From a bacterium (lineage in GTDB: Bacteria; Hinthialibacterota; Hinthialibacteria; Hinthialibacterales; Hinthialibacteraceae), in the NCBI GenBank assembly GCA_041946805.1, contig JBHGBC010000008.1:1-64000 (forward strand): a stretch of DNA of 64,000 nt. The letters run 5' to 3'. Position 1 is the first letter of the stretch. Every line of letters begins with the position of its first letter. A model generated the notes under the pieces. That model ran no database searches. It saw nothing but the letters and a program-made list of their open reading frames with translations, and had not been told where the DNA came from. Shown one piece after another: positions 1-64,000 of this stretch. The translations under genes were made by a program, and so were the position numbers.

Positions 1-2
1 CG

Positions 3-2744
3 CCGCCCGTTGCTCCACTCGTTGAATTTGTCCGCCACGCCGAGGGCATCCGCCCGGATATCCAACTTTCCATCGGCCACCGTGACCGTGGCGCCTTCCT
101 GGTAGTTGGTGCTTAACGAGGAATCGCTGCCGTATTCCACCGCCCAGGGAGCGGCCAATGCGGAGCCGGTGAATTCATCCTTCTTCTCTTCCACGGTTTC
201 TCCGAACAGCCACAGCTGGTTGGTCACGCTGGTGTCGCCCCGGATGGCTTCGGCTAACGCAACACCCACATCACAGTACCCGTCGAACAGCACAAACTTG
301 GCGCCCGCCGGCGGCGTCACCTTGTAGGTCGCCGTGTTGGACGAAGTGGTCGGATCCAATTTCCAGTAGATCTTGCCGCCCTCCAGCGTTCCGCCGTTGC
401 TGATGTCGGAAATCGTCCCGCTGGGAACGTTTTCCTCGATGATCGGCGTGTAGGTTCCAAATTCCGTCTGCGACTTCAGGGTCACCGTGAAGGGCTGATC
501 CGGAGTAAAGAATCCATCCGCCGTCAACTGGCGGGTCACATTACCGATGCCTTTCACCCGCACCACTTCGATGCGGCCAAAGCCTTCGGGGACATTCGCG
601 CCTGGCAGGGCAAAAACAATCGCGTGTTCACCGCCGGTGATTTCGAACGGTCCCACGGTGCAGAAGTAGAACGCGTTGAAATCCACATTGGGAGCCAACA
701 TTTGACCCTTGAACTTGTTGTCCACGTACACATCGATCGGACAATCGCCATTGCCCCAGGTATTGACGCTCAGGTTCAGGAGAATCACCTGATCGCCTTC
801 CCCCAGATCGAAGGTGTACCGGTACCAGTCACCCGCCGTCATGGTCGCGCTTCCTACTCCCGCGTTGGTATCGCTGGCGCCATGTTCCAACACGACTTCG
901 CCCAGGTCGCGGTAGTCTTCAAACGTGTATGTGGCTCCACGGCCGCCGGTCCCCGTCGTGACATAGAAATCGGCATTGGCCGGGAACTCGAATATCGTGT
1001 CGATGGCGGGGATGGCTGTCCCGCCAGGACGTTCGTAGGGGGTATCGCTGGGAATCCCGTCCATGCCCTGCGCATACCGCACGCCGTAATCGGTCCCGGT
1101 GGGGTATTTCTTCCCGTTCTGCGGGCTGCCGGAGAAGTCGTAGTCGATTGTTTCGCGGTACAGATAGGGCAGTTTGATGCTGATGGCCGTCTCACCCGCG
1201 ATACGCTCCTCGCCCTCGCCCGAATCCACGCTGCCCGAAAACGCCGCCACACGTTCACGTACCAGCCGGGGTGGAAGGGCGTTGTAGGTCAGATCGACGG
1301 ATTGAGTCAGATTGCTGAGCGGCCAAACGACTTCCCCATTGGTCAACACGCCGTTGTTGGATATGCCGGTGGCTGACCATCCATCCGGAAGACCTTCCGT
1401 CACCGTCATGGAGGGGAGCGTGCCAGTCACGCGGACCTGCAGTTTCACTGGAACCGGTGTGTTGGCAACAAATGTGTCCGCGCCGATGTCCCGGCTCACT
1501 TCCGCCCGGTTGGCCGCCATGCCCTGGATGATGAGGTTGTCGATGTAATGAGTGCCGCCCGTTCCACCGTCATGGTTGTAGCCCAGTTGGAAATACCGGG
1601 GTGGATCCACAGTCGGGAAATCCCGCTCATCCACCTTGATCCAGCCGCCCTCGCCACGGTCCTTGTACAGAAAGACGACGTGGTCGCCCGTGATCTCGAA
1701 GCGCAGCCGGTGCGGCTTGGATCCGATCGGCAGGGTCAAGTCTCGCGGTCCTTCGCTGGGAACGGTGTCTGCCAGGTTATAATAGTGGGTATTCTTCCGG
1801 AGAAAATAATTGTAGCGTGTTGAAATGGTGTCCCCCGGTTTGCAGAAGGGCCACACCGAGAACCGGCCGTTGATATTCTCCTGATAGAAGAAATCCAACT
1901 CCACCGTGTAGTTCGTGGGTAGATCTCTGTCTAGCCGGATCCAGTCATCGTCGCCCCCGGAATCGTACCACTCGATACGGCCATTGACCGCCCGGGCCGT
2001 GTTGCCGCCGAAATCCACCCATTCCGGCCAGGCCGTCGAAGGCAGATCACTGCTGGGACTATTGAAGGAGTTGCTGTAGAAGAACAGGCCCTCTCCGATC
2101 ACGTTCAGCACAAAGTTGTCGATGTAATGCACGCCACCCGTGCCGCCGTCATGGTTGTAGCCCAACTGGATATACCGGGGTTCGCTTACGGTCGGGAAAT
2201 CCCGCTCGTCCACCTTGATCCAGGCGCCTTCGCCCCGGTCCTTGTACAAGAACACGACATGATCACCCGTCACTTCGATACGCACCCGGTGCGGCTTGGA
2301 GCCGACGGGAAGGGTCATGTCCCGCGGCCCCTCGCTGGGAACGGTGTCCGCCAGATTGTAGTAATGAGTATTCTTCCGGAGGAAATAATTATAGCGTGTT
2401 GAAATGCTGTCCCCTGGCTTGCAGAAGGGCCACACCGAGAACCTTCCGTTGATGTTCTCCTGGTAGAAGAAATCGAACTCGTAACTGTACCGCGGGCCCA
2501 GTTCGATGTTCAGCCGGATCCAGTCGTCATCACCACCGGAATCGTACCACTCGATCCGGCCGTTGACCGCCCGGGCCGTATTTCCCCCGAAGTCGACCCA
2601 CTCGGGGTACGCCTCGCTGACGATGGGGCTGCTGGGATTGTTGAAATCGTTGGTGTATTTCACCACCGCCTGACTCGCGGGAATCCACCCAAGACTCAGC
2701 AGCACCACGGCAAGTACGCCGATATACAACCTTTTGGTAATCAT
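3..2744 (-). CDS. Large secreted multi-beta-sandwich protein, paralog 1 (3' end beyond window edge; missed by ORF track)
   Basis: Manual translation from ATG 2744 (RBS GGAGGAGG) gives MITKRLYIGVLAVVLLSLGWIPASQA|VVKYTNDFNNPSS..., open to position 3. It is colinear with the 1094-aa protein at 3015..6299 and has two 193-aa tandem repeats. Confidence 0.92.
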   Translation of the reverse strand, partial: MITKRLYIGVLAVVLLSLGWIPASQAVVKYTNDFNNPSSPIVSEAYPEWVDFGGNTARAVNGRIEWYDSGGDDDWIRLNIELGPRYSYEFDFFYQENINGRFSVWPFCKPGDSISTRYNYFLRKNTHYYNLADTVPSEGPRDMTLPVGSKPHRVRIEVTGDHVVFLYKDRGEGAWIKVDERDFPTVSEPRYIQLGYNHDGGTGGVHYIDNFVLNVIGEGLFFYSNSFNSPSSDLPSTAWPEWVDFGGNTARAVNGRIEWYDSGGDDDWIRLDRDLPTNYTVELDFFYQENINGRFSVWPFCKPGDTISTRYNYFLRKNTHYYNLADTVPSEGPRDLTLPIGSKPHRLRFEITGDHVVFLYKDRGEGGWIKVDERDFPTVDPPRYFQLGYNHDGGTGGTHYIDNLIIQGMAANRAEVSRDIGADTFVANTPVPVKLQVRVTGTLPSMTVTEGLPDGWSATGISNNGVLTNGEVVWPLSNLTQSVDLTYNALPPRLVRERVAAFSGSVDSGEGEERIAGETAISIKLPYLYRETIDYDFSGSPQNGKKYPTGTDYGVRYAQGMDGIPSDTPYERPGGTAIPAIDTIFEFPANADFYVTTGTGGRGATYTFEDYRDLGEVVLEHGASDTNAGVGSATMTAGDWYRYTFDLGEGDQVILLNLSVNTWGNGDCPIDVYVDNKFKGQMLAPNVDFNAFYFCTVGPFEITGGEHAIVFALPGANVPEGFGRIEVVRVKGIGNVTRQLTADGFFTPDQPFTVTLKSQTEFGTYTPIIEENVPSGTISDISNGGTLEGGKIYWKLDPTTSSNTATYKVTPPAGAKFVLFDGYCDVGVALAEAIRGDTSVTNQLWLFGETVEEKKDEFTGSALAAPWAVEYGSDSSLSTNYQEGATVTVADGKLDIRADALGVADKFNEWSNGR

Positions 2745-2776
2745 GATAATCCTCCTCCACTCAATCCTTTAATTAC

Positions 2777-2843
2777 GATGCATTGCCTGAATGCATCTCT
2801 CTCTCAAGCCTACTTTCTACCCCAATCCGATGGAGTAAGTCAA
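2777..2843 (-). promoter_or_regulatory. Putative sigma70 promoter and inverted repeat upstream of paralog 1
   Basis: Minus strand TTGACT-N18-TAGAAA at 2843..2814; inverted repeat GATGCATT-N5-AATGCATC at 2777-2797. Confidence 0.45.
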
Positions 2844-2952
2844 GATTGATTCGAATGATCGAGTCAATAAAGATAAACGGCTTCTATAAAGGATATCGAG
2901 CAAGGCGCACGGGAGGATTTCCAAAATGATTACTCTATATGAAATAGAATAC

Positions 2953-2986
2953 AAAAAACCGGGCGGCGCGAACTCCGCGCCGCCCG
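2953..2986 (-). terminator. Rho-independent terminator of 3015..6299
   Basis: 11-bp GC stem CGGGCGGCGCG/CGCGCCGCCCG with a 5-nt loop, followed by T6 on the minus strand. Confidence 0.85.
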
Positions 2987-3014
2987 ATCGCCAGTTCTCA
3001 ACTCAGAACTGCGC

Positions 3015-6000
3015 CTAGAACAACATCCACCCCTCCACGTCCGTGAACGGATTGATGGTGCTCAGGGTGAAATACTCGTACACCGCTTCGGCGAAGTTAT
3101 CCGCGCTGGAGACCTTCGCGAACAAGCCGACGCGGGTGGGCGTGCGCGTCTCGGTCACCGGCGCGCCGACCAGCTGCCAGGAGCGGTTGGGCAACTGGGC
3201 GCTGAAGATCAGCTCGTTGCCCCGTTTGGTCACGGCGAGCGTCGCCTGGACGTTACCGGCCATCATAGAGTCGATCCAGTCGTATTCGTCCGTGAAATTG
3301 TGATACGACAGGATGCCATTCGTTCCCTTGTTGGTCAGTTCCACCCGCAGGTCGCCGCCGTAGAATCCGAACAGGTATTCATCGCCGGTGACATCCGTGT
3401 CGTTCGCCTGGTTGTACGCCACCATCAGGCCGGCTTGATACCCGGTCCACGTGAGGACGTCCTTCAGGGTGCATTTCGCCTCGACGCGCCAATCGCCCGT
3501 GGGCAGGTCCGTCCGCAGGATCATGGGCGCGCGGCGTCCATTGGCCCATTCGTTGAATTTGTCCGCGTCGCCGAAGGGATCGATGCGCAGGTCCAAGGCC
3601 CCGTCGGCCACCGTGGCCGTAACCCCTTCCTTATAGTCGGTCGAAAGGGAGGGATCGCTGCCGTATTCCAGCGTCCAGGGCGCGGCCAGCGCGGAACCCG
3701 TGAACTCGTCCTTCTTGTCTTCGGTGGATTCGCCGAACAGCCACAACTGGTTGGTGACGCTGGTATCTCCGCGGATGGCTTCCGCCAGGGAGAGGCCCAC
3801 GTCGCAATAGCCGCTGAACAGCACGAACTTCACGCCCGCCGGCGGCGTTACCTTATAGGACGCCGTGGTGGACGAGCTGGTCGGATCCAGTTGCCAGTAA
3901 ATCTTGCCGCCTTCCAGCACTCCGCCGTTGCTGATGTCGCTGATCGTCCCCTGGGGAACGTTTTCCTCGATGATCGGTGTGTAGGTCCCGTAGTCCGCCT
4001 GCCCCTTCAGGGTCACCGTGAATGGCTTATCGGGTTCGAAGAATCCGTCCTGGGTCAACTGGCGGGACACGTTGCCGATGCCTTTCACCCGCACGACTTC
4101 CAGGCGGCTGAACATGGCCGGCGGGGGCGCGAGGGGGCACGCAACAACGATGGAATGCTCGCCGCCGCTGACCTCGAACGGGCCCACCGAGTACAGGCTG
4201 AATTGGTTGGCGGGAAACACCTCCATCCCGATTTCGCCCTTGAACTTGTTATCGACGTAGATGTCGGTGTACACCGTCGTCACGCCGGCGAAATTGTCCG
4301 CCGCGTGCCAGCTGTTGAGCCAGAAGTTGAGGATGATGACCTGGTTGCCCTCGCCGAGATCGAAGGTGTAACGGAACCAGTCGCCCGCGTCGAGGCTGCC
4401 CAGGTTGCCGCGGGTATCGCTGGCGCCGGTCTCCAGCCAAGCCTCCCCTTCATCCCGGTAGCCGGCCAGGGTATAAGCCTCGCTCAGGAAGGTGCTCATT
4501 ACGGGCGACTCTTGGTGGAAGTCGGCGTTGGCCGGGAATTCGAATACCGTATCGAGGGCGGGAACCGTCGTGCCGTCGCCGGGCCGGACATAGACCACGT
4601 CGCTGGGAACGCCGTTCATGCCTTGGGCGTAGCGCACTCCGTAATCCGCTCCCGTGGGGTATTTTTTGCCATTCTGCGGGCTGCCGGAGAAGTCGTAGTC
4701 GATCGCTTCACGGTACAAGTAGGGCAGTTTGATGCTGACGGCCGTCTCGCCCGCGATGCGCTCCTCGCCCTCGCCCGAATCCACGCTGCCCGAGAATCCG
4801 GCCACGCGCTCGAAGATCAACCGGGGCGGAACCGCGTCATAGGTGAGGTTTACCGATTGTGACAGATTGTTGATCGTCCAGACGATCTGGCCGTCCGTCA
4901 CCATGCCGCCGTTGGAAATATTGGCGGCGGACCATCCATCCGGCAGGCCTTCGGTCACGGTCAAGGACGGGAGCGTGCCGGCCACGAGCACCTGCAATTT
5001 TACAGGTACCGGGGTATTGGCCACGAAATTGTCCGCGCCGATGTCCCGGCTCACTTCCGCCCGGTTTTCCGACATCCCCTGGATGATCAGATTGTCAACA
5101 TAATGCACACCGGCCGTGCCGCCGTCATGGTTGAACCCCAGTTGGAAATACCGGGGTGGTTCCACAGTGGGAAAATCCCGCTCGTCCACTTTGATCCAGC
5201 CGCCCTCGCCTTGGTTCTTGTACAAGAACACGACATGGTCGCCGGTCACCTCGAACCGCAGCCGGTGAGGTTTGGAGCCAATCGGCAGGGTCATGTCCAC
5301 CGGACCTTCACTGGGGATCGTGTCCGCGCCATTGAAATAATGGGTGTTTTTCCGCAGGAAGTAATTGTGGCGTTCGAAAATGCCGTCCCCCGGCTTGCAG
5401 AAAGGCCATATCGAGAACCGCCCGTTGACATCCGCCTGGTAGAAGAAATCCATCTCGATCGTATAGTTCGTGGGCAGCTCCATGTCCAGCCGGTACCAGT
5501 CGTTGTTGTCCCCGGAACTGTACCATTCGAAGCGGCCGTTCGCCATCCGGGCCGCGTTGCCGCCGAAATCCACCCATTCCGGATAGGCATCCTGGGGAAT
5601 GTCGCTGCTGGGAGCGTTGAAATTGTTGCTGTAGAAGAACAGGCCTTCGCCGATGACGTTCAACACGAAATTGTCGATGTAATGCACCCCCGCCGTGCCG
5701 CCATCATGGTTGTAACCCAACTGGATGTAACGGGGCTCGTCCACTTTCGGGAAGTCCCGCTCGTCCACCTTGATCCACGGGCCTTCGCCCTGGTTCTTGT
5801 ACAAGAAGATGACATGATCGCCCGTGACTTCGAACCGGAGCCGGTGGGGTTTGGATCCGGCCGGAAGCGTCAAATCCCGGGGTCCTTCGCTGGGGATGGT
5901 GTCCGCCCCGTTGAAGTAATGCGTGTTTTTCCGCAGGAAATAATTATGCCGCTCGAAAATGCTGTCTCCCGGCTTGCAGAAGGGCCATACCGAGAATCGG

Positions 6001-6299
6001 CCGTTGATGTCCGCCTGGTAAAAGAAATCGAACTCGAAGCTGTACCGCGGGCCGAGCGGCATGTCCAACCGGATCCAATCGTTGTTGTCGCCGGAATCGT
6101 ACCATTCGATCCGCCCGTTGACCGCCCGGGCCGTATTGCCCCCGAAATCGATCCATTCGGGGTACGCCTCGCTGACCACGGGACTGCTGGGATTGTTGAA
6201 GTCGTTCGTGTACTTCACGGCCGCGTACGCCGAGCCGCACAATCCCCCGCCGAGGAGCATGGTAAGAGTCACTCCATACCAAATCCACTTGGCTTTCAT
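3015..6299 (-). CDS. Large secreted multi-beta-sandwich protein, paralog 2 (2x ConA/LamG-like repeats, Ig-like, CBM6/35-like and C-terminal jelly-roll domains)
   Basis: 1094-aa ORF with signal peptide (AYA|A) and RBS GGAGGAGG. It has two 193-aa repeats, a GDWFRYTF CBM-like motif and ends TDVEGWMLF. Fold assignments are inferred. Confidence 0.9.
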   Translation of the reverse strand: MKAKWIWYGVTLTMLLGGGLCGSAYAAVKYTNDFNNPSSPVVSEAYPEWIDFGGNTARAVNGRIEWYDSGDNNDWIRLDMPLGPRYSFEFDFFYQADINGRFSVWPFCKPGDSIFERHNYFLRKNTHYFNGADTIPSEGPRDLTLPAGSKPHRLRFEVTGDHVIFLYKNQGEGPWIKVDERDFPKVDEPRYIQLGYNHDGGTAGVHYIDNFVLNVIGEGLFFYSNNFNAPSSDIPQDAYPEWVDFGGNAARMANGRFEWYSSGDNNDWYRLDMELPTNYTIEMDFFYQADVNGRFSIWPFCKPGDGIFERHNYFLRKNTHYFNGADTIPSEGPVDMTLPIGSKPHRLRFEVTGDHVVFLYKNQGEGGWIKVDERDFPTVEPPRYFQLGFNHDGGTAGVHYVDNLIIQGMSENRAEVSRDIGADNFVANTPVPVKLQVLVAGTLPSLTVTEGLPDGWSAANISNGGMVTDGQIVWTINNLSQSVNLTYDAVPPRLIFERVAGFSGSVDSGEGEERIAGETAVSIKLPYLYREAIDYDFSGSPQNGKKYPTGADYGVRYAQGMNGVPSDVVYVRPGDGTTVPALDTVFEFPANADFHQESPVMSTFLSEAYTLAGYRDEGEAWLETGASDTRGNLGSLDAGDWFRYTFDLGEGNQVIILNFWLNSWHAADNFAGVTTVYTDIYVDNKFKGEIGMEVFPANQFSLYSVGPFEVSGGEHSIVVACPLAPPPAMFSRLEVVRVKGIGNVSRQLTQDGFFEPDKPFTVTLKGQADYGTYTPIIEENVPQGTISDISNGGVLEGGKIYWQLDPTSSSTTASYKVTPPAGVKFVLFSGYCDVGLSLAEAIRGDTSVTNQLWLFGESTEDKKDEFTGSALAAPWTLEYGSDPSLSTDYKEGVTATVADGALDLRIDPFGDADKFNEWANGRRAPMILRTDLPTGDWRVEAKCTLKDVLTWTGYQAGLMVAYNQANDTDVTGDEYLFGFYGGDLRVELTNKGTNGILSYHNFTDEYDWIDSMMAGNVQATLAVTKRGNELIFSAQLPNRSWQLVGAPVTETRTPTRVGLFAKVSSADNFAEAVYEYFTLSTINPFTDVEGWMLF

Positions 6300-6334
6300 G
6301 AGGATGACCTCCTCCTTCTAATGATGATTTGACG

Positions 6335-6353
6335 CATGAACCGCCGGTTCATG
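6335..6353. promoter_or_regulatory. Perfect inverted repeat (operator-like) upstream of paralog 2
   Basis: CATGAACCG-C-CGGTTCATG, about 36 bp upstream of the start codon. Confidence 0.4.
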
Positions 6354-6642
6354 GCCATGAATTATTCATAAAGGATAATCCGAGGAGGAATCAAGGGGAA
6401 AAGGGTATATTTAGCTGGATATCTGATTTTTTCACCATGCATTTGGCAAAAATCAAGCGGTCAATCCATTGATTTTTATATAAAATTGGTAAAATCAATA
6501 GATTATGCAATGGATGCGAATAAAGTTCGTAAAAGCGATTCCAAAAATTATGGCTGGATGATTATCTAGTTATGAAGAATAGGCAGGCTACCATTCCGCG
6601 TGTTTTATCATGCGTTCGCGGCGGCCGCGGGTTGGATCCGCG

Positions 6643-7845
6643 TCATCCGCGCTCGGCGAGGCCGTAGCGTTGCTGGAGCTTGTTGAAGCGGCCGCGGACT
6701 TTTTCGACATACCGCTTGCCGGCGGGCGGCACACCGTCCCGTTCCACCCGGCCGGGACCCACGTTGTAGGCCGCCAAGGCGGTGTCGAGATCGTCAAACA
6801 TTTGGATCAGCATGCTCATGTATTGCGTGCCGCCCTTGATGTTCTCCTCGGGATCGAAGGGATCCCGCACCTCGAGGTCCTGGGCGGTCATGGGCATCAA
6901 CTGCATCAGGCCCTGCGCGCCCTTGGAGGAGACTGCGTCCTTGTTCCAGGCGGATTCAGTATCGATCAGCGCCCAGACCAGGAAGGGATCCAGGCTGTTT
7001 TCCCGGGCGTATTGATCGACCAGTTCAAGGAATTCGAGGGGCGGGATCTTCTCTCCCCGGGTGTGGGCTTTTTGAATCGTGGCCAGAAATCGACCGGCTT
7101 TCAGGTCGATCATCTTGGGGGCGGCTTTTTTCGTGTATTGATGCTGGGCCAGGGCGGAGGGACCTTGCAGGAGGGTTTGTTTCCGCATGGCCAGCAGTTG
7201 TTGTTGGACTTTTTTCCAATCCTCCGGATCCACGCCGTATTTTTCCGCCAAGAGAAGATGACGTTCCGCCTGGGTCAGGTCGAGGTGGTTGATCCGGTCG
7301 CGGGCCAGGGAGAGGTGAAACTTGCCCCGCAGGCTTCCCCAGAATTCGTTTTCGTCCTTGTAGCGCCGCTCGAGTTCACTGATTCCCGCCTGGATGCCCT
7401 GCCGCTGGATCACCCGTTCGATCTCTTCTTGTTCCTGTGCCAGGCGTTGTTGATCTTTCTGATTCAACAAGTCTTGAATTTGTTGGAGGGCCTCCTCGCT
7501 TTCCGCCCGCCAAGCCGAGTATTGGGCGGCTTGGTGGAGAAAGAATTGGGCGCGATCCAGCTTGTTGCGCCGCAGGAGTTGCCGCCCCAGAATCAGCTCG
7601 CTTTCTCCCGGGGCGGAATGAATGACCTTGCTGACCGAATGGCGCATCACGGAAACCGTTCCGCCGACGCTTTCGACATTGATCGACTGGTTGGACTCGA
7701 AGGTAATACAACCTTCAATCACCTGCCCGGACTTCATGCATACAGCATCCTGCATTTCCGCCTTTTTCGCCCAGACCGGGCCGGGAGACACGGCGAGGCA
7801 CAGAATCAACAGACAGGAACGATGAATGGCGAGGATCCTCATCAT
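6643..7845 (-). CDS. Lytic transglycosylase (SLT domain) with N-terminal helical region
   Basis: SLT motifs ALIDTESAW, SSKGAQGLMQLMP, ALAAYNVG; signal peptide. Start 7845 overlaps the DUF58 stop (ATGA). Confidence 0.9.
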   Translation of the reverse strand: MMRILAIHRSCLLILCLAVSPGPVWAKKAEMQDAVCMKSGQVIEGCITFESNQSINVESVGGTVSVMRHSVSKVIHSAPGESELILGRQLLRRNKLDRAQFFLHQAAQYSAWRAESEEALQQIQDLLNQKDQQRLAQEQEEIERVIQRQGIQAGISELERRYKDENEFWGSLRGKFHLSLARDRINHLDLTQAERHLLLAEKYGVDPEDWKKVQQQLLAMRKQTLLQGPSALAQHQYTKKAAPKMIDLKAGRFLATIQKAHTRGEKIPPLEFLELVDQYARENSLDPFLVWALIDTESAWNKDAVSSKGAQGLMQLMPMTAQDLEVRDPFDPEENIKGGTQYMSMLIQMFDDLDTALAAYNVGPGRVERDGVPPAGKRYVEKVRGRFNKLQQRYGLAERG

Positions 7846-8753
7846 AAGTGGTGGTGAGTTTTCAGCCTTCTCTGAAGATATTCGCGCAGCACCACTTCCA
7901 GGGGCTGGCGGGTCGTTACGGGATTGTAATCGATGCCCTGTTCCAGGCATCCTTCCCGGTATCGGTTCAAAAAATCCTCCACCCGCTCCCGGTACATTTT
8001 CCGCAGCCTCCGGGGGGCGGTCAGTAACGGATCGGCGTCCCCCTCCAGGGGATGAAACTCGACCGCACCGGAATAGGGCAGTTCAATCTCTTCCGGCGTC
8101 AAAATGTGGAACACGAGCACTTCCTGGTGCCGTTTGCGCAGCAGGGTTAGACCGCTCAAGACCTGGGCGGGATCCTCGATCAGATCCGACACGAGGATCA
8201 CCATGCCCCGTTTTTTCAGAAATTCGCCGAGGTTGGAAAGCACCCGGCCGGTGGCGGATAGTTCGTTGGTGGTTAGCGCGGACGCCAGGGTTTCGAGCAG
8301 GGTTCCCCACTGGTCGGAACGCAGCCGGGGAGGGACATACGCGCGGATCTCGCTGTCGTAGACCGCCAAGCCCACGCTATCCCCTTGAGAAATGATCAGA
8401 TACGAAAGGGCGGCGGTGAGTTGCCGCGCATAGTCCAGTTTGGACAGGGTGGATTCGCCGAAGCGCATGGAGCCGCTCATGTCGATGAGGAGGGTGGCGC
8501 GCAGGTTGGTGTCTTCCTCGAACAATTTGACATGGAAACGGTCGGTTTTGGCGTAGGCGCGCCAGTCGATGTGCCGCAATTCATCGCCCGGATGATAGGG
8601 CCGGTGTTCGCTGAATTCGATGTTCCGCCCCATGAAATGGCTGTGATGCAATCCGGCGGCCGCGCCTTCCACGGCCTGGCGGGCGATCAGCTCCAATTGC
8701 GTGATGGAGGATATGACTATCGGGTCTACCAGCTGTTCGGTCATAATGGTCAA
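7842..8753 (-). CDS. DUF58 domain protein (MoxR-associated family)
   Basis: EFSEHRPYHPGDELRHIDWRAYAK, LLIDMSGSM and ILVSD motifs. Confidence 0.93.
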   Translation of the reverse strand: MTIMTEQLVDPIVISSITQLELIARQAVEGAAAGLHHSHFMGRNIEFSEHRPYHPGDELRHIDWRAYAKTDRFHVKLFEEDTNLRATLLIDMSGSMRFGESTLSKLDYARQLTAALSYLIISQGDSVGLAVYDSEIRAYVPPRLRSDQWGTLLETLASALTTNELSATGRVLSNLGEFLKKRGMVILVSDLIEDPAQVLSGLTLLRKRHQEVLVFHILTPEEIELPYSGAVEFHPLEGDADPLLTAPRRLRKMYRERVEDFLNRYREGCLEQGIDYNPVTTRQPLEVVLREYLQRRLKTHHHL

Positions 8754-8812
8754 AAAAACGGTTTCTCCTCTCTGTGCGTACCTGTTGAATAAAAGTCGAA
8801 TCCATCAATCCC

Positions 8813-8945
8813 GGCTAAAATTCCCTCACCCTGACCCTCTCCCAGAGGGAGAGGGGATTTTGGGGTGGTTTATATCGGTCAATTCCAGGGACCGCGATTC
8901 GGCCATTGGATAAAAAAGTACGCGCTGGCCGGTTGAGCCCAAAAA
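8813..8945 (+). repeat. Composite intergenic repeat (REP-A palindrome + tail C)
   Basis: CCCTCACCCTGACCCTCTCCCAGAGGGAGAGGGG followed by AAAAAGTACGCGCTGGCCGG; similar copies at 35303 and 42100. Confidence 0.8.
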
Positions 8946-9017
8946 ATCAAAACGCGCTTCATTATACCATATTATATCGGCAGGAAAGATCTGTCCGGTT
9001 AGGGAGTTGACCTGCTT

Positions 9018-9767
9018 TCAGGCGTTAGGGGCCAGCCGCGCGCGCAGATGTTTCACTTCGTCCCGGATTTCGCGCAATATCTCGACTTCCGGACCGGAAA
9101 ATCCCCGCGCACCAGGCCGGGCCGGGCCGGGACCCGCCCCCGGGATTCCCGCGTGGCCATCGACTCCACTCACGTGAGGAATTGATTTCAAATAATTTAC
9201 GATCAAATCCCGGATTTCCTGGGCGTTGTCCAGCCCGGCCATGACCGCCCGATGATGGTTCGGGGCCATGGCTCCTGGCGGCGTCTGGACGACAATCCCC
9301 CCTCCGGCCGTGTCGACCACCACCCGGGCGATCCCGAAGAGCCGTTCCAGTGGGCCTTGTTCGACCACGATGTTCTGGATGTTGATAAACGTGAGGGTTT
9401 GTTCGACGATCGTCCAGACTCCCCGGCGGATGCGCAGGCTGCGGTCGGTCACGATGTAATAGCGCATGTCGTATTCGAGCCGGATGATGAACCAGCCGGA
9501 CACGAACAACAGGATCCACAGGAAAATCAACCAGAAAGCGAGCACGCCCCCCAGCAGGGCATTTTGAGAAATGACCAACGCGGCAACGATCAAAAACACA
9601 CCGGCCAACACCACCATAACCAGAGTCAAAAAGATCACCTGGTAGTCCAAAAACCGGCTCGAGGCCCGGAAAATCCGCAGGCTGCCATGCGTTCCCGCGG
9701 GGGCGGCGGGTGGTTCGCCCGGCGCGCAAAATAGATGGAGGAAGAATTCCTTGAACGCTTCATACAT
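9018..9767 (-). CDS. Bacterial PH domain (bPH_2/YdbS-like) membrane protein
   Basis: Two TM helices, then YIVTDRSLRIRRGV...IQNIVVEQGPLERLFGIARVVVDTAGG. Start reassigned to ATG 9767, overlapping the upstream stop. Confidence 0.85.
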   Translation of the reverse strand: MYEAFKEFFLHLFCAPGEPPAAPAGTHGSLRIFRASSRFLDYQVIFLTLVMVVLAGVFLIVAALVISQNALLGGVLAFWLIFLWILLFVSGWFIIRLEYDMRYYIVTDRSLRIRRGVWTIVEQTLTFINIQNIVVEQGPLERLFGIARVVVDTAGGGIVVQTPPGAMAPNHHRAVMAGLDNAQEIRDLIVNYLKSIPHVSGVDGHAGIPGAGPGPARPGARGFSGPEVEILREIRDEVKHLRARLAPNA

Positions 9768-10281
9768 GATCGCCGGCCTCCCCCGCCTGAGAACGGCGGA
9801 TGGCCCGCAACTCGTCCCGGATTTCATGCAACAGGCGTAAAGCCTCGGAATCTTCGGACGCAGTAGAAACGGCCGGCGGGATTTCACCCCGGACTCCCCG
9901 CATCTTGATGTATAGAAAGTCCCGGATTTCCGCGAATTCCTCCAGCCCGACGATCGAGAGTTCCGCGGCCGCGCTGCCCGAGGCGGTCTGGATGTCCACG
10001 GACCCCAGGCCCAACCAGCGTTCGAGCAGGCCCCGGGTCACATGGATGTCCTGGATGCGGGCGTAGGTCAGGAAGACCTGCTTTTTGAAGAAAATCCCCC
10101 ACGACGCCCCCACGCCCTCTTGATCGAAATGGTATCGCAGCGACAGGTACTTGCAATACAGCGGGGCGAAGACGAATGGAAACATGAACAGCGCCGCCAG
10201 GCTGCGGACGAAATACAGAAGCACCAGTTTGGAACTGGGCCGTTCCAGGGAGAGAATCTTTTGTTCCAATTGGGGATCCAT
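9760..10281 (-). CDS. Bacterial PH domain (bPH_2) membrane protein
   Basis: YARIQDIHVTRGLLERWLGLGSVDIQTAS motif. Confidence 0.85.
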   Translation of the reverse strand: MDPQLEQKILSLERPSSKLVLLYFVRSLAALFMFPFVFAPLYCKYLSLRYHFDQEGVGASWGIFFKKQVFLTYARIQDIHVTRGLLERWLGLGSVDIQTASGSAAAELSIVGLEEFAEIRDFLYIKMRGVRGEIPPAVSTASEDSEALRLLHEIRDELRAIRRSQAGEAGDHV

Positions 10282-10387
10282 GGATGTGTCTCAATGGATA
10301 GAAGTTTGATGAATAAACAGATACGATCCTGCCTTGAAAATAGTCAAAATCGGACCGGTTGTCAATTTGGATCAGCACGGGGGGGAA

Positions 10388-10500
10388 CGCCAGGGGTTTC
10401 ACCCCTGGTTAAAGCAGGGCCGCCCCTTCGGGGCTTGGGCGGATTAGAGACCTGCACCCATGGATCAGGATTCCCGCTTTTGGAGGGATTACACCCTGGC
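10388..10500. repeat. Cluster of degenerate REP-like palindromes
   Basis: CCAGGGG-TTTCA-CCCCTGG, GCCCC-TTC-GGGGC and GGATTCCCGC-like motifs. Confidence 0.5.
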
Positions 10501-10624
10501 AAGACTTGTGGGTACAGAATAGAAACCATGGGGGAGGAGTCCGTTATACCCGTTATCCTCTTCGCCCATGCCAGCCGGTATTTGCATCTCCCCACGAAGT
10601 CCGGGAGGGGGCGGAACGGCACCG

Positions 10625-11230
10625 TCATTCCCGCGCTTGCGGGTCCGCCTTGCCCCCCGGCGTTGGCTCCGGGCCTGATAGCTCTATCCCGGCCCGCCGC
10701 AGGAGGTCAAGCACCGCGAGGATGACGCCATACACCAGGATCAGGTATCCGTGGAAATAATCCGTGACGAACTCCTGCTGGGCTGGAGTCAGGGCGGAGA
10801 GGAACATGGGGCTGACCACCATGGCCACGTAGAGGAGCCGGCGGAGTTGAGCGGTATCGGCGAGTTTCGGGTTGGATCGCTCCTTGGCCAGTTCCATGAT
10901 CCCCCCGATGGTCTGCCAGACCATGATCAGGTCGAAAATCATCAAGAAGAAGTGAAGGTTGTCATAACCATTGAACAGACCGGTTTCGGTGGGGCGTTCG
11001 TACAAGGTAACCAGGGAGAAAACGGCCAGTCCGATGGCCAAAATCCAGGCGGCGCGGAAGGCAGGCCGGTCCCGCAATTCCCGCAGACCCCTGGCGAACA
11101 GGATGTATCCGAGGCAATCGGGAAAGACGGCGTCAAATCCCTCGACGCGGAAATCCAGTTGGGTGCAGAGAAGTCCCCAGAAAAGAAAAAGAACACTCCG
11201 TCTGGTGATCGGATGGGTAACGGTTTCCAT
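10625..11230 (-). CDS. Hypothetical polytopic membrane protein
   Basis: 201 aa with about 6 hydrophobic segments; co-oriented directly downstream of the ABC permease. Confidence 0.75.
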   Translation of the reverse strand: METVTHPITRRSVLFLFWGLLCTQLDFRVEGFDAVFPDCLGYILFARGLRELRDRPAFRAAWILAIGLAVFSLVTLYERPTETGLFNGYDNLHFFLMIFDLIMVWQTIGGIMELAKERSNPKLADTAQLRRLLYVAMVVSPMFLSALTPAQQEFVTDYFHGYLILVYGVILAVLDLLRRAGIELSGPEPTPGGKADPQARE

Positions 11231-11260
11231 GTTCGGACTTCTCCGGGCTGGTTCGATGAG

Positions 11261-11998
11261 TCAGTCGATGATCAGCCGGGCGCGGCGGAAGCGGTGCATG
11301 GCCAGGCGCAGGAAAATGATCAACAAAACCGCCAACAACGCGGTGATGAAGACCAGGAGGCGCGGCAATCCCACGTCCTGAAAGGATTCGGCCATGGCTT
11401 TTTTCCAGGAATCGGGAATCAACAGGGCCAGGAAGAACGGGGCGAACCAGAGCAGCATGACCATGAGGCTGATGGACTGCTGCGCCTGGCGGACGGTGGG
11501 GGCGCGCAGGGAGATCACAACCCCCAGGCTGGCGGACATGGCGGCCACCAGCAAGCCGATCCCCGCCGCCGCGATGAGGCTGAGGACGGGCGGCAGCACC
11601 AGCCCCGTGTTCCAGTACATCACGTTGATGGAAATCAAGTTCATCAACAAAATGCAGAGGGTCAATCCCCAACCGTAGAACACCGCGGTGGCGATTTTGC
11701 CGAACAAAATGGCCCGGTCGGGCAGGCGGCTGGCCAGCAGGGTCTCCAGCGTGTGGCGCTCGCGCTCGCCGGCGAAGGAATCGGCCACCACCATGGTGAC
11801 TAAAAACAACGGCAGCCATCCCCACAGCAGGATGGCCGCCGGGGTTTGCATCAATTCCTTGCCGCCTTGCAGGGGAAAGAAGATCCCGAACACGGCAAAG
11901 AAAACCAGCAGGCCAAACCGGCTGCCCTTCGTGCCGCCCAGGAACTGTTTCAGTTCTTTCCATTCCTTCCACATCACCACGAGGACGTCTTCGATCAT
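11261..11998 (-). CDS. ABC-2 type transporter permease
   Basis: SFAGERERHTLETLLASRL...ILFGK motif. Start ATG 11998 overlaps the ATPase stop. Confidence 0.9.
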   Translation of the reverse strand: MIEDVLVVMWKEWKELKQFLGGTKGSRFGLLVFFAVFGIFFPLQGGKELMQTPAAILLWGWLPLFLVTMVVADSFAGERERHTLETLLASRLPDRAILFGKIATAVFYGWGLTLCILLMNLISINVMYWNTGLVLPPVLSLIAAAGIGLLVAAMSASLGVVISLRAPTVRQAQQSISLMVMLLWFAPFFLALLIPDSWKKAMAESFQDVGLPRLLVFITALLAVLLIIFLRLAMHRFRRARLIID

Positions 11999-12930
11999 CC
12001 TTCCTCCTCCTCCATGAGGGTCATGTAGATCTCCTCGAGGCTGGATTGACCCTTGCGAACTTCTTCGATCTCCACTCCCGCCTCGACCAGCATCCGGACC
12101 AGCGGAGCGGTCCGCGCGGCTCCATGGAACTCCAACAGCAGGCGTCCGGAGTGCAGACCGGCCGCGCGGATCTCCGGGCGGCTTTTGAGGGCTTCGATCA
12201 CCGCGCCGGTGAAGCCCGCGCCGGCGATTTCCACCCGCGTGGCGCCGACCGAACCGCGTAATTCGTCCGGCGTGCCGCACACGAGCAGCTTGCCCTGGCG
12301 GATCACGCCCACGCGGTGGCACAGTTTTTCGGCCTCGGCCAGATTGTGCGTGGTCAGGAAAATCGTGGCGCCATCCTGGGTGGCGAGGGTTTGAATGTCG
12401 GCGCGCAGGGCCGCCGCCGCCTCCGGATCGAGACCGGCGGTGGGCTCGTCGAGAAAAAGCAGGGAAGGCTGGTGAAAGATGGCGCGGGCCATCGCCAGTT
12501 TTTGTTTCATCCCCCGGCTCCAGGTTCCGATACGGTCCTTCCGCCGATCCCAGAGGCCCAGGTGCGTCAACAATTCTTCCATCCGCGCCTTGCGCCGGGA
12601 GTAGGAGAGGTGCCAAATCCGGCCCACCAGATCCAGGTTTTCCTCGGCCGTCAGCCGCTCGTACAAGCCGGGATGTTCCAGAAGCGCGCCAGTCAGGCGG
12701 CGGATTTCAGGGGCATGGGTGCGCGTGTTGTAACCCAGCACTTCGGCTTCACCCCAGCTGGGCTCCAAGAGGCCTAGCAAAAGACGGATGGTGGTGGTTT
12801 TCCCCGCCCCGTTGGGACCCAGATACCCGAAAACGATGCCGGGAGGGATTTCGATTGTGAGATGGTCCAAGGCGCGGACACGGCTGAAATCGCAGGTCAG
12901 TCCTTGGGTCAGAATCGCGGGTGCGGTCAT
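11995..12930 (-). CDS. ABC transporter ATP-binding protein
   Basis: Walker A GPNGAGKT, signature WSRGMKQK, Walker B LFLDEPT. Confidence 0.95.
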   Translation of the reverse strand: MTAPAILTQGLTCDFSRVRALDHLTIEIPPGIVFGYLGPNGAGKTTTIRLLLGLLEPSWGEAEVLGYNTRTHAPEIRRLTGALLEHPGLYERLTAEENLDLVGRIWHLSYSRRKARMEELLTHLGLWDRRKDRIGTWSRGMKQKLAMARAIFHQPSLLFLDEPTAGLDPEAAAALRADIQTLATQDGATIFLTTHNLAEAEKLCHRVGVIRQGKLLVCGTPDELRGSVGATRVEIAGAGFTGAVIEALKSRPEIRAAGLHSGRLLLEFHGAARTAPLVRMLVEAGVEIEEVRKGQSSLEEIYMTLMEEEEG

Positions 12931-13462
12931 GAACCGAGTTCCTTGGGGGATCCGGGATGCCGTTCCGTCCTGCCCCCGGATCCAGGACGGGATGGTCCGG
13001 ATGGACGTTTTGACGACGGCGGTTTTTTACTTCAATTTTTCGGAGTCAAATCGGTAACATTCGGCAAAACGGCCTTACAATCTTCCAATCCTCTGGTTAT
13101 CATATAATCCGGTTTTTTCAACCACGCGCGTCTATCCGCTTCCCGCTTGTGGGAACCGGGTGGCGTTTTTTCATACCCGGGCGGTTGGAACGGTCCGCGC
13201 GTCAGCCCATACCCGTCCCGGGTGAAGTCAGGGGCATTGTACTGTTTACCGGCGGCGGATTTCAATCCCGGAATCCTCCCGGAGGAGCAAAAACCCGTTG
13301 GATTATCCCTGGCCATGGGGAGGTGGAGGCGTTCAAAGGGATGCCGGGCTTTGATCCGAGGATGCCGGATCGTTCTTACCTAGTAGATATTCATGTATTG
13401 GTAATTCGTTTTGTAATTTGTTATATGGGATGTTCCAGAGAAAAGGAGAGCCAGAGAAAGAA

Positions 13463-15418
13463 ATGGTTATCGATGCCTATCGACTGGATCCGCATGGAAA
13501 TCAATCTTCCCTCGCGTCTCCTCTGACCGACCGAGTCGACCAAGCCATCCAGGATTCCCACCGTTATTTCCTCTCCATCCAACATTCCGCCGGGTATTGG
13601 GTCTTCCCCCTCGAAAACGACGCGACCATTGTGGCGGATTATATCATGATGTGCCATTACATCGGCCGCGTCGATCCCGTCCGCCAGCAAAAGGCGGTCC
13701 GCTGGCTGTTGGACATGCAATTGGAGGATGGGGGGTGGAACATCTACCACGGCGGCCCCAGCGAACTGAACGCCACGGTGAAATGCGCCTTCGCCCTGCA
13801 ATGCGCGGGGTATGACAACCGCTTCGAGCCGCTGCGGCGGGCGGAAGAGTGCCTGCTGCGCCTGGGCGGCCTGGACCGGGTGAACAGCTACACCCGTTTT
13901 TACCTGGGGCTGTTCGGCCAGTACCCGTGGAACAAGCTGGTCTCGATGCCGCCGGAACTGATGTTCCTGCCCACATCGTTTTACTTCAATATTTATGAAA
14001 TCTCGTCCTGGTCGCGGGCCATCGTGGTCCCCATGTGCATCATCTGGTCGCACAAACCCATCAAGACGCCCCCGCCCACGGTGGATTGCAGCGGCTGGTG
14101 GGTGCGGAACCAGGCGCGCCGGAACCGGCGCTACCTGCGGCGGACGTTTTCGTGGCAGACCTTCTTCATGACCATGGACGCCATCCTGAAACGGTCGGAC
14201 CGGTTTTTCGCGCCCTTCACCCGGCGGGAAGCCTTGCGCCGGGCGGAATCGTGGATGGTGGAGCACATGTCGCGGGGGGGCGGACTGGCGGCCATATATC
14301 CGGCCATGTTGAATTCCATCATCGCTCTCGATTGCCTCGGGTACACCTTCGAACACCCCGTCTTTCAAGAAGCCTACAACGAGTACATGAAGCTTATGAT
14401 GGAGGAAGAGGACCGGTTGTGGTTTCAGCCCTGTTTTTCTCCCACCTGGGATTCGGCGATGGTCATGGCCGCGCTGCAGCGGTCGGGCATGCCGGGCAGC
14501 CATCCCGCCATCCAACGCTCGGCCGAGTGGCTGGTCAACCAGGAAATCCAGATCCGGGGCGACTGGCAAGTAAAAAATCCTTACGGTCCGGCCGGCGGCT
14601 GGGCGTTTGAATACAACAACGATTTCTACGCGGACACCGACGACACCGCCATGGTGCTCATGGCGCTGCGGACCGCCCGCATGCCCCTGGACGCTCAGCG
14701 CGAGGCGGCCGTCCAGCGGGGAATCGAGTGGCTCCTCTCCATGCAAAGTTCGGACGGCGGCTGGGGGGCGTTCGACGTGGACAACAACAAGGAAGTCCTC
14801 AACCTGATCCCCTTCGCGGACCACAACGCCCTGCTGGATCCCAGCACGGCGGATGTCACCGCCCGCATCCTCGAGATGCTGGGCGAATTCGGATACAACT
14901 CGCATTTCTCCCCCGCGACGCGGGCCATCCTGTTTTTGCGGAACCAGCAGGAAAAGGATGGTTCGTGGTACGGGCGCTGGGGCGTCAATTACATTTACGG
15001 GACCTGGCAGGTGATCACCGGCTTGCGCAAGATCGGGATACCTCACACCGATCCCGCCATCCAACGCGGCGTGGATTGGCTGCTGCGCTACCAGCACGAG
15101 GACGGCGGCTGGGGTGAAAACTGCTCCACCTACCACGACCCCGGCCAGCGGGGGAAAGGCAATTCGACTCCCTCGCAGACCGCCTGGGCGCTCATGGGGC
15201 TGATGCATGGCGGCCGAGTGAATGATCCCGCGGTGGAACGGGGATTGCGGTATCTGCTCGATACGCAGAGGCCCGATGGCGCTTGGAACGAGGAAGAGTT
15301 CACCGGCACAGGCTTCCCGCGGGTTTATTATTTACGCTATACTGGGTATCGTAATTATTTTCCCTTGATGGCTTTTGGCCTTTACCGCTCTTTTCTCCGG
15401 GGATTGCCGGACCGGTAG
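13463..15418 (+). CDS. shc: Squalene-hopene cyclase
   Basis: DTDDTA catalytic motif, several QW repeats (QxxDGGW/GSW), GTGFP...YLRY..Y. The start could be as early as 13418. Confidence 0.97.
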   Translation: MVIDAYRLDPHGNQSSLASPLTDRVDQAIQDSHRYFLSIQHSAGYWVFPLENDATIVADYIMMCHYIGRVDPVRQQKAVRWLLDMQLEDGGWNIYHGGPSELNATVKCAFALQCAGYDNRFEPLRRAEECLLRLGGLDRVNSYTRFYLGLFGQYPWNKLVSMPPELMFLPTSFYFNIYEISSWSRAIVVPMCIIWSHKPIKTPPPTVDCSGWWVRNQARRNRRYLRRTFSWQTFFMTMDAILKRSDRFFAPFTRREALRRAESWMVEHMSRGGGLAAIYPAMLNSIIALDCLGYTFEHPVFQEAYNEYMKLMMEEEDRLWFQPCFSPTWDSAMVMAALQRSGMPGSHPAIQRSAEWLVNQEIQIRGDWQVKNPYGPAGGWAFEYNNDFYADTDDTAMVLMALRTARMPLDAQREAAVQRGIEWLLSMQSSDGGWGAFDVDNNKEVLNLIPFADHNALLDPSTADVTARILEMLGEFGYNSHFSPATRAILFLRNQQEKDGSWYGRWGVNYIYGTWQVITGLRKIGIPHTDPAIQRGVDWLLRYQHEDGGWGENCSTYHDPGQRGKGNSTPSQTAWALMGLMHGGRVNDPAVERGLRYLLDTQRPDGAWNEEEFTGTGFPRVYYLRYTGYRNYFPLMAFGLYRSFLRGLPDR

Positions 15419-15620
15419 GCGAAATCCGGGAGAGCGGCTGTCGAGGAGAGGGACCGGCCCCGGCCGGTCCAAGGATTCATCCTATCAGAACATAGATCGT
15501 ATCCGTAATTACCAATCATGGGTCGGGATTGAGACTGGGATGGAAACCATGACGGCGTCCCATGGGAATGGCTGAAAATCGCATGGTCAAGGGCCGTATT
15601 GTACTCCTGGAGGTAAGAGT

Positions 15621-16631
15621 GTGAGATTCCCGGTCGCATTGTATAGCACCACCTTGAAGTATCTGATCAAACAATACCTGGCTGGCCATAAACGCTTTCC
15701 CCTGGTCTTGATGCTCGAACCGACGCTGCGCTGCAATCTCGATTGCATCGGCTGCGGGCGGATCGCCGAGTATCACGGTCATCCCGTGCCCGACCTGACC
15801 GTGGAGGAATGCCTGGCCGCGGTGGACGAATGCGGCGCCCCCATCGTTTCCGTCTGCGGCGGCGAGCCCCTGGTTTACAAACCCATCGACATCCTGATCC
15901 GCGAACTCATCGCCCGCAAAAAGTACGTCTATCTCTGCACCAACGCCATGTTCCTGGACCGCTACTGGGACCGCATCCCGCCCCACAAACGGTTCGCTCT
16001 CAATATCCATCTGGACGGCATGGAAAAAGGCCACGACTGGGCCGTGGACCGGCCGGGCACCTTCAAGCTGGTCAGCCGGATCCTCGACGAGGCCAAGGCC
16101 CGCGGCTACCGCGTCAACACCAACACCACCGTTTTCCATGGCTCCAATCCCGAGGAAATCAAGGAGATGCTCGAATACCTGCATCACAAGGGCGTGGACG
16201 GCATTCTCCTCTCCGGCGCGTATCCCCAAAACGGGGAAAAAGGCAAGGCCAGCCTGGAGCGGCAGGAACTGGAAGACCTGTTCAAGCAAATCCTCGGGAC
16301 CAACGGCGAGGCCGGCAAGTACAAACTGACCAACTCGCCCCTCTACATCGATTTCCTCCGCGGCTTGCGCGAAATCCCCTGTTCGCCCTGGGCCAGCCCC
16401 AACCGCACCGTGAAGGGCTGGAAGGGACCCTGTTACGTCCTGACCGACGGCTATTACAAAACCTTCCAGGAACTGATGGAATCCACCGATTGGGATTCGC
16501 TCGGCCCCGGGCGCGACCCCCGCTGCGCGAATTGCAAAATCCATTCCGGATTCGAGCCGACCATCGCCTTCGGCCGCAACTGCAATTGGAGAGACCATCT
16601 CCAGATGATCAAGTGGAACCTGTCGAAGTAA
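15621..16631 (+). CDS. hpnH: Adenosylhopane synthase, radical SAM
   Basis: RFPLVLMLEP..RCNLDCIGCG and C-terminal CSPW..P..GW..PCY...DPRCANC..HSGFEPT; lies directly after shc. Confidence 0.93.
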   Translation: MRFPVALYSTTLKYLIKQYLAGHKRFPLVLMLEPTLRCNLDCIGCGRIAEYHGHPVPDLTVEECLAAVDECGAPIVSVCGGEPLVYKPIDILIRELIARKKYVYLCTNAMFLDRYWDRIPPHKRFALNIHLDGMEKGHDWAVDRPGTFKLVSRILDEAKARGYRVNTNTTVFHGSNPEEIKEMLEYLHHKGVDGILLSGAYPQNGEKGKASLERQELEDLFKQILGTNGEAGKYKLTNSPLYIDFLRGLREIPCSPWASPNRTVKGWKGPCYVLTDGYYKTFQELMESTDWDSLGPGRDPRCANCKIHSGFEPTIAFGRNCNWRDHLQMIKWNLSK

Positions 16632-17071
16632 ATCGGGCGGGGCGGCTCCGGCAGCCGTCTGGCGTTTCATCCTTTGGCCATCCGCTCTTTTTGCTGGATT
16701 CCGCAGTCAACGATCTCGCTGTCCAGGTTTTCCACGTTTCATGCCCTTCGGCTTTCCGGATTCTTCCTTCGAGGTTCGGGACAGTGGGTGGGCCATGTCA
16801 TTGTATGTTACGGACGGTAATCCGGGCGGACCGCCGACCGCCCTAATAAATCGTACCCAGCCATTATTCGGTTCGGCTGACTGGCCGCCCCCAACCGCTT
16901 TTTCCCGCAGTCAAAAGTCCCGCGCGTTTTTCGATCCGGGGGATATCCCGCGCTCCCCATTTATCATACAATATTGAGAATCGTATCACCGGCCGGATTC
17001 CGGGATCCCTGGCGCGCTCATGGGGAAGAATCCGCGGGCCGGGGCGAATCTCGCGGAACGAGGTGCGGGTC

Positions 17072-17719
17072 ATGCATCTGCCCGATGGATTGTTGAGCAC
17101 GCCGGTATGGCTGGCCTGCGACGTGTTGGCGGGGGGGGCTTTGTATGCCGCCACCCGGAAAAGCCAGCAGCGTTTCGAGGAGAAGACTGTTCCGCTGACC
17201 GGCATCATGTGCGCGTTCGTGTTCGCGGCGCAGATGATCAATTTCCCGGTGGCGGGAGGGACATCGGGGCATTTGCTGGGGGGCGTGCTGACAGCGGTGT
17301 TTCTGGGACCGTGGCTGGGCTGCCTGGTGATCTCGCTGGTGTTGATCGTGCAATGTTTTCTGTTTCAGGACGGGGGAGTGGCGGTGCTGGGGGCCAATGT
17401 TCTCAACATGGCGGTGACCGGCACGGGGGTGGGGTACTTGCTGTTCGCGCTGGGCAAGAACATCTGGCCCACGCGGCAAGGCTATCTGGCGTCCGTGGCC
17501 CTGGGTTCCTGGGTCTCGGTGATGGCCAGCGCCGCGGCCTGCGCGCTGGAAATCGGCTGGTCGGGGACCTATCCCATGTGGCTGACTCTCAAGGCCATGC
17601 TGTCGGTGCATGCCGTGATCGGCATCGGGGAAGCGGTCATCACCACTTTCGTTGTGACCACCGTTTTGGTGCTGCGGTCCGATCTCGTCATGACGTATAC
17701 CGCGGAGTTGAAATCATGA
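17072..17719 (+). CDS. cbiM: Cobalt/nickel ECF transporter substrate-binding subunit
   Basis: N-terminal MHLPDG metal-binding motif; FVFAAQMINFPVAGGTSGHLLGG. Confidence 0.92.
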   Translation: MHLPDGLLSTPVWLACDVLAGGALYAATRKSQQRFEEKTVPLTGIMCAFVFAAQMINFPVAGGTSGHLLGGVLTAVFLGPWLGCLVISLVLIVQCFLFQDGGVAVLGANVLNMAVTGTGVGYLLFALGKNIWPTRQGYLASVALGSWVSVMASAAACALEIGWSGTYPMWLTLKAMLSVHAVIGIGEAVITTFVVTTVLVLRSDLVMTYTAELKS

Positions 17720-18039
17720 AAACGCCGGAAATCTGGATCGGTTTAGGATTGGCGCTCTTCGTGGGGACCGTGTTGTCGCCGTTCGCCTCGTCCTGGCCGG
17801 ATGGATTGGAAAAGGTGGCGGAGCACTATGGATTCATCTCCAAGGCGGCGGAGAAACCGTTGACGCCGGAAGTGATTCCCGATTACGCAATGCCCGGGAT
17901 TGAATCGGAGAGCCTGGCGACTGCCGTGGCCGGATTTTTGGGAACGCTGCTGTTGTATTTCGGCGGGTACGCCCTGGCGCGGGGACTGAGGCGCGCGCCC
18001 GGCGTGACGGAGCCGGAGAAGCCCACTCATGAAGCATGA
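17716..18039 (+). CDS. PDGLE-domain ECF accessory subunit (NikN/CbiN-like)
   Basis: ASSWPDGLEKVA and IPDYAMPG motifs, two TM helices, ATGA overlap with cbiM. Confidence 0.88.
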   Translation: MKTPEIWIGLGLALFVGTVLSPFASSWPDGLEKVAEHYGFISKAAEKPLTPEVIPDYAMPGIESESLATAVAGFLGTLLLYFGGYALARGLRRAPGVTEPEKPTHEA

Positions 18040-18805
18040 GTTCCTCGACCACCACAGCCTGGGCCATAGTTTCTTCCACCATTTGCATCCCGGCGCCAAG
18101 CTGGTGATGGTGTTGGTTTTCATCCTGTCGGTGGTGACCATCGATCCCGGGCGGGAGGCGGGCTTTATCCCCTACGCGTTGTTGCTGCTGGCAGGATTGA
18201 TTTCCACGCGGGTCCCGCTCCGGCATTCGCTGTTCAAAGGCTTGAAGGTGGTTCCCTTCCTGCTGATTATCATTGTGTTCATCCCGTTTTTGAAACCGGG
18301 TGAAACCCTGTGGCAAGGGACGATCGGCTTCCTGCCCATACGGATCACGCGGGAAGGGCTGCAGTTGTTTCTGAATATCCTCATCAAGGGAAGCATCGCC
18401 ATTTACAGCATGGTGTTTCTCAATCTGACCACGCCGTTCCACCGCCTTCTCAAGGGCCTGCAATCCTTTGGCGCGCCGCGGATCATCACGGACACGCTGG
18501 CGGTGGCCTACCGGTATCTTTTCGTGATCACAGACGAAAAGGAACGGATGCTCCTGGCGCGCCGGTCCCGCCTGGCCGCCCCCTCGCTGCCGCTGCAATG
18601 GAAAAGCCTTTCGCAGCTGGCGGGGGCGCTTTTTCTGCGTTCGTATGAAAGGGGGGAGCGGATGTACCAGGCCATGTGCGCCCGCGGATTCCATGGGACC
18701 ATAGTGGATATGAACGAACAGGCGCTGGCCGCGCGGGACATCCTGACCGCGGCGCTGGTGTCGCTCCTGGCGGTGGCGCTTCGCGTTGGGATGGTTTTTC
18801 AATAA
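18029..18805 (+). CDS. cbiQ: ECF transporter transmembrane T component
   Basis: ARRSR and LRSYERGERMYQAMCARGF motifs. Confidence 0.92.
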   Translation: MKHEFLDHHSLGHSFFHHLHPGAKLVMVLVFILSVVTIDPGREAGFIPYALLLLAGLISTRVPLRHSLFKGLKVVPFLLIIIVFIPFLKPGETLWQGTIGFLPIRITREGLQLFLNILIKGSIAIYSMVFLNLTTPFHRLLKGLQSFGAPRIITDTLAVAYRYLFVITDEKERMLLARRSRLAAPSLPLQWKSLSQLAGALFLRSYERGERMYQAMCARGFHGTIVDMNEQALAARDILTAALVSLLAVALRVGMVFQ

Positions 18806-18851
18806 GATGAAGCCCCCGGCGGCCGGGGAATTTATGTATGATGGTGCATGC

Positions 18852-19586
18852 ATGGGCGCTCCCGCGATTCGAGTCAAGGATCTGCAATTCACGTTTCCCG
18901 ATGGAACCACCGCCCTGCAGGGTGTCTCCTTTACCGTGGAAGCCGGCGAGAGAGTGGCGGTGACCGGGCCCAACGGGGCGGGAAAATCGACCCTGTTGAC
19001 CCTGCTCAACGGCCTTCTGGGGGCGGACGGGGCCGTGGAAATCTTCGGCGTTCCGGTGATCCCCGCGAATCTGCCCGGAATCCGCCGCAAGGTGGGATTG
19101 GTCTTTCAGGATCCGGACGATCAGCTGTTTTGCCCGACCATCTTCGACGACATCGCCTTCGGGCCCCTGAACATGGGCCTCAAACCGGCGGAGGTGCGCG
19201 GCCGGGTATCACGGGCGTTGGAGCAAGTGGGATTGCCCGGTTTTGAAAAGCGCTCGGCGTTTCATCTCAGCGGCGGCGAGAAGAAACGTGTTTCGCTGGC
19301 CACCGTGCTTTCGATGGACGTGGACATCCTGGCCATGGACGAACCCAGCAGCAATCTCGATCCCCGGTCCCGCCGGTCGCTGCTTCAATGGTTGCGGGAT
19401 TGTGATAAGACCCAGATCATCGCGACGCACGATCTCGATTTGGCCTACGAACTCACCGGAAGGACCTTGATTCTGCATGGGGGGAAGATCGTGGCCGACG
19501 GGCCGACCAGAAACATCCTGACCGACCAGGCGCTGCTCGAACGGCACGATTTGGAACTGCCGTTTCAATTACAGAAATCATGGTAG
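18852..19586 (+). CDS. cbiO: ECF transporter ATPase
   Basis: GPNGAGKST, VFQDPDDQLF, LSGGEKKR. The start may be 18807. Confidence 0.92.
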   Translation: MGAPAIRVKDLQFTFPDGTTALQGVSFTVEAGERVAVTGPNGAGKSTLLTLLNGLLGADGAVEIFGVPVIPANLPGIRRKVGLVFQDPDDQLFCPTIFDDIAFGPLNMGLKPAEVRGRVSRALEQVGLPGFEKRSAFHLSGGEKKRVSLATVLSMDVDILAMDEPSSNLDPRSRRSLLQWLRDCDKTQIIATHDLDLAYELTGRTLILHGGKIVADGPTRNILTDQALLERHDLELPFQLQKSW

Positions 19587-19614
19587 CGCGGGCGGGACGC
19601 CTTCTCTCCATATT

Positions 19615-19740
19615 CCTGGATCCCCTCTTTCACGGGGATGACATCCTGGAACGACTTCGGGATAAAGATCAGCCCACAAGGGGAGAGGGGAATGGTCTGA
19701 ATCAGGATGGTCAGGATGCGCAAGATGACCAGGATGGGGT
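19615..19740. repeat. Mosaic of REP-like fragments between convergent genes
   Basis: GGATCCCC..GGGGATGAC hairpin, a partial REP-A (GGGGAGAGGGG) and four CA(G/A)GATG units. Confidence 0.45.
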
Positions 19741-19895
19741 GGGGAGGCAGATTGAACCATGGATGACGCGGTTGGAAACACGGAGGGTGTGGAGAATGGA
19801 TTAGGGGACAAAGAGTCCGCGCCAAGGGTTGCTGATTCCCGTGGGCCCCTGCGATCGAAACGCGATATCCTTCTTCCCATTGAGGGGTTTATGCG

Positions 19896-20894
19896 TTACT
19901 CCTTCCTCCCCAGCGCGATGCCGGAGTTGACCGCCACGTCCTGCACGCCCTCCCATGTCAGCCCGGCGGCTTCCATCCATGACCGGATCTCCTCGCGGGT
20001 GTAGCAGTTCCCCCCTTCTGTGTTGACCAGCATGTTCACCGCGAACACCGCCGCCCAGGGCGGGGAGGTCCGGTCCGGATCCAGCAGGAAGTCCTTGACG
20101 CAAAGCCGGCCGCCCGGCGCGAGCGCCCGCGCGCATTTGGATACCAGCCGCCGGTTTACTTCGCCCGAATAACTGTGCACGAGGTTGGAGAGCAGGATGA
20201 AATCGTATTCCCCGCCCAGGTCATCTTCCAACGCGTCGGCGGGATGAAACGCAATCCGGTCCAGCAAGCCTGCTTGTTCGACATGGGTGCGCGCCACCTC
20301 CAGGGTTCTGGCGTTGTCGAGGATGGTAATCCGCAGATCCGGATTGCGCCGGCCGAATTCGATGGCGTAGAGTCCCGGCCCGCCGCCGACATCCAGCATG
20401 GTCCGCGCACCAGGCAAGGGGATTATCTCCGCGGTTTGCGCCGCGCTGGTCCGCGCCACGTCGGCCATGGCCCGCGCGAAATCGGCGTCATCCTCGATCC
20501 ATCCGGAGTTGGACGTCCCTTCCGGGGCGGGGCGGCCGGTCTTCACGGTGTCGTACAAATGCCCCCAGCGCTCGTAGAGATGGGCCCCGTGTTTCAAAAT
20601 CGCGATCTTGGATTTGGGGCTGTCCGGAAGCAGGTATTCCAGAGCCAGATCGCTGTTGTGGTAGAATCCGTCCACCTTGCGCAGCAGACCCAGCGAGGCC
20701 AGCGCGTCGCATAAAATGGTCAGCCCCCGCCGGTCCGCGCCGAGCCGTTCGGCCAGTTCCCTGATGGTTAGGCGTCCGCGGCCGATGGCGGGAAAGACGC
20801 CCAGGCGGTTGGCGGACATCAGGATTTGGGCGGAGGCGTATCCCCGCGACATTTCGTCGAGGGGATCTGAAAAAGGATTGGGGGATTGGCGCAT
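19896..20894 (-). CDS. SAM-dependent O-methyltransferase (Methyltransf_2 with dimerisation domain)
   Basis: MLDVGGGPG and YDFILLSNLVH motifs, N-terminal wHTH-like region, RBS GGGAGG before ATG 20894. Confidence 0.9.
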   Translation of the reverse strand: MRQSPNPFSDPLDEMSRGYASAQILMSANRLGVFPAIGRGRLTIRELAERLGADRRGLTILCDALASLGLLRKVDGFYHNSDLALEYLLPDSPKSKIAILKHGAHLYERWGHLYDTVKTGRPAPEGTSNSGWIEDDADFARAMADVARTSAAQTAEIIPLPGARTMLDVGGGPGLYAIEFGRRNPDLRITILDNARTLEVARTHVEQAGLLDRIAFHPADALEDDLGGEYDFILLSNLVHSYSGEVNRRLVSKCARALAPGGRLCVKDFLLDPDRTSPPWAAVFAVNMLVNTEGGNCYTREEIRSWMEAAGLTWEGVQDVAVNSGIALGRKE

Positions 20895-20956
20895 GAATTT
20901 CCCTCCCGGTTGAGTTTCGTTCACTCTATCTCATTGTATTCAAAGCAGTCAGTTAA

Positions 20957-21116
20957 GCCAAAGAGCCATCGCTCCCGGCCGCCTGGAGGGAGTACTCGAG
21001 AGTGAGCTGCGCCGAAGCAAGGCTTTCCTCACCTTGATTTTCTCCCTCCGGCCGAGGATCAGGGTGAAGGAAGTCCTGCCAGGGCGAAACAGGTCAGCCC
21101 GGAGCGGCGCCCTTGG
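20957..21116. ncRNA. Candidate structured RNA (long imperfect hairpin), family unknown
   Basis: Nested complementary segments across about 160 nt, paired by eye. Confidence 0.35.
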
Positions 21117-21188
21117 AGCGTTTTGCCGGGGCTCACCTTGTCTCCGCCCAAATGATTGGATTAAGGAAGAAGGCAATCGGGGATTGTT

Positions 21189-21848
21189 CTACAGTTTATC
21201 CAGTTCATCCAGCAGCACGGAGGCGGCTTCCTCGATCGTCACTACCCGCACTTTCTCCCCGTTTTTGAACAACATGCCTTTCTGATCGCCGAAGGCGATG
21301 CCGATATCCGCCGCCTTGGCTTCCCCCGGACCGTTCACTTCGCAGCCCATGATGGCCACGTCCAGAGGCTTGTCGATCGCGTTCAGGTGGGATTCGATCG
21401 AGCGCACCATTTCGGGGAAATCGGTGCGGCAGCGGGCGCAGGTGGGGCATGAAATGATGCGGATGCCCTTGGAGCGCAACTCCAGCGAACGCAGCAGATC
21501 GCCGATGGCCGGCAGAGTGTATTTGTACTCGTCATCGGGAAGGATGACGCTCAGTTCCTGCCCGGTCCAGCGGTACAGGATCGGGGATAAATACACGACC
21601 AGCCGGGGAAAAGTATTCCCGAAGCCCCGCAGGTCCAGCAGGATCTTCCGGGCGGAGATGGGCTGGTCGTTATGCAGATAGGGCATCAAGTCGTCAAACG
21701 AACTCCAGCGCAATTCGTCGATGGGTAGTGAAGCCGGTGAGGGCAGGGATTCGTAGCCATCACATAGCGTGGGAGAAATGTTGCGTTTCAACGCTTCCAC
21801 CCGCTCCGGTTGGGCGGCCACCTTTAAGTTCACGGAAAACAAGGACAT
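21189..21848 (-). CDS. IspG/GcpE-like protein with an intact C-terminal [4Fe-4S] domain and most of the TIM barrel missing
   Basis: IISCPTCARC and VAIMGCEVNGPGEAKAADIGIA motifs; only 219 aa. Confidence 0.88.
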   Translation of the reverse strand: MSLFSVNLKVAAQPERVEALKRNISPTLCDGYESLPSPASLPIDELRWSSFDDLMPYLHNDQPISARKILLDLRGFGNTFPRLVVYLSPILYRWTGQELSVILPDDEYKYTLPAIGDLLRSLELRSKGIRIISCPTCARCRTDFPEMVRSIESHLNAIDKPLDVAIMGCEVNGPGEAKAADIGIAFGDQKGMLFKNGEKVRVVTIEEAASVLLDELDKL

Positions 21849-21911
21849 ACGTTTTATTTCCTTCTCTATGTCTTACTTATCGAGAATAAAATCGGGAAAA
21901 TCCCTCCCCGA

Positions 21912-21980
21912 TTCCTTCTTCCTCAGGGAGAGAGCCCGGGTGAGGGAATTTGTAGGGGCGGACCTTGGTGTCCGCCCGGG
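21912..21980 (-). repeat. REP-A + REP-B (GTAG-type) composite
   Basis: ...GGGTGAGGGAATTT-GTAGGGGCGGACCTTGGTGTCCGCCC. Confidence 0.8.
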
Positions 21981-22011
21981 AAACGCACTTCCCGGATTTA
22001 CATAACATCGT

Positions 22012-23454
22012 TTACGCAGCGGATTCCGCTTCCGGCCGGCGGTCCCGTTGCAGCAGGTTGCGTACCCGGTGGCAAGCGGCCCGCAGGTAATTCAACGCCA
22101 CGGCGGGCGATCCCGCGTTGCGGAACGTCCGCAAAATGTAGTGTGGCCGTAAGTACATTTTCCACAAAGCTCGCCGCCGCCAGCGTTCCAGGGCGTCCGC
22201 GCCGAGGCTCTGGGTCGAAACCGCTCCCACCGCGTAACCGCCATGCCGCAGCCGTTCGCGGATAATCAGGCCGTTCCCACTCACCAGGCGGTCCAGTTCC
22301 GTCCCCGGCAGGGGAAACGCCACGTTGAAATCGAAGAAGTCCGGATCCAGTCCGGCCGCGAACTCGATCAACGCTCCGATGGATTCGTCCGTGTCCCAAG
22401 GGAAACCGAATACAAAGAAGGCATGGGACCGGACTCCGTGCTTCCGGCACAGGCGGATCGCTTCCCGCGCCTGCTTGGCCGTGGCGCTTTTTTTCATCCA
22501 CTCTAGGTGCTGATCGTTCCCGCTCTCCACGCCGAAACCAATCACCCAGCAGCCGGCCCGCTTCATCCAGATCAGCCGTTCCTCGTCGATCGAATCCACC
22601 CGGCTGTTGCAACCCCAGCGAATGGGCAGTTTGCGCTTCACGATCTCTTGGCACAGTTGCACGACCCAGCGTTTGTTGAGAGTAAAGGTATCCGCGTGGA
22701 AGAGAAATTCGTGGATGCCGTAGCGGGCGATGCACTCCTCCAACTCGGCCACCACATTCTCTGGAGACCGGTAGCGCACGCTGGTTCCCGTGAGGGCCGG
22801 GACCGAGCAAAAGATGCATTGGTATGGGCACCCCAGCGAGGTGACCACCGTGGTCAACGGATTCCGGGTTTCGGGGCTGCGGTAGTGTTGGTTATCGATT
22901 AAATGACGGGCCGGGAACGGCAGCATGTCCAGGTCCATCAGTTTCTCTTCCCGGTGGGTACGGATCACGCGGTCCCCCTCCCGGTAGGTTACGGCGGGGA
23001 GTTGAGACCAATCGCGCGATTCCACGAAATCCGGGAGATAGGCGTCCGATTCGCCCCGCAGGATGATATCCAACTCCTGGGATTGGAGGATGATATCTTC
23101 ATCCAGATAGAACAGCGGTTCGCCCTTGGCGGCCGTGATGGCCTGAGGGCAATGCTGCTTGATCAATTCCGCCGCCGAGAGATCGCTCTCCAACGTGGCG
23201 ATGGTGGCCGTGAAAATCGCCACATCCGGCTGGATTTCGAGGAGATCCCGCTCCAGGTCACGCCTGGAGGAACGCTGGGCGGGATAATCACGCACCCAGA
23301 CCCGGTGGCCCGCCTTTTCCAACACGGCGGCGGGATACAACAACTCCATCGGCGGGAACACGACGTTGACCGTTTGGTCTTCCACCCGGTTCTGGCACCG
23401 GTTGTCCCGCCGGTAGAGTCCGGACGGTGGATTGAACAAAAAAACTTTTTTCAT
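22012..23454 (-). CDS. B12-binding domain radical SAM protein
   Basis: TSLGCPYQCIFC, FPPMELLYPAAVL, GFGVESG, HADTFT. Confidence 0.92.
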   Translation of the reverse strand: MKKVFLFNPPSGLYRRDNRCQNRVEDQTVNVVFPPMELLYPAAVLEKAGHRVWVRDYPAQRSSRRDLERDLLEIQPDVAIFTATIATLESDLSAAELIKQHCPQAITAAKGEPLFYLDEDIILQSQELDIILRGESDAYLPDFVESRDWSQLPAVTYREGDRVIRTHREEKLMDLDMLPFPARHLIDNQHYRSPETRNPLTTVVTSLGCPYQCIFCSVPALTGTSVRYRSPENVVAELEECIARYGIHEFLFHADTFTLNKRWVVQLCQEIVKRKLPIRWGCNSRVDSIDEERLIWMKRAGCWVIGFGVESGNDQHLEWMKKSATAKQAREAIRLCRKHGVRSHAFFVFGFPWDTDESIGALIEFAAGLDPDFFDFNVAFPLPGTELDRLVSGNGLIIRERLRHGGYAVGAVSTQSLGADALERWRRRALWKMYLRPHYILRTFRNAGSPAVALNYLRAACHRVRNLLQRDRRPEAESAA

Positions 23455-24869
23455 CCGTTTGTAGGTGAAGCCACCGCGGACTCCGCCGCCGGAACGTCCG
23501 CCGGGGGGGCGGTATCCGGGGAAAAAGCCGCGGAGGGATCCTCCGCCGCGCCTTCCGGCGGTGCGGCGGGCGGTTCCGCCGGCGCTACGGGGAGCGGGGT
23601 TACGGCATCCGGTCCGGCCGCCGCTTTTTTCGCCCGGTCCTGCTCGGTCTTCTCTATGTATTGTAGCATGCCCGCGGCCCGTTGCATGGCGTTGGGCACT
23701 TGCGAATAGTTCTGCCGGATCCGCTCGACCGTTTGCTTGGCTTGGTCGAATTTGTCATACCGGATGTACGCGTCCGCGAGTTGGAACAGGGCGACCAGCG
23801 GCCGTTCGGGGGTGGAGGGCTCCCGGATGGCTTTTTCGAGCATATCCACCGCCTCGTTGAAGTTCCCCTGCGCCTCATCCGGGGTGGTGTCCCGGACCAG
23901 CATGGCGATCGCCAGGCGCGCCTGGATGCCGTAATCCGTCTCGGAGTAATCCTTGACCAGGCGCTGGTTCTCGTGCACCAGGACATTCACTTCCTCGGGG
24001 GTATAGGGTGCGTTCCCGTCCTTTTTGAACAAACTCTCCAGGCTTTTGATCTTCCAGACGATCAACTGCGGCTTGACCTCTTCGGTGATCGCGGGATTGG
24101 TTTGCAGCTGATCATAGATCGTCGCGGAGGAGATGAAATCGCCCGCCGAAGCCCAGGTGTGCGCCCAGTTGATCAGGGCGTTCTGCCGGTCGGTTTCCAG
24201 GCCGACGATCCCCGTCGCGCTGTTCACCACATCCATTTCCTTCTTATAGACTTCCCGCGCCTGTTCGAACTCCCCGCTGGCTTTCATGACTTCGGCCGTG
24301 CCCGACAGCGCCATCAGCTGGTACTCGAGCGCCGCCGTGGGATCGGTCACCGCGGAACCGGCGATCTGGAGGATCTTGCCGTAATACTCTTCCGCCGTCG
24401 CCGCCTGGGTTTGCTTCGCATAAATGGAAGCCAGGTAACTATAGGCCCGCACCTGGATATGCGGATTGGTGGTGGCCCCGGCGATCTCCTGGAAATGAGT
24501 GATGGATTTATCAAAGAAACCCTCATAAAAATACGTGCTGCCGATCTCGAAATCGGACAGTACCTGGATGTTGGGATCGGTGAACTTCTGTTTCATCTCC
24601 TGGAACACCTTGCGGGCGTTGGCGAAGTCCCGCAGGTCGTAATAGCACCGGGCCAGCATTTCATAGGCCGCCGTGATGTTCTCGTCCTCGGGAAATTTCT
24701 TGATGAAATCCTCGAAATAGAGGGAAGCCCCGATGGGGTCCGATTCCTGGTACGCCCGCACGCCCCGGTTGAACACTGCGTCCGGGGTGTTGCCCCCGCA
24801 GCAGGCCAGCCAGATCGTGATGCCTAGAAACACCAACGCCGGCAGAACGGACTTGTAATCTCGTATCAT
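23451..24869 (-). CDS. TPR-repeat lipoprotein
   Basis: Lipobox-like WLAC/C, many TPR-like helices and a Pro/Ala-rich tail; overlaps the radical SAM start. Confidence 0.8.
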   Translation of the reverse strand: MIRDYKSVLPALVFLGITIWLACCGGNTPDAVFNRGVRAYQESDPIGASLYFEDFIKKFPEDENITAAYEMLARCYYDLRDFANARKVFQEMKQKFTDPNIQVLSDFEIGSTYFYEGFFDKSITHFQEIAGATTNPHIQVRAYSYLASIYAKQTQAATAEEYYGKILQIAGSAVTDPTAALEYQLMALSGTAEVMKASGEFEQAREVYKKEMDVVNSATGIVGLETDRQNALINWAHTWASAGDFISSATIYDQLQTNPAITEEVKPQLIVWKIKSLESLFKKDGNAPYTPEEVNVLVHENQRLVKDYSETDYGIQARLAIAMLVRDTTPDEAQGNFNEAVDMLEKAIREPSTPERPLVALFQLADAYIRYDKFDQAKQTVERIRQNYSQVPNAMQRAAGMLQYIEKTEQDRAKKAAAGPDAVTPLPVAPAEPPAAPPEGAAEDPSAAFSPDTAPPADVPAAESAVASPTNG

Positions 24870-25345
24870 CCTTGTGGTCCTTAAAAGGGGAGTATCAACC
24901 GGTTGGATTATGGAACCGGCCGGCCGTCACCCGTTCCCGGGGAAAGTTCTAGACACGGTTTTCCACGCCCCTCGAACCTCAGGCGCGGACAGGGTTTCCA
25001 TCGGCCTTGACTCTGTTCGTTGTCATTATCCTGGATTCTGTCTGAAACGGAAGCCGTTCGCATGAATCCGCCACGGAAGGGAATGAGGCGGTCTAACTGG
25101 GAAATTGCGAATGCGAGGGAGACTGAAGGGCTCCATCTCCGGCCCGAGGTTAATTCCGGATTTGGGGCTCGTTTCTCTTTCCAGTAGTCTACCAAGAAAG
25201 TCATCCCTGCCGGGGATCCGTGGCTTTTCCCCTGATCTGGAAGTTCGGACAAGCTCCGCCGGGAGGAGCGGGCGGGATCTCTGGATTGCCTGATTCGCCC
25301 CGCCGTGTCATGATGTAAGCAAACAATCGACGAGGCGTTGCCGTT

Positions 25346-25615
25346 ATGTCTGGATTCCTGATCCTGGTAGCGAACCTGATTCAGCTGTATGTGCTGATCA
25401 TCTTTCTCCGGGTGCTCATTTCTTGGTTGCCGGTCAATCCGTACAATCCGATCGTTCAATTCATCAGTCAAATCACCGATCCCTTGCTGGACGCCATGCG
25501 GCGTTCGTTCCCCTTCCTGGCGGCGGGCGGGCTGGATTTCAGCCCCATCGCCGTGATTTTTCTTCTCTACATCACCCAAAGCTACCTCCTGACCATCGCC
25601 TCCCGTTTGTCTTGA
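25346..25615 (+). CDS. yggT: YggT family membrane protein
   Basis: LISWLPVNPYNPIVQFISQITDPLL...GLDFSPI. Confidence 0.92.
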   Translation: MSGFLILVANLIQLYVLIIFLRVLISWLPVNPYNPIVQFISQITDPLLDAMRRSFPFLAAGGLDFSPIAVIFLLYITQSYLLTIASRLS

Positions 25616-25658
25616 ATCCCCGTTTCCCAATATTCGGCGCCCGCATCACTGTATTACT

Positions 25659-25687
25659 TTGACGAATCCCGCGGGATACCGTACAAT
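25659..25687 (+). promoter_or_regulatory. Sigma70 promoter for the EEP gene
   Basis: TTGACG-N17-TACAAT. Confidence 0.7.
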
Positions 25688-25731
25688 CGGGTGGATTTCA
25701 TTCAAAACCAGCTAAAGGAGAACTTGATCCC

Positions 25732-26628
25732 ATGAAACGGTTTGGACTTTGGCTTCTGGCCTTGGCGATGACGGCGGGGATGACGATGGGCGCGGCGGAG
25801 AAAAACGAAACGGTTCTGCGCGTCATGACGTATAACATCCGGTACAACAATCCAGGGGATGGCGTCAACGCCTGGCCCAACCGCAAGGATCACGTGGCGG
25901 AAATGATCGGTACCAAAGCCAACGCGGACCTGGCGGGCCTGCAGGAAGCCCTGCGGGGACAAATCGACGACCTGGCCGCACGTCTGACCGGCTATGCCTG
26001 GTTCGGCGCCGGGCGCGACGACGGGAAGGACAAGGGTGAACACACGCCCATCTTTTACCGCCAGGAGCGCTTCGAATTATTGGACCACAACAACTTCTGG
26101 CTATCTGAAACGCCCGAGGTTCCCGGCAGCAAATCCTGGGACGCGGCGATCACGCGGATAGTCACGTGGGGGAAGTTCAAGGAAAAAGCCAGTGGCATCG
26201 AGTTCTATTATTTCAACACCCATTTCGACCACATCGGCCAGCAGGCCCGGACGGAAAGCGCCAAACTGATCTGGAAGAAAATCCAGGCCATCGCCCAGGG
26301 CGCGCCCGTCTTCCTCACCGGCGACTTCAATGTCACCGAAAAATCCGAGGCCTACCGCATCCTCACCGGCAACACGCCCGAAGCCGCCCCGGTCTCGGAT
26401 CTGCGGGACGCCCGCTACCTCTCGCAATCCGGCCATCAAGGCCCCACCTCCACCTTCGTCAACGCGGATTGGACCCAAATCCGCGAGCCGGAATCGAAGA
26501 TCGACTTCATTTTCGTCCGCCAGGGGATCCAAGTGCTCAGCCACAAGGTCCTGGACGATCAATATGACGGACGCTTCCCGTCCGATCATCTGCCGGTGGT
26601 GGGAGAGTTGAAATTGGTCCAACCATGA
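25732..26628 (+). CDS. Secreted endonuclease/exonuclease/phosphatase family protein
   Basis: VMTYNIR, GLQE, NTHFDH, TGDFN, IDFIF and PSDHLPV motifs; signal peptide. Confidence 0.95.
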   Translation: MKRFGLWLLALAMTAGMTMGAAEKNETVLRVMTYNIRYNNPGDGVNAWPNRKDHVAEMIGTKANADLAGLQEALRGQIDDLAARLTGYAWFGAGRDDGKDKGEHTPIFYRQERFELLDHNNFWLSETPEVPGSKSWDAAITRIVTWGKFKEKASGIEFYYFNTHFDHIGQQARTESAKLIWKKIQAIAQGAPVFLTGDFNVTEKSEAYRILTGNTPEAAPVSDLRDARYLSQSGHQGPTSTFVNADWTQIREPESKIDFIFVRQGIQVLSHKVLDDQYDGRFPSDHLPVVGELKLVQP

Positions 26629-26659
26629 GGCGGGAAACCGTATTCCGCTGTTGTTGGAG

Positions 26660-26826
26660 CCGTGGGGCGGGGTAGCGCGGCGTAATCCATCACGCATTCG
26701 AGTAGTGTCCGCGGCTCCCTCATCCCCTCTCCCCCCGGGAGAGGGCCAGGGTGAGGGAAACCCGTAGGGGCGGACCTAGGTGTCCGCCCGGCGAGATGCC
26801 GGGGCGCGTTGCATTGTGCCCCTACA
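26660..26826. repeat. REP mosaic (REP-A, REP-B and a GGGGC..GCCCCTAC palindrome)
   Basis: CCCCTCTCCCCCCGGGAGAGGGCCAGGGTGAGGG, GTAGGGGCGGACCTAGGTGTCCGCCC and GGGGCGCGTTGCATTGTGCCCCTAC. Confidence 0.8.
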
Positions 26827-26891
26827 GAAATGGTCCTGGATCCCACAAAAACTTGTGAGTTCCCCTCCAACGGAGGATCCGGTGAAAAAAC

Positions 26892-27368
26892 TCAGGACGC
26901 GCCGCCGGGCGGTGGCGCATCGCTTTCCGCCGCCGGTTCGCTGGAGCTGCGGAAGCGGGTGAATTCGCGCCGGAATTCGCGGGCGGCTTCCTCGGTCTCG
27001 CCGAAGGTGGCGAATTCGGACAGCACGATGAATTCCGGCTGGATCTCCAGGTTGCCCACGAACAGGCCGCCCTTGTTGATTTCCAATCGCTTGCGGGCTA
27101 CGAGGGAAAGACGGGCCCCGCCTTCGATCACGACGTGAAAGGCGTCGACATGGCCGTCGACAAAACCCCGTTCCACGATCTTCACGAGGTTGTTCGACCG
27201 GATGGTCCCGTTGAATACCCCGCCGATCTCGATCCCCTGTTTCAGACTGAGGTTGCCTTCCATCTCCACATCCGGGGCGATGTAGGAACGGACGGTGGAT
27301 TGTCCCTCCTGGTACGCTTCCTCCGGAACCAGATCCGCATCATCCTCGGCGAAAATATAATCGGCCAT
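26892..27368 (-). CDS. Bactofilin (polymer-forming cytoskeletal protein)
   Basis: SYIAPDVEMEGNL...IEIGGVFNGTI...GFVDGHV beta-helix pattern. Confidence 0.85.
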   Translation of the reverse strand: MADYIFAEDDADLVPEEAYQEGQSTVRSYIAPDVEMEGNLSLKQGIEIGGVFNGTIRSNNLVKIVERGFVDGHVDAFHVVIEGGARLSLVARKRLEINKGGLFVGNLEIQPEFIVLSEFATFGETEEAAREFRREFTRFRSSSEPAAESDAPPPGGAS

Positions 27369-27674
27369 GGATAGACTCCACTCGAGATAATATGGCTATA
27401 TACTCCAACCGGATGGAATCCGTGTCAAGCAAGCGTATCCGGGGGGGTACATGGAGAACCCCGGGATCATCGGCCGGCCGAACACTGCCGCTCCGTGAAA
27501 TCTGTTCCTCTTGTATAATCGGAGACCGGGGAGGGTCCGGCCGGGGCGCGGAACGGTGTCCGCCTGGTAAGATGCCGGGGCACGTTGCCACGTGCCCCGG
27601 CATGAAACGGCGCTGGATTGCCGCTGGTGCGGGGATGACATCCATGCGCGGGATGACATCCCGATGAGTCAATC

Positions 27675-29102
27675 ATGGAAATCCAAACCCAAGAATCCCT
27701 CATATTGATCGTCGATGACGAAGAGGCCGTCCATTATTCGTTCAGACGGTTCCTGACCCCCCTGACCAGCCGCGTTCTGACGGCCCGCTCGGGCGAGGAG
27801 GCGTTGTCCATCCTGGAAACGGAAATCCCGGACCTGGTGATCATGGACATCAAGATGGGGGGCATGGACGGCCTGACCACGCTGAAGGAAATCTCCCGCC
27901 GCTCGCCGCAGATCCCCGTGATCATCATGACCGCCTACTCGACGGCCAACGCGGCCATCGAGGCCACCCGCCTGGGCGCGTTCGAATATGTGATGAAACC
28001 TTTCGATCCCCCGCACATGATGGAGGTGATTCAAACGGCGTTGTCGACGCGCCGCCTCATGCAAAAAACCGTGGTGTGGGGCGTGAACGAGGACCAATGG
28101 GGCACGGACGACGTGTTGATCGGCGCCTCGCCGGCCATGCGGGAACTGTACAAGTTCATCGGCAAGGTGGCCGACAGCGGCGCTTTGGTGCTGATCACCG
28201 GCGAGAGCGGCACGGGCAAGGAACTGGTGGCGCGGGCTATCTACAGCCACAGCCCGCGCATGAAGAACATCTTCCTGCCGGTCAATTGCGCGGCGCTGCC
28301 CGACAGCCTGCTGGAAAGCGAACTGTTCGGGCACGAGAAAGGGGCCTTCACCGGGGCGGTCGAAAAGCGCATCGGCAAGTTCGAGCAGGCCCACAAGGGC
28401 ACGCTCTTTTTGGACGAAATCGGCGAGATGAGCCTGGCCACGCAGGGCAAACTGCTGCGGGTGCTGCAGGATGGAACCTTCCAGCGCGTGGGAGGCAAGG
28501 AATTCGTGCGCACCGACGCGCGCATCATCGCCGCCACCAACCGGAACCTGGCCCAGCGGGTCGCGGAGCACACGTTCCGGGAAGATTTGTATTACCGCCT
28601 GCAGGTAATGACCATCCACCTGCCGCCCCTGCGCGAACGGCGGGATGACATCCCCCTCCTGGCGCGCTATTTCGCCGCCCGGTCGGGATATCAGAAACTC
28701 GCGCTGTCTCCGGAGGCGGAGCAATTCCTGCTCAATCACACCTGGCCGGGCAACGTGCGCGAACTGGAAAACGCCATCCAGCGGGCGCTGATCCTCTCCC
28801 GGGGCGCGGTCATCACCGTGGAGCATCTGCGGCCCGGCCCGGCGGTGGACATGGGCGCGGTTTCACCTCCACCCGTTAGGACGGCCCAGCCCGTCCCGGA
28901 AGAGTCTGGCCTGGGCCAGGCGCTCGATCAATTATGGGAAAAGATCCTGGCGCGGCAGGCAAAGCAGCCCCTCAAGATGTTCCAATGGCTGGAGGTGGAA
29001 CTCGCCCGCCGGGCGATGGAACACACCCACGGCAACCAGGTGCAGGCCGCGAAACTGCTGGGCGTCTCCCGCAACACCCTGCGCCAGCGGCTGGGATTGT
29101 AG
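27675..29102 (+). CDS. Sigma54-dependent response regulator (NtrC/AtoC family)
   Basis: Receiver domain (IVDDE, MDIKM), GESGTGKE, GAFTGA, WPGNVREL and a Fis-type HTH. Confidence 0.96.
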   Translation: MEIQTQESLILIVDDEEAVHYSFRRFLTPLTSRVLTARSGEEALSILETEIPDLVIMDIKMGGMDGLTTLKEISRRSPQIPVIIMTAYSTANAAIEATRLGAFEYVMKPFDPPHMMEVIQTALSTRRLMQKTVVWGVNEDQWGTDDVLIGASPAMRELYKFIGKVADSGALVLITGESGTGKELVARAIYSHSPRMKNIFLPVNCAALPDSLLESELFGHEKGAFTGAVEKRIGKFEQAHKGTLFLDEIGEMSLATQGKLLRVLQDGTFQRVGGKEFVRTDARIIAATNRNLAQRVAEHTFREDLYYRLQVMTIHLPPLRERRDDIPLLARYFAARSGYQKLALSPEAEQFLLNHTWPGNVRELENAIQRALILSRGAVITVEHLRPGPAVDMGAVSPPPVRTAQPVPEESGLGQALDQLWEKILARQAKQPLKMFQWLEVELARRAMEHTHGNQVQAAKLLGVSRNTLRQRLGL

Positions 29103-29130
29103 AGCGGAGGAGGAAACAGGACATTCAATC

Positions 29131-29487
29131 ATGGCCAATCCGTTTCGTTTTACACGTTTTCTGGAATCGGCTCAGCTGTCTCCGGGAGCGGTGATTGCGT
29201 TTATCATCCATATCCCCAACTTCATCCGGCTCCTTTCACGCCTCTTGAACGATCCCCGGGTTCCCTATCATCTGAAACTCTTTTGTTATTTCGCGATGAT
29301 CTATTTCATTTTCCCCCTGGATCTCTGGAGGGATTTCCGGCTATTCGGCCTGGGGTATGCCGACGACGTTTTGCTTCTCTTCTTCGCGTTCCGCAAGTTG
29401 GTGCGCGATTCGCCGCCGGAAGTCGTGCGCGAGCATGTGGAAGCCATCAGCCAAGGCCGTCCCGCCCCGGAATACAGGAAGGATTAA
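29131..29487 (+). CDS. YkvA/DUF1232 family membrane protein
   Basis: DPRVP...K...YFIFPLDL......GLGYADD. Confidence 0.85.
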   Translation: MANPFRFTRFLESAQLSPGAVIAFIIHIPNFIRLLSRLLNDPRVPYHLKLFCYFAMIYFIFPLDLWRDFRLFGLGYADDVLLLFFAFRKLVRDSPPEVVREHVEAISQGRPAPEYRKD

Positions 29488-29595
29488 CGGCAAGCGGGAA
29501 GGAATCGAACGGCTGGGCGGAAAGGCTGATTCGCAATGCCAGATGCGGCTATTCACTCGATTGCAGAAAAGGGATGAATTTCTCCTTTTCAGGGC

Positions 29596-29632
29596 TTCTC
29601 TCACCCTGGCCCTCTTCCAAAGGGAGAGGGAA
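29596..29632 (+). repeat. REP-A copy
   Basis: CTCTCACCCTGGCCCTCTTCCAAAGGGAGAGGG. Confidence 0.75.
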
Positions 29633-29720
29633 TCGTTGCGCGTTCCCATCGATACTCGTGGCAAGAACACGGCACCGAGAAAGCACTGCATTCGGATAAA
29701 TGGTGGATGTCCGTTATTAC

Positions 29721-31376
29721 TCACTTCGCCGGCACGAAAATCCGCAGGCGGGCGCGGGCTTGGGGAAAGAAGCGCTCGTATTCGAGTTTGAACTCCTCCA
29801 GAAACGGGACCAACTTGCAGAATTCATGCACGCCGCCGAAAACCGCTTCGAAATTGACAACTTCCCATGGCGCGGTGGATTCGAGCAGCACGATCTTGTT
29901 GGACTGGGTGACGTACAGTTCATGGCGCAGGATTTTGAACCGCTCCTCCATCGGCAGATTCCGCACCGATTCGCCCGGGCGGAACAGGAAGAGATGGTTC
30001 CAGTAGGTCACGGCCTTATGCCAATCCCGCTGCAGCCGGTCCAGGGATGAAATCATGTAAAAGGTCGCCGCCGGGGGGTTGGCGAGGTCGTGGGTGATGA
30101 AAAAAGCGATCCGGTCGGAGGGCTGGAAACGGTCGATCACCGCGCGGATGGGAGTTTCATACACGTTTTGCTGGTTTACCTGCGCCTGCCGGTAGAAGCG
30201 GGATTGAAATTGCGTGCAAGCCAGGACCAGGACCGCGATCACGGTTCCGTTGATGATGCCCGCGCCTTTCGGACAACGCCAATACGCCTGAGAAAACAAG
30301 GCGCGGACGGCTTCACCCGTAAGAATGAAAAACAATCCCATGGGGATGAATTGAAAACGCTCCATCTTGAACGGGTGATAGACCGCGGCCAGAAAATGGA
30401 CAAGAAACACTGCCATCATGGGATTGCGGAGTGAAAGCCGTCCCGTCAACGGCCCGCCGATGAACACCAGCGCCAGGGCGGCTACCGCCAGCCAGGGAAC
30501 CGCGAAATAGGCCTGGGGAATCACCTGCGGATAATAAAACAGGCTGGACAGTCCCCACGGCATGTACGCCGCCGGATTGTTCACCGCGAAATAGATCAGG
30601 TTCTCCCACTTGCGGCTGGATTCGGGGATGAACCACAATCCCACCAACACCACCGGCACGCCGAAGAGCACCAGGTTGCTGCGTTTGAACAGGCCGCGCA
30701 GTTCATATCCCCCCAGGGCATAGCGGTTCACCAGCAGACCGGCCACAGTCAGGAAGGCGTAGTTATATTTATAGAAAAAAATCAATGCCAGCAGCGTTCC
30801 GGGCAGAATCCAGCGGGTCCATTTCGCTTGGGGATCGGAGGGAATCGCGACCAGCGCGGCGAGCACCAAAAACAAGCCGAAGATTTCGCTCATCATGCTC
30901 ACGGCGTGTTGGACAACGATGGGCGAGGTCGTGTACAGCGCCCAGGCGGTCACGGCGCCCGCCCACGCCCAGGGACTGCGCCGCCGGGTGAACCAAGCCA
31001 GGATCATCAAGGCGGTGCCCAGATGCGCGCCGAGCGACAACAAGCGGGCGGAGGCCAGCGAAGGCTGGAATAATACAAACAGAATCCCTGTGATCCACGA
31101 ATGCAAATACGGCCAGACCACCTGGGCGTTGGTGTGCTTCCAAAAGTGCATCAAATCGAAATGGCGCAGGTCGTACCAGATATGCGAGGCCCAGGCGCAG
31201 CGCTCGTATTCGTCCCAGCAGGGCAATCCCCCGTGGCGTACGGAATACACGTAGAGCCAGAGGGTCAGGATTATACTCCAAAATATCAGCGCCCAGCCCA
31301 AAATCCGCCACGGCAATCCTAACCGGGGCGGTGAGAAGGCGGGATCTGGGCTGGGATGGGGATTCGAGTCATTCAT
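29721..31376 (-). CDS. GT-C superfamily (ArnT/PMT-like) membrane glycosyltransferase
   Basis: WDE acidic motif after TM1, WPYLHSW, SLASARLLS, YKYNY, ERF; about 11 TM helices. Confidence 0.8.
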   Translation of the reverse strand: MNDSNPHPSPDPAFSPPRLGLPWRILGWALIFWSIILTLWLYVYSVRHGGLPCWDEYERCAWASHIWYDLRHFDLMHFWKHTNAQVVWPYLHSWITGILFVLFQPSLASARLLSLGAHLGTALMILAWFTRRRSPWAWAGAVTAWALYTTSPIVVQHAVSMMSEIFGLFLVLAALVAIPSDPQAKWTRWILPGTLLALIFFYKYNYAFLTVAGLLVNRYALGGYELRGLFKRSNLVLFGVPVVLVGLWFIPESSRKWENLIYFAVNNPAAYMPWGLSSLFYYPQVIPQAYFAVPWLAVAALALVFIGGPLTGRLSLRNPMMAVFLVHFLAAVYHPFKMERFQFIPMGLFFILTGEAVRALFSQAYWRCPKGAGIINGTVIAVLVLACTQFQSRFYRQAQVNQQNVYETPIRAVIDRFQPSDRIAFFITHDLANPPAATFYMISSLDRLQRDWHKAVTYWNHLFLFRPGESVRNLPMEERFKILRHELYVTQSNKIVLLESTAPWEVVNFEAVFGGVHEFCKLVPFLEEFKLEYERFFPQARARLRIFVPAK

Positions 31377-31455
31377 CGGGATGAAACCAGGCCTCGATAT
31401 AATTTTGGTTTTACCAATCCGTGTGTGTATGAAGGGAATGACATCAAAAAAGGCA

Positions 31456-31491
31456 TTCCCTCATCCCAACCCTCTCCCAGAGGGAGAGGGA
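31456..31491 (+). repeat. REP-A copy
   Basis: CCCTCATCCCAACCCTCTCCCAGAGGGAGAGGG. Confidence 0.75.
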
Positions 31492-31556
31492 GCAGGCTTG
31501 GATTGTCTGCCAAGGTGAATTGACATACCATCGCACTTTTTGAAATGTGTACTTAT

Positions 31557-33287
31557 TTACGGTTCGTCCTTCGTTTTCTCCTTCAGGCAGTTAATTGATA
31601 ATTCCCGCAAAGTAAAGATGCGCACCCGCGTATGAGTCCAGTGGAATTCCTCTTCATAATTCAATTCACATTCTTCCAGCTGGGGCACCAGCTTCGCCAT
31701 TTCCGCCACGCCCCCGTAGGCCTGTTCATACGCCGGGCCGGAGAGCGGTTCGAGACAGTCCACAATGGCGATCTGGGTGACTTTCCGGCCTTCCAGCACC
31801 CGGCGCAGCTCTTTGATCCTTTCTTCGGGGGAAAGAGATGTCACCGATTCCCGGCTCCGGAACAGAAAAACCAGGTTCCAGCGGTGCTCTCCGGTCCGGA
31901 CGTCGTATTCCAACTGGTCGAACCGGGTGATGTAGTAATAAAAAATCGAAGGCGGGGGGATGGAATCGTAAGCGAGAAACAGTGCGGTCCGGCCCGACGG
32001 ATCCACCCGGTCCAGGATGGCTTCCAAGGGAGTGATGAAACTGTTTTCCTGGCGGATTTGCGGCTCGTGGCAACGGTCCGCCCCGTAATCGACGGCAGGC
32101 AACAGGATCAGAAGGCATCCGGTCCAGGCTGCCGCGGTGGATTTGATCCGCATGGAAGTAAAAATCCGGGTAAGCACTTCATCCAGTACCTGGCCGGACA
32201 ATACGAAGAACAATCCCACGGCGATAAATTGAAAGCGGTCCATCTTCATGGGATGGATTTCAGCGGCTAGAAAGTGGACCAAGAAGCAGGCGAACACCGG
32301 ATTGGTCAGCCGCAGTTTCACCGAAACGGGAAACTCGATCAGCATCAACGTCACGCCGGCGGTGAAAAGGAACGGCAGCGCGAAATAGACCTCGGGGATG
32401 TGTTGGGGATAATACAGCAGGCTCGCCAGGCCGAAGGGCGTATAAACCTGGGGATTGTTGAACGCGAAGTCCCAGAAGTTTTTCCATTTATGGGCGGTGT
32501 CGGGGATGAACCACAGCGCCAGGCCAAAAATGGGAATACCGAATAAGATCAGGTTGCCGCAACTTGCCGCCTTCCGGAGTGAAAACCGCGCCCTGGCCGA
32601 CCGGTGAACCAGCAAGGCCGCCCAGGTCAATCCGGCAAAGTTGTATTTGAACATGAAAAGCAACGCGAGCAGGATGCCACTGGGAATGAACCATCCCGGC
32701 CGCTCGTCTTTCTCTCGTGGCAAACACGTGATAATAGCCAGCACCAAGAACAAGCCGGACAATTCCGTCATGATGGTGACGGAATTTTGCAGTACGATGG
32801 GTGAGGTGGTGAACAGGCCCCAGGCCGCCGCCGCGCCCGCCGGGGCGAACGGCCGCCTTTCCCGCAGGAGGAGCCACACGGTCAGGCACGCCGTCCCCCA
32901 AAACGCGAAGAGGGACACTAATGCCGCCGTGGCGAACGACGGGCGGAACAGCACGAACAAGATTCCCGTGATCCACGAATGCAAAAACGGCCAGACCGCC
33001 AGACTGTTGGTATGCAGCCAGAAATGGGCGAAATCGAGGTGGCGGATGTCGTACCAGATCCGCGCGGCCGAGGAGACACGCTCGAAGCCATCCCATTCAG
33101 GCAAGCCGCCATACCGCGCCGAGTACCAATAGAGCCAAACGGTCAGCACCAGGGTCCACAAACCCAAAAAGCATCCCAGCACTTCATGGGAGAACGAATA
33201 GCGGCCGGTATCCGGGAAACCGCCGGGAAATTTGGATTCCATGCTATGCTGCACACCCATCTTTTCGCTAGAACCGCCTCGCGTCAC
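31557..33287 (-). CDS. GT-C superfamily membrane glycosyltransferase, tandem paralog
   Basis: Colinear with 29721..31376 (WPFLHSWITGILFVLF, FKYNF, KMDRFQFI). The start may be 33242. Confidence 0.8.
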   Translation of the reverse strand: MTRGGSSEKMGVQHSMESKFPGGFPDTGRYSFSHEVLGCFLGLWTLVLTVWLYWYSARYGGLPEWDGFERVSSAARIWYDIRHLDFAHFWLHTNSLAVWPFLHSWITGILFVLFRPSFATAALVSLFAFWGTACLTVWLLLRERRPFAPAGAAAAWGLFTTSPIVLQNSVTIMTELSGLFLVLAIITCLPREKDERPGWFIPSGILLALLFMFKYNFAGLTWAALLVHRSARARFSLRKAASCGNLILFGIPIFGLALWFIPDTAHKWKNFWDFAFNNPQVYTPFGLASLLYYPQHIPEVYFALPFLFTAGVTLMLIEFPVSVKLRLTNPVFACFLVHFLAAEIHPMKMDRFQFIAVGLFFVLSGQVLDEVLTRIFTSMRIKSTAAAWTGCLLILLPAVDYGADRCHEPQIRQENSFITPLEAILDRVDPSGRTALFLAYDSIPPPSIFYYYITRFDQLEYDVRTGEHRWNLVFLFRSRESVTSLSPEERIKELRRVLEGRKVTQIAIVDCLEPLSGPAYEQAYGGVAEMAKLVPQLEECELNYEEEFHWTHTRVRIFTLRELSINCLKEKTKDEP

Positions 33288-33390
33288 TGTTCGCTCCCCT
33301 GGCGGTTATGATACATTACCGTAAAAACAAATCCCAAGCCCCGGCTTTGGAGAGATAGTGATTGCCATTTTGAAAAAACCAAACCCAGGA

Positions 33391-33545
33391 ACCCAGGACT
33401 GAAGTCCTGGGCTAGTTTGAATTTCTTCGGATGCTGTAGGGAAAGAACCATGGGATGGATTCGCGCAGCGTAATCCATCCATGTAACCGGCATTTCATCC
33501 CCGAGGGGGATGCCGGTGGGGTAGCCGTAGGTTTTAACCTACGGG
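33391..33545. repeat. REPIN-like doublet of inverted TAGCC-type palindromes
   Basis: CCCAGGACTGAAGTCCTGGGCTA ... GTAGCCGTAGGTTTTAACCTACGGG with internal hairpins; a related copy is at 47362-47386. Confidence 0.6.
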
Positions 33546-33579
33546 AAAATCGGCAGGCACTTCGGTTAAGGAGTCCATC

Positions 33580-34578
<999 letters not shown>

Positions 34579-34590
34579 CGCGGGGGATTC

Positions 34591-35241
34591 ATGCCGGGGT
34601 TCTTCATTACCGTGGAAGGCATCGAGGGGGCGGGCAAAACCACCGTCGCCGAACGCCTGGAAACGTGGCTGCAAGTCCGGGGCCACGCCACCTTCCGCGC
34701 GCGCGAACCGGGCGGCACCCCGACGGGCGAGGCGCTGCGCGGACTGATCCTCGATGCCGGGCATCCGTTGGGTGTGGAGGCGGAACTGTTGCTCATCGAG
34801 GCGGCCCGCGCCCAACTGATGGACGAGGTGGTCCTGCCCCGTCTGGAATTGGGACAGACCGTGATCCTCGACCGGCATATCGATTCGACCACCGCCTACC
34901 AAGGCTACGGCCGTGGGCTGGATCTGGATTGGATCGCCCGGCTGAACCATTTCGCCACCCGCGGCCGCCGCCCCGACCGCACCCTCCTGCTGGACGTGGA
35001 CGCCGCCGTGGGCCTGGCCCGCGCGCGCGGCAGCAAGCCGGACACCCCCTACGCGGACCGCTTCGAAACCGAGGAACTGGCCTTCATGGAGCGCGTCCGG
35101 CAAGGCTTCCTCACGCTCGCCCGCTCCGAGCCTCAACGATTCCATGTCGTGAATGCTGAAGCCGGGGTGGAGGAGGTGTGGCGGAAAGTATGTACAGGGA
35201 TTGAGAGGGAAGAAGCAAATCATCATCCCCAACGGGATTGA
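34591..35241 (+). CDS. tmk: Thymidylate kinase
   Basis: FITVEGIEGAGKTT, REPGGT, LDRHIDSTTAYQG. Confidence 0.96.
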   Translation: MPGFFITVEGIEGAGKTTVAERLETWLQVRGHATFRAREPGGTPTGEALRGLILDAGHPLGVEAELLLIEAARAQLMDEVVLPRLELGQTVILDRHIDSTTAYQGYGRGLDLDWIARLNHFATRGRRPDRTLLLDVDAAVGLARARGSKPDTPYADRFETEELAFMERVRQGFLTLARSEPQRFHVVNAEAGVEEVWRKVCTGIEREEANHHPQRD

Positions 35242-35302
35242 TATTTATGGTTCATCCAAGAAGTGCGTACCGGCTGAAGTAACATTGATTTCATTCGCCC
35301 CT

Positions 35303-35462
35303 GGATGAGGGCGGATACCAAGGTCCACCCCTCAAAAATTCCCTCACCCAGTCTCTCTCCCAGAAGGAGAGGAAATTTGGGGGGGGTGTTTTCATCAATT
35401 CCCGTGAAGAAACACGAACCAGTCATCTGAAAAAAGTACGCACTTGCCGGAAGAGCCATATT
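35303..35462 (+). repeat. Composite intergenic repeat (B-A-C), full copy
   Basis: Aligns end to end by eye with 42100..42262. Confidence 0.8.
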
Positions 35463-35668
35463 CACATCTCTTTACGTGTTCAAGCCATATCACTCGGATT
35501 GTCATCTCTTCATCTATGGCAATCGAATAGATGGCCTCAATAAAATCCATTTTGGTGAAACAAGGAATATTGGTTTCCACGGTTGCCCCTCGCGGCTTTC
35601 AACCGTTATCCCGGGAGGCTATGGTACAATAGGCTGCAATTCAATCTGAGAAATGGCATGATCGCGCT

Positions 35669-38254
35669 ATGAGAACCGTTTCCCGTCCGGCTGGCTGGTT
35701 GGCATGGTTGATATTCGTGGCGGTGTGCGCCGGAATCCTTCCGGGCGCTGGCTGGGGCGCGAGCGTGGAGAAAGCCGCCGCGTCCGAATGCGATCCCCCC
35801 TTTGTGTATTCCCCCATCCGCGTCCTGGAGGCGCGGGATACCGCCAGCCGCGCGCAATGGACCGAGTTGATGATCGACGCCGGGGCGGGCGATCCCTCCC
35901 GGCCCGAGAATCAAATCCAGGCGGCGTGCCTGAAGGCCGTGCTGTTCGGCGGGGAGGAGCGCCTGACCCGGGCCGTTCAGACCTTCACCGATTTACTGGG
36001 TGAATGGATCGAAGCGGGCCCCGCCGGGGAGCCGTTTCCCCCCCGGGGGGTGACACAACTCGCGCAATCCCTCGACTGGCTGTCGGCCACCCCCGAATGG
36101 CTTAAAACCGGCCTGCCGGAGCGGCAGGCGCTGCGGGACCGGTACGCGGAGCGGGTCCGCCCCATTTTTTCATCCGCCCCGGACGGCTTGGTTGAGGATG
36201 CCCGGTATCATTTTCAGGCGGCGAAGCTGTATGCGGGGTTGATCGCGGGCGCGACCGCCTGGGTGGAGGAGAGCCTGCGAGGCAACGAGAAAATCCCGGG
36301 GCTGGAGGCCGCCGCCCGCCAGGCGCTGACCAGCGAGGGTCGGCTGGCTTCGGGAACGCTGCAGCGGCATTCGGAAACCGGATGCGATTTTCTCCTGGCC
36401 GGGGCGGCCCTGAAATCGTGCTCGCCCGAGGCGTATGCCGCCCTGGAGCCGCTCCTGCAGAAAACGGTCACCGTGCTGACGGCGCTCGCCTATCCTTCCA
36501 GCCGTTTCCCGGCGGTGCTGACGCGGGAGAAAACCGGCGGGCAGGAACTGATCCGCTTTCTCGAAATCGGCTACGCGCTGTTTCCCGATCCCAATCTGCG
36601 CAACCTCCTGGTGGAGTTATACAAAACGAATCCCCGCCGGCCGGAATCCCTGCTCTTTTCCGAATCCAGCCTATTGGCGGGAGGGCCGCCGGGGGCGGTT
36701 CCCTCGATCGCGATGCCGCAAACCGGCGCGGCGGTGATTCATGATGTTTCGGACAAAATCCCCCTGTCGCTGTATCTCGACACCGGTTTGTCGGGACGGA
36801 CCGGGCCGTCCGCCCTGCTTGCCATCGAATGGATGGGTCCGCCCGCGCCGCGGGTTACGCGAAATGAATCATCTACCGCCGAGTTCAACACGGTGGTGGT
36901 TGACCGGATGTCTCAATCCGCCGCGCCCGAGAGTATGGACGCGCCACGCAACGCCTTGCTCGGGTCATGGAAATCCTTCGAGGATGGAACCACCTACGTC
37001 AAGGCGGTGGCGGACGGCCACTACACCGAGCGCGCGGCCTATCCCGCGTCCGCGGACGGCGCGCCCGTGACGACGTATGAGCGGACGCTGTATCTCTCGT
37101 CGCCCTTCGCGGTGGACCTGTTCCGGGTCCGGGGCGGCCGGATGCACGATTGGATCTACCACGCGCCCGCGCCGCTTGAATCGCTGGCGGGTGGCGAATG
37201 GGCGGACTATAAAGCGGAAGCGGAGGATTACGCCTTCGTCCGGGACGCGGCGGGATTCATGCGGACCGCGTCGCCGCAAGGAGTGTACGGTCTCGTGTAC
37301 AAGCCCGTGGGAGAGAAAAATCTCCGGGAGCGGGTGTGGTTCATCGATCCCGTGGGGACCCAATTGATCACGGGCGAGGCGGGCGGCGGCTCGTTTGTCA
37401 TCGCCCGCCGGAATATGGAAGGGGACGAAGGCGATCTCTACGCCGTGTTTCATGATTGGTCCGCGGGCGAGGCCCCGGACATCAAGATTACCCAGCTGGC
37501 TCTCGATCCGCGGCCCAACCGGCGCGATTTCCAGGCGGTGGCGTTCACGGTTCATTCGGGAAGCGAAACGCATTTATTCCTGTCGTCCACCAATCCCGAG
37601 GTTTCATACTCGGCGAATTACCTCAACCAGCGGATCGTCTTCCAGGGCGGCTTCGGGCACATCCGCCTGCAAAACGGCTCGTTCGCCTCCATGCGCCTCC
37701 TGGACGGAACCAACCTGCGTTACGGCGCCCATGGCCTCTCCTTCGCTACTCCGCTGACCGTGGGCGTGACGCGGCGGATTAACGAGGCGGAAAGCTGGGT
37801 GGAGCTGGACATCCCCGGCCTCTTGCCCTTCGGCCCCGCGGCGCGCAACACTTCCGTGCTGGTGCTGTCGAACGATCCCGCGCCGGTAATGTACCAACCG
37901 CTGATTCTCGACCGCATCGACGAGGGCGAACCGCCGCAAAAGGCCCGTTTGCTCCTGTCGCCCAACCTGCTGCATCCGCTCCCCGGCCTCGGCGCGCCCG
38001 TGAAGCCCGGGGATCCGGTGATGTACGGCCCCGCGGCGGAACTCACGCGCCTGCATCCCGACGTGTACGCGCTGACGTATACCGCCCCCGCGGACGTCAT
38101 GGTGGAAGGAGCCACGGACCGGACCCGCGTCTTCTTGCACAAGGCCGAAGTGCTCTATCAAATCCGGGGCGAAGCCAGCGCCGGCGCGATTCATTTTTCC
38201 GTGAAGCCGATTGAAAGCCGGGAAGGGCGGATCGAATTCGCCCGGATCCCCTGA
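35669..38254 (+). CDS. Secreted heparinase II/III-like protein (probably degenerate)
   Basis: Signal peptide, helical N-terminal half, then NTVVVD, YERTL and VDLFRVRGGRMHDWIYHA. Confidence 0.7.
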   Translation: MRTVSRPAGWLAWLIFVAVCAGILPGAGWGASVEKAAASECDPPFVYSPIRVLEARDTASRAQWTELMIDAGAGDPSRPENQIQAACLKAVLFGGEERLTRAVQTFTDLLGEWIEAGPAGEPFPPRGVTQLAQSLDWLSATPEWLKTGLPERQALRDRYAERVRPIFSSAPDGLVEDARYHFQAAKLYAGLIAGATAWVEESLRGNEKIPGLEAAARQALTSEGRLASGTLQRHSETGCDFLLAGAALKSCSPEAYAALEPLLQKTVTVLTALAYPSSRFPAVLTREKTGGQELIRFLEIGYALFPDPNLRNLLVELYKTNPRRPESLLFSESSLLAGGPPGAVPSIAMPQTGAAVIHDVSDKIPLSLYLDTGLSGRTGPSALLAIEWMGPPAPRVTRNESSTAEFNTVVVDRMSQSAAPESMDAPRNALLGSWKSFEDGTTYVKAVADGHYTERAAYPASADGAPVTTYERTLYLSSPFAVDLFRVRGGRMHDWIYHAPAPLESLAGGEWADYKAEAEDYAFVRDAAGFMRTASPQGVYGLVYKPVGEKNLRERVWFIDPVGTQLITGEAGGGSFVIARRNMEGDEGDLYAVFHDWSAGEAPDIKITQLALDPRPNRRDFQAVAFTVHSGSETHLFLSSTNPEVSYSANYLNQRIVFQGGFGHIRLQNGSFASMRLLDGTNLRYGAHGLSFATPLTVGVTRRINEAESWVELDIPGLLPFGPAARNTSVLVLSNDPAPVMYQPLILDRIDEGEPPQKARLLLSPNLLHPLPGLGAPVKPGDPVMYGPAAELTRLHPDVYALTYTAPADVMVEGATDRTRVFLHKAEVLYQIRGEASAGAIHFSVKPIESREGRIEFARIP

Positions 38255-38338
38255 CGGCGGGAACCTTCATTCTCCCTTGATGAACGCGGGACATCTCGGC
38301 CATACTTTGCTATCCAACATGGGAGGGAGAAGCGCGAT

Positions 38339-38650
38339 ATGCCGGTTTTGCTTTTGGTGGCGGGACTTTTCTGCGGCCCGGCGCACGGATTTTTCTGGGA
38401 TTCGGGAATAGGGCCGGCGGCTTGGGAGCCAGCCGCGGGATTCCCTTTCATGGACATGCTGTTTCCTCTACCCCTCGCCGCGCAATCCAGCCCGGCGGAA
38501 GGGCCGGACAGCTGGCCATTGGGAGGCCAGAAGAGCGATACGGGCCCCCTGATCGTCTTCGCCGCCGGCATTGCCTTGTTTTTAGTGGCCTATCTGTTTG
38601 TCCGGGCGCAGCCTTCATCCAAAAAACGCAAGAAGAAAAAATTCTTCTAG
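38339..38650 (+). CDS. Small hypothetical membrane protein with a C-terminal TM helix and basic tail
   Basis: TM helix followed by SSKKRKKKKFF; start uncertain. Confidence 0.5.
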   Translation: MPVLLLVAGLFCGPAHGFFWDSGIGPAAWEPAAGFPFMDMLFPLPLAAQSSPAEGPDSWPLGGQKSDTGPLIVFAAGIALFLVAYLFVRAQPSSKKRKKKKFF

Positions 38651-38677
38651 GGAGCGCCCAGAAGCCCAGGGGGTTGT

Positions 38678-39856
38678 TTGATGCCCGCCATGCCGGTCAA
38701 ACTCGTCTTTCCATGGGGGATTGTGCTGGCGTTCTCCCTCACGGTGGTGTTTTTTTCCCCAAGCCCCCGGACGGCGCCGCGTTTCAATGATATCCTCCAG
38801 CGTGTCCCGACCGTCCCGGCCGCGGCTTTCGATTCTCTCCACCGCGCCGCGGACGACTCTATCCAATTTCAATGGCATGCTTTGAATCCCGCCCCCGGAT
38901 CGCTGGACGCAAGCCGCATCGCGGAACTGTATTTCCAATTCGGTGAAGCGATTCTGTCCCGGCCGGACACCGGATTCCTCCCGGTGGCGCGGGATCAATT
39001 CTTGCAGGCCGCTGCTTTGTACCCCCCGCTGCGGCAAGGATGGGTGTATTTTCAAATCGGCCGCACGCTGGAGTTGATCGGCCCGCCGTTTCTGGATGAT
39101 GCCCAATCGTATTATTCCCTCGTCTCGATCTACAATCCGGGACGCCTGGCTCTATTGGCCGGCTACCGCATCTCGTTGATCGGCCTCCGCATCCACACGG
39201 AACCGCTCGATCCCAAACCGCTTTACCAGTATGTCCGGTTTTACTCGCGGGATGCCGGCAACGACCTCGCACCGTTCGCGGAAGCGACGTTCCCCGGCCG
39301 GGAGGAAGGGGAATACCTCAACGCCCTCCTCGCATTCCGGGCCGGTATGATGGAAAAGGCGGCCGCCGCGCTGGAACGGTATCTCGCCCTCCAACCCTCC
39401 GATCCCAGCGCCGGGTATTACCGGGACCGGATCACCGGCCGCGCGATGCAAGCGATGTATCCGGCGGACGGGGATTTGCTGGCCTCGTGCTACGCCCCCA
39501 AGGCCTATCGCGACGGATTTTTTTATCTGCCCCATGACGGGTACATTTTAATGGATTTGTATGTTCCCGTTCCCGATCCCCACGGGCTGGCCGTCACGCT
39601 GCGGCTGGAAAAACCCTGGTCCGGCCCCGCGCGGATTTCGGTCACGCTGAATAACGATGTCCATACGGTGTCGTTCCAACCGGAAGCAAGCCGGAACGGG
39701 CAGGATCTCGTTTTCCGTTTCGACTCGGTCCAGGAACGCAATCTCCTGCAATGCCACGTCTTCATGGAGAGGGAAGAAACCGTTTCGCCCCAACCGCCGC
39801 TGCTCCATGTGCGGTCGTTGCAAGCCGGCCTGGTTCCCCGGGAGACGGCGCGGTGA
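38678..39856 (+). CDS. Hypothetical membrane-anchored protein with TPR-like helices
   Basis: N-terminal TM helix and AAAALERYLALQPSD; overlaps the flippase start (GTGA). Confidence 0.7.
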   Translation: MMPAMPVKLVFPWGIVLAFSLTVVFFSPSPRTAPRFNDILQRVPTVPAAAFDSLHRAADDSIQFQWHALNPAPGSLDASRIAELYFQFGEAILSRPDTGFLPVARDQFLQAAALYPPLRQGWVYFQIGRTLELIGPPFLDDAQSYYSLVSIYNPGRLALLAGYRISLIGLRIHTEPLDPKPLYQYVRFYSRDAGNDLAPFAEATFPGREEGEYLNALLAFRAGMMEKAAAALERYLALQPSDPSAGYYRDRITGRAMQAMYPADGDLLASCYAPKAYRDGFFYLPHDGYILMDLYVPVPDPHGLAVTLRLEKPWSGPARISVTLNNDVHTVSFQPEASRNGQDLVFRFDSVQERNLLQCHVFMEREETVSPQPPLLHVRSLQAGLVPRETAR

Positions 39857-41283
39857 GCTCCATCCTGCGGAACTCCATCTTCATGGGCTTGTTCAACCTC
39901 TTTGGACGCGCCTCGGGCTTGATCCGTTACTGGCTGCTGGTGGCCTTTTTGTCCAAGGCCGATTTCGCGCTGATCACTTATTCGTTTTATGTGGGACGGC
40001 TGGGCCGTCATTTCATGGACGGAGGGCTGGACAATCTGATCTCCCGGGACGGCGCGCGCACGCACGGCAAGATCGCCGATTACCTCTTCCACGGCTTGTT
40101 GCTCAAGGCCATTCTGGGGGGGTTGTTCGGCGTGGGGGTGTTCTTTTACCTGGCCTTCACCCGGGAAAAAAGTTGGAGCGAATTGGGAGTGATCTACATC
40201 TCGCTGGCGGGCTCGGCCATGCTGTCCCTGACCGGCGTGCTCCGCAGCGGCTTCACCGCCGCCGAGCGGATGGAATACGTCTTTTACACCAACCTGCCCG
40301 CCCGGATGATCTCCATATTCCTCTTGTTTCTCACCGTGTATTTCTCCCTGCCCTTGGCGGCGGCCGCGGGAGCGGTGTCCCTGGAAAACTTCATCTGGTT
40401 CTACCTGCTGGCCTCGGCCGGATTGCGTTTTTTTTCATTCCTCACGCCGGTTTCGTTTTCCACCATCAAATACATGCTCGCCGAGTCCTGGTCGCTGGCG
40501 TTGTACGGATTTTTCAATGTCTTCTATCTCAGCCTGGACGTCATGATGATCGAATACCTCATGGGCGGGGACGAGGCGGTCGCCCCCTACACCTACGCCA
40601 GCCTCTTGATCGAGGGCGTGACCATGATGGTCTCGGGCTACCTGATCGCCATCTACCCGGCCTTGTCGCGGTATTATCAAGCAGATGAAGCAGCGTACCG
40701 CGCCCTGTTCCGGCAATCGGTGATCGTGCTGCTCTCCATCACGGTCCCCATTTCAGTGCTGCTGGCGGGGTGGTCGTATGGCTGGATGAATTTCATCCGG
40801 GAGACGGGCCTGGTCTCCAGCCAGGTCTTGGCGGTGCTGGCGGCCACGTTGAATCTGTCGGTGCTCAATACGCTGATTATCGTGGTCTTCACGTCCCGCC
40901 ACCGGCAGCGTTGGCTGGTGGCGTTCACCGGCGGAGCGGTGCTGATTTCGTTTTTGACGAACTGGGTCATGATCGTGTGGTACGGGCAGGTGGGCGCAGC
41001 CGCCGCGTCGTTCCTGTCGCAACTGATTCTCTTGATCGCCATGGGGTGGATCGCTTGGCGCCTGTTCGCCTTGCCCATTCCAGCCGGCAAGGCGGGTGGG
41101 ATTCTGCTGGTTTCCCTCCTGGCCGGGGGCATCACCCGCCTGATCCCCGGCCTGCACCTCTTGGCCGTGCCCTTCGTTTACGGGATTTTCCTGTTGGGGC
41201 TCGCCCGCCTTCTAGGGGTGATGACGCCGGAGGAAATGTCGAACATCCTCAACACGGTGAGACGGCGTGGAATCGCAAAGTGA
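39853..41283 (+). CDS. Wzx-like oligosaccharide flippase (MOP superfamily)
   Basis: ILRNSIF start, YLSLDVMMI, AIYPALSRYY, YGQVGAAAA; about 14 TM helices. Confidence 0.88.
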   Translation: MSSILRNSIFMGLFNLFGRASGLIRYWLLVAFLSKADFALITYSFYVGRLGRHFMDGGLDNLISRDGARTHGKIADYLFHGLLLKAILGGLFGVGVFFYLAFTREKSWSELGVIYISLAGSAMLSLTGVLRSGFTAAERMEYVFYTNLPARMISIFLLFLTVYFSLPLAAAAGAVSLENFIWFYLLASAGLRFFSFLTPVSFSTIKYMLAESWSLALYGFFNVFYLSLDVMMIEYLMGGDEAVAPYTYASLLIEGVTMMVSGYLIAIYPALSRYYQADEAAYRALFRQSVIVLLSITVPISVLLAGWSYGWMNFIRETGLVSSQVLAVLAATLNLSVLNTLIIVVFTSRHRQRWLVAFTGGAVLISFLTNWVMIVWYGQVGAAAASFLSQLILLIAMGWIAWRLFALPIPAGKAGGILLVSLLAGGITRLIPGLHLLAVPFVYGIFLLGLARLLGVMTPEEMSNILNTVRRRGIAK

Positions 41284-42099
41284 TTAACGAAGGGCAGGGA
41301 TAGAAAATCAGGAAGGCTTACGCGCGCATGCGCAGGGATGGCCACTCCGGAAGACTTCAGGTTCCAGAATCAATCCCGTCCAGAAAGGATTTTCGTTATC
41401 GCCCGGCCATCAATCTGCCGGATATCGGAGCCGATTTCTAGCGGCTGGCAGGTCAAGGCCTGAGTCCGTTAGATCCGGATGCCATCGAAATGCAACGTTG
41501 GAGAGGATTTTTGCATTCCCAGGGGGAAGGGAAAACTCATTTCCGCCGCCGTGAAAAAATCGGCAGGTTCTACAATAAAATCGTAAAGTATGTAAATTTA
41601 AAAAATTTGCATATATTTTATGGCGTGTAGCTTACCAATAGAGAAGTTTTTCCCTCTTTGGCAAAATACCGGAAGCATCACACCCATATCCCGATGTATC
41701 GCCCCAGGAAGAGCTTCCCATGAACGCCAATGATATGGAAACCCGTATAGCCGAAGTCCGCGAAGGATGCGAGAGCCTGTGTGAGCCGGTCCGGCGGAAT
41801 ACGGAACAGCACGATTCCGGGAGCGTGGCCGGATATCGATTCGACGGGTGGGAGAGAGCCCCCCGAAATCCCCTCTCCCTCTGGGGAGGGAATCGTTGCC
41901 TGTTCACATCCCTGCTCATACCGCGAATCAAGCACGGAGAAAGTTCCGCATTCGGATCAAATATGTAAAGCTACTTTGGAAAAATCCAACAGAATCTAAA
42001 ATCTGGATCATCATAATATGAAAATCACTCCTCTGTTCATTTTTACGGTTCATTCGGGAAGTGCGTACATCATGAGGTAAAATCGATTCCATTCACTCC

Positions 42100-42262
42100 G
42101 GGATGAGGTCGGACACCCAGGTCCGCCCCGGCAAAAATTCCCTCACTCTATCCTTCTCCCAGAGGGAGAGGGAATTTGGGAGGTGGTTTTCATCGATCAT
42201 ATCGAAGAGATGCGCACCGGCGATCGGAAAAAAAGTACGCACTTGACGGATGAGCCATTTTT
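42100..42262 (+). repeat. Composite intergenic repeat (B-A-C), full copy
   Basis: GGACACCCAGGTCCGCCCC-AAAAATTCCCTCAC...GGGAGAGGG...AAAAAGTACGCACTTGACGG. Confidence 0.8.
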
Positions 42263-42351
42263 ACTATCCAGTTTGAAACGTTCCCAAGTCCCTTTTTCTC
42301 ATCACCCTGTTTTGGGATACTGTCCCCAACATCACTCGTGGGAGGTTCACC

Positions 42352-44553
42352 ATGCGCCTGGTTTACCGAAAAGCCGTTGGGATGCTGCTGGGAGTGACCG
42401 CCTTGATATTATCCGGAGCGGGTGGGAGTCCGGCGCAACCGATCACCGTTACTGAAAAGCCCAAGACTTGGACGCTGCGTACGGATTCGTCCGTCTATCA
42501 ATTGGCGGTAGCCAGCGACGGCGTGGTGATTCCCGTCTATTACGGGCCCGCCGCCGATTGGCTGGCCGCCCACGACGCGCCATTGCGAGTGAACAACAAG
42601 GTGGGCAGCGAAATCCGCGAAGTCCCCTTCCGGGGCGGATTCGTCAACCAGACTCCCGCCTTGGAAGTGGTTTTCGCCGAGCGCACCCGCGACACCGAAC
42701 TGGTCTTTGTCCGGGATGAAATCGTGGAACAGGACGGCTATCCCGCATTGCGCCTGGAAATGGAAGACAAGGCTTATGGTTTGCATGTCACGGAATGGAT
42801 CCGGCTGATCCCCGAATTGGATCTGATCCAAAAGTGGCTCGAACTCCACAACGCCGGGGGGCAGCCCGTCCATGTGGAGAATGCGCAGTCGGGTTCCGTC
42901 TGGCTGCAGCCGGACGAATACGATCTCTATCACCTTAGCGGGCGCTGGGGCTGGGAGTGCATGCTGCAGAAAACCCGGCTCACCCCAGGAGTTAAAACCT
43001 TGCAGACCCGCACGTTCCGGTTTTATGAGAATCCTCCCTGGTTCGCCGTGGGCCCGGCCGGGGCGGTGAGCGAAACCGAGGGCAACGTCTGGTTCGGCGG
43101 GGTGGAGTGGACCGGTGATTTCCGGCTCGATTTCGATAAAAAAATAGCCGGGCAGTTGCAAATCGTGGGCGGGATCAACTTCTGGGACGCCGCCTGGACG
43201 CTACGCCCCGGCGAGACCTTCACCACACCCAAGATCCTGTTCGGCTTTTCGCGGGAAGGCCTGGGCGGCGTGTCGCACCGTTTGCACGACTACGCCCGGC
43301 AGCATTTGCTGCGCCCCCGGTTCCGGCAGCAGGTCCGGCCCTTGCTCTACAACAGCTGGTACGCCACCACCTTCAACATCACCGAGGCGCAGCAACTGGC
43401 GTTGGCCGATGTGGCCAAGGATCTGGGCGTCGAACTCTTTGTGATCGATGACGGCTGGTTCAAGGGCCGCAAGGACGACCTCGCCGGGCTGGGCGACTGG
43501 GTGGTGGACCCGGAGAAATTCCCCAACGGCCTGCGGCCCATGATTGAAAAGATCCGCCGGAAAGGCATGGAGTTCGGTATCTGGGTGGAGCCGGAGATGG
43601 TCAATCCGGATAGTGATCTCTACCGCGCCCATCCTGATTGGGCGTTCCATTATCCCACCCGGATCCGGCATGAAAGCCGTAACCAGCTGATGCTCAACCT
43701 CGCCCGCGAGGACGTGTATCAATACCTGCTCGATTCGCTCTCCACCCTGCTGCGCGAGAATCCCATCTCGTTCATCAAGTGGGACTACAACCGCGACCTG
43801 GCCGATCCCGGCTGGCCGGACGCCGATCCGGACACCCAGCGCGAGGTGCGTATCCGCTATTTCTATAACCTGAACCGGTTGGTGCGAGAATTGGAGAACC
43901 GTTTCCCTGATGTCTGGTTCGAATGCTGTTCGGGCGGCGGCGGGCGCATCAGCTACGGCTGGCTCAGCCAGATGGACCAGTTCTGGACCAGCGACAACAC
44001 CGATCCCGCCGACCGGGTGATGATCCAATACGGCTACCTGCACGGCTTCCCCGCCTGCGCCATGGTGGGCTGGATCACCAACGAGGACTGGCACAGCGCC
44101 AGGCCCTCGTTGAAGTTCCGCTTTCATTCCTCCATGTGCGGCGTGTTGGGCATCGGCGAGGACCTCACGAAATGGAACGCGGACCAACGGCGGGAAGCCG
44201 CCGGATTGGTCCAGTTATACAAGGAGATCCGGCCGGTGGTGCAGTTCGGCGATGTCCACCGGTTGATCTCGCCTTTCGAGACCACCCGCGCGGCGCTGGA
44301 ATACGTGACAAAGGATGCCTCCGAAGCGGTGGTGTTTCTCTTCAACCTGCAGGAAACCTTGCCCGGGAGCACACCCACCAGCCGCATGTATCAGTCCGTC
44401 CGCCTCCGGGGATTGGATCCCCAGGCGGAATATGAAGTCACAGGCGATACTCGAACCTTGAAAGCCACGGGCGAGACGCTCATGAACGCGGGCATCCCCT
44501 GGATTCCCCGGGGGAACTACAGCAGCGCCTTGCTCCGGGTAAAAAAGAGGTAA
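42352..44553 (+). CDS. Alpha-galactosidase, GH36
   Basis: YNSWYA, LFVIDDGWF, FGIWVEPEMV, IKWDYNR, CSGGGGR and WTSDNTD motifs; signal peptide. Confidence 0.95.
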   Translation: MRLVYRKAVGMLLGVTALILSGAGGSPAQPITVTEKPKTWTLRTDSSVYQLAVASDGVVIPVYYGPAADWLAAHDAPLRVNNKVGSEIREVPFRGGFVNQTPALEVVFAERTRDTELVFVRDEIVEQDGYPALRLEMEDKAYGLHVTEWIRLIPELDLIQKWLELHNAGGQPVHVENAQSGSVWLQPDEYDLYHLSGRWGWECMLQKTRLTPGVKTLQTRTFRFYENPPWFAVGPAGAVSETEGNVWFGGVEWTGDFRLDFDKKIAGQLQIVGGINFWDAAWTLRPGETFTTPKILFGFSREGLGGVSHRLHDYARQHLLRPRFRQQVRPLLYNSWYATTFNITEAQQLALADVAKDLGVELFVIDDGWFKGRKDDLAGLGDWVVDPEKFPNGLRPMIEKIRRKGMEFGIWVEPEMVNPDSDLYRAHPDWAFHYPTRIRHESRNQLMLNLAREDVYQYLLDSLSTLLRENPISFIKWDYNRDLADPGWPDADPDTQREVRIRYFYNLNRLVRELENRFPDVWFECCSGGGGRISYGWLSQMDQFWTSDNTDPADRVMIQYGYLHGFPACAMVGWITNEDWHSARPSLKFRFHSSMCGVLGIGEDLTKWNADQRREAAGLVQLYKEIRPVVQFGDVHRLISPFETTRAALEYVTKDASEAVVFLFNLQETLPGSTPTSRMYQSVRLRGLDPQAEYEVTGDTRTLKATGETLMNAGIPWIPRGNYSSALLRVKKR

Positions 44554-44640
44554 TCAGTCCGTGGGGGATGATACCCCCAACCATCCCTGCCGGGGCGGGG
44601 GAGGGAAGTGTTTTCAAGTCCATGCGGGAGGGAATTTCGC

Positions 44641-45918
44641 TTACGCCGGGGGGGCTTTGGGGGATGTCCGGCGTTTACGGGCGGCGAATTCGGGCGCTTC
44701 CTTGATGCACTCGCCCAGAATCTTCACCCCCTGCCACAAGAGGCCGCTGGTGGCGCGCACGAAGCCCGCCGGGGCCGGGCCGAGTTCCGTAAAACCGCGC
44801 TCATCGGGCGTCAGTTTCTCCCAGTTGTGGAACAGCCGCCCCCATTGGCCCTGTAGAACCTGGTGCACGCGGCGGTTGCCGAACTTGGGATACCAATACA
44901 TATCGTGATAAAGCACGCTGGCAATGTACGCCCAGGGAGCCATCCAGGTTTTCAGCGACCATTCGATGAAAGACTTGAGCCGGCCCCAGTAGATCTGGTG
45001 CTGCATCCGCGCGGCGAAGGTCAGATGCTTGAAGGGGCCTTCGAATTGCCAGTTTTCGTTGGCGGCCTCGAGGTCGCCCACGATTTCGATCTGTTTCGGA
45101 TCCCCACAGCCCAAACCCAGGTCATGCGCCAGGCGGATGAATTTGATCTGCATCGGATCGAAACCCATCAGCCGGGCGGCCACCGCGTCGATGGCCACCG
45201 GATCGGCCGAGGCCAGGATCACGTTCTTTTCATGCGGGACCATGCAACGGGGGCCAGGGCCGTCGCCGGCGAAGGCGCCATCCATCACCGCGAACAGGCC
45301 GCGGTGGATCTTCTTCTGGATCATCAGCAGATCCACCAGGGTCTCGTGGATCACCGGGTGGGTCCAATGGCGGCGTTCATTGAGCAGGCCGCCAAAGGCG
45401 TTTTTCATTGCCCCGGTGGTGGTGGTGAAGACATGGGTTTTCACCGTGGGCAGGTGGATGATGTTTTCGCCGATGAACCGTTTGGGAATCGAAAAGCCGT
45501 TGGGGTAGACCTCGTTGAGGCACAGGAACTTTTGCGTCAGATCGCCCACCGCCTCGCGGATATCGATCCACTCCTCGCCCTCATAGAGGTGGATGTTGCG
45601 CAGGTTATGCGCCTCCAGGACGTTGATCTGCTTGTTTTCCCGCTCGCCGAAATGCGCGTCGATCACCACCGTGCGGTTGTGGCAGCCGTGGATGAGTTCC
45701 GGCCGGTACCCGTCCTGGAGCATGGCGCGGACCACGCCCTCGAGCTGCCAGGGAGTGGTGGAAGCCGCGGGATAAAAGAAATGCCAACTGATGTTGATCT
45801 TGAGCGCGGTGTCGGCGGCCCGATCGATCACGGACTGATAACCGGCTAGATTTAACAGGTTGTGATAATCCTCGAACACCGTGCGCGGTGAGGTTTTGAG
45901 AATCGCGACTTTGGACAC
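44641..45918 (-). CDS. DUF362 domain protein
   Basis: LPTVKTH..TTTTGAMKNAFG, DGPGP, ASADPVAIDAVAARLMGFDP. Confidence 0.88.
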   Translation of the reverse strand: MSKVAILKTSPRTVFEDYHNLLNLAGYQSVIDRAADTALKINISWHFFYPAASTTPWQLEGVVRAMLQDGYRPELIHGCHNRTVVIDAHFGERENKQINVLEAHNLRNIHLYEGEEWIDIREAVGDLTQKFLCLNEVYPNGFSIPKRFIGENIIHLPTVKTHVFTTTTGAMKNAFGGLLNERRHWTHPVIHETLVDLLMIQKKIHRGLFAVMDGAFAGDGPGPRCMVPHEKNVILASADPVAIDAVAARLMGFDPMQIKFIRLAHDLGLGCGDPKQIEIVGDLEAANENWQFEGPFKHLTFAARMQHQIYWGRLKSFIEWSLKTWMAPWAYIASVLYHDMYWYPKFGNRRVHQVLQGQWGRLFHNWEKLTPDERGFTELGPAPAGFVRATSGLLWQGVKILGECIKEAPEFAARKRRTSPKAPPA

Positions 45919-46284
45919 GATACGATGCTTCCTTCCTGCGTGCTGAAAACGGGACAGGGCAGGTTCGCCACGGGATGCTTCACACCTCCGCGTGAAGCCA
46001 ACGGGCCCCTGCCCGGTTTGCGGGGGGCGGCAGGCAACCGAGGTTTTTCAATCCAATATCCCACCCTCGATCATCCCATCTGACGCGGAAATCCCCCCCT
46101 CTTCCTAGAGTATAGTGAGGCGGGAGGGCAAGACAATGGGCAGGGGGAGGAAGAAGGAACACGAGATCCCTTCCCTCCACCTTTCCGGTGACCGGAGTGC
46201 GGTCCGGCCACCGGATAAACTGGAGGGAATCACTCGTTCAGCATCCAGAACACGATGGTCCGGGAATCGTTCCCGGAGGTATTT

Positions 46285-47064
46285 TTAGTGCTGTGCTTCC
46301 CAATCCGCGGGAGTCACATTCGCCGGACCTTCCGACAGATACAAATCGAGTACGGCCCGGCCGGACAGCGCTTCGTTATAAATGCGGGCGTTGTCCAAGT
46401 AACCCTTGAACATTTCACCCTCTGCTTTTTCATTGTCTCCACCCATGAACAAGGGTTGAGGGTTATTGAGTTCCAGGGTCTGGGGTTGTGTGCTCACCAC
46501 CACTCCATTCCGGTAATAGATCAGCAACGGGCCTTTTTTGACGATGACATGATGCACCCACACACCAATGGGGGGGTCCGCGTAATCCAAGTTGTCGGTG
46601 CCCAACGTGTTGGCGTGGAATTCAAATTTGGTCGGCGTGAATTTGATGAACTCGCGCGGAGAAAATTCAGCGGCATTAATGTCCTTCCGGTTTCCAAAGA
46701 TAATATTGTTCCCCGCGTTTCCAGCTTCGACTTTGACCCAGATGGCCCAGGTGAAGTTGGTATCGAATTTCATCGCGGGAACGATGTCCTTGCCCACTTG
46801 CACGTACGCGCCGGCCGCGGTCCCGCCGAAACTGATCACGGAGCCCCGCGCGGGATCCTGCGCCCAGACCGAACCGCCTGCGCCCAATCCTTTCGTGGGG
46901 TTGACAATGGTTCCATCCTTGCCCTGGCCGCTGGAGTCGGCGGCCTTTTCGCCCGTACCTTCGTCAAATTTCCAAAATCCGATCAAATCGGCCTGCGCGC
47001 TCACCGAAAACACCAAGCCACCCAGAACCAATCCAATCACGATCCACGATCCGTTTCTCTTCAT
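46285..47064 (-). CDS. Secreted LamG/concanavalin A-like domain protein
   Basis: LIGFWKFDEGTG..AADSSG, WVHHVIV and FKGYLDNARIYNEALS motifs; signal peptide AQA|D. Confidence 0.9.
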   Translation of the reverse strand: MKRNGSWIVIGLVLGGLVFSVSAQADLIGFWKFDEGTGEKAADSSGQGKDGTIVNPTKGLGAGGSVWAQDPARGSVISFGGTAAGAYVQVGKDIVPAMKFDTNFTWAIWVKVEAGNAGNNIIFGNRKDINAAEFSPREFIKFTPTKFEFHANTLGTDNLDYADPPIGVWVHHVIVKKGPLLIYYRNGVVVSTQPQTLELNNPQPLFMGGDNEKAEGEMFKGYLDNARIYNEALSGRAVLDLYLSEGPANVTPADWEAQH

Positions 47065-47336
47065 TATTGTCTCCTCTACGTTGGAATAAGATTGGATAAT
47101 TGTATTGATCTAATGGTATTTCAATTGATTCTATGAAAAAAAGAGAGGTCGTCTAGGTTCCTGCCGCATTAGGAGCCTGAATGGGATAAAAAAACAGTTC
47201 ATCTGAGAATTGCGGACATGAAGAAACAGCATCTTACCCAATCGCCTCAAGATGAGGGTATACACTCAGGTCCGTTCTTACTAGGTTCTGTTGAGTTTTC
47301 GTAATGAATGTTGGACTGGAATGCGTACTCGTCTTT

Positions 47337-47444
47337 TCAGCGCCAACGGCGCGGCATGAGTGTAGCCCAGGGCGTAAGCCCTGGGAAAAGGACGACAAAA
47401 GAAATTATTCCCTCTCCCTCTAGGAGAGGGTTAGGGTGAGGGAA
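47337..47444. repeat. REP mosaic (TAGCC-type palindrome + REP-A)
   Basis: GTAGCCCAGGGCGTAAGCCCTGGG and CCCTCTCCCTCTAGGAGAGGGTTAGGGTGAGGG. Confidence 0.75.
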
Positions 47445-47502
47445 GCCCGGAAAGGGCGAAATGTATCCTTTCTCTGCAATCCAGTAAAAAGTTACAAATA
47501 TT

Positions 47503-48351
47503 CTAATTGTCAGTGAGATTTTGATTCTCTGGTATGGTTTCTTGAGGTAAAACGTCCTCCATTTCCACGATGTCACCAGAGGCTTCACTTGGTAAATTAT
47601 TCTTGACAGTTCGTAAGGGACGTACCGAGCCCTTTTTGACCCGGGCCAAGGACGATTTTAGTTGTTCACTTTCCATGATCTCTCGTTTAATCACTTCCTC
47701 CGTTAAGCAAGTTTTGATTTCGGCGGTATTGATTGAAACATTGGGTGAAACACGCCGTAATTCTCTGCGGATGAGGTTCAGAATGATGTCGTTCAGAAGG
47801 ATCGCGGCAATGGTATATTTGTTGGTGGCCTGTTTTTGCAGATGATAACTTTCCAGAGCCGATTTTCCGATTGCCTCCCGAGTCAATAAGAAGAGCAATT
47901 CGAGATGTGAGGCCGTCTTATGGCATAAATCCAGTAGGTTCAACTCAAAAATCAGTTCATAGTTAATTGGTTTTAAAAAAATAACTTTATAAATTCTCCA
48001 AATGATGCCATTCGTCAGAACCACCCATTCCACGCCTTCGTTGGCCGCGTAATCGATGGCTTGGCGGAGGTGCATGTCTTTCAATTCCAAGCCGACTGCT
48101 TTTACTTCGATGAGTAAGCGCAGTTTCCCTTCTACCTGGATGGCTAAATCGACAAAGGTTCCCCGGATTGCGTGTTCGCGAGTGATTTCATTGTATTTAT
48201 CATAGCCAAACAAGTCGGCCAATACATCAGAAATAAAAGTAACTGTATCGGCTTCATTCACGTCACGATCTCGGAGGATCTGGATAATCGGCTGATATTT
48301 TTTCAGATTCTCAGCCAATCGTTCCTCGACTTTTTTGGGAATGGCTGCCAT
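47503..48351 (-). CDS. Stand-alone type I restriction HsdR N-terminal-like PD-(D/E)xK nuclease
   Basis: NEADT, VDLAI, LIEVK, QAIDYA and WVVLTNGIIWRIY motifs; AT-rich. Confidence 0.85.
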   Translation of the reverse strand: MAAIPKKVEERLAENLKKYQPIIQILRDRDVNEADTVTFISDVLADLFGYDKYNEITREHAIRGTFVDLAIQVEGKLRLLIEVKAVGLELKDMHLRQAIDYAANEGVEWVVLTNGIIWRIYKVIFLKPINYELIFELNLLDLCHKTASHLELLFLLTREAIGKSALESYHLQKQATNKYTIAAILLNDIILNLIRRELRRVSPNVSINTAEIKTCLTEEVIKREIMESEQLKSSLARVKKGSVRPLRTVKNNLPSEASGDIVEMEDVLPQETIPENQNLTDN

Positions 48352-48645
48352 GGAATTGACCTCCTTTGTTTATTCCGGTTGGGCTGCGGATAAAACCCGA
48401 AGTGTACGCTCTATGAATGAATCTAAAATATAGTTTTATCTTTGAAAATAAATCCAATTTTAATTATTTCAAATAAAAAATGACTTGTCAATTCATCCAT
48501 TTTCTATTTTTACCGATTTATGAGAATTGTGACCACGGGAAAATCCGACCCCTGAATCCACATCACCCACCCGAGATGGGTTCCCAGGTCGAACGGTTTT
48601 AAAGAAACTACCTTATGTGCGCCGCCGCGTATCCTCGGACCCGTT

Positions 48646-49395
48646 TCAATACAAATCCCATCCCGGCACGTCCGCGGGAGGCTGGGCGAAGGTATAGACG
48701 ATGCCGATGTCGTTGGTGGCGGGATCGGGATCGGGCATCCATTCCGCCGAGGTGTAATTCTCGTCCTCGGTCTCGAAAACGAGCACGAAATCGCTATAGG
48801 CGGGATCAAAGAGGGGCGTTTCGTCCGGATTGGACAGCCCCGGCTGGCCGTCTTCCATGTTTTTATAGACCAGGTCGCGGCGGATGGCGAATTCCACGTC
48901 CGTGACATTGCCTTCCATGGGCGCCACGTCCGCGTACGCGAAGGTGCCCCACAGATTCTCATCGCTGGCCGGATCGATGGTGCAAACCCAGTCTCCGCAC
49001 CGCTGGTCGAATATCTGCCGTCCCTGGATGTTGAACTCCGAGCCGAAGTTCGCCGGCCAGCGGTGGCCGGTCGTGCTGTCCATGTCGGTGTCGAAGCCCG
49101 TGTTCAGGTACCAAAAGAAATCCCCGTAGGGTTGAGGACTGGTAAACTCGATCCGGAAATAAAAAAAGTCCTTGTCGTTGGCCAGGTAGGCCGCGGCGAA
49201 ATCGTAATGCAATCCGCCGTCGCCGCTGGGATCCTGGCAGGCTGGTCCGATGCCGGTCCAGTCGCTCACATCACCGTCCACTTGAATGGTCCGGTAAACC
49301 GGCGTCGCGGTAATGATGCCATAATCGTCCTGCGCCAAACCCGGGAGGCAAGCCAATCCCAGGAACAGGATGAAAATACCCACTTTTCGCCGCAT
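48646..49395 (-). CDS. Secreted hypothetical protein (DOMON/CBM9-like beta-sandwich)
   Basis: RBS GGAGG before ATG 49395, signal peptide, IQVDGDVSDW...YLAND..FYFRI; ends ADVPGWDLY. Confidence 0.8.
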   Translation of the reverse strand: MRRKVGIFILFLGLACLPGLAQDDYGIITATPVYRTIQVDGDVSDWTGIGPACQDPSGDGGLHYDFAAAYLANDKDFFYFRIEFTSPQPYGDFFWYLNTGFDTDMDSTTGHRWPANFGSEFNIQGRQIFDQRCGDWVCTIDPASDENLWGTFAYADVAPMEGNVTDVEFAIRRDLVYKNMEDGQPGLSNPDETPLFDPAYSDFVLVFETEDENYTSAEWMPDPDPATNDIGIVYTFAQPPADVPGWDLY

Positions 49396-49610
49396 GTTGC
49401 CACCTCCAGAAGGATTTCCGCCCGCAGGATTCCGCGCAGGCAGGCGATCATGATTCTCCATGATGCCCGCGGGAGTTGTCAATGGATTGTTGAATATCCG
49501 GAGTGAACATCCGGGAGGGCGAGGGGAGGTGAAAAGGCCGGGCGTGGACGCGAAGGATTCCGCGCGGCGCGCTGATCCATCCCAGGGAACCGGCTCATAA
49601 GCAATCCCGC

Positions 49611-52196
49611 TCACGCGTCGTGGTGGATTTCGGATTCCGGTGGCGCCGCCGCCAGGTCTTCCAATCCGGCCGGCGGTTCGTGTCCGGCGATTTCGTCCAA
49701 GAAACCGGGAGGGACCGGCTCGACCGACAAGATTTCATACCGCCCCGTGTGCATGGGCAGTTCGACATCGACGATTTCACCCATTTGTCTGCCGTAAAAC
49801 GTCTGTGCGAAGGGGGCCTGGTAGGAAAGGATGTTCCGGCTGGGATCGGATTCCCACGGCCCCAGCATGATGTACTCTTCCACCTTGTCCGCGCTGGAGG
49901 GCGAAACCCGGAAACGGGCGCCGAAGCCGATCCGCCCGGTGTCCACCTCGCCGAGCTCCACCGGCTTGGCCGTGTGCAGGCTTTCCTTGAGTTCCGCCGC
50001 CTGCGCGGCGAGGAGTTTCTGTTTGTCCTTGGCCGCGTGATATTCCGCGTTTTCGCGCAAATCCCCGTGTTTGCGGGCGGTCTCGATCTCCCGGACCACC
50101 TCGGGGAGTTCCACTTCGATCAGGCGGCGCAGCAAGGCCCGTTTCCGGTCGTAGGTGGCCTTGAGGCAGAGCAGACCCTCGGGCAGGGCCGGGCCTTCCG
50201 TGGCGGCCGCGGTGAACAGGTTGGGATACCGCGCCCGGACAATCGTGGTCAAATCCGCCGCGGTCCGCTGGTCGATGCCTTCGTTGGTGAGGGCGCGGCG
50301 GTAGATGGACTGCGCCACCGTCTCGTCCGCGTTCTGAATGTGAAGTTTGAAGAGGTTGTAATGGTTCCGGCGGATCAGTTCCCGCGCGTCGCCCGCCACC
50401 TTGCGCAAGCGGGCCGCCTCGTCCTTATCCCGCCGTTTGGCCTGGCTGGTCAGGTAATCGACCAGCAGCAGCAAGCGTTCGATCACCACCGCCGGGCTGA
50501 TTTTCCCCTCGCACCAGTTCGTTCCCTCACCGGTGAGGATCCGGCCCCCCAGCCAAATAAAGGTATGCGGAAAGGTCCGGAAGTTGGCCAGCGCCTGCTC
50601 CACGACCTCCAGAATGCAGGCCTGGCATCCCTCTTGCTCCAGGTCGCGGGCCAGTTCGTCACGGACCAACACGTCGGGTTCCAGCAGCAATGCCTGAAAG
50701 AGGCCCGGCCACTCGGCGGGATGCGCTTGCTTGATTTCCCGCGCGAAGAGCGCCTGGTGCGATTTGAACCGCAAGTGCTGCATGATGGCGCTCAGCCGGG
50801 TGACATCGCGCAAGGCTTCGTCGAGGATCACCCGGTCCACGGATTCGATACCCGGGGCGTAGGCCTTCAGATCCTCGTTGGTGAACCACAATTCCACCCG
50901 CTCCGCCCGGCTGCGCCGCGAGGGAGCCATGGCCTGGATTTTCCGGGAAAAATGCTGGACCACGTACTCATGCAGATCGCCCTTCTTGGTGGTGCGCAGG
51001 TAGGTATAGATCTGATCGACCTTGTCGTGCGGAGCCTTGGTCTCATCGAAGCGCAGCAATAATTCCTCCTCGTCACTGACTTCCTGTTCCCGCAGGACGT
51101 ACTTTTTCAACGCCCCGGCGCTCACCGCGATGAACTTTTCCCGCCGCAGCGCCGAACTGGTTTCGGACCACCAGGAAGTCCATTCGCGCACGTTGATCAC
51201 CGCCGGAACCAGGTGCTCCTTGATTTCCTTGGCGGTCAGGGAGCCGCCATAACTTTTTAGCAGCAGTTTGATCAATCCGACGGGATTTTCGCGGAGCAAG
51301 GCCGTCAGTCCGCTGGGATTGATCACCCGTTGCACGCGGAAATCATCGGCGGAAAGCGGTTCGATCACCGTTTGGGCCAGTTCCACGTCCATGGCGTGGT
51401 CGCGCTTCTTCTGAAAGTTGATGACCACCCGCCGGTCCAGCATGTTCAGATCCTTGACCAGCCCGATCCCCCAATCCGGATGCCGCACATAGCAACCGGG
51501 CAGGAAATTCATGAACAACTCCACTTCCACCAATGCCTCGGGCAGGGGACGGTTGCCGCGGATGCCGGTGTAATCCAAGACCCGCTCCATCGAGCTGGAT
51601 TCGGGGTGCAACTGCCGCAGGGTTTCGACCAGGGGTTCCCGCAAGGAGGGATCCTTGGGTGTGTACTCGAGGATCCGCCGGAGAAGGCGGAACCGGTTGG
51701 GCCAGTCCTTGCGCTCCTCGGTGGAAGGGAGAAGCATTTGCAGCAGCACGGAGGCCCGCTGGCGCTGCTTGATGCCGTTCAGGTGATCGGCGACGCGGAA
51801 AAAGAAATTGAGGTTTTGCGGCTCCAGTTCCACCATATCCAGCCACAGTTCCTCGATTTTGTCATACTGCCTTTCGGCGGTGGCGGCTTCGAGAGCGATC
51901 TCCAGGTGCCGGACCGCCTCCTTTTCATTCCCCATCTCCATAAAATATTGCGACAACCGTTGCGCGGTCTCCACGACCCGGTCCTTGAGTTCCAACAGAC
52001 GCTCCAAGGCCCTTTCGTACTCCGCGTCTTTCCGTTGGAGGCGTTCCAAGGCCTGCGCCAACGCCCGCAGGAGGATGGGCGCATCCGGCTCGAATTGGAG
52101 ACGATCCCGGGCTTTTTCCGCCAGACCACACCAATTTTCGCTCTGGCGCAATTGGTTCAACTCTTCCATAAGGTGATCTAAGTCTTTCATTTCCAT
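49611..52196 (-). CDS. greA: Transcription elongation factor GreA with a ~690-aa N-terminal extension
   Basis: C-terminal EIETARKHGDLRENAEYHAAK and LGPWESDP...SYQAP. Confidence 0.88.
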   Translation of the reverse strand: MEMKDLDHLMEELNQLRQSENWCGLAEKARDRLQFEPDAPILLRALAQALERLQRKDAEYERALERLLELKDRVVETAQRLSQYFMEMGNEKEAVRHLEIALEAATAERQYDKIEELWLDMVELEPQNLNFFFRVADHLNGIKQRQRASVLLQMLLPSTEERKDWPNRFRLLRRILEYTPKDPSLREPLVETLRQLHPESSSMERVLDYTGIRGNRPLPEALVEVELFMNFLPGCYVRHPDWGIGLVKDLNMLDRRVVINFQKKRDHAMDVELAQTVIEPLSADDFRVQRVINPSGLTALLRENPVGLIKLLLKSYGGSLTAKEIKEHLVPAVINVREWTSWWSETSSALRREKFIAVSAGALKKYVLREQEVSDEEELLLRFDETKAPHDKVDQIYTYLRTTKKGDLHEYVVQHFSRKIQAMAPSRRSRAERVELWFTNEDLKAYAPGIESVDRVILDEALRDVTRLSAIMQHLRFKSHQALFAREIKQAHPAEWPGLFQALLLEPDVLVRDELARDLEQEGCQACILEVVEQALANFRTFPHTFIWLGGRILTGEGTNWCEGKISPAVVIERLLLLVDYLTSQAKRRDKDEAARLRKVAGDARELIRRNHYNLFKLHIQNADETVAQSIYRRALTNEGIDQRTAADLTTIVRARYPNLFTAAATEGPALPEGLLCLKATYDRKRALLRRLIEVELPEVVREIETARKHGDLRENAEYHAAKDKQKLLAAQAAELKESLHTAKPVELGEVDTGRIGFGARFRVSPSSADKVEEYIMLGPWESDPSRNILSYQAPFAQTFYGRQMGEIVDVELPMHTGRYEILSVEPVPPGFLDEIAGHEPPAGLEDLAAAPPESEIHHDA

Positions 52197-52444
52197 TGGT
52201 TTAAACCCATGGCCGGATCTCAGATGGTGAAACGGTTTTCAAACATCTTCCCGCCCCACCCAGGGATGAGGCAAAATGACATTTTAGCAGGAACCGGGCG
52301 TTCAGGCCACGGGCTTAGGCGCGGGGGTGTTTCCCTGGATTGAAACCTTGGGATGCCGGCAGACCGTTGCCCGAAGGGAGACATGTTTGAATGATTTGGG
52401 AGATCTGGAGGTATACCGGAAGATGATTGCGCCCCGAAAAGTCT

Positions 52445-52480
52445 TTCCCTCACCCTGGCCTTCTCCCGGTGGAGAGGGAA
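52445..52480 (+). repeat. REP-A copy
   Basis: CCCTCACCCTGGCCTTCTCCCGGTGGAGAGGG. Confidence 0.75.
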
Positions 52481-52629
52481 ACGGATAGAAAACTAGGGCC
52501 AAGGATCTTGGATAATCCAATACAGGATCACATAGAGGCGAATGGGACATTCCTCCCGGATTGTTTCATCCCCCGATTCATGCTATAAGGCGCAATGCGG
52601 CTCAGGATGGCGGAAAGGAACATCGCATC

Positions 52630-53088
52630 GTGCCTGCCCGGCTGACTCACGACTATTTCATGCGGCTGGCCCTCAACCAGGCCCGTATCGCCGCCGCGTA
52701 TGGAGACATTCCCGTGGGGGCGGTCGTAGTGCTGGATGGAGCCGTCATCGGCCGGGGACGGAACATGCGCGAATGCCGCCAGGATCCCGCCGCGCATGCC
52801 GAAATCGAGGCCCTGCGGGACGCGGCCGCTCAAATCGGCCGCTGGCGGCTGAACGCGTGTTCGCTTTATTGCACGATGGAACCGTGCGTCATGTGCGCGG
52901 GCGCCCTCGTCCAGGCACAGGTTGGACACCTTTATTACGGCGCGTCCGATCCCAAGGCGGGCGGGGTGGAAAGCCTGTACCAGATTTTGGAAGACACCCG
53001 GCTCAATCACCAGGTGCTGGTTCATGCGGGAATCCTCCAGGAAGAATGCGAGCGGTTATTGAAAGATTTTTTTGAACGGTTACGATAA
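52630..53088 (+). CDS. tadA: tRNA-specific adenosine deaminase
   Basis: IPVGAVVV, AHAEI, TMEPCVMCAGA, DPKAGG. GTG 52630 chosen because of an upstream AAGGA. Confidence 0.95.
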   Translation: MPARLTHDYFMRLALNQARIAAAYGDIPVGAVVVLDGAVIGRGRNMRECRQDPAAHAEIEALRDAAAQIGRWRLNACSLYCTMEPCVMCAGALVQAQVGHLYYGASDPKAGGVESLYQILEDTRLNHQVLVHAGILQEECERLLKDFFERLR

Positions 53089-53132
53089 GAGTTCCCGGGC
53101 CTGCAAGGGACCGGATGACAAGAAACCTTTTC

Positions 53133-53222
53133 GGAGGGGTGGCCGAGAGGTCGAAGGCGCCCGCCTCGAAAGCGGGTATACGGGTAACCGTATCGTGGGT
53201 TCGAATCCCACCCCCTCCGCCA
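53133..53222 (+). tRNA. tRNA-Ser (anticodon CGA)
   Basis: Acceptor stem GGAGGGG/CCCCTCC, anticodon stem CCCGC-CTCGAAA-GCGGG, long variable arm, TTCGAATC T-loop and encoded CCA. Confidence 0.97.
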
Positions 53223-53227
53223 GGATC

Positions 53228-54727
53228 TTAATCGCCTTCCTTGTAACCCAACACTTCGATTTCGCGGTCCAGCAGCGCGAACCGCGCCTTGGTGATGAGA
53301 TTCCGGACCAGGTACAGGCTGTTCATGATGGTGATCCGGGCGCCGGGCCAGACCTTTTCCCGCACGATGACGCCGGCGATGTCCTTTTTGCCTTCCTCGG
53401 CCTGCGTACCGCTGATCCGCGCTTCCTCTTGCAATTGCTGAATCTGGGTTTGTATCTGCAGGCCGGCCCGGATGATCTTCAAGCGGATCGCTTCTTTATC
53501 TTTGTCCAGTTTTCCCTGATCCCGCAGTTGGTTCAAGCTGGTGACCGCCAGCCGCAGCCGGTTGTAATTTTCCGTCAAGGTCCCGATCTGCATCAGAATC
53601 TGGTTCCGCTTTTCCAATTCCTTTTTCAGGTTCGCGCCGACGATCAGTTCGGTTTTCACCCCCAGTTCCGAACCGATCACTCCGGCGGAAATCCGTTTTT
53701 CCGCCTGGATCGTTCCCCCGACGATGACCGCCTTGGAGCCTTGCACGATGACCTCCCGCCCCGCCGTCACCGCCGAGTTCGTGATGGCGCCGTTCACGAT
53801 GACATCGTTTCCCGCTTCTACCCGGGCGTTGCTGATGAACTTGACCACCACATCGCCCCCGGCCTTGATCACCGCCTTCTGGTTTCCCTGGATCCCCCCG
53901 TTGATGAAAATGCTCCCCCCCGCTTCCAGTTCCGCTGCTTCCACCAGCCCGTTGATATGCAGATCCTGTCCTGCTTTCACCCGGAAGTCCGGCAGAACGC
54001 CGCCGGAAATCACCACGGACTCCCGGCATTCGATATGGCCGGTTTCCAGTGAGACATCACCCTGGACCTTGTAGATGGAGGTCACCGAGATTTTTTCCCC
54101 CTCCCGGCTGATCACGCCATCCAGGTTGGAAAAGAGCTCTTTTCCATCTTCACTGACACGGACGCCCTTGCCCGCCGGAAAGCGGGCTTCCTGGCCGGCG
54201 CCGGCAGGCAGTTCCTGGCCGTAGACGTTCATGCCCGATTCGCCCACGGTGGGGGGTATCAATCGTGCAAGTAGTTGATTTTCTTCGACTTGCAGAACGT
54301 GATGTCTTTCTTTCCAATCCACCCGGCCCTTGCGTTCTTTCAGCTCGGCCCCCTCCAGGATCGACAAATCCACTTGCCAATCCACCCGGCCGTCCAAGCC
54401 ATGGCAGGGGGATTTGCCCTTGGCCACGGGGAGGGGCTGATTGAAGCATTTCTCCCGGAAAATACGCTCGAGTTGGCTTCGGTCGATGCCAAAAACGACC
54501 TTGTTCTGGTGAAGGTAGCGTTCCAGATCCTCGGGCGTGTAACGATCCGCATAGGCAGCGTCCAGCTGCAGACTGGCCGACATCTGGCTGGCGGAAACCT
54601 CCAGGCTCAGGCCATCACCCCAGTTGAACACCGGCGGCGCTTTTCCTTGGCTTCGGGCCGAGGATCCGGCCGGAGAGCGGGAAGATCCGCCGTCCTTCCG
54701 GTCCGCAGGCAGATGCACATCGTTCAT
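53228..54727 (-). CDS. FapA/DUF342 family protein
   Basis: VVFGID, VAKG..P..G.DG, PPTVGESGMNVYG, GDVSLETGHI and IGSELGVKT motifs. The start may be 54778. Confidence 0.88.
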   Translation of the reverse strand: MNDVHLPADRKDGGSSRSPAGSSARSQGKAPPVFNWGDGLSLEVSASQMSASLQLDAAYADRYTPEDLERYLHQNKVVFGIDRSQLERIFREKCFNQPLPVAKGKSPCHGLDGRVDWQVDLSILEGAELKERKGRVDWKERHHVLQVEENQLLARLIPPTVGESGMNVYGQELPAGAGQEARFPAGKGVRVSEDGKELFSNLDGVISREGEKISVTSIYKVQGDVSLETGHIECRESVVISGGVLPDFRVKAGQDLHINGLVEAAELEAGGSIFINGGIQGNQKAVIKAGGDVVVKFISNARVEAGNDVIVNGAITNSAVTAGREVIVQGSKAVIVGGTIQAEKRISAGVIGSELGVKTELIVGANLKKELEKRNQILMQIGTLTENYNRLRLAVTSLNQLRDQGKLDKDKEAIRLKIIRAGLQIQTQIQQLQEEARISGTQAEEGKKDIAGVIVREKVWPGARITIMNSLYLVRNLITKARFALLDREIEVLGYKEGD

Positions 54728-54971
54728 CCGATTTTGGCCCTGAAAATCCCGGATTCGGGAAGATTCACGGGAGGACACAGCTTCCTCCCCCCGGATTCAT
54801 GTAAATTACAATTCAATCATAGCAATTTAGTGCTTGTATAAACGCAAGGGATTGATATGATATTTATGGCTAATGGAAAGAAATCATCTTATTATTCGAT
54901 CATATCATACGATAATTCTAGTGTACATACGGGTTCGCAGAAACATCGTGTGACTCCTGGAGATCGGGTCA

Positions 54972-55763
54972 ATGAGGGTCATTTCCACGAGAATCATCCC
55001 GGGATTGCTTTGCACCGGCTTCCTTTTCGCTTCCTGCGCCTCCAAGGAAATCACTCAGTTACAGCAATCCGTTCAAAATCTGGAACGCCGGGTGTACCGG
55101 TATCAACAAGACGCCAGTCAGGAGACCGCCCAGACGACTTCGACGCTCTCGGAAGTGAACCAGACGATCAACCAATCGTTCCGGGATCTCCGCAACGCCC
55201 AGTCCAGCCTGGAGAGCCAGGCGGCCCAAACCGCCGGCCGGGTGGACCGGATGGAACGCGCGATTTCCCGGTTGGAGGAGAAAACCCGGAGCCTGGACAC
55301 GTTTTCCACCGACAGTTACGCCACGCTGTCCCAGCAACTGACTCAGACTCAGGAAAGCTTGCAGAGCCAATCTCAGCAAGAATTGCGCGCCATGCAAAAC
55401 GAAGTGGCCGCGCTGGCGGCTGCCGTCAAGGAGCTGCGTTCCGAACAATCCCGGACCCAGGCATCCCTGCGCGGCCTGGAAAATCAAGTTTCCTCCATGG
55501 AGGAAGAAAACCGCAAGATTTACCGCCAGATCCTGCAAGAACTGGGCGTCAAAGTCCCCGAGCCGGAAGCCACCACGTCAGGCCAGGCGGCTCCGGCCGG
55601 TCCGGTGGAGGATTCGGGGAACACGCATACGATCCAAAAAGGAGAAACGCTGTCCACCATCGCAACCAAGTACGGCGTGAGGGTTCAGGATTTACAGACA
55701 CTCAACGGGATCCAGGATCCTTCCAAGATCCGGCTGGGCCAACGCCTTAAAATCCCCAAATAG
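54972..55763 (+). CDS. Coiled-coil + LysM lipoprotein
   Basis: Lipobox LFASC, long Q/E-rich heptads and C-terminal HTIQKGETLSTIATKYG...IRLGQRLKIP. Confidence 0.9.
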   Translation: MRVISTRIIPGLLCTGFLFASCASKEITQLQQSVQNLERRVYRYQQDASQETAQTTSTLSEVNQTINQSFRDLRNAQSSLESQAAQTAGRVDRMERAISRLEEKTRSLDTFSTDSYATLSQQLTQTQESLQSQSQQELRAMQNEVAALAAAVKELRSEQSRTQASLRGLENQVSSMEEENRKIYRQILQELGVKVPEPEATTSGQAAPAGPVEDSGNTHTIQKGETLSTIATKYGVRVQDLQTLNGIQDPSKIRLGQRLKIPK

Positions 55764-55969
55764 CCATAGCGCCGGAAATGGAGCGTCCCCCCCATCGAGG
55801 CGTTACGCGGCGCCCGGATTTTTCGTAGTAATGCATTACGGATGGTCCAAGCCAGGGAGTCCCATGGAGCCGGTGGGAAGGGGGGGACGGCATAATCTCC
55901 GTAGCGGCGGCGGATTGCCAACCAGTCATTCACGAGGGAAAGGGGCAAACGACATTGTTCAATGGTTCC

Positions 55970-56743
55970 ATGGTCTCACTGATACTCATCAATCAACGTG
56001 GAGGCGTGTTTCAACATCTCATCAATAGTTCGATTCTCGCGCTGGCCATTTACCTGGCCCTCCTGGTCCTTTCCATTCTTTCCTGGGGAATCATGATCAA
56101 GAAGTTCGCCGATTTCCGCAAGGAACGCAAGCAATCCCGGGAATTCCGCCGCTTGTTCAACGAATTGGAAGGCAATATCGTGGCTCTGTCCCAGGAGGGC
56201 ATCCTGCCCGCCAACAGCCCCGCCCGGTTGTTCGTTTCCGCCTACGAGGAATTGCGGTTGTGGGCCACGCTGGACCGCGACCAGAACCGGATCATTGCCG
56301 AGCGGCCGGTGGTGCCCGCCCTGGAGCGGACCCTGGACCGGGCCATCGAGATGGAAAAAGACCGCTGGGAGCGGGGAACGACGTTTTTAGCCACCATCGC
56401 CAGCGTTTCGCCCCTGTTGGGGCTGTTGGGAACGGTATGGGGAGTGTTCCTCTCGTTCCAGGAGATGGGCGCGGTGGGGGCCACGAGCCTGGAGACCGTC
56501 GCGCCGGGGATTTCGGAAGCGTTGTTGACCACGGTGGGCGGGTTGCTGGTGGCCATTCCGGCCGTGTTCGCCCATAACTGGATTCTGCGCGCGGTGCGGA
56601 GCATCGAGACGCAATTGGAAACGTTCGCCAGCGAAATCATCAATCACTTTGACCGGCAAATCGTCGTGGGCGCGTTCAGCAACACGACCCGCCTCTCCGC
56701 CCCCCGGCCGGTCAGCCGGAGGAGAACCGGTGGCCCTGCGTAA
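55970..56743 (+). CDS. tolQ: TolQ/ExbB proton channel
   Basis: LATIASVSPLLGLLGTVWG and VAPGISEALLTT.GL.VAIPA. Confidence 0.9.
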   Translation: MVSLILINQRGGVFQHLINSSILALAIYLALLVLSILSWGIMIKKFADFRKERKQSREFRRLFNELEGNIVALSQEGILPANSPARLFVSAYEELRLWATLDRDQNRIIAERPVVPALERTLDRAIEMEKDRWERGTTFLATIASVSPLLGLLGTVWGVFLSFQEMGAVGATSLETVAPGISEALLTTVGGLLVAIPAVFAHNWILRAVRSIETQLETFASEIINHFDRQIVVGAFSNTTRLSAPRPVSRRRTGGPA

Positions 56744-57143
56744 GATTCGGTACCGTAAAGAAGCCCTGGCCGATGTGAACATGACCAACCTCATTGACAT
56801 CATGATGGTGTTGCTCATCGTATTCATCCTGGTGTCCAATTTTGTCCAAACCGGCTTGAACATCCGCGTCCCCCAGGTCAGCTACGTCGAAGCCATGGGC
56901 AAGGAGCAAATCGTCGTCAGCGTGGATCCCAACGGGCGGAAGACGCTCAACGGCCAGCCGGTGAACGAAACCGACCTGCCGGCCAAGCTGACCGAGTTGA
57001 AAAACAAATTCCCCGAGGAGGCCTTGTTCATCAACGCGGACAAGCTGACTTCCTTCGGTGACGTGGCCGAGGTGATCGCCGTTTCCGCCAAGGTCGGCTT
57101 CCAGTCGGTCAATATTCCAGCCATCTACAAGCCCCGGAGTTGA
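56730..57143 (+). CDS. tolR: TolR/ExbD
   Basis: VNMTNLIDIMMVLLIVF and INAD motifs; RBS GGAGGAG before GTG 56730. Confidence 0.9.
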   Translation: MALRKIRYRKEALADVNMTNLIDIMMVLLIVFILVSNFVQTGLNIRVPQVSYVEAMGKEQIVVSVDPNGRKTLNGQPVNETDLPAKLTELKNKFPEEALFINADKLTSFGDVAEVIAVSAKVGFQSVNIPAIYKPRS

Positions 57144-57165
57144 ATTTGCGGAGGAAGTCCGTCAC

Positions 57166-58038
57166 ATGAACGACCGGACGGCGTATATCGTCTCCACCAT
57201 CCTGCACCTCGCGGTATTTCTGTACCTGACGGTCAACCTGCGCTCCCACTATCAATATAGGCCGGGCTCCTACATCTCCATGAACATCGCCCAAGCGCAA
57301 TCCGCTCCGGGGCGGCTCACGACTCCACCGCCCGCCCCGAAAAAACCGGAGCCCGAACCCGAATCCGAGCCCGAGCCCCCCAAGCCGCAAAAAATTGAGA
57401 AGAAACCTCCCAAGCTCACCGAGGACACGATCAGCCAATTGCGGGAAAAATTGAGCAGCACGCCGACCAAAAAGCCCACGGTGAAGCCCACGGACAAGAA
57501 TACTCCGACCCCCCGGCCGACCCCCCGGCCGACGCCGCCTCCCAAGCGTACGCCGACGCCCCGCCCCGCGGGGGAACAGCCGACCCCCACGCCGGACCTC
57601 CCCCGCATCCCCTTGTCGGAAATCGAGTCACAGGTCCCGGCGCCGGCGGACAATGCCGCGGCGCCGGGAGTCAGCGGCGCGCCCATCGGCTCCGGCACGG
57701 GTGAGTACATGACCCAGATTTTCGGCGATCCGAATGCCCCGCACGATTTCACCGGCTATGCCATGATACTCAACAAGCAGTTGTACCGGGCCTGGCTGCA
57801 GCCAACCATCCGGCCGCCCGAATACCGCGATTTCATCACCGTGGTTTCGTTTGCCGTCTATCAGGACGGCAGCATCAGCGATATCTTCTTGGAAGAGAGT
57901 TCCGGATGGCCGGCGCTGGATAAGTCCGTCCTGGAGGCCGTGCAACGCGCCAGCCCCCTGGAACGGCTGCCGATGACATACACCGCTTCCAGCGTGCGCG
58001 TGCTGGTGCCTTTTATCATGCCCAAGAAGACCTATTGA
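57166..58038 (+). CDS. TolA/TonB family protein
   Basis: SxxLH TM motif, Pro-rich linker and SSG...LD...L.AV C-terminal domain. Confidence 0.85.
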   Translation: MNDRTAYIVSTILHLAVFLYLTVNLRSHYQYRPGSYISMNIAQAQSAPGRLTTPPPAPKKPEPEPESEPEPPKPQKIEKKPPKLTEDTISQLREKLSSTPTKKPTVKPTDKNTPTPRPTPRPTPPPKRTPTPRPAGEQPTPTPDLPRIPLSEIESQVPAPADNAAAPGVSGAPIGSGTGEYMTQIFGDPNAPHDFTGYAMILNKQLYRAWLQPTIRPPEYRDFITVVSFAVYQDGSISDIFLEESSGWPALDKSVLEAVQRASPLERLPMTYTASSVRVLVPFIMPKKTY

Positions 58039-58099
58039 GGCGCCGGCGGCGCTCCGGGGGAAATCCCCCGTAAAATACGCCCCGGGACTGCACCGGCAA

Positions 58100-58129
58100 T
58101 TGCACCGGTTTACGGTCCCCTGCTACAAT
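58100..58129 (+). promoter_or_regulatory. Sigma70 promoter upstream of tolB
   Basis: TTGCAC-N18-TACAAT with extended TG. Confidence 0.55.
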
Positions 58130-58196
58130 GGAACTTGTAAATGACCGCATTCAATCAACTCGATTGCATTTCACCACGACAGAAGGTTGAGGGAAA

Positions 58197-59618
58197 ATGA
58201 TGAAACGGATCCTGATATTGTGGCTGGCCGTCACTGGTGGTTTCAGCGCCCTGGCCCTGGCTCCGGCCCCCGCCCCGGCCGGGGAATCGACCTTGTCCAT
58301 CCCCCCGATCATGGGCGGGCTCGAGAAGCCCAAGATGCTGATCGTCCAACCGGCGGTCCGCGAGCCGTTCGCCGGGCAGGAACAAACCGTGCAGGAGCTC
58401 AACGAGTTGTTCCTCTTCGATCTGGGCTTTTCCGATGCGTTCCGGGTGTTCGCGGAAACCCCGCCGGCCGCCTTCCTCCAGCGGCAGGACGTGGAACGCA
58501 ACAACATCTCGTACGAGGATTGGCGGCGCCTCGATGTCAACGGGGTGATGATGGACTACATCGTGAAAAGCGAACTGGTTCCCCGCGGCCCGGGCGTCTT
58601 CGAGCTCGACCTGATGGTGTACGATCTGGTTGACGGCGTCCGGGTCATCGGCAGGGCCTACGGCGGGCCGCCCCATGAGCCCTTCGCCCGCAAGAACCTC
58701 CGCCGCGCCGGCCACAAGGCCACGGCCGAGATCATCTCCAGCCTGACCCAAGGCCAGGTGAAGCCCATCACCGAAACCCGCTTCGCGTTCGTCAATTCCA
58801 ACACCGCCAAGAAAATCAAGGAAATCTTCGTGATCGACTACGACGGATGGAAAGACAGCGTCCAGCAGATCACCTTCTTCAACTCCGTGACCAATTTCCC
58901 CGACTGGTCCCCCGACGGCAACGAACTGGCCTATATCTCCTTCAAAAACAACTGGCCGGACGTGTTCGTTCACAACTTGGCCCAGGGGAAAGTGGTTCCC
59001 GCCGCGCAGTTCAAGGGGACCAACAACACACCCCGCTGGCTGCCGGACGGGCGCAATCTCATCTTCTCCATGTCCGCGTACGGCAATCCCGAGCTGAGCA
59101 TCATTCCCAAGGAAGGCACCAAACAGCCCCGGCGGCTGACCAACAACAACTGGCCGGAAGTGTCCCCCGACGTGTCGCCGGACGGGGCGCGGGTCGCCTT
59201 CGTCTCCAACCGCGTGGGGAGTCCGCAGATTTACATCATGGATATGGACGGATCCAACACGCAGCGCATTTCCTACGTCGAGCGGAAATGCGAATCCCCC
59301 TTCTGGTCGCCGGTCCCCGTGGGCGGCGAATACCGGATCGCCTTCTCGGGCTACTATGACAACCTTCAAAGCGACATCTATACCGTCCGCCCGGACGGAT
59401 CGGACCTGCAGATGCTCACCGAGGGCAAATTCGAGAACCTGAATCCGACCTGGTCGCCCGACGGCCAGTACATCGCTTTTTCATCGAACCGGCTGGGGAA
59501 GCACGAGATCTTCATCATGCCCAGCGACCCCACCCGGCTGCTGCCCGACGGAAAGAAGTATTACCGCGTCACCAGCCTGGCGGGAGAGAATGTCGCGCCG
59601 TCCTGGTCGCCGAATTAA
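58197..59618 (+). CDS. tolB: TolB beta-propeller protein
   Basis: Signal peptide, TolB-N-like domain, DYDG and repeated P.WSPDG (PD40) motifs. Confidence 0.93.
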   Translation: MMKRILILWLAVTGGFSALALAPAPAPAGESTLSIPPIMGGLEKPKMLIVQPAVREPFAGQEQTVQELNELFLFDLGFSDAFRVFAETPPAAFLQRQDVERNNISYEDWRRLDVNGVMMDYIVKSELVPRGPGVFELDLMVYDLVDGVRVIGRAYGGPPHEPFARKNLRRAGHKATAEIISSLTQGQVKPITETRFAFVNSNTAKKIKEIFVIDYDGWKDSVQQITFFNSVTNFPDWSPDGNELAYISFKNNWPDVFVHNLAQGKVVPAAQFKGTNNTPRWLPDGRNLIFSMSAYGNPELSIIPKEGTKQPRRLTNNNWPEVSPDVSPDGARVAFVSNRVGSPQIYIMDMDGSNTQRISYVERKCESPFWSPVPVGGEYRIAFSGYYDNLQSDIYTVRPDGSDLQMLTEGKFENLNPTWSPDGQYIAFSSNRLGKHEIFIMPSDPTRLLPDGKKYYRVTSLAGENVAPSWSPN

Positions 59619-59649
59619 CGCCAATTTAACGAAAGGACCGTTGGAATTC

Positions 59650-59678
59650 TTGTCATTCCGCGGTTGGGCGGGTACGAT
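59650..59678 (+). promoter_or_regulatory. Sigma70 promoter upstream of pal
   Basis: TTGTCA-N17-TACGAT, which implies a leader of about 260 nt. Confidence 0.55.
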
Positions 59679-59946
59679 ATAGGGTGTTGTCAGCATGGTC
59701 CGGCATCTTGGGATCGCGAACCGGCCGCGGAGGGAAATCCGCCGCCAAAGCCTCTTCACTCCCCGTTGGACATTGGAATGGTCTCCTTGACGATCGCCCT
59801 GGGCTGCCCATGCGGAACACGTGTGATTCAATAGATCTACCGATTTTGTTGATTTTATGCTAAAGAAAGTCTTCTTCATCCGGGCGACAGAAAACATGAT
59901 GAGCTTCATCCATCTTGTAATTTAAAAAATCGGGAGGTTCTGCTTC

Positions 59947-60522
59947 ATGTCCACGATGACACGCAACACAATCAAGGGAATCACGGTTCTGCTGGCCATG
60001 GCTTTGTTGCAGGGCGGCTGCGCGCGCACTCCGAAACAGCCCGCCGGCGCGCATGTGCGGGCGGAAAAAGGGATAGGCCAGCCGGGCACGGGAGGGGATT
60101 CAGGTTCCATCACCCGTCCGCCCATGGGCGGTTCGCCGCTGCCTCTTTCGAAGCTGCCGGACGCGGGTGAGTTCCCCGGCCTGTGCGACCGCATCCACTT
60201 CGATTACGACAAGTACGAAATCAAGTCCGAATTCACCCAGTGCCTGGATCAGATCGCCGCGTACATGAATCGCCATCCGGAATACGTGTTGCTGATCGAA
60301 GGCCACTGCGACGAGCGTGGAACCCCGGAATACAACCTGACGCTGGGTGAGAACCGCGCCCAGGCCGCCGCCCACTACCTGCTGCAACGCGGCTTGCCCG
60401 CCGAGCGCGTGGTGACCAAGTCGCTGGGTGAATCGCAACCGCTGGCCATGGGACACGACGAAAGCGCCTGGCGCCTCAACCGCCGCTGCGAATTCTTCGG
60501 CGTTCCCAGCGCCGGCCGGTAA
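59947..60522 (+). CDS. pal: Peptidoglycan-associated lipoprotein (OmpA-like)
   Basis: Lipobox LQGGC, IHFDYDK, IEGHCDERGTPEYNLTLGENRA, NRRCEF. Confidence 0.93.
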   Translation: MSTMTRNTIKGITVLLAMALLQGGCARTPKQPAGAHVRAEKGIGQPGTGGDSGSITRPPMGGSPLPLSKLPDAGEFPGLCDRIHFDYDKYEIKSEFTQCLDQIAAYMNRHPEYVLLIEGHCDERGTPEYNLTLGENRAQAAAHYLLQRGLPAERVVTKSLGESQPLAMGHDESAWRLNRRCEFFGVPSAGR

Positions 60523-60553
60523 GGATCATCTGAAATATCAAGTATGAGTCGAG

Positions 60554-60583
60554 CGGGCCGGGCCCCGATGCCCGGCCTGTTTT
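60554..60583 (+). terminator. Rho-independent terminator after pal
   Basis: Stem CGGGCCGGGC/GCCCGGCCTG followed by TTTT. Confidence 0.7.
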
Positions 60584-60772
60584 CGTGCGGGTCCCCCTCT
60601 CCTGCCTCTCCATCCACTCGCATTAATATATTTTACTTCATCAGTAATTCAATCAATTCAGCCACAATTATTTATGATATAAAAATTTTATTGATTATAT
60701 AGTGGATTGGGATATAGTAATCCTCCGAAAGGGGTACATCATCACATCGAGAAGATCGTGGGGTGACGCGCC

Positions 60773-61146
60773 ATGAGCCAGTTCATCGGAAGGGCATTGA
60801 CGGGAATGGCATTATTGATGGTGACGGGTTTTCAGGCATCGGATGCGGCGGAACCGTTGATCAAGGAGTTCGTGGACTTGATCCAGGAATACGGCACGGC
60901 GGAATGGGTGGATGCGTATGGGCGGCCGGTGGGATTGGAGGGGCTGGGAAAAGCTGGGTGCAACGGCTCTTAACGATGAATTGAAGGAAGACATCCTTGC
61001 CTTCGTCTTGGATTTAAGCGACTGGCGGGAGATGAAGTGCGGATCGTGCTGGCGATAAACGTGGTTCCCGCATATTCGAAAATGGGTGCCGAGGAATCGT
61101 GGCCGCCCAACGTGATCCCGGCGCAATGGACTTCGGCGCGGATTGT
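60773..61146 (+). pseudogene. Frameshifted remnant of a secreted-protein gene
   Basis: Signal-peptide-like MSQFIGRALTGMALL..ASDA|AEP. Protein-like reading continues in other frames (LGATALNDELKEDILAFVLDL, then AGDEVRIVLAINVVP). Confidence 0.45.
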
Positions 61147-61215
61147 GGGCAGCGCGGAGACATACATGGGGCAGCCCCTTTCCTCGCTCGGTTCCAAGAC
61201 GATTTTCACTTTCAT
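61147..61215 (-). pseudogene. HicB-family antitoxin 5' fragment
   Basis: MKVKIVLEPSEERGCPMYVSALP resembles HicB N-termini (MK.KV.LEP.EEGGY.VYVP.LPG), then similarity stops. Confidence 0.6.
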
Positions 61216-61408
61216 GTCATACGCTCCCGCATGGGGGGATTGATTCGCGCATCGAATTCGATGCATGAAATACCGCCGCCGGCCCGCGATCACCTCCTCC
61301 CCCCGGGATGGTTTATTGTATCATCGAATAGAGAAAACTTGTTCCGTGCGGCGGGCAATCCCGCGCGGAGGGAAGATGGAACCATACACATGGGAGTGGA
61401 TCAATCAC

Positions 61409-64000
61409 ATGAAGCGGAAAATCTTTTCAACCATTTTCATTTCCTTTTTTCTGGCAACTTGCTTGCTTGATCCCGTGGAACAGCCGGCTTGGCCGCAATC
61501 GCCGAATCCATCCCCGTTCACGGAACCAGCCGCGGTGCAATTGACTCAAAACACCGCCATCCTTCCGCTGTATGAAGTCTTCGAAATCACGTTGGCCCAA
61601 GACCATCGTTACATGAATCCCTTTTTCGACGTGACCATCACCGTGGATTTCATCTCTCCCGGCGGGCGGAGCATTTCCATCGGCGGATTCTATTACGGCC
61701 CCGCGGATCATGCCGAGGGATCGCCGGGGACGGAGACATGGAAAGCCCGGTTCGCCCCCGCCGAGGCGGGTGAGTGGGCCTTCGCCTACCGCTTTGAGGG
61801 AAAGGGAGGGATTCACGCTACCGGTTCCGGCAAATTCACCGCGGTGAAAGGGAAAAATCCCCAACCCGGCTTCGTCCGCCGGCATCCAACCAATCCTTTC
61901 CGCTGGATCTTCGAGAACGGTGAACCGTACCACCCCATCGGCGTGCAGGATTGTTGGGGTGATAACAATGACAACGGCTCGGTGCTGGACCAGGCCTCCA
62001 TGGAAGGCCCGTTCCGCCTGGACGCGAAGAAACCCGCTCCTATGCCGCCCGGCCCGTTATTCATCCGCGGCCCCGCCAACAATCCCCAGAACGGCGATGT
62101 GTATTTCCGGCAATTCGCGCGCGCCGGCTTCAACCTGTACCGCTTCTCCCAGCAAAATTGCTCGTTTTCCTTGATGGACGGATGGGATCATTATCTCGTC
62201 AAGGAAGCCCGCATGGCCGATGAACTGCTGCGCCGCGCGCGGAAATACGGCTTCCGGATTCTTTACGGCTTGTTCGGCTATCAACCCGTCTTCAACGAGA
62301 ATCCCGGCGATCCGGCCGGCATGGAACAAGTGAAGCGTTTCACGAAATATAGCGTGGACCGCTGGGGCGCTTACGTGGATTTCTGGGAGTTTCTCAATGA
62401 ACAGAAGGCGAGTGACCAGTGGTACGCCGCGATGGCGCCCTATCTGCGGTCCATCGATCCCTACCGCCATCCCATCACCACCAGCTGGGAACACCCCGAG
62501 CTGCCCGGCATCGAGATCAACGCGCCGCATTGGTATCAAAACGAAAACGAATTGGAATCCGACCGGATAATCGCTGACCGGGCCCAGGAGTGGAAGCGCT
62601 TCAACAAGCCGGTGATCGTGGATGAACAGGGAAATTACATTGACACCCAACAACCCATCCCTCCCGGTGTGGGCGGCGTTTGGGACGAGCGTTCCGCCTT
62701 GCGGATGCGGATCCGCTGCTGGACGGCCTTTTTTAACGAGATCGCCTTTGTGTTTTGGAACACCAGCTACGCCCGCGACGGCCATTTCATGAACATCTGG
62801 CTGGGGCCCAAGGAACGGGAGTATGTCCACGCCCTGCAAAGCTTCGCCGGTGCCCTCGGCGGCGATCTCCGCATGGTCCCGGTGACGGTTTCGGCTCCCG
62901 GCGCGGCGCGCGCCTACGGCCTGGCTTCCTCGGAGCGGACGGGGGTGTATTTGCATCATTTCGGCAATCACACAGAGCCGCTGAAGGGCTTGAAGATCAC
63001 CATGGATATTCCCCGGGCGGCCACGGGCTATTGGTACGTTCCCGAAACCGCGGCTATTGCTGGAACCATCGCGGTGGCCACGGGCGCGAACACAATCGAT
63101 GTGCCGGAATTCATCGTGGACCTCGCGTTGCTGATCACTCCCGGCCCCGCGCCCGACATCGATGGTGACGGTGTCCCCAACGGCCGCGATACGGACAACG
63201 ATGAAGACGGCATTGCGAACGCGGAGGACGCATTTCCCTTGGAAACCGAGGAATGGGCCGATCAGGACGCCGATTGGATCGGGGACAACCAGGACGCCGA
63301 CGATAACGGTGACGGGACCGGGGATGACATAAACCGGAACGGAACGCCCGATTTCCAGGAGTTGGACTTCGACGGCGACGGGGTAGACCAGGCGAATGCG
63401 ATTCCCTGGGACGCGTTTCCCTGGAATCCGGCCGAATGGCGCGATACGGACAGCGACGGAACCGGCGACAACGCCGACCTCGATGACGACGGGGACGGTT
63501 GGAGCGACGCCGAGGAACACCGGGCGGGGACCGATCTATTAAATGTATTGAGTTTTCCCGTGAATTCAGGCGTTTCGGATCAATTAAACCTGGTTAAGAC
63601 TGAACCGCCCAAGCGGTTGTATCCCCAGCCGAAGATCCCCGTGTTTTGGAAATCCACGGTGGAAGATGTGGCCGCCGCGGTGAACGCGGTCCAGCGGGGA
63701 TCCGGGGAGATCATCGCCTACACTCCCGGCGGCCGCCCGGTGTACAAGGTGTCCTACGGCCAACGCGCCGATTTCCACTCGCAGGCCAACTACAACTCGG
63801 CGGCGGGCGCGGGCGATCCCGCCTTCTATGCCCGCAAAGCCGCGGATACCCCGCCGGTGGTGTTTCTCATCGGACCGGTCCATGGTCAGGAGGTCGAAGG
63901 CGTCGCCGGCATGGTGAATCTCCTCCGTGTGGCTGAAACCGGCAAGGATTGGCGGGACAAGGCTTGGCCGGACCTGCGCGCGGCCCTGGACCGTTGCCGG
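61409..64000 (+). CDS. Secreted DUF5060 + clan GH-A-like glycoside hydrolase + TSP3-like repeats + M14 metallopeptidase (3' truncated; missed by ORF track)
   Basis: Manual translation is open from ATG 61409 to the edge. Motifs: LYEVFEI..YMNPFFD..GGFY..WKARFAP; WEFLNE and VIVDEQG; DxDGDG/DAFP repeats; FLIGPVHGQEVEG. Confidence 0.88.
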   Translation, partial: MKRKIFSTIFISFFLATCLLDPVEQPAWPQSPNPSPFTEPAAVQLTQNTAILPLYEVFEITLAQDHRYMNPFFDVTITVDFISPGGRSISIGGFYYGPADHAEGSPGTETWKARFAPAEAGEWAFAYRFEGKGGIHATGSGKFTAVKGKNPQPGFVRRHPTNPFRWIFENGEPYHPIGVQDCWGDNNDNGSVLDQASMEGPFRLDAKKPAPMPPGPLFIRGPANNPQNGDVYFRQFARAGFNLYRFSQQNCSFSLMDGWDHYLVKEARMADELLRRARKYGFRILYGLFGYQPVFNENPGDPAGMEQVKRFTKYSVDRWGAYVDFWEFLNEQKASDQWYAAMAPYLRSIDPYRHPITTSWEHPELPGIEINAPHWYQNENELESDRIIADRAQEWKRFNKPVIVDEQGNYIDTQQPIPPGVGGVWDERSALRMRIRCWTAFFNEIAFVFWNTSYARDGHFMNIWLGPKEREYVHALQSFAGALGGDLRMVPVTVSAPGAARAYGLASSERTGVYLHHFGNHTEPLKGLKITMDIPRAATGYWYVPETAAIAGTIAVATGANTIDVPEFIVDLALLITPGPAPDIDGDGVPNGRDTDNDEDGIANAEDAFPLETEEWADQDADWIGDNQDADDNGDGTGDDINRNGTPDFQELDFDGDGVDQANAIPWDAFPWNPAEWRDTDSDGTGDNADLDDDGDGWSDAEEHRAGTDLLNVLSFPVNSGVSDQLNLVKTEPPKRLYPQPKIPVFWKSTVEDVAAAVNAVQRGSGEIIAYTPGGRPVYKVSYGQRADFHSQANYNSAAGAGDPAFYARKAADTPPVVFLIGPVHGQEVEGVAGMVNLLRVAETGKDWRDKAWPDLRAALDRCR

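Follow-up and report, generated by a model that had tools for sequence, protein, structure and literature searches.

The described systems with which the tail reported here was compared are the C-terminal domain (CTD) of type IX secretion (T9SS; TIGR04183/PF18962) with the peptidase PorU (NF033707; structure 6ZA2), the terminal strand of PilC/PilY1, the tripartite CTERM signals and the beta-signal of BamA. The CTD, a beta-sheet domain of 40-80 residues with motifs B, D and E (PF13860 is a further model of it), follows a Pro/Thr linker on a wide range of unrelated Sec substrates, and PorU cleaves this signal and passes the protein on to a lipopolysaccharide. The shortest CTDs described have 40-55 residues according to the available part of PMC11969387, in section 3.5 of which the cleavage consensus of PorU is given as PT/GI; PorU cleavage is described as sequence-independent in the available part of PMC4804311. 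In PilC, a Trp-containing tail of ten residues docks on PilK by strand addition (available parts of bioRxiv 10.64898/2026.02.14.705861 and PMC13711793).

In the genome studied here, a nine-residue tail with the consensus T-x-V-x-D/E-W-x-L-Y/F was found at the C-terminus of 150 of 4415 genes. Like the CTD, it comes after a Pro/Thr linker in numerous Sec substrates that are unrelated to one another; further resemblances are its exchange with the CTD on CotH homologues, an opening similar to PT/GI and the presence of PorU-like enzymes with His and Cys. Unlike the CTD, it is far shorter, as had been claimed in the initial annotation, lacks motifs B, D and E and was matched by no model, and tests of three genomes turned up neither SprA nor PorZ nor CTD cargo. 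The peptidases present share with PorU the C25 domain, the His/Cys dyad and the fold (by sequence and predicted structure), but in the source genome they fall below the curated cut-off and carry no CTD of their own.

The tail was found to share with the PilC/PilY1 strand a length of about ten terminal residues, a conserved Trp, the absence of a membrane helix and the proximity of pilin genes. However, PilC/PilY1 comprises one or two adhesins per cell with a W-R-E-hydrophobic pattern, whereas V-x-D-W-x-L-Y occurs here on about 150 unrelated proteins, and the strand-less-looking PilK found here has a likelier donor next door. PEP-CTERM and IPTL-CTERM (TIGR02595, TIGR04174, PF09721) occupy the same position on homologous LamG proteins, and one IPTL-like homologue contained a Trp at a similar place; in contrast to the tripartite signals (PEP, IPTL, GlyGly and LPxTG), the tail contained no membrane helix (0 of 117) and no basic cluster, and no model matched it. 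The BamA beta-signal is a terminal aromatic on the amphipathic last strand of a beta-barrel. The tail likewise often ends in an aromatic residue, but it lacks the alternating hydrophobic pattern, tolerates extensions and Q/H ends and is carried by proteins other than barrels. By the tests run, the tail is of a new build that lies outside the T9SS, CTERM, beta-signal and PilC families.

Definition and frequency of the tail

The DNA analysed (the window) comprised positions 1-64,000 of one contig of the source genome (G000; 6.70 Mb, 315 contigs, 96.8% complete). Custom gene calls gave the 4415 closed genes, and their ends were scored with a 12-position profile at a threshold of 9. A score of at least 9 at the last position was found in 117 of the 4415 genes, where the rate in internal windows (72 of 1.54 million) would predict 0.2, and these genes stood clearly apart in score from the remainder; among non-coding frames, 6 of 44,767 reached this score. 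The profile was trained on the tail genes of the same genome, but a fixed regular expression matched 79 of 1154 signal-positive and 18 of 2480 signal-negative genes. Signal-peptide calls were made by a crude heuristic that flags a third of all genes and misses the gene at 3015..6299. The set of 150 tails consisted of the 117 profile matches and of ends with 1-3 extra residues, after the removal of one match with eight membrane helices. The tail was thus confirmed as real and genome-wide, beyond chance.

The fuller consensus was found to be P-T-[APG]-V-x-[DE]-W-x-L-[YF], with W in 90% and V or I in 94% of the 150 tails. The positions -9, -8 and -7 were occupied by T in 82, by G, A or S in 83 and by V or I in 141 tails, respectively. 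One to three residues beyond the tail were present in 33 of the 150, and Q or H replaced the terminal aromatic in 21%. Proline was found to alternate along the tail, with counts of 43, 0, 31, 0, 24 and 0 at positions -6 to -1 relative to W.

Table 1. Tail-bearing and related features in the window (all on the minus strand)
Coordinates	Strand	Feature	Terminal sequence	Profile score or remark
3015..6299	-	Signal-peptide protein, 1094 aa, repeated lectin-like blocks, tail-bearing	ends INPFTDVEGWMLF, then stop	
3018..3047	-	Tail	FTDVEGWMLF	25.6; stop at 3015-3017 directly after
48646..49395	-	Signal-peptide protein, 249 aa	ends QPPADVPGWDLY, then stop	
48649..48678	-	Tail	PADVPGWDLY	23.6
46285..47064	-	LamG (PF13385) protein, 259 aa, tail probably degenerate	ends GPANVTPADWEAQH, then stop	
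46288..46323	-	Probably degenerate tail	ANVTPADWEAQH	at best 0.8
3..2744	-	Paralogue of 3015..6299, 75% identity, cut by contig end		overlap with other contigs

The initial annotation had assigned a shared tail to three proteins of the window, to the LamG protein more weakly than to the other two (Table 1). This was borne out for the 1094-residue protein, which had no match in NCBIfam and none that was informative in Pfam, and for the 249-residue protein, in which the W of the tail was found to be kept in 16 of 16 aligned homologues. The LamG protein fails as a stand-alone case because its score lies far under the threshold of 9. Its end was read as probably a degenerate variant, since most of its closest orthologues (6 of P0018-P0024) retain a W at a distance of 4-5 residues from the C-terminus, as in GASNWELMK. 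Among 16 homologues of this protein, three ended in PEP-CTERM above the cut-off and one in an IPTL-CTERM-like sequence just below it; these ends belong to the more distant homologues. The 13 other window genes with a signal-like start and no membrane helix all scored below 1; among them are the LamG gene and the genes of the GH36-, EEP- and heparinase-like secreted enzymes, which had been said to lack the tail. The last 56 bases of the paralogue cut by the contig end overlap two contigs (C201 and C176), and a tail was found to end both candidate continuations. Two further tails were found on the source contig outside the window.

Cargo and distribution

Of the 146 complete tail proteins, 127 had a signal-peptide-like start, compared with 1399 of the 4197 remaining proteins, and no helix followed the signal peptide in any of the 117 tail proteins. 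The 150 proteins formed 85 single-linkage sequence clusters, or 109 when grouped by terminal domain, and paralogues sharing 77-80% identity were found with and without the tail, which argues against the last strand of one domain. None of the NCBIfam or Pfam models matched more than one of 33 tails, and searches of the ESM Atlas returned unnamed clusters only. The domains of 32 of the 150 tail proteins were scanned and were found to include LamG, CBM9, CotH/LTD, an S15 peptidase and two MtrC-like cytochromes, together with one probable false positive of cytoplasmic appearance, a molybdopterin-dehydrogenase FAD subunit. The scanned cargo did not consist of beta-barrels, in keeping with the earlier claim, and from its domains it looks surface-exposed.

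The tail was found on 70 of the 98 top homologues of the CotH family and the T9SS CTD on three of the 98. CotH homologues at 41-42% identity end in the CTD where members of the phylum carry the tail, and where about 320 residues were appended the tail was relocated to the new end. These comparisons of homologues showed the tail to be modular and bound to the C-terminus, where it and the T9SS and PEP-CTERM signals stand in for one another. The reading as a sorting signal gained support: enrichment on secreted-type proteins was found, and neither a single shared domain nor an already known signal was found to account for the tail. No supporting evidence was found for the S-layer docking that had been suggested alongside. 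The tail very probably serves as some form of sorting or docking tag.

A strict DNA pattern of the tail gave 40 hits in the source genome and 11-43 in each of 19 relatives of the same family, followed by 4-23 in six other genomes of the order, 1-10 in nine more distant ones and 0-1 in six outsiders; a reversed-pattern control gave 0-3. By direct reading, tails were found on 2 of 293 genes in G028, on 2 of 196 in G029 and on none of 44 in G026, beside dockerin-like ends, a frequent feature of secreted proteins in the tail-poor families of the phylum. The homologues carried the names Candidatus Hinthialibacter and Candidatus Omnitrophota/Omnitrophica; OLB16, now Hinthialibacterota, was once placed in Omnitrophota (available part of PMC9324843).

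A second pattern reached a maximum of four matches in 366 outside genomes (in G092), and G092, G411 and G365 were found to contain signal-peptide proteins with ends such as T-A-x-x-D-W-x-L-[YF]-[EQD]. W-x-hydrophobic-Y-E-stop was found in 50 of 57 genomes of the phylum of G092, which we take to be Sumerlaeota, with 0-39 matches per genome against 0-4 in controls. G365 and G211 seem to belong to further phyla because they are absent from these 57 genomes. Judged by these patterns, the tail spans Hinthialibacterota and recurs in at least one more phylum; the lineage specificity proposed in the initial annotation has to be taken more broadly.

Candidate readers of the tail

The usual T9SS cargo, SprA and PorZ were not found alongside the PorU-like enzymes in the three genomes tested (G000, G010 and G021). 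Each of the three gave one FlgD_ig/CTD match, whereas two controls gave 126 and 61. SprA matches of 40-50 positions were found in G000 and G021 only and none in G010, whereas full-length matches were found in two controls (889 bits in one); the match in G000 was rejected as a repeat inside a BlaR1-like M56 protein. PorZ exceeded the cut-off in a control genome only. Searches for GldM (TIGR03517), the sole component of GldK/L/M/N searched, gave no match in five genomes with the controls equally silent, and the TIGR04183 search gave no match with its control also silent. The exosortase PF09721 was present in 8 of 35 genomes of the phylum and in none of the 26 of the tail-rich order, and it was rejected as a reader of the tail on the latter count.

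PF01364 was found in all 35 genomes of the phylum, mostly as two large paralogues (A and B); four well-assembled tail-rich genomes contained a single match, of the larger type. The source genome contained three C25 proteins, of which two (1826 and 1281 aa) showed a PorU-like layout with CARDB domains; both large peptidases carry CARDB/Ig-like domains and no CTD of their own. The catalytic His and Cys were invariant in 14 of 14 aligned sequences of paralogue A and present in the rows of paralogue B too. The closest solved structure was PorU 6ZA2, whether compared by sequence (E 4e-32) or by the fold of a predicted model (E 3e-33, pLDDT 84.6). On the PorU equivalog NF033707 the two peptidases scored 212 and 165, far below its cut-off of 420. 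Paralogues A and B themselves do not bear the tail, and many outside homologues bear the signal of their own lineage. The loci read for both paralogues were found to contain no adjoining conserved gene of evident sorting function, and no genome linkage between tail genes and peptidase genes was seen. In Chloroflexota and Poribacteria loci, short tails were observed on PorU-like enzymes themselves or next to them.

In the second phylum, a C25 peptidase was found in 55 of 57 genomes, usually paired. The two peptidase-less genomes, G260 (96% complete, one contig) and G480, form one genus and contained one and no tail match, respectively, whereas a family-mate with the peptidase pair contained 20. 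G260 retains pilins (30 matches), and a single W-x-V-Y ending was found among 61 signal-positive frames in 320 kb of its DNA. At most one match to W-x-hydrophobic-Y-E-stop was found in 11 of the 57 genomes; among these, G472 contained a canonical tail on direct reading and G453 none in 120 kb. These counts hint at a joint loss of tail and peptidase in G260 and G480, as one event. In 28 outside genomes with such peptidases the tail was not found (8 matches against 27 in the control), and G211 contained pilins and such peptidases and no tail in the DNA read.

The opening of the tail was found to stand loosely in register with PT/GI, with T-[GAS]-[VI] in 39 and PT in 15 of the 150 tails. The residue after the Thr position was Pro in 31, Arg in 18 and Asp in 8. 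Bonds of the X-Pro type are poor protease substrates, and therefore not every tail can follow the PT/GI register. The CTD linkers of a KSB1 genome fitted the first half of the tail weakly (4 of 38 against 2.3-3.8% in controls, p 0.01-0.06). A complex prediction for residues 9-840 of paralogue A with a 32-residue tail gave a score of 0.01 and a mark of 0.32, which is no answer either way.

On this evidence it is tentatively proposed, at a little under an even chance, that the tail is read by the conserved PorU-like C25 pair, which would cut it and join the protein to a surface anchor. The cargo would be exported by Sec and then folded in the periplasm, and would pass the outer membrane through the secretin of one of the type II secretion or type IV filament machines present. 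The tail would be bound by the C25 pair as an extended strand and cleaved, most simply after Thr in the PT/GI register, and the cut protein may then be transferred by transpeptidation to an anchor, lipid or glycan. The source genome was found to contain eight secretins, and a GspD above cut-off together with GspK- and GspM-like genes. A fuller form of this proposal, in which two PorU-like transpeptidases freed from T9SS would anchor about 3% of the proteome to the surface as a stand-alone sortase system, and in which the cargo would be exported by type IV filament machines and encoded together with their hundred or so variable pilins, is held to be unlikely.

The foremost alternative, itself regarded as somewhat unlikely, is that the tail stays uncut and docks as an edge beta-strand on a pilin of a type IV filament (the NGxxSxG family or a tip complex), so that cargo would be loaded on the filament or pushed out by it. 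The source genome contained 133 prepilin-like genes, of which 114 belonged to one GspG/PilA-like family ending in NGxxSxG. Direct neighbours of such pilins made up 25 of the 150 tail genes, compared with 49 of the 930 other signal-positive genes (p 5e-6) and 1 of the 38 homologues that lack the tail (p 0.03), and 20 of 26 tail-pilin pairs were co-oriented. The adjacency was also found in G028, G029 and G365, although five sixths of the tail genes do not stand beside a pilin and the adjacency could stem from sugar-use loci that both have in common, with no binding involved. The linkage would also fit reading by the PorU-like pair, provided that the cargo and the pilins of a locus work jointly.

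The pilin motif was present in all 35 genomes of the phylum (24-137 matches), with 0-1 matches in 34 outside genomes. It was expanded in only 5 of 366 other genomes, three of which showed tails and all five of which also had a C25 match. However, pilin and tail counts were uncorrelated within the family (rho -0.24, n 20), and the 30 pilin matches of G260 were accompanied by almost no tails. Six tails scoring at least 9 were found in 69 non-redundant pilin-bearing metagenome loci. Across the 35 genomes, tail density gave rho 0.40 with pilin density and -0.45 with C25 count; these correlations were given no weight because kin genomes are not independent.

The proline alternation along the tail is as expected for an edge strand, but a protease substrate, too, is bound as an extended strand. 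The conserved Trp in the PilC tail of about ten residues favours docking, and the W-R-E-hydrophobic pattern of PilC is absent from the tail. As read from its sequence, the giant PilK stops after the strand preceding the terminal strand of GspK at 30 of 30 loci. The gene after it ends in N-L-[YF]-[FY]-[RK]-E at most own-family loci, which makes it a PilC-like donor unlike the tail, and the giant PilK was set back as an acceptor of the tail because this neighbour offers such an end. The PilY1 propeller PF05567 was found in none of five genomes, with the control also silent.

Binding of the uncut tail by another receptor, such as an outer-membrane barrel (PorV/PorQ-like, BamA or TamA), a scaffold or a periplasmic chaperone, is regarded as quite unlikely. 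A PorV/PorQ-like barrel was found in 29 of the 35 genomes, always below the family cut-off, and was not found in six tail-bearing genomes of two families; in 15 other loci its partner was one Pro/Thr-rich protein with no tail. This pairing, and the failure to find the PorV-like barrel in the two families, led to the barrel being given less weight as a reader. Tails end mostly in an aromatic residue, but the extended tails, the Q/H ends and the nature of the cargo are unlike a beta-signal. The dockerin-like ends of the tail-poor families imply that non-covalent docking is in use in the phylum.

A tail without any sorting role (a stability cap, a degradation tag or a remnant of gene shuffling) would fit the close tail-less paralogues and the few matches on cytoplasmic-looking proteins and is very improbable, in view of conservation across two phyla, the shift to a new end, the confinement mainly to signal-peptide proteins and the replacement of known sorting signals on homologues.

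Significance for the surface proteome

The tail is apparently undescribed in print. No description was found in the literature on both phyla and on the tail motif, most subscription journals and supplements being outside the scope of the search; the available part of PMC9324843 contains neither the term 'C-terminal' nor 'secretion system', and that of PMC8092238 neither 'pilin' nor 'C-terminal'.

The known C-terminal signals compared need a membrane helix or a folded domain, the exception being the PilC strand, of which one or two proteins make use. A soluble tail of nine residues on about 150 proteins, present in at least two phyla, defines the likely surface proteome of these bacteria at once and could serve as a very small tag for anchoring or display. 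It gives the PorU-like enzymes of genomes in which type IX secretion was not found a testable role. If a stand-alone sortase system is at work, the short tails of Chloroflexota and Poribacteria would be parallel versions of it, and a short tail with a C25 sortase would be a general means of anchoring outside Bacteroidota. With two concrete candidate readers, the PorU-like pair and the pilins, the question of how the tail is read becomes directly testable.

Short C-terminal tails

The nine-residue C-terminal tail of the source genome (G000), a putative sorting tag, was found on two MtrC/MtrF-like multiheme cytochromes and, together with a signal-like start, on a protein containing a pyruvate-phosphate-dikinase nucleotide-binding domain (Table). 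Other short tails were found on or near PorU-like enzymes. In the Chloroflexota records (L065-L115), many PorU-like C25 proteins and some of their neighbours were found to contain an x-[YF]-L-P-x-x-x-R-type ending, which matched no NCBIfam model in the two proteins scanned. The Poribacteria proteins adjoining a PorU-like gene (L100:13379-14152, L101) were found to contain a C-terminal W-G-x-[LI]-K tail; the single protein of these that was scanned matched no NCBIfam model.

Large secreted proteins of the genome and genes of the window

The Pro/Thr-rich secreted protein (roughly 960 aa), followed by a PorV/PorQ-like barrel, had no NCBIfam match. The two genes were found to be conserved as a pair at 15 other loci and possibly represent a dedicated barrel-cargo pair. 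Two copies of a further cluster were present in G000; it encodes secreted proteins of very large size, with almost no family match.

The window was found to contain a large secreted protein with acidic thrombospondin-like repeats (61265-64000, + strand), which matched BamM, MtsC and Amuc_1099 weakly and was followed by a putative carboxypeptidase region, as judged from the sequence. As read from the translations, the genes at 56006-60522 (+) look like a TolQ-R-A-B-Pal cluster and those at 13463-16631 (+) like a squalene-hopene cyclase with a radical-SAM partner.

Pilin family and filament loci

The GspG/PilA-like NGxxSxG pilin family comprised 114 genes across G000 and was present in all 35 genomes of the phylum. 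A variable middle was found together with the conserved blocks LTTPVAY, S-x-G-P-D and Y-x-x-[ST]-N-G-x-x-S-x-G-D-I, and the family scored under the cut-off of every named NCBIfam family tested except the generic prepilin motif. In G411, an outside genome with tail-like endings, two NGxxSxG pilin genes directly adjoined a 1868-aa PorU-like gene in divergent orientation (C1 near 590,000-599,000; L478).

The PilK of the H-I-J-K operon was 2152 aa long and, judged from its sequence, appeared to end without the last strand of GspK; it was followed by a gene for a 429-aa secreted protein whose C-terminus was similar to a PilC donor strand. The secretin operon was found to resemble the Akkermansia MUL2 locus and is a candidate machine for the NGxxSxG pilin family.

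Table. Locations of the features described in the source genome (G000) and in other loci (L-numbers)
Feature	Location in G000	Other locus
MtrC/MtrF-like cytochromes with tail	G000:C242:328-2142 and 6409-8361	
Dikinase-domain protein with tail	G000:C284:2979-5930	
Pro/Thr-rich secreted protein, then PorV/PorQ-like barrel	G000:C259:35206-38088 and C250:3-1466	L194:15247-19303 (full length)
Very large secreted proteins	G000:C259:11939-24069, C20:5604-13371	
GspG/PilA-like pilin (example)	L266:2114-2647	
H-I-J-K minor-pilin operon	G000:C79:14280-25933 (L262)	
Operon of Amuc_1101/PilM-like gene and secretin with TPR	G000:C35:8465-17879
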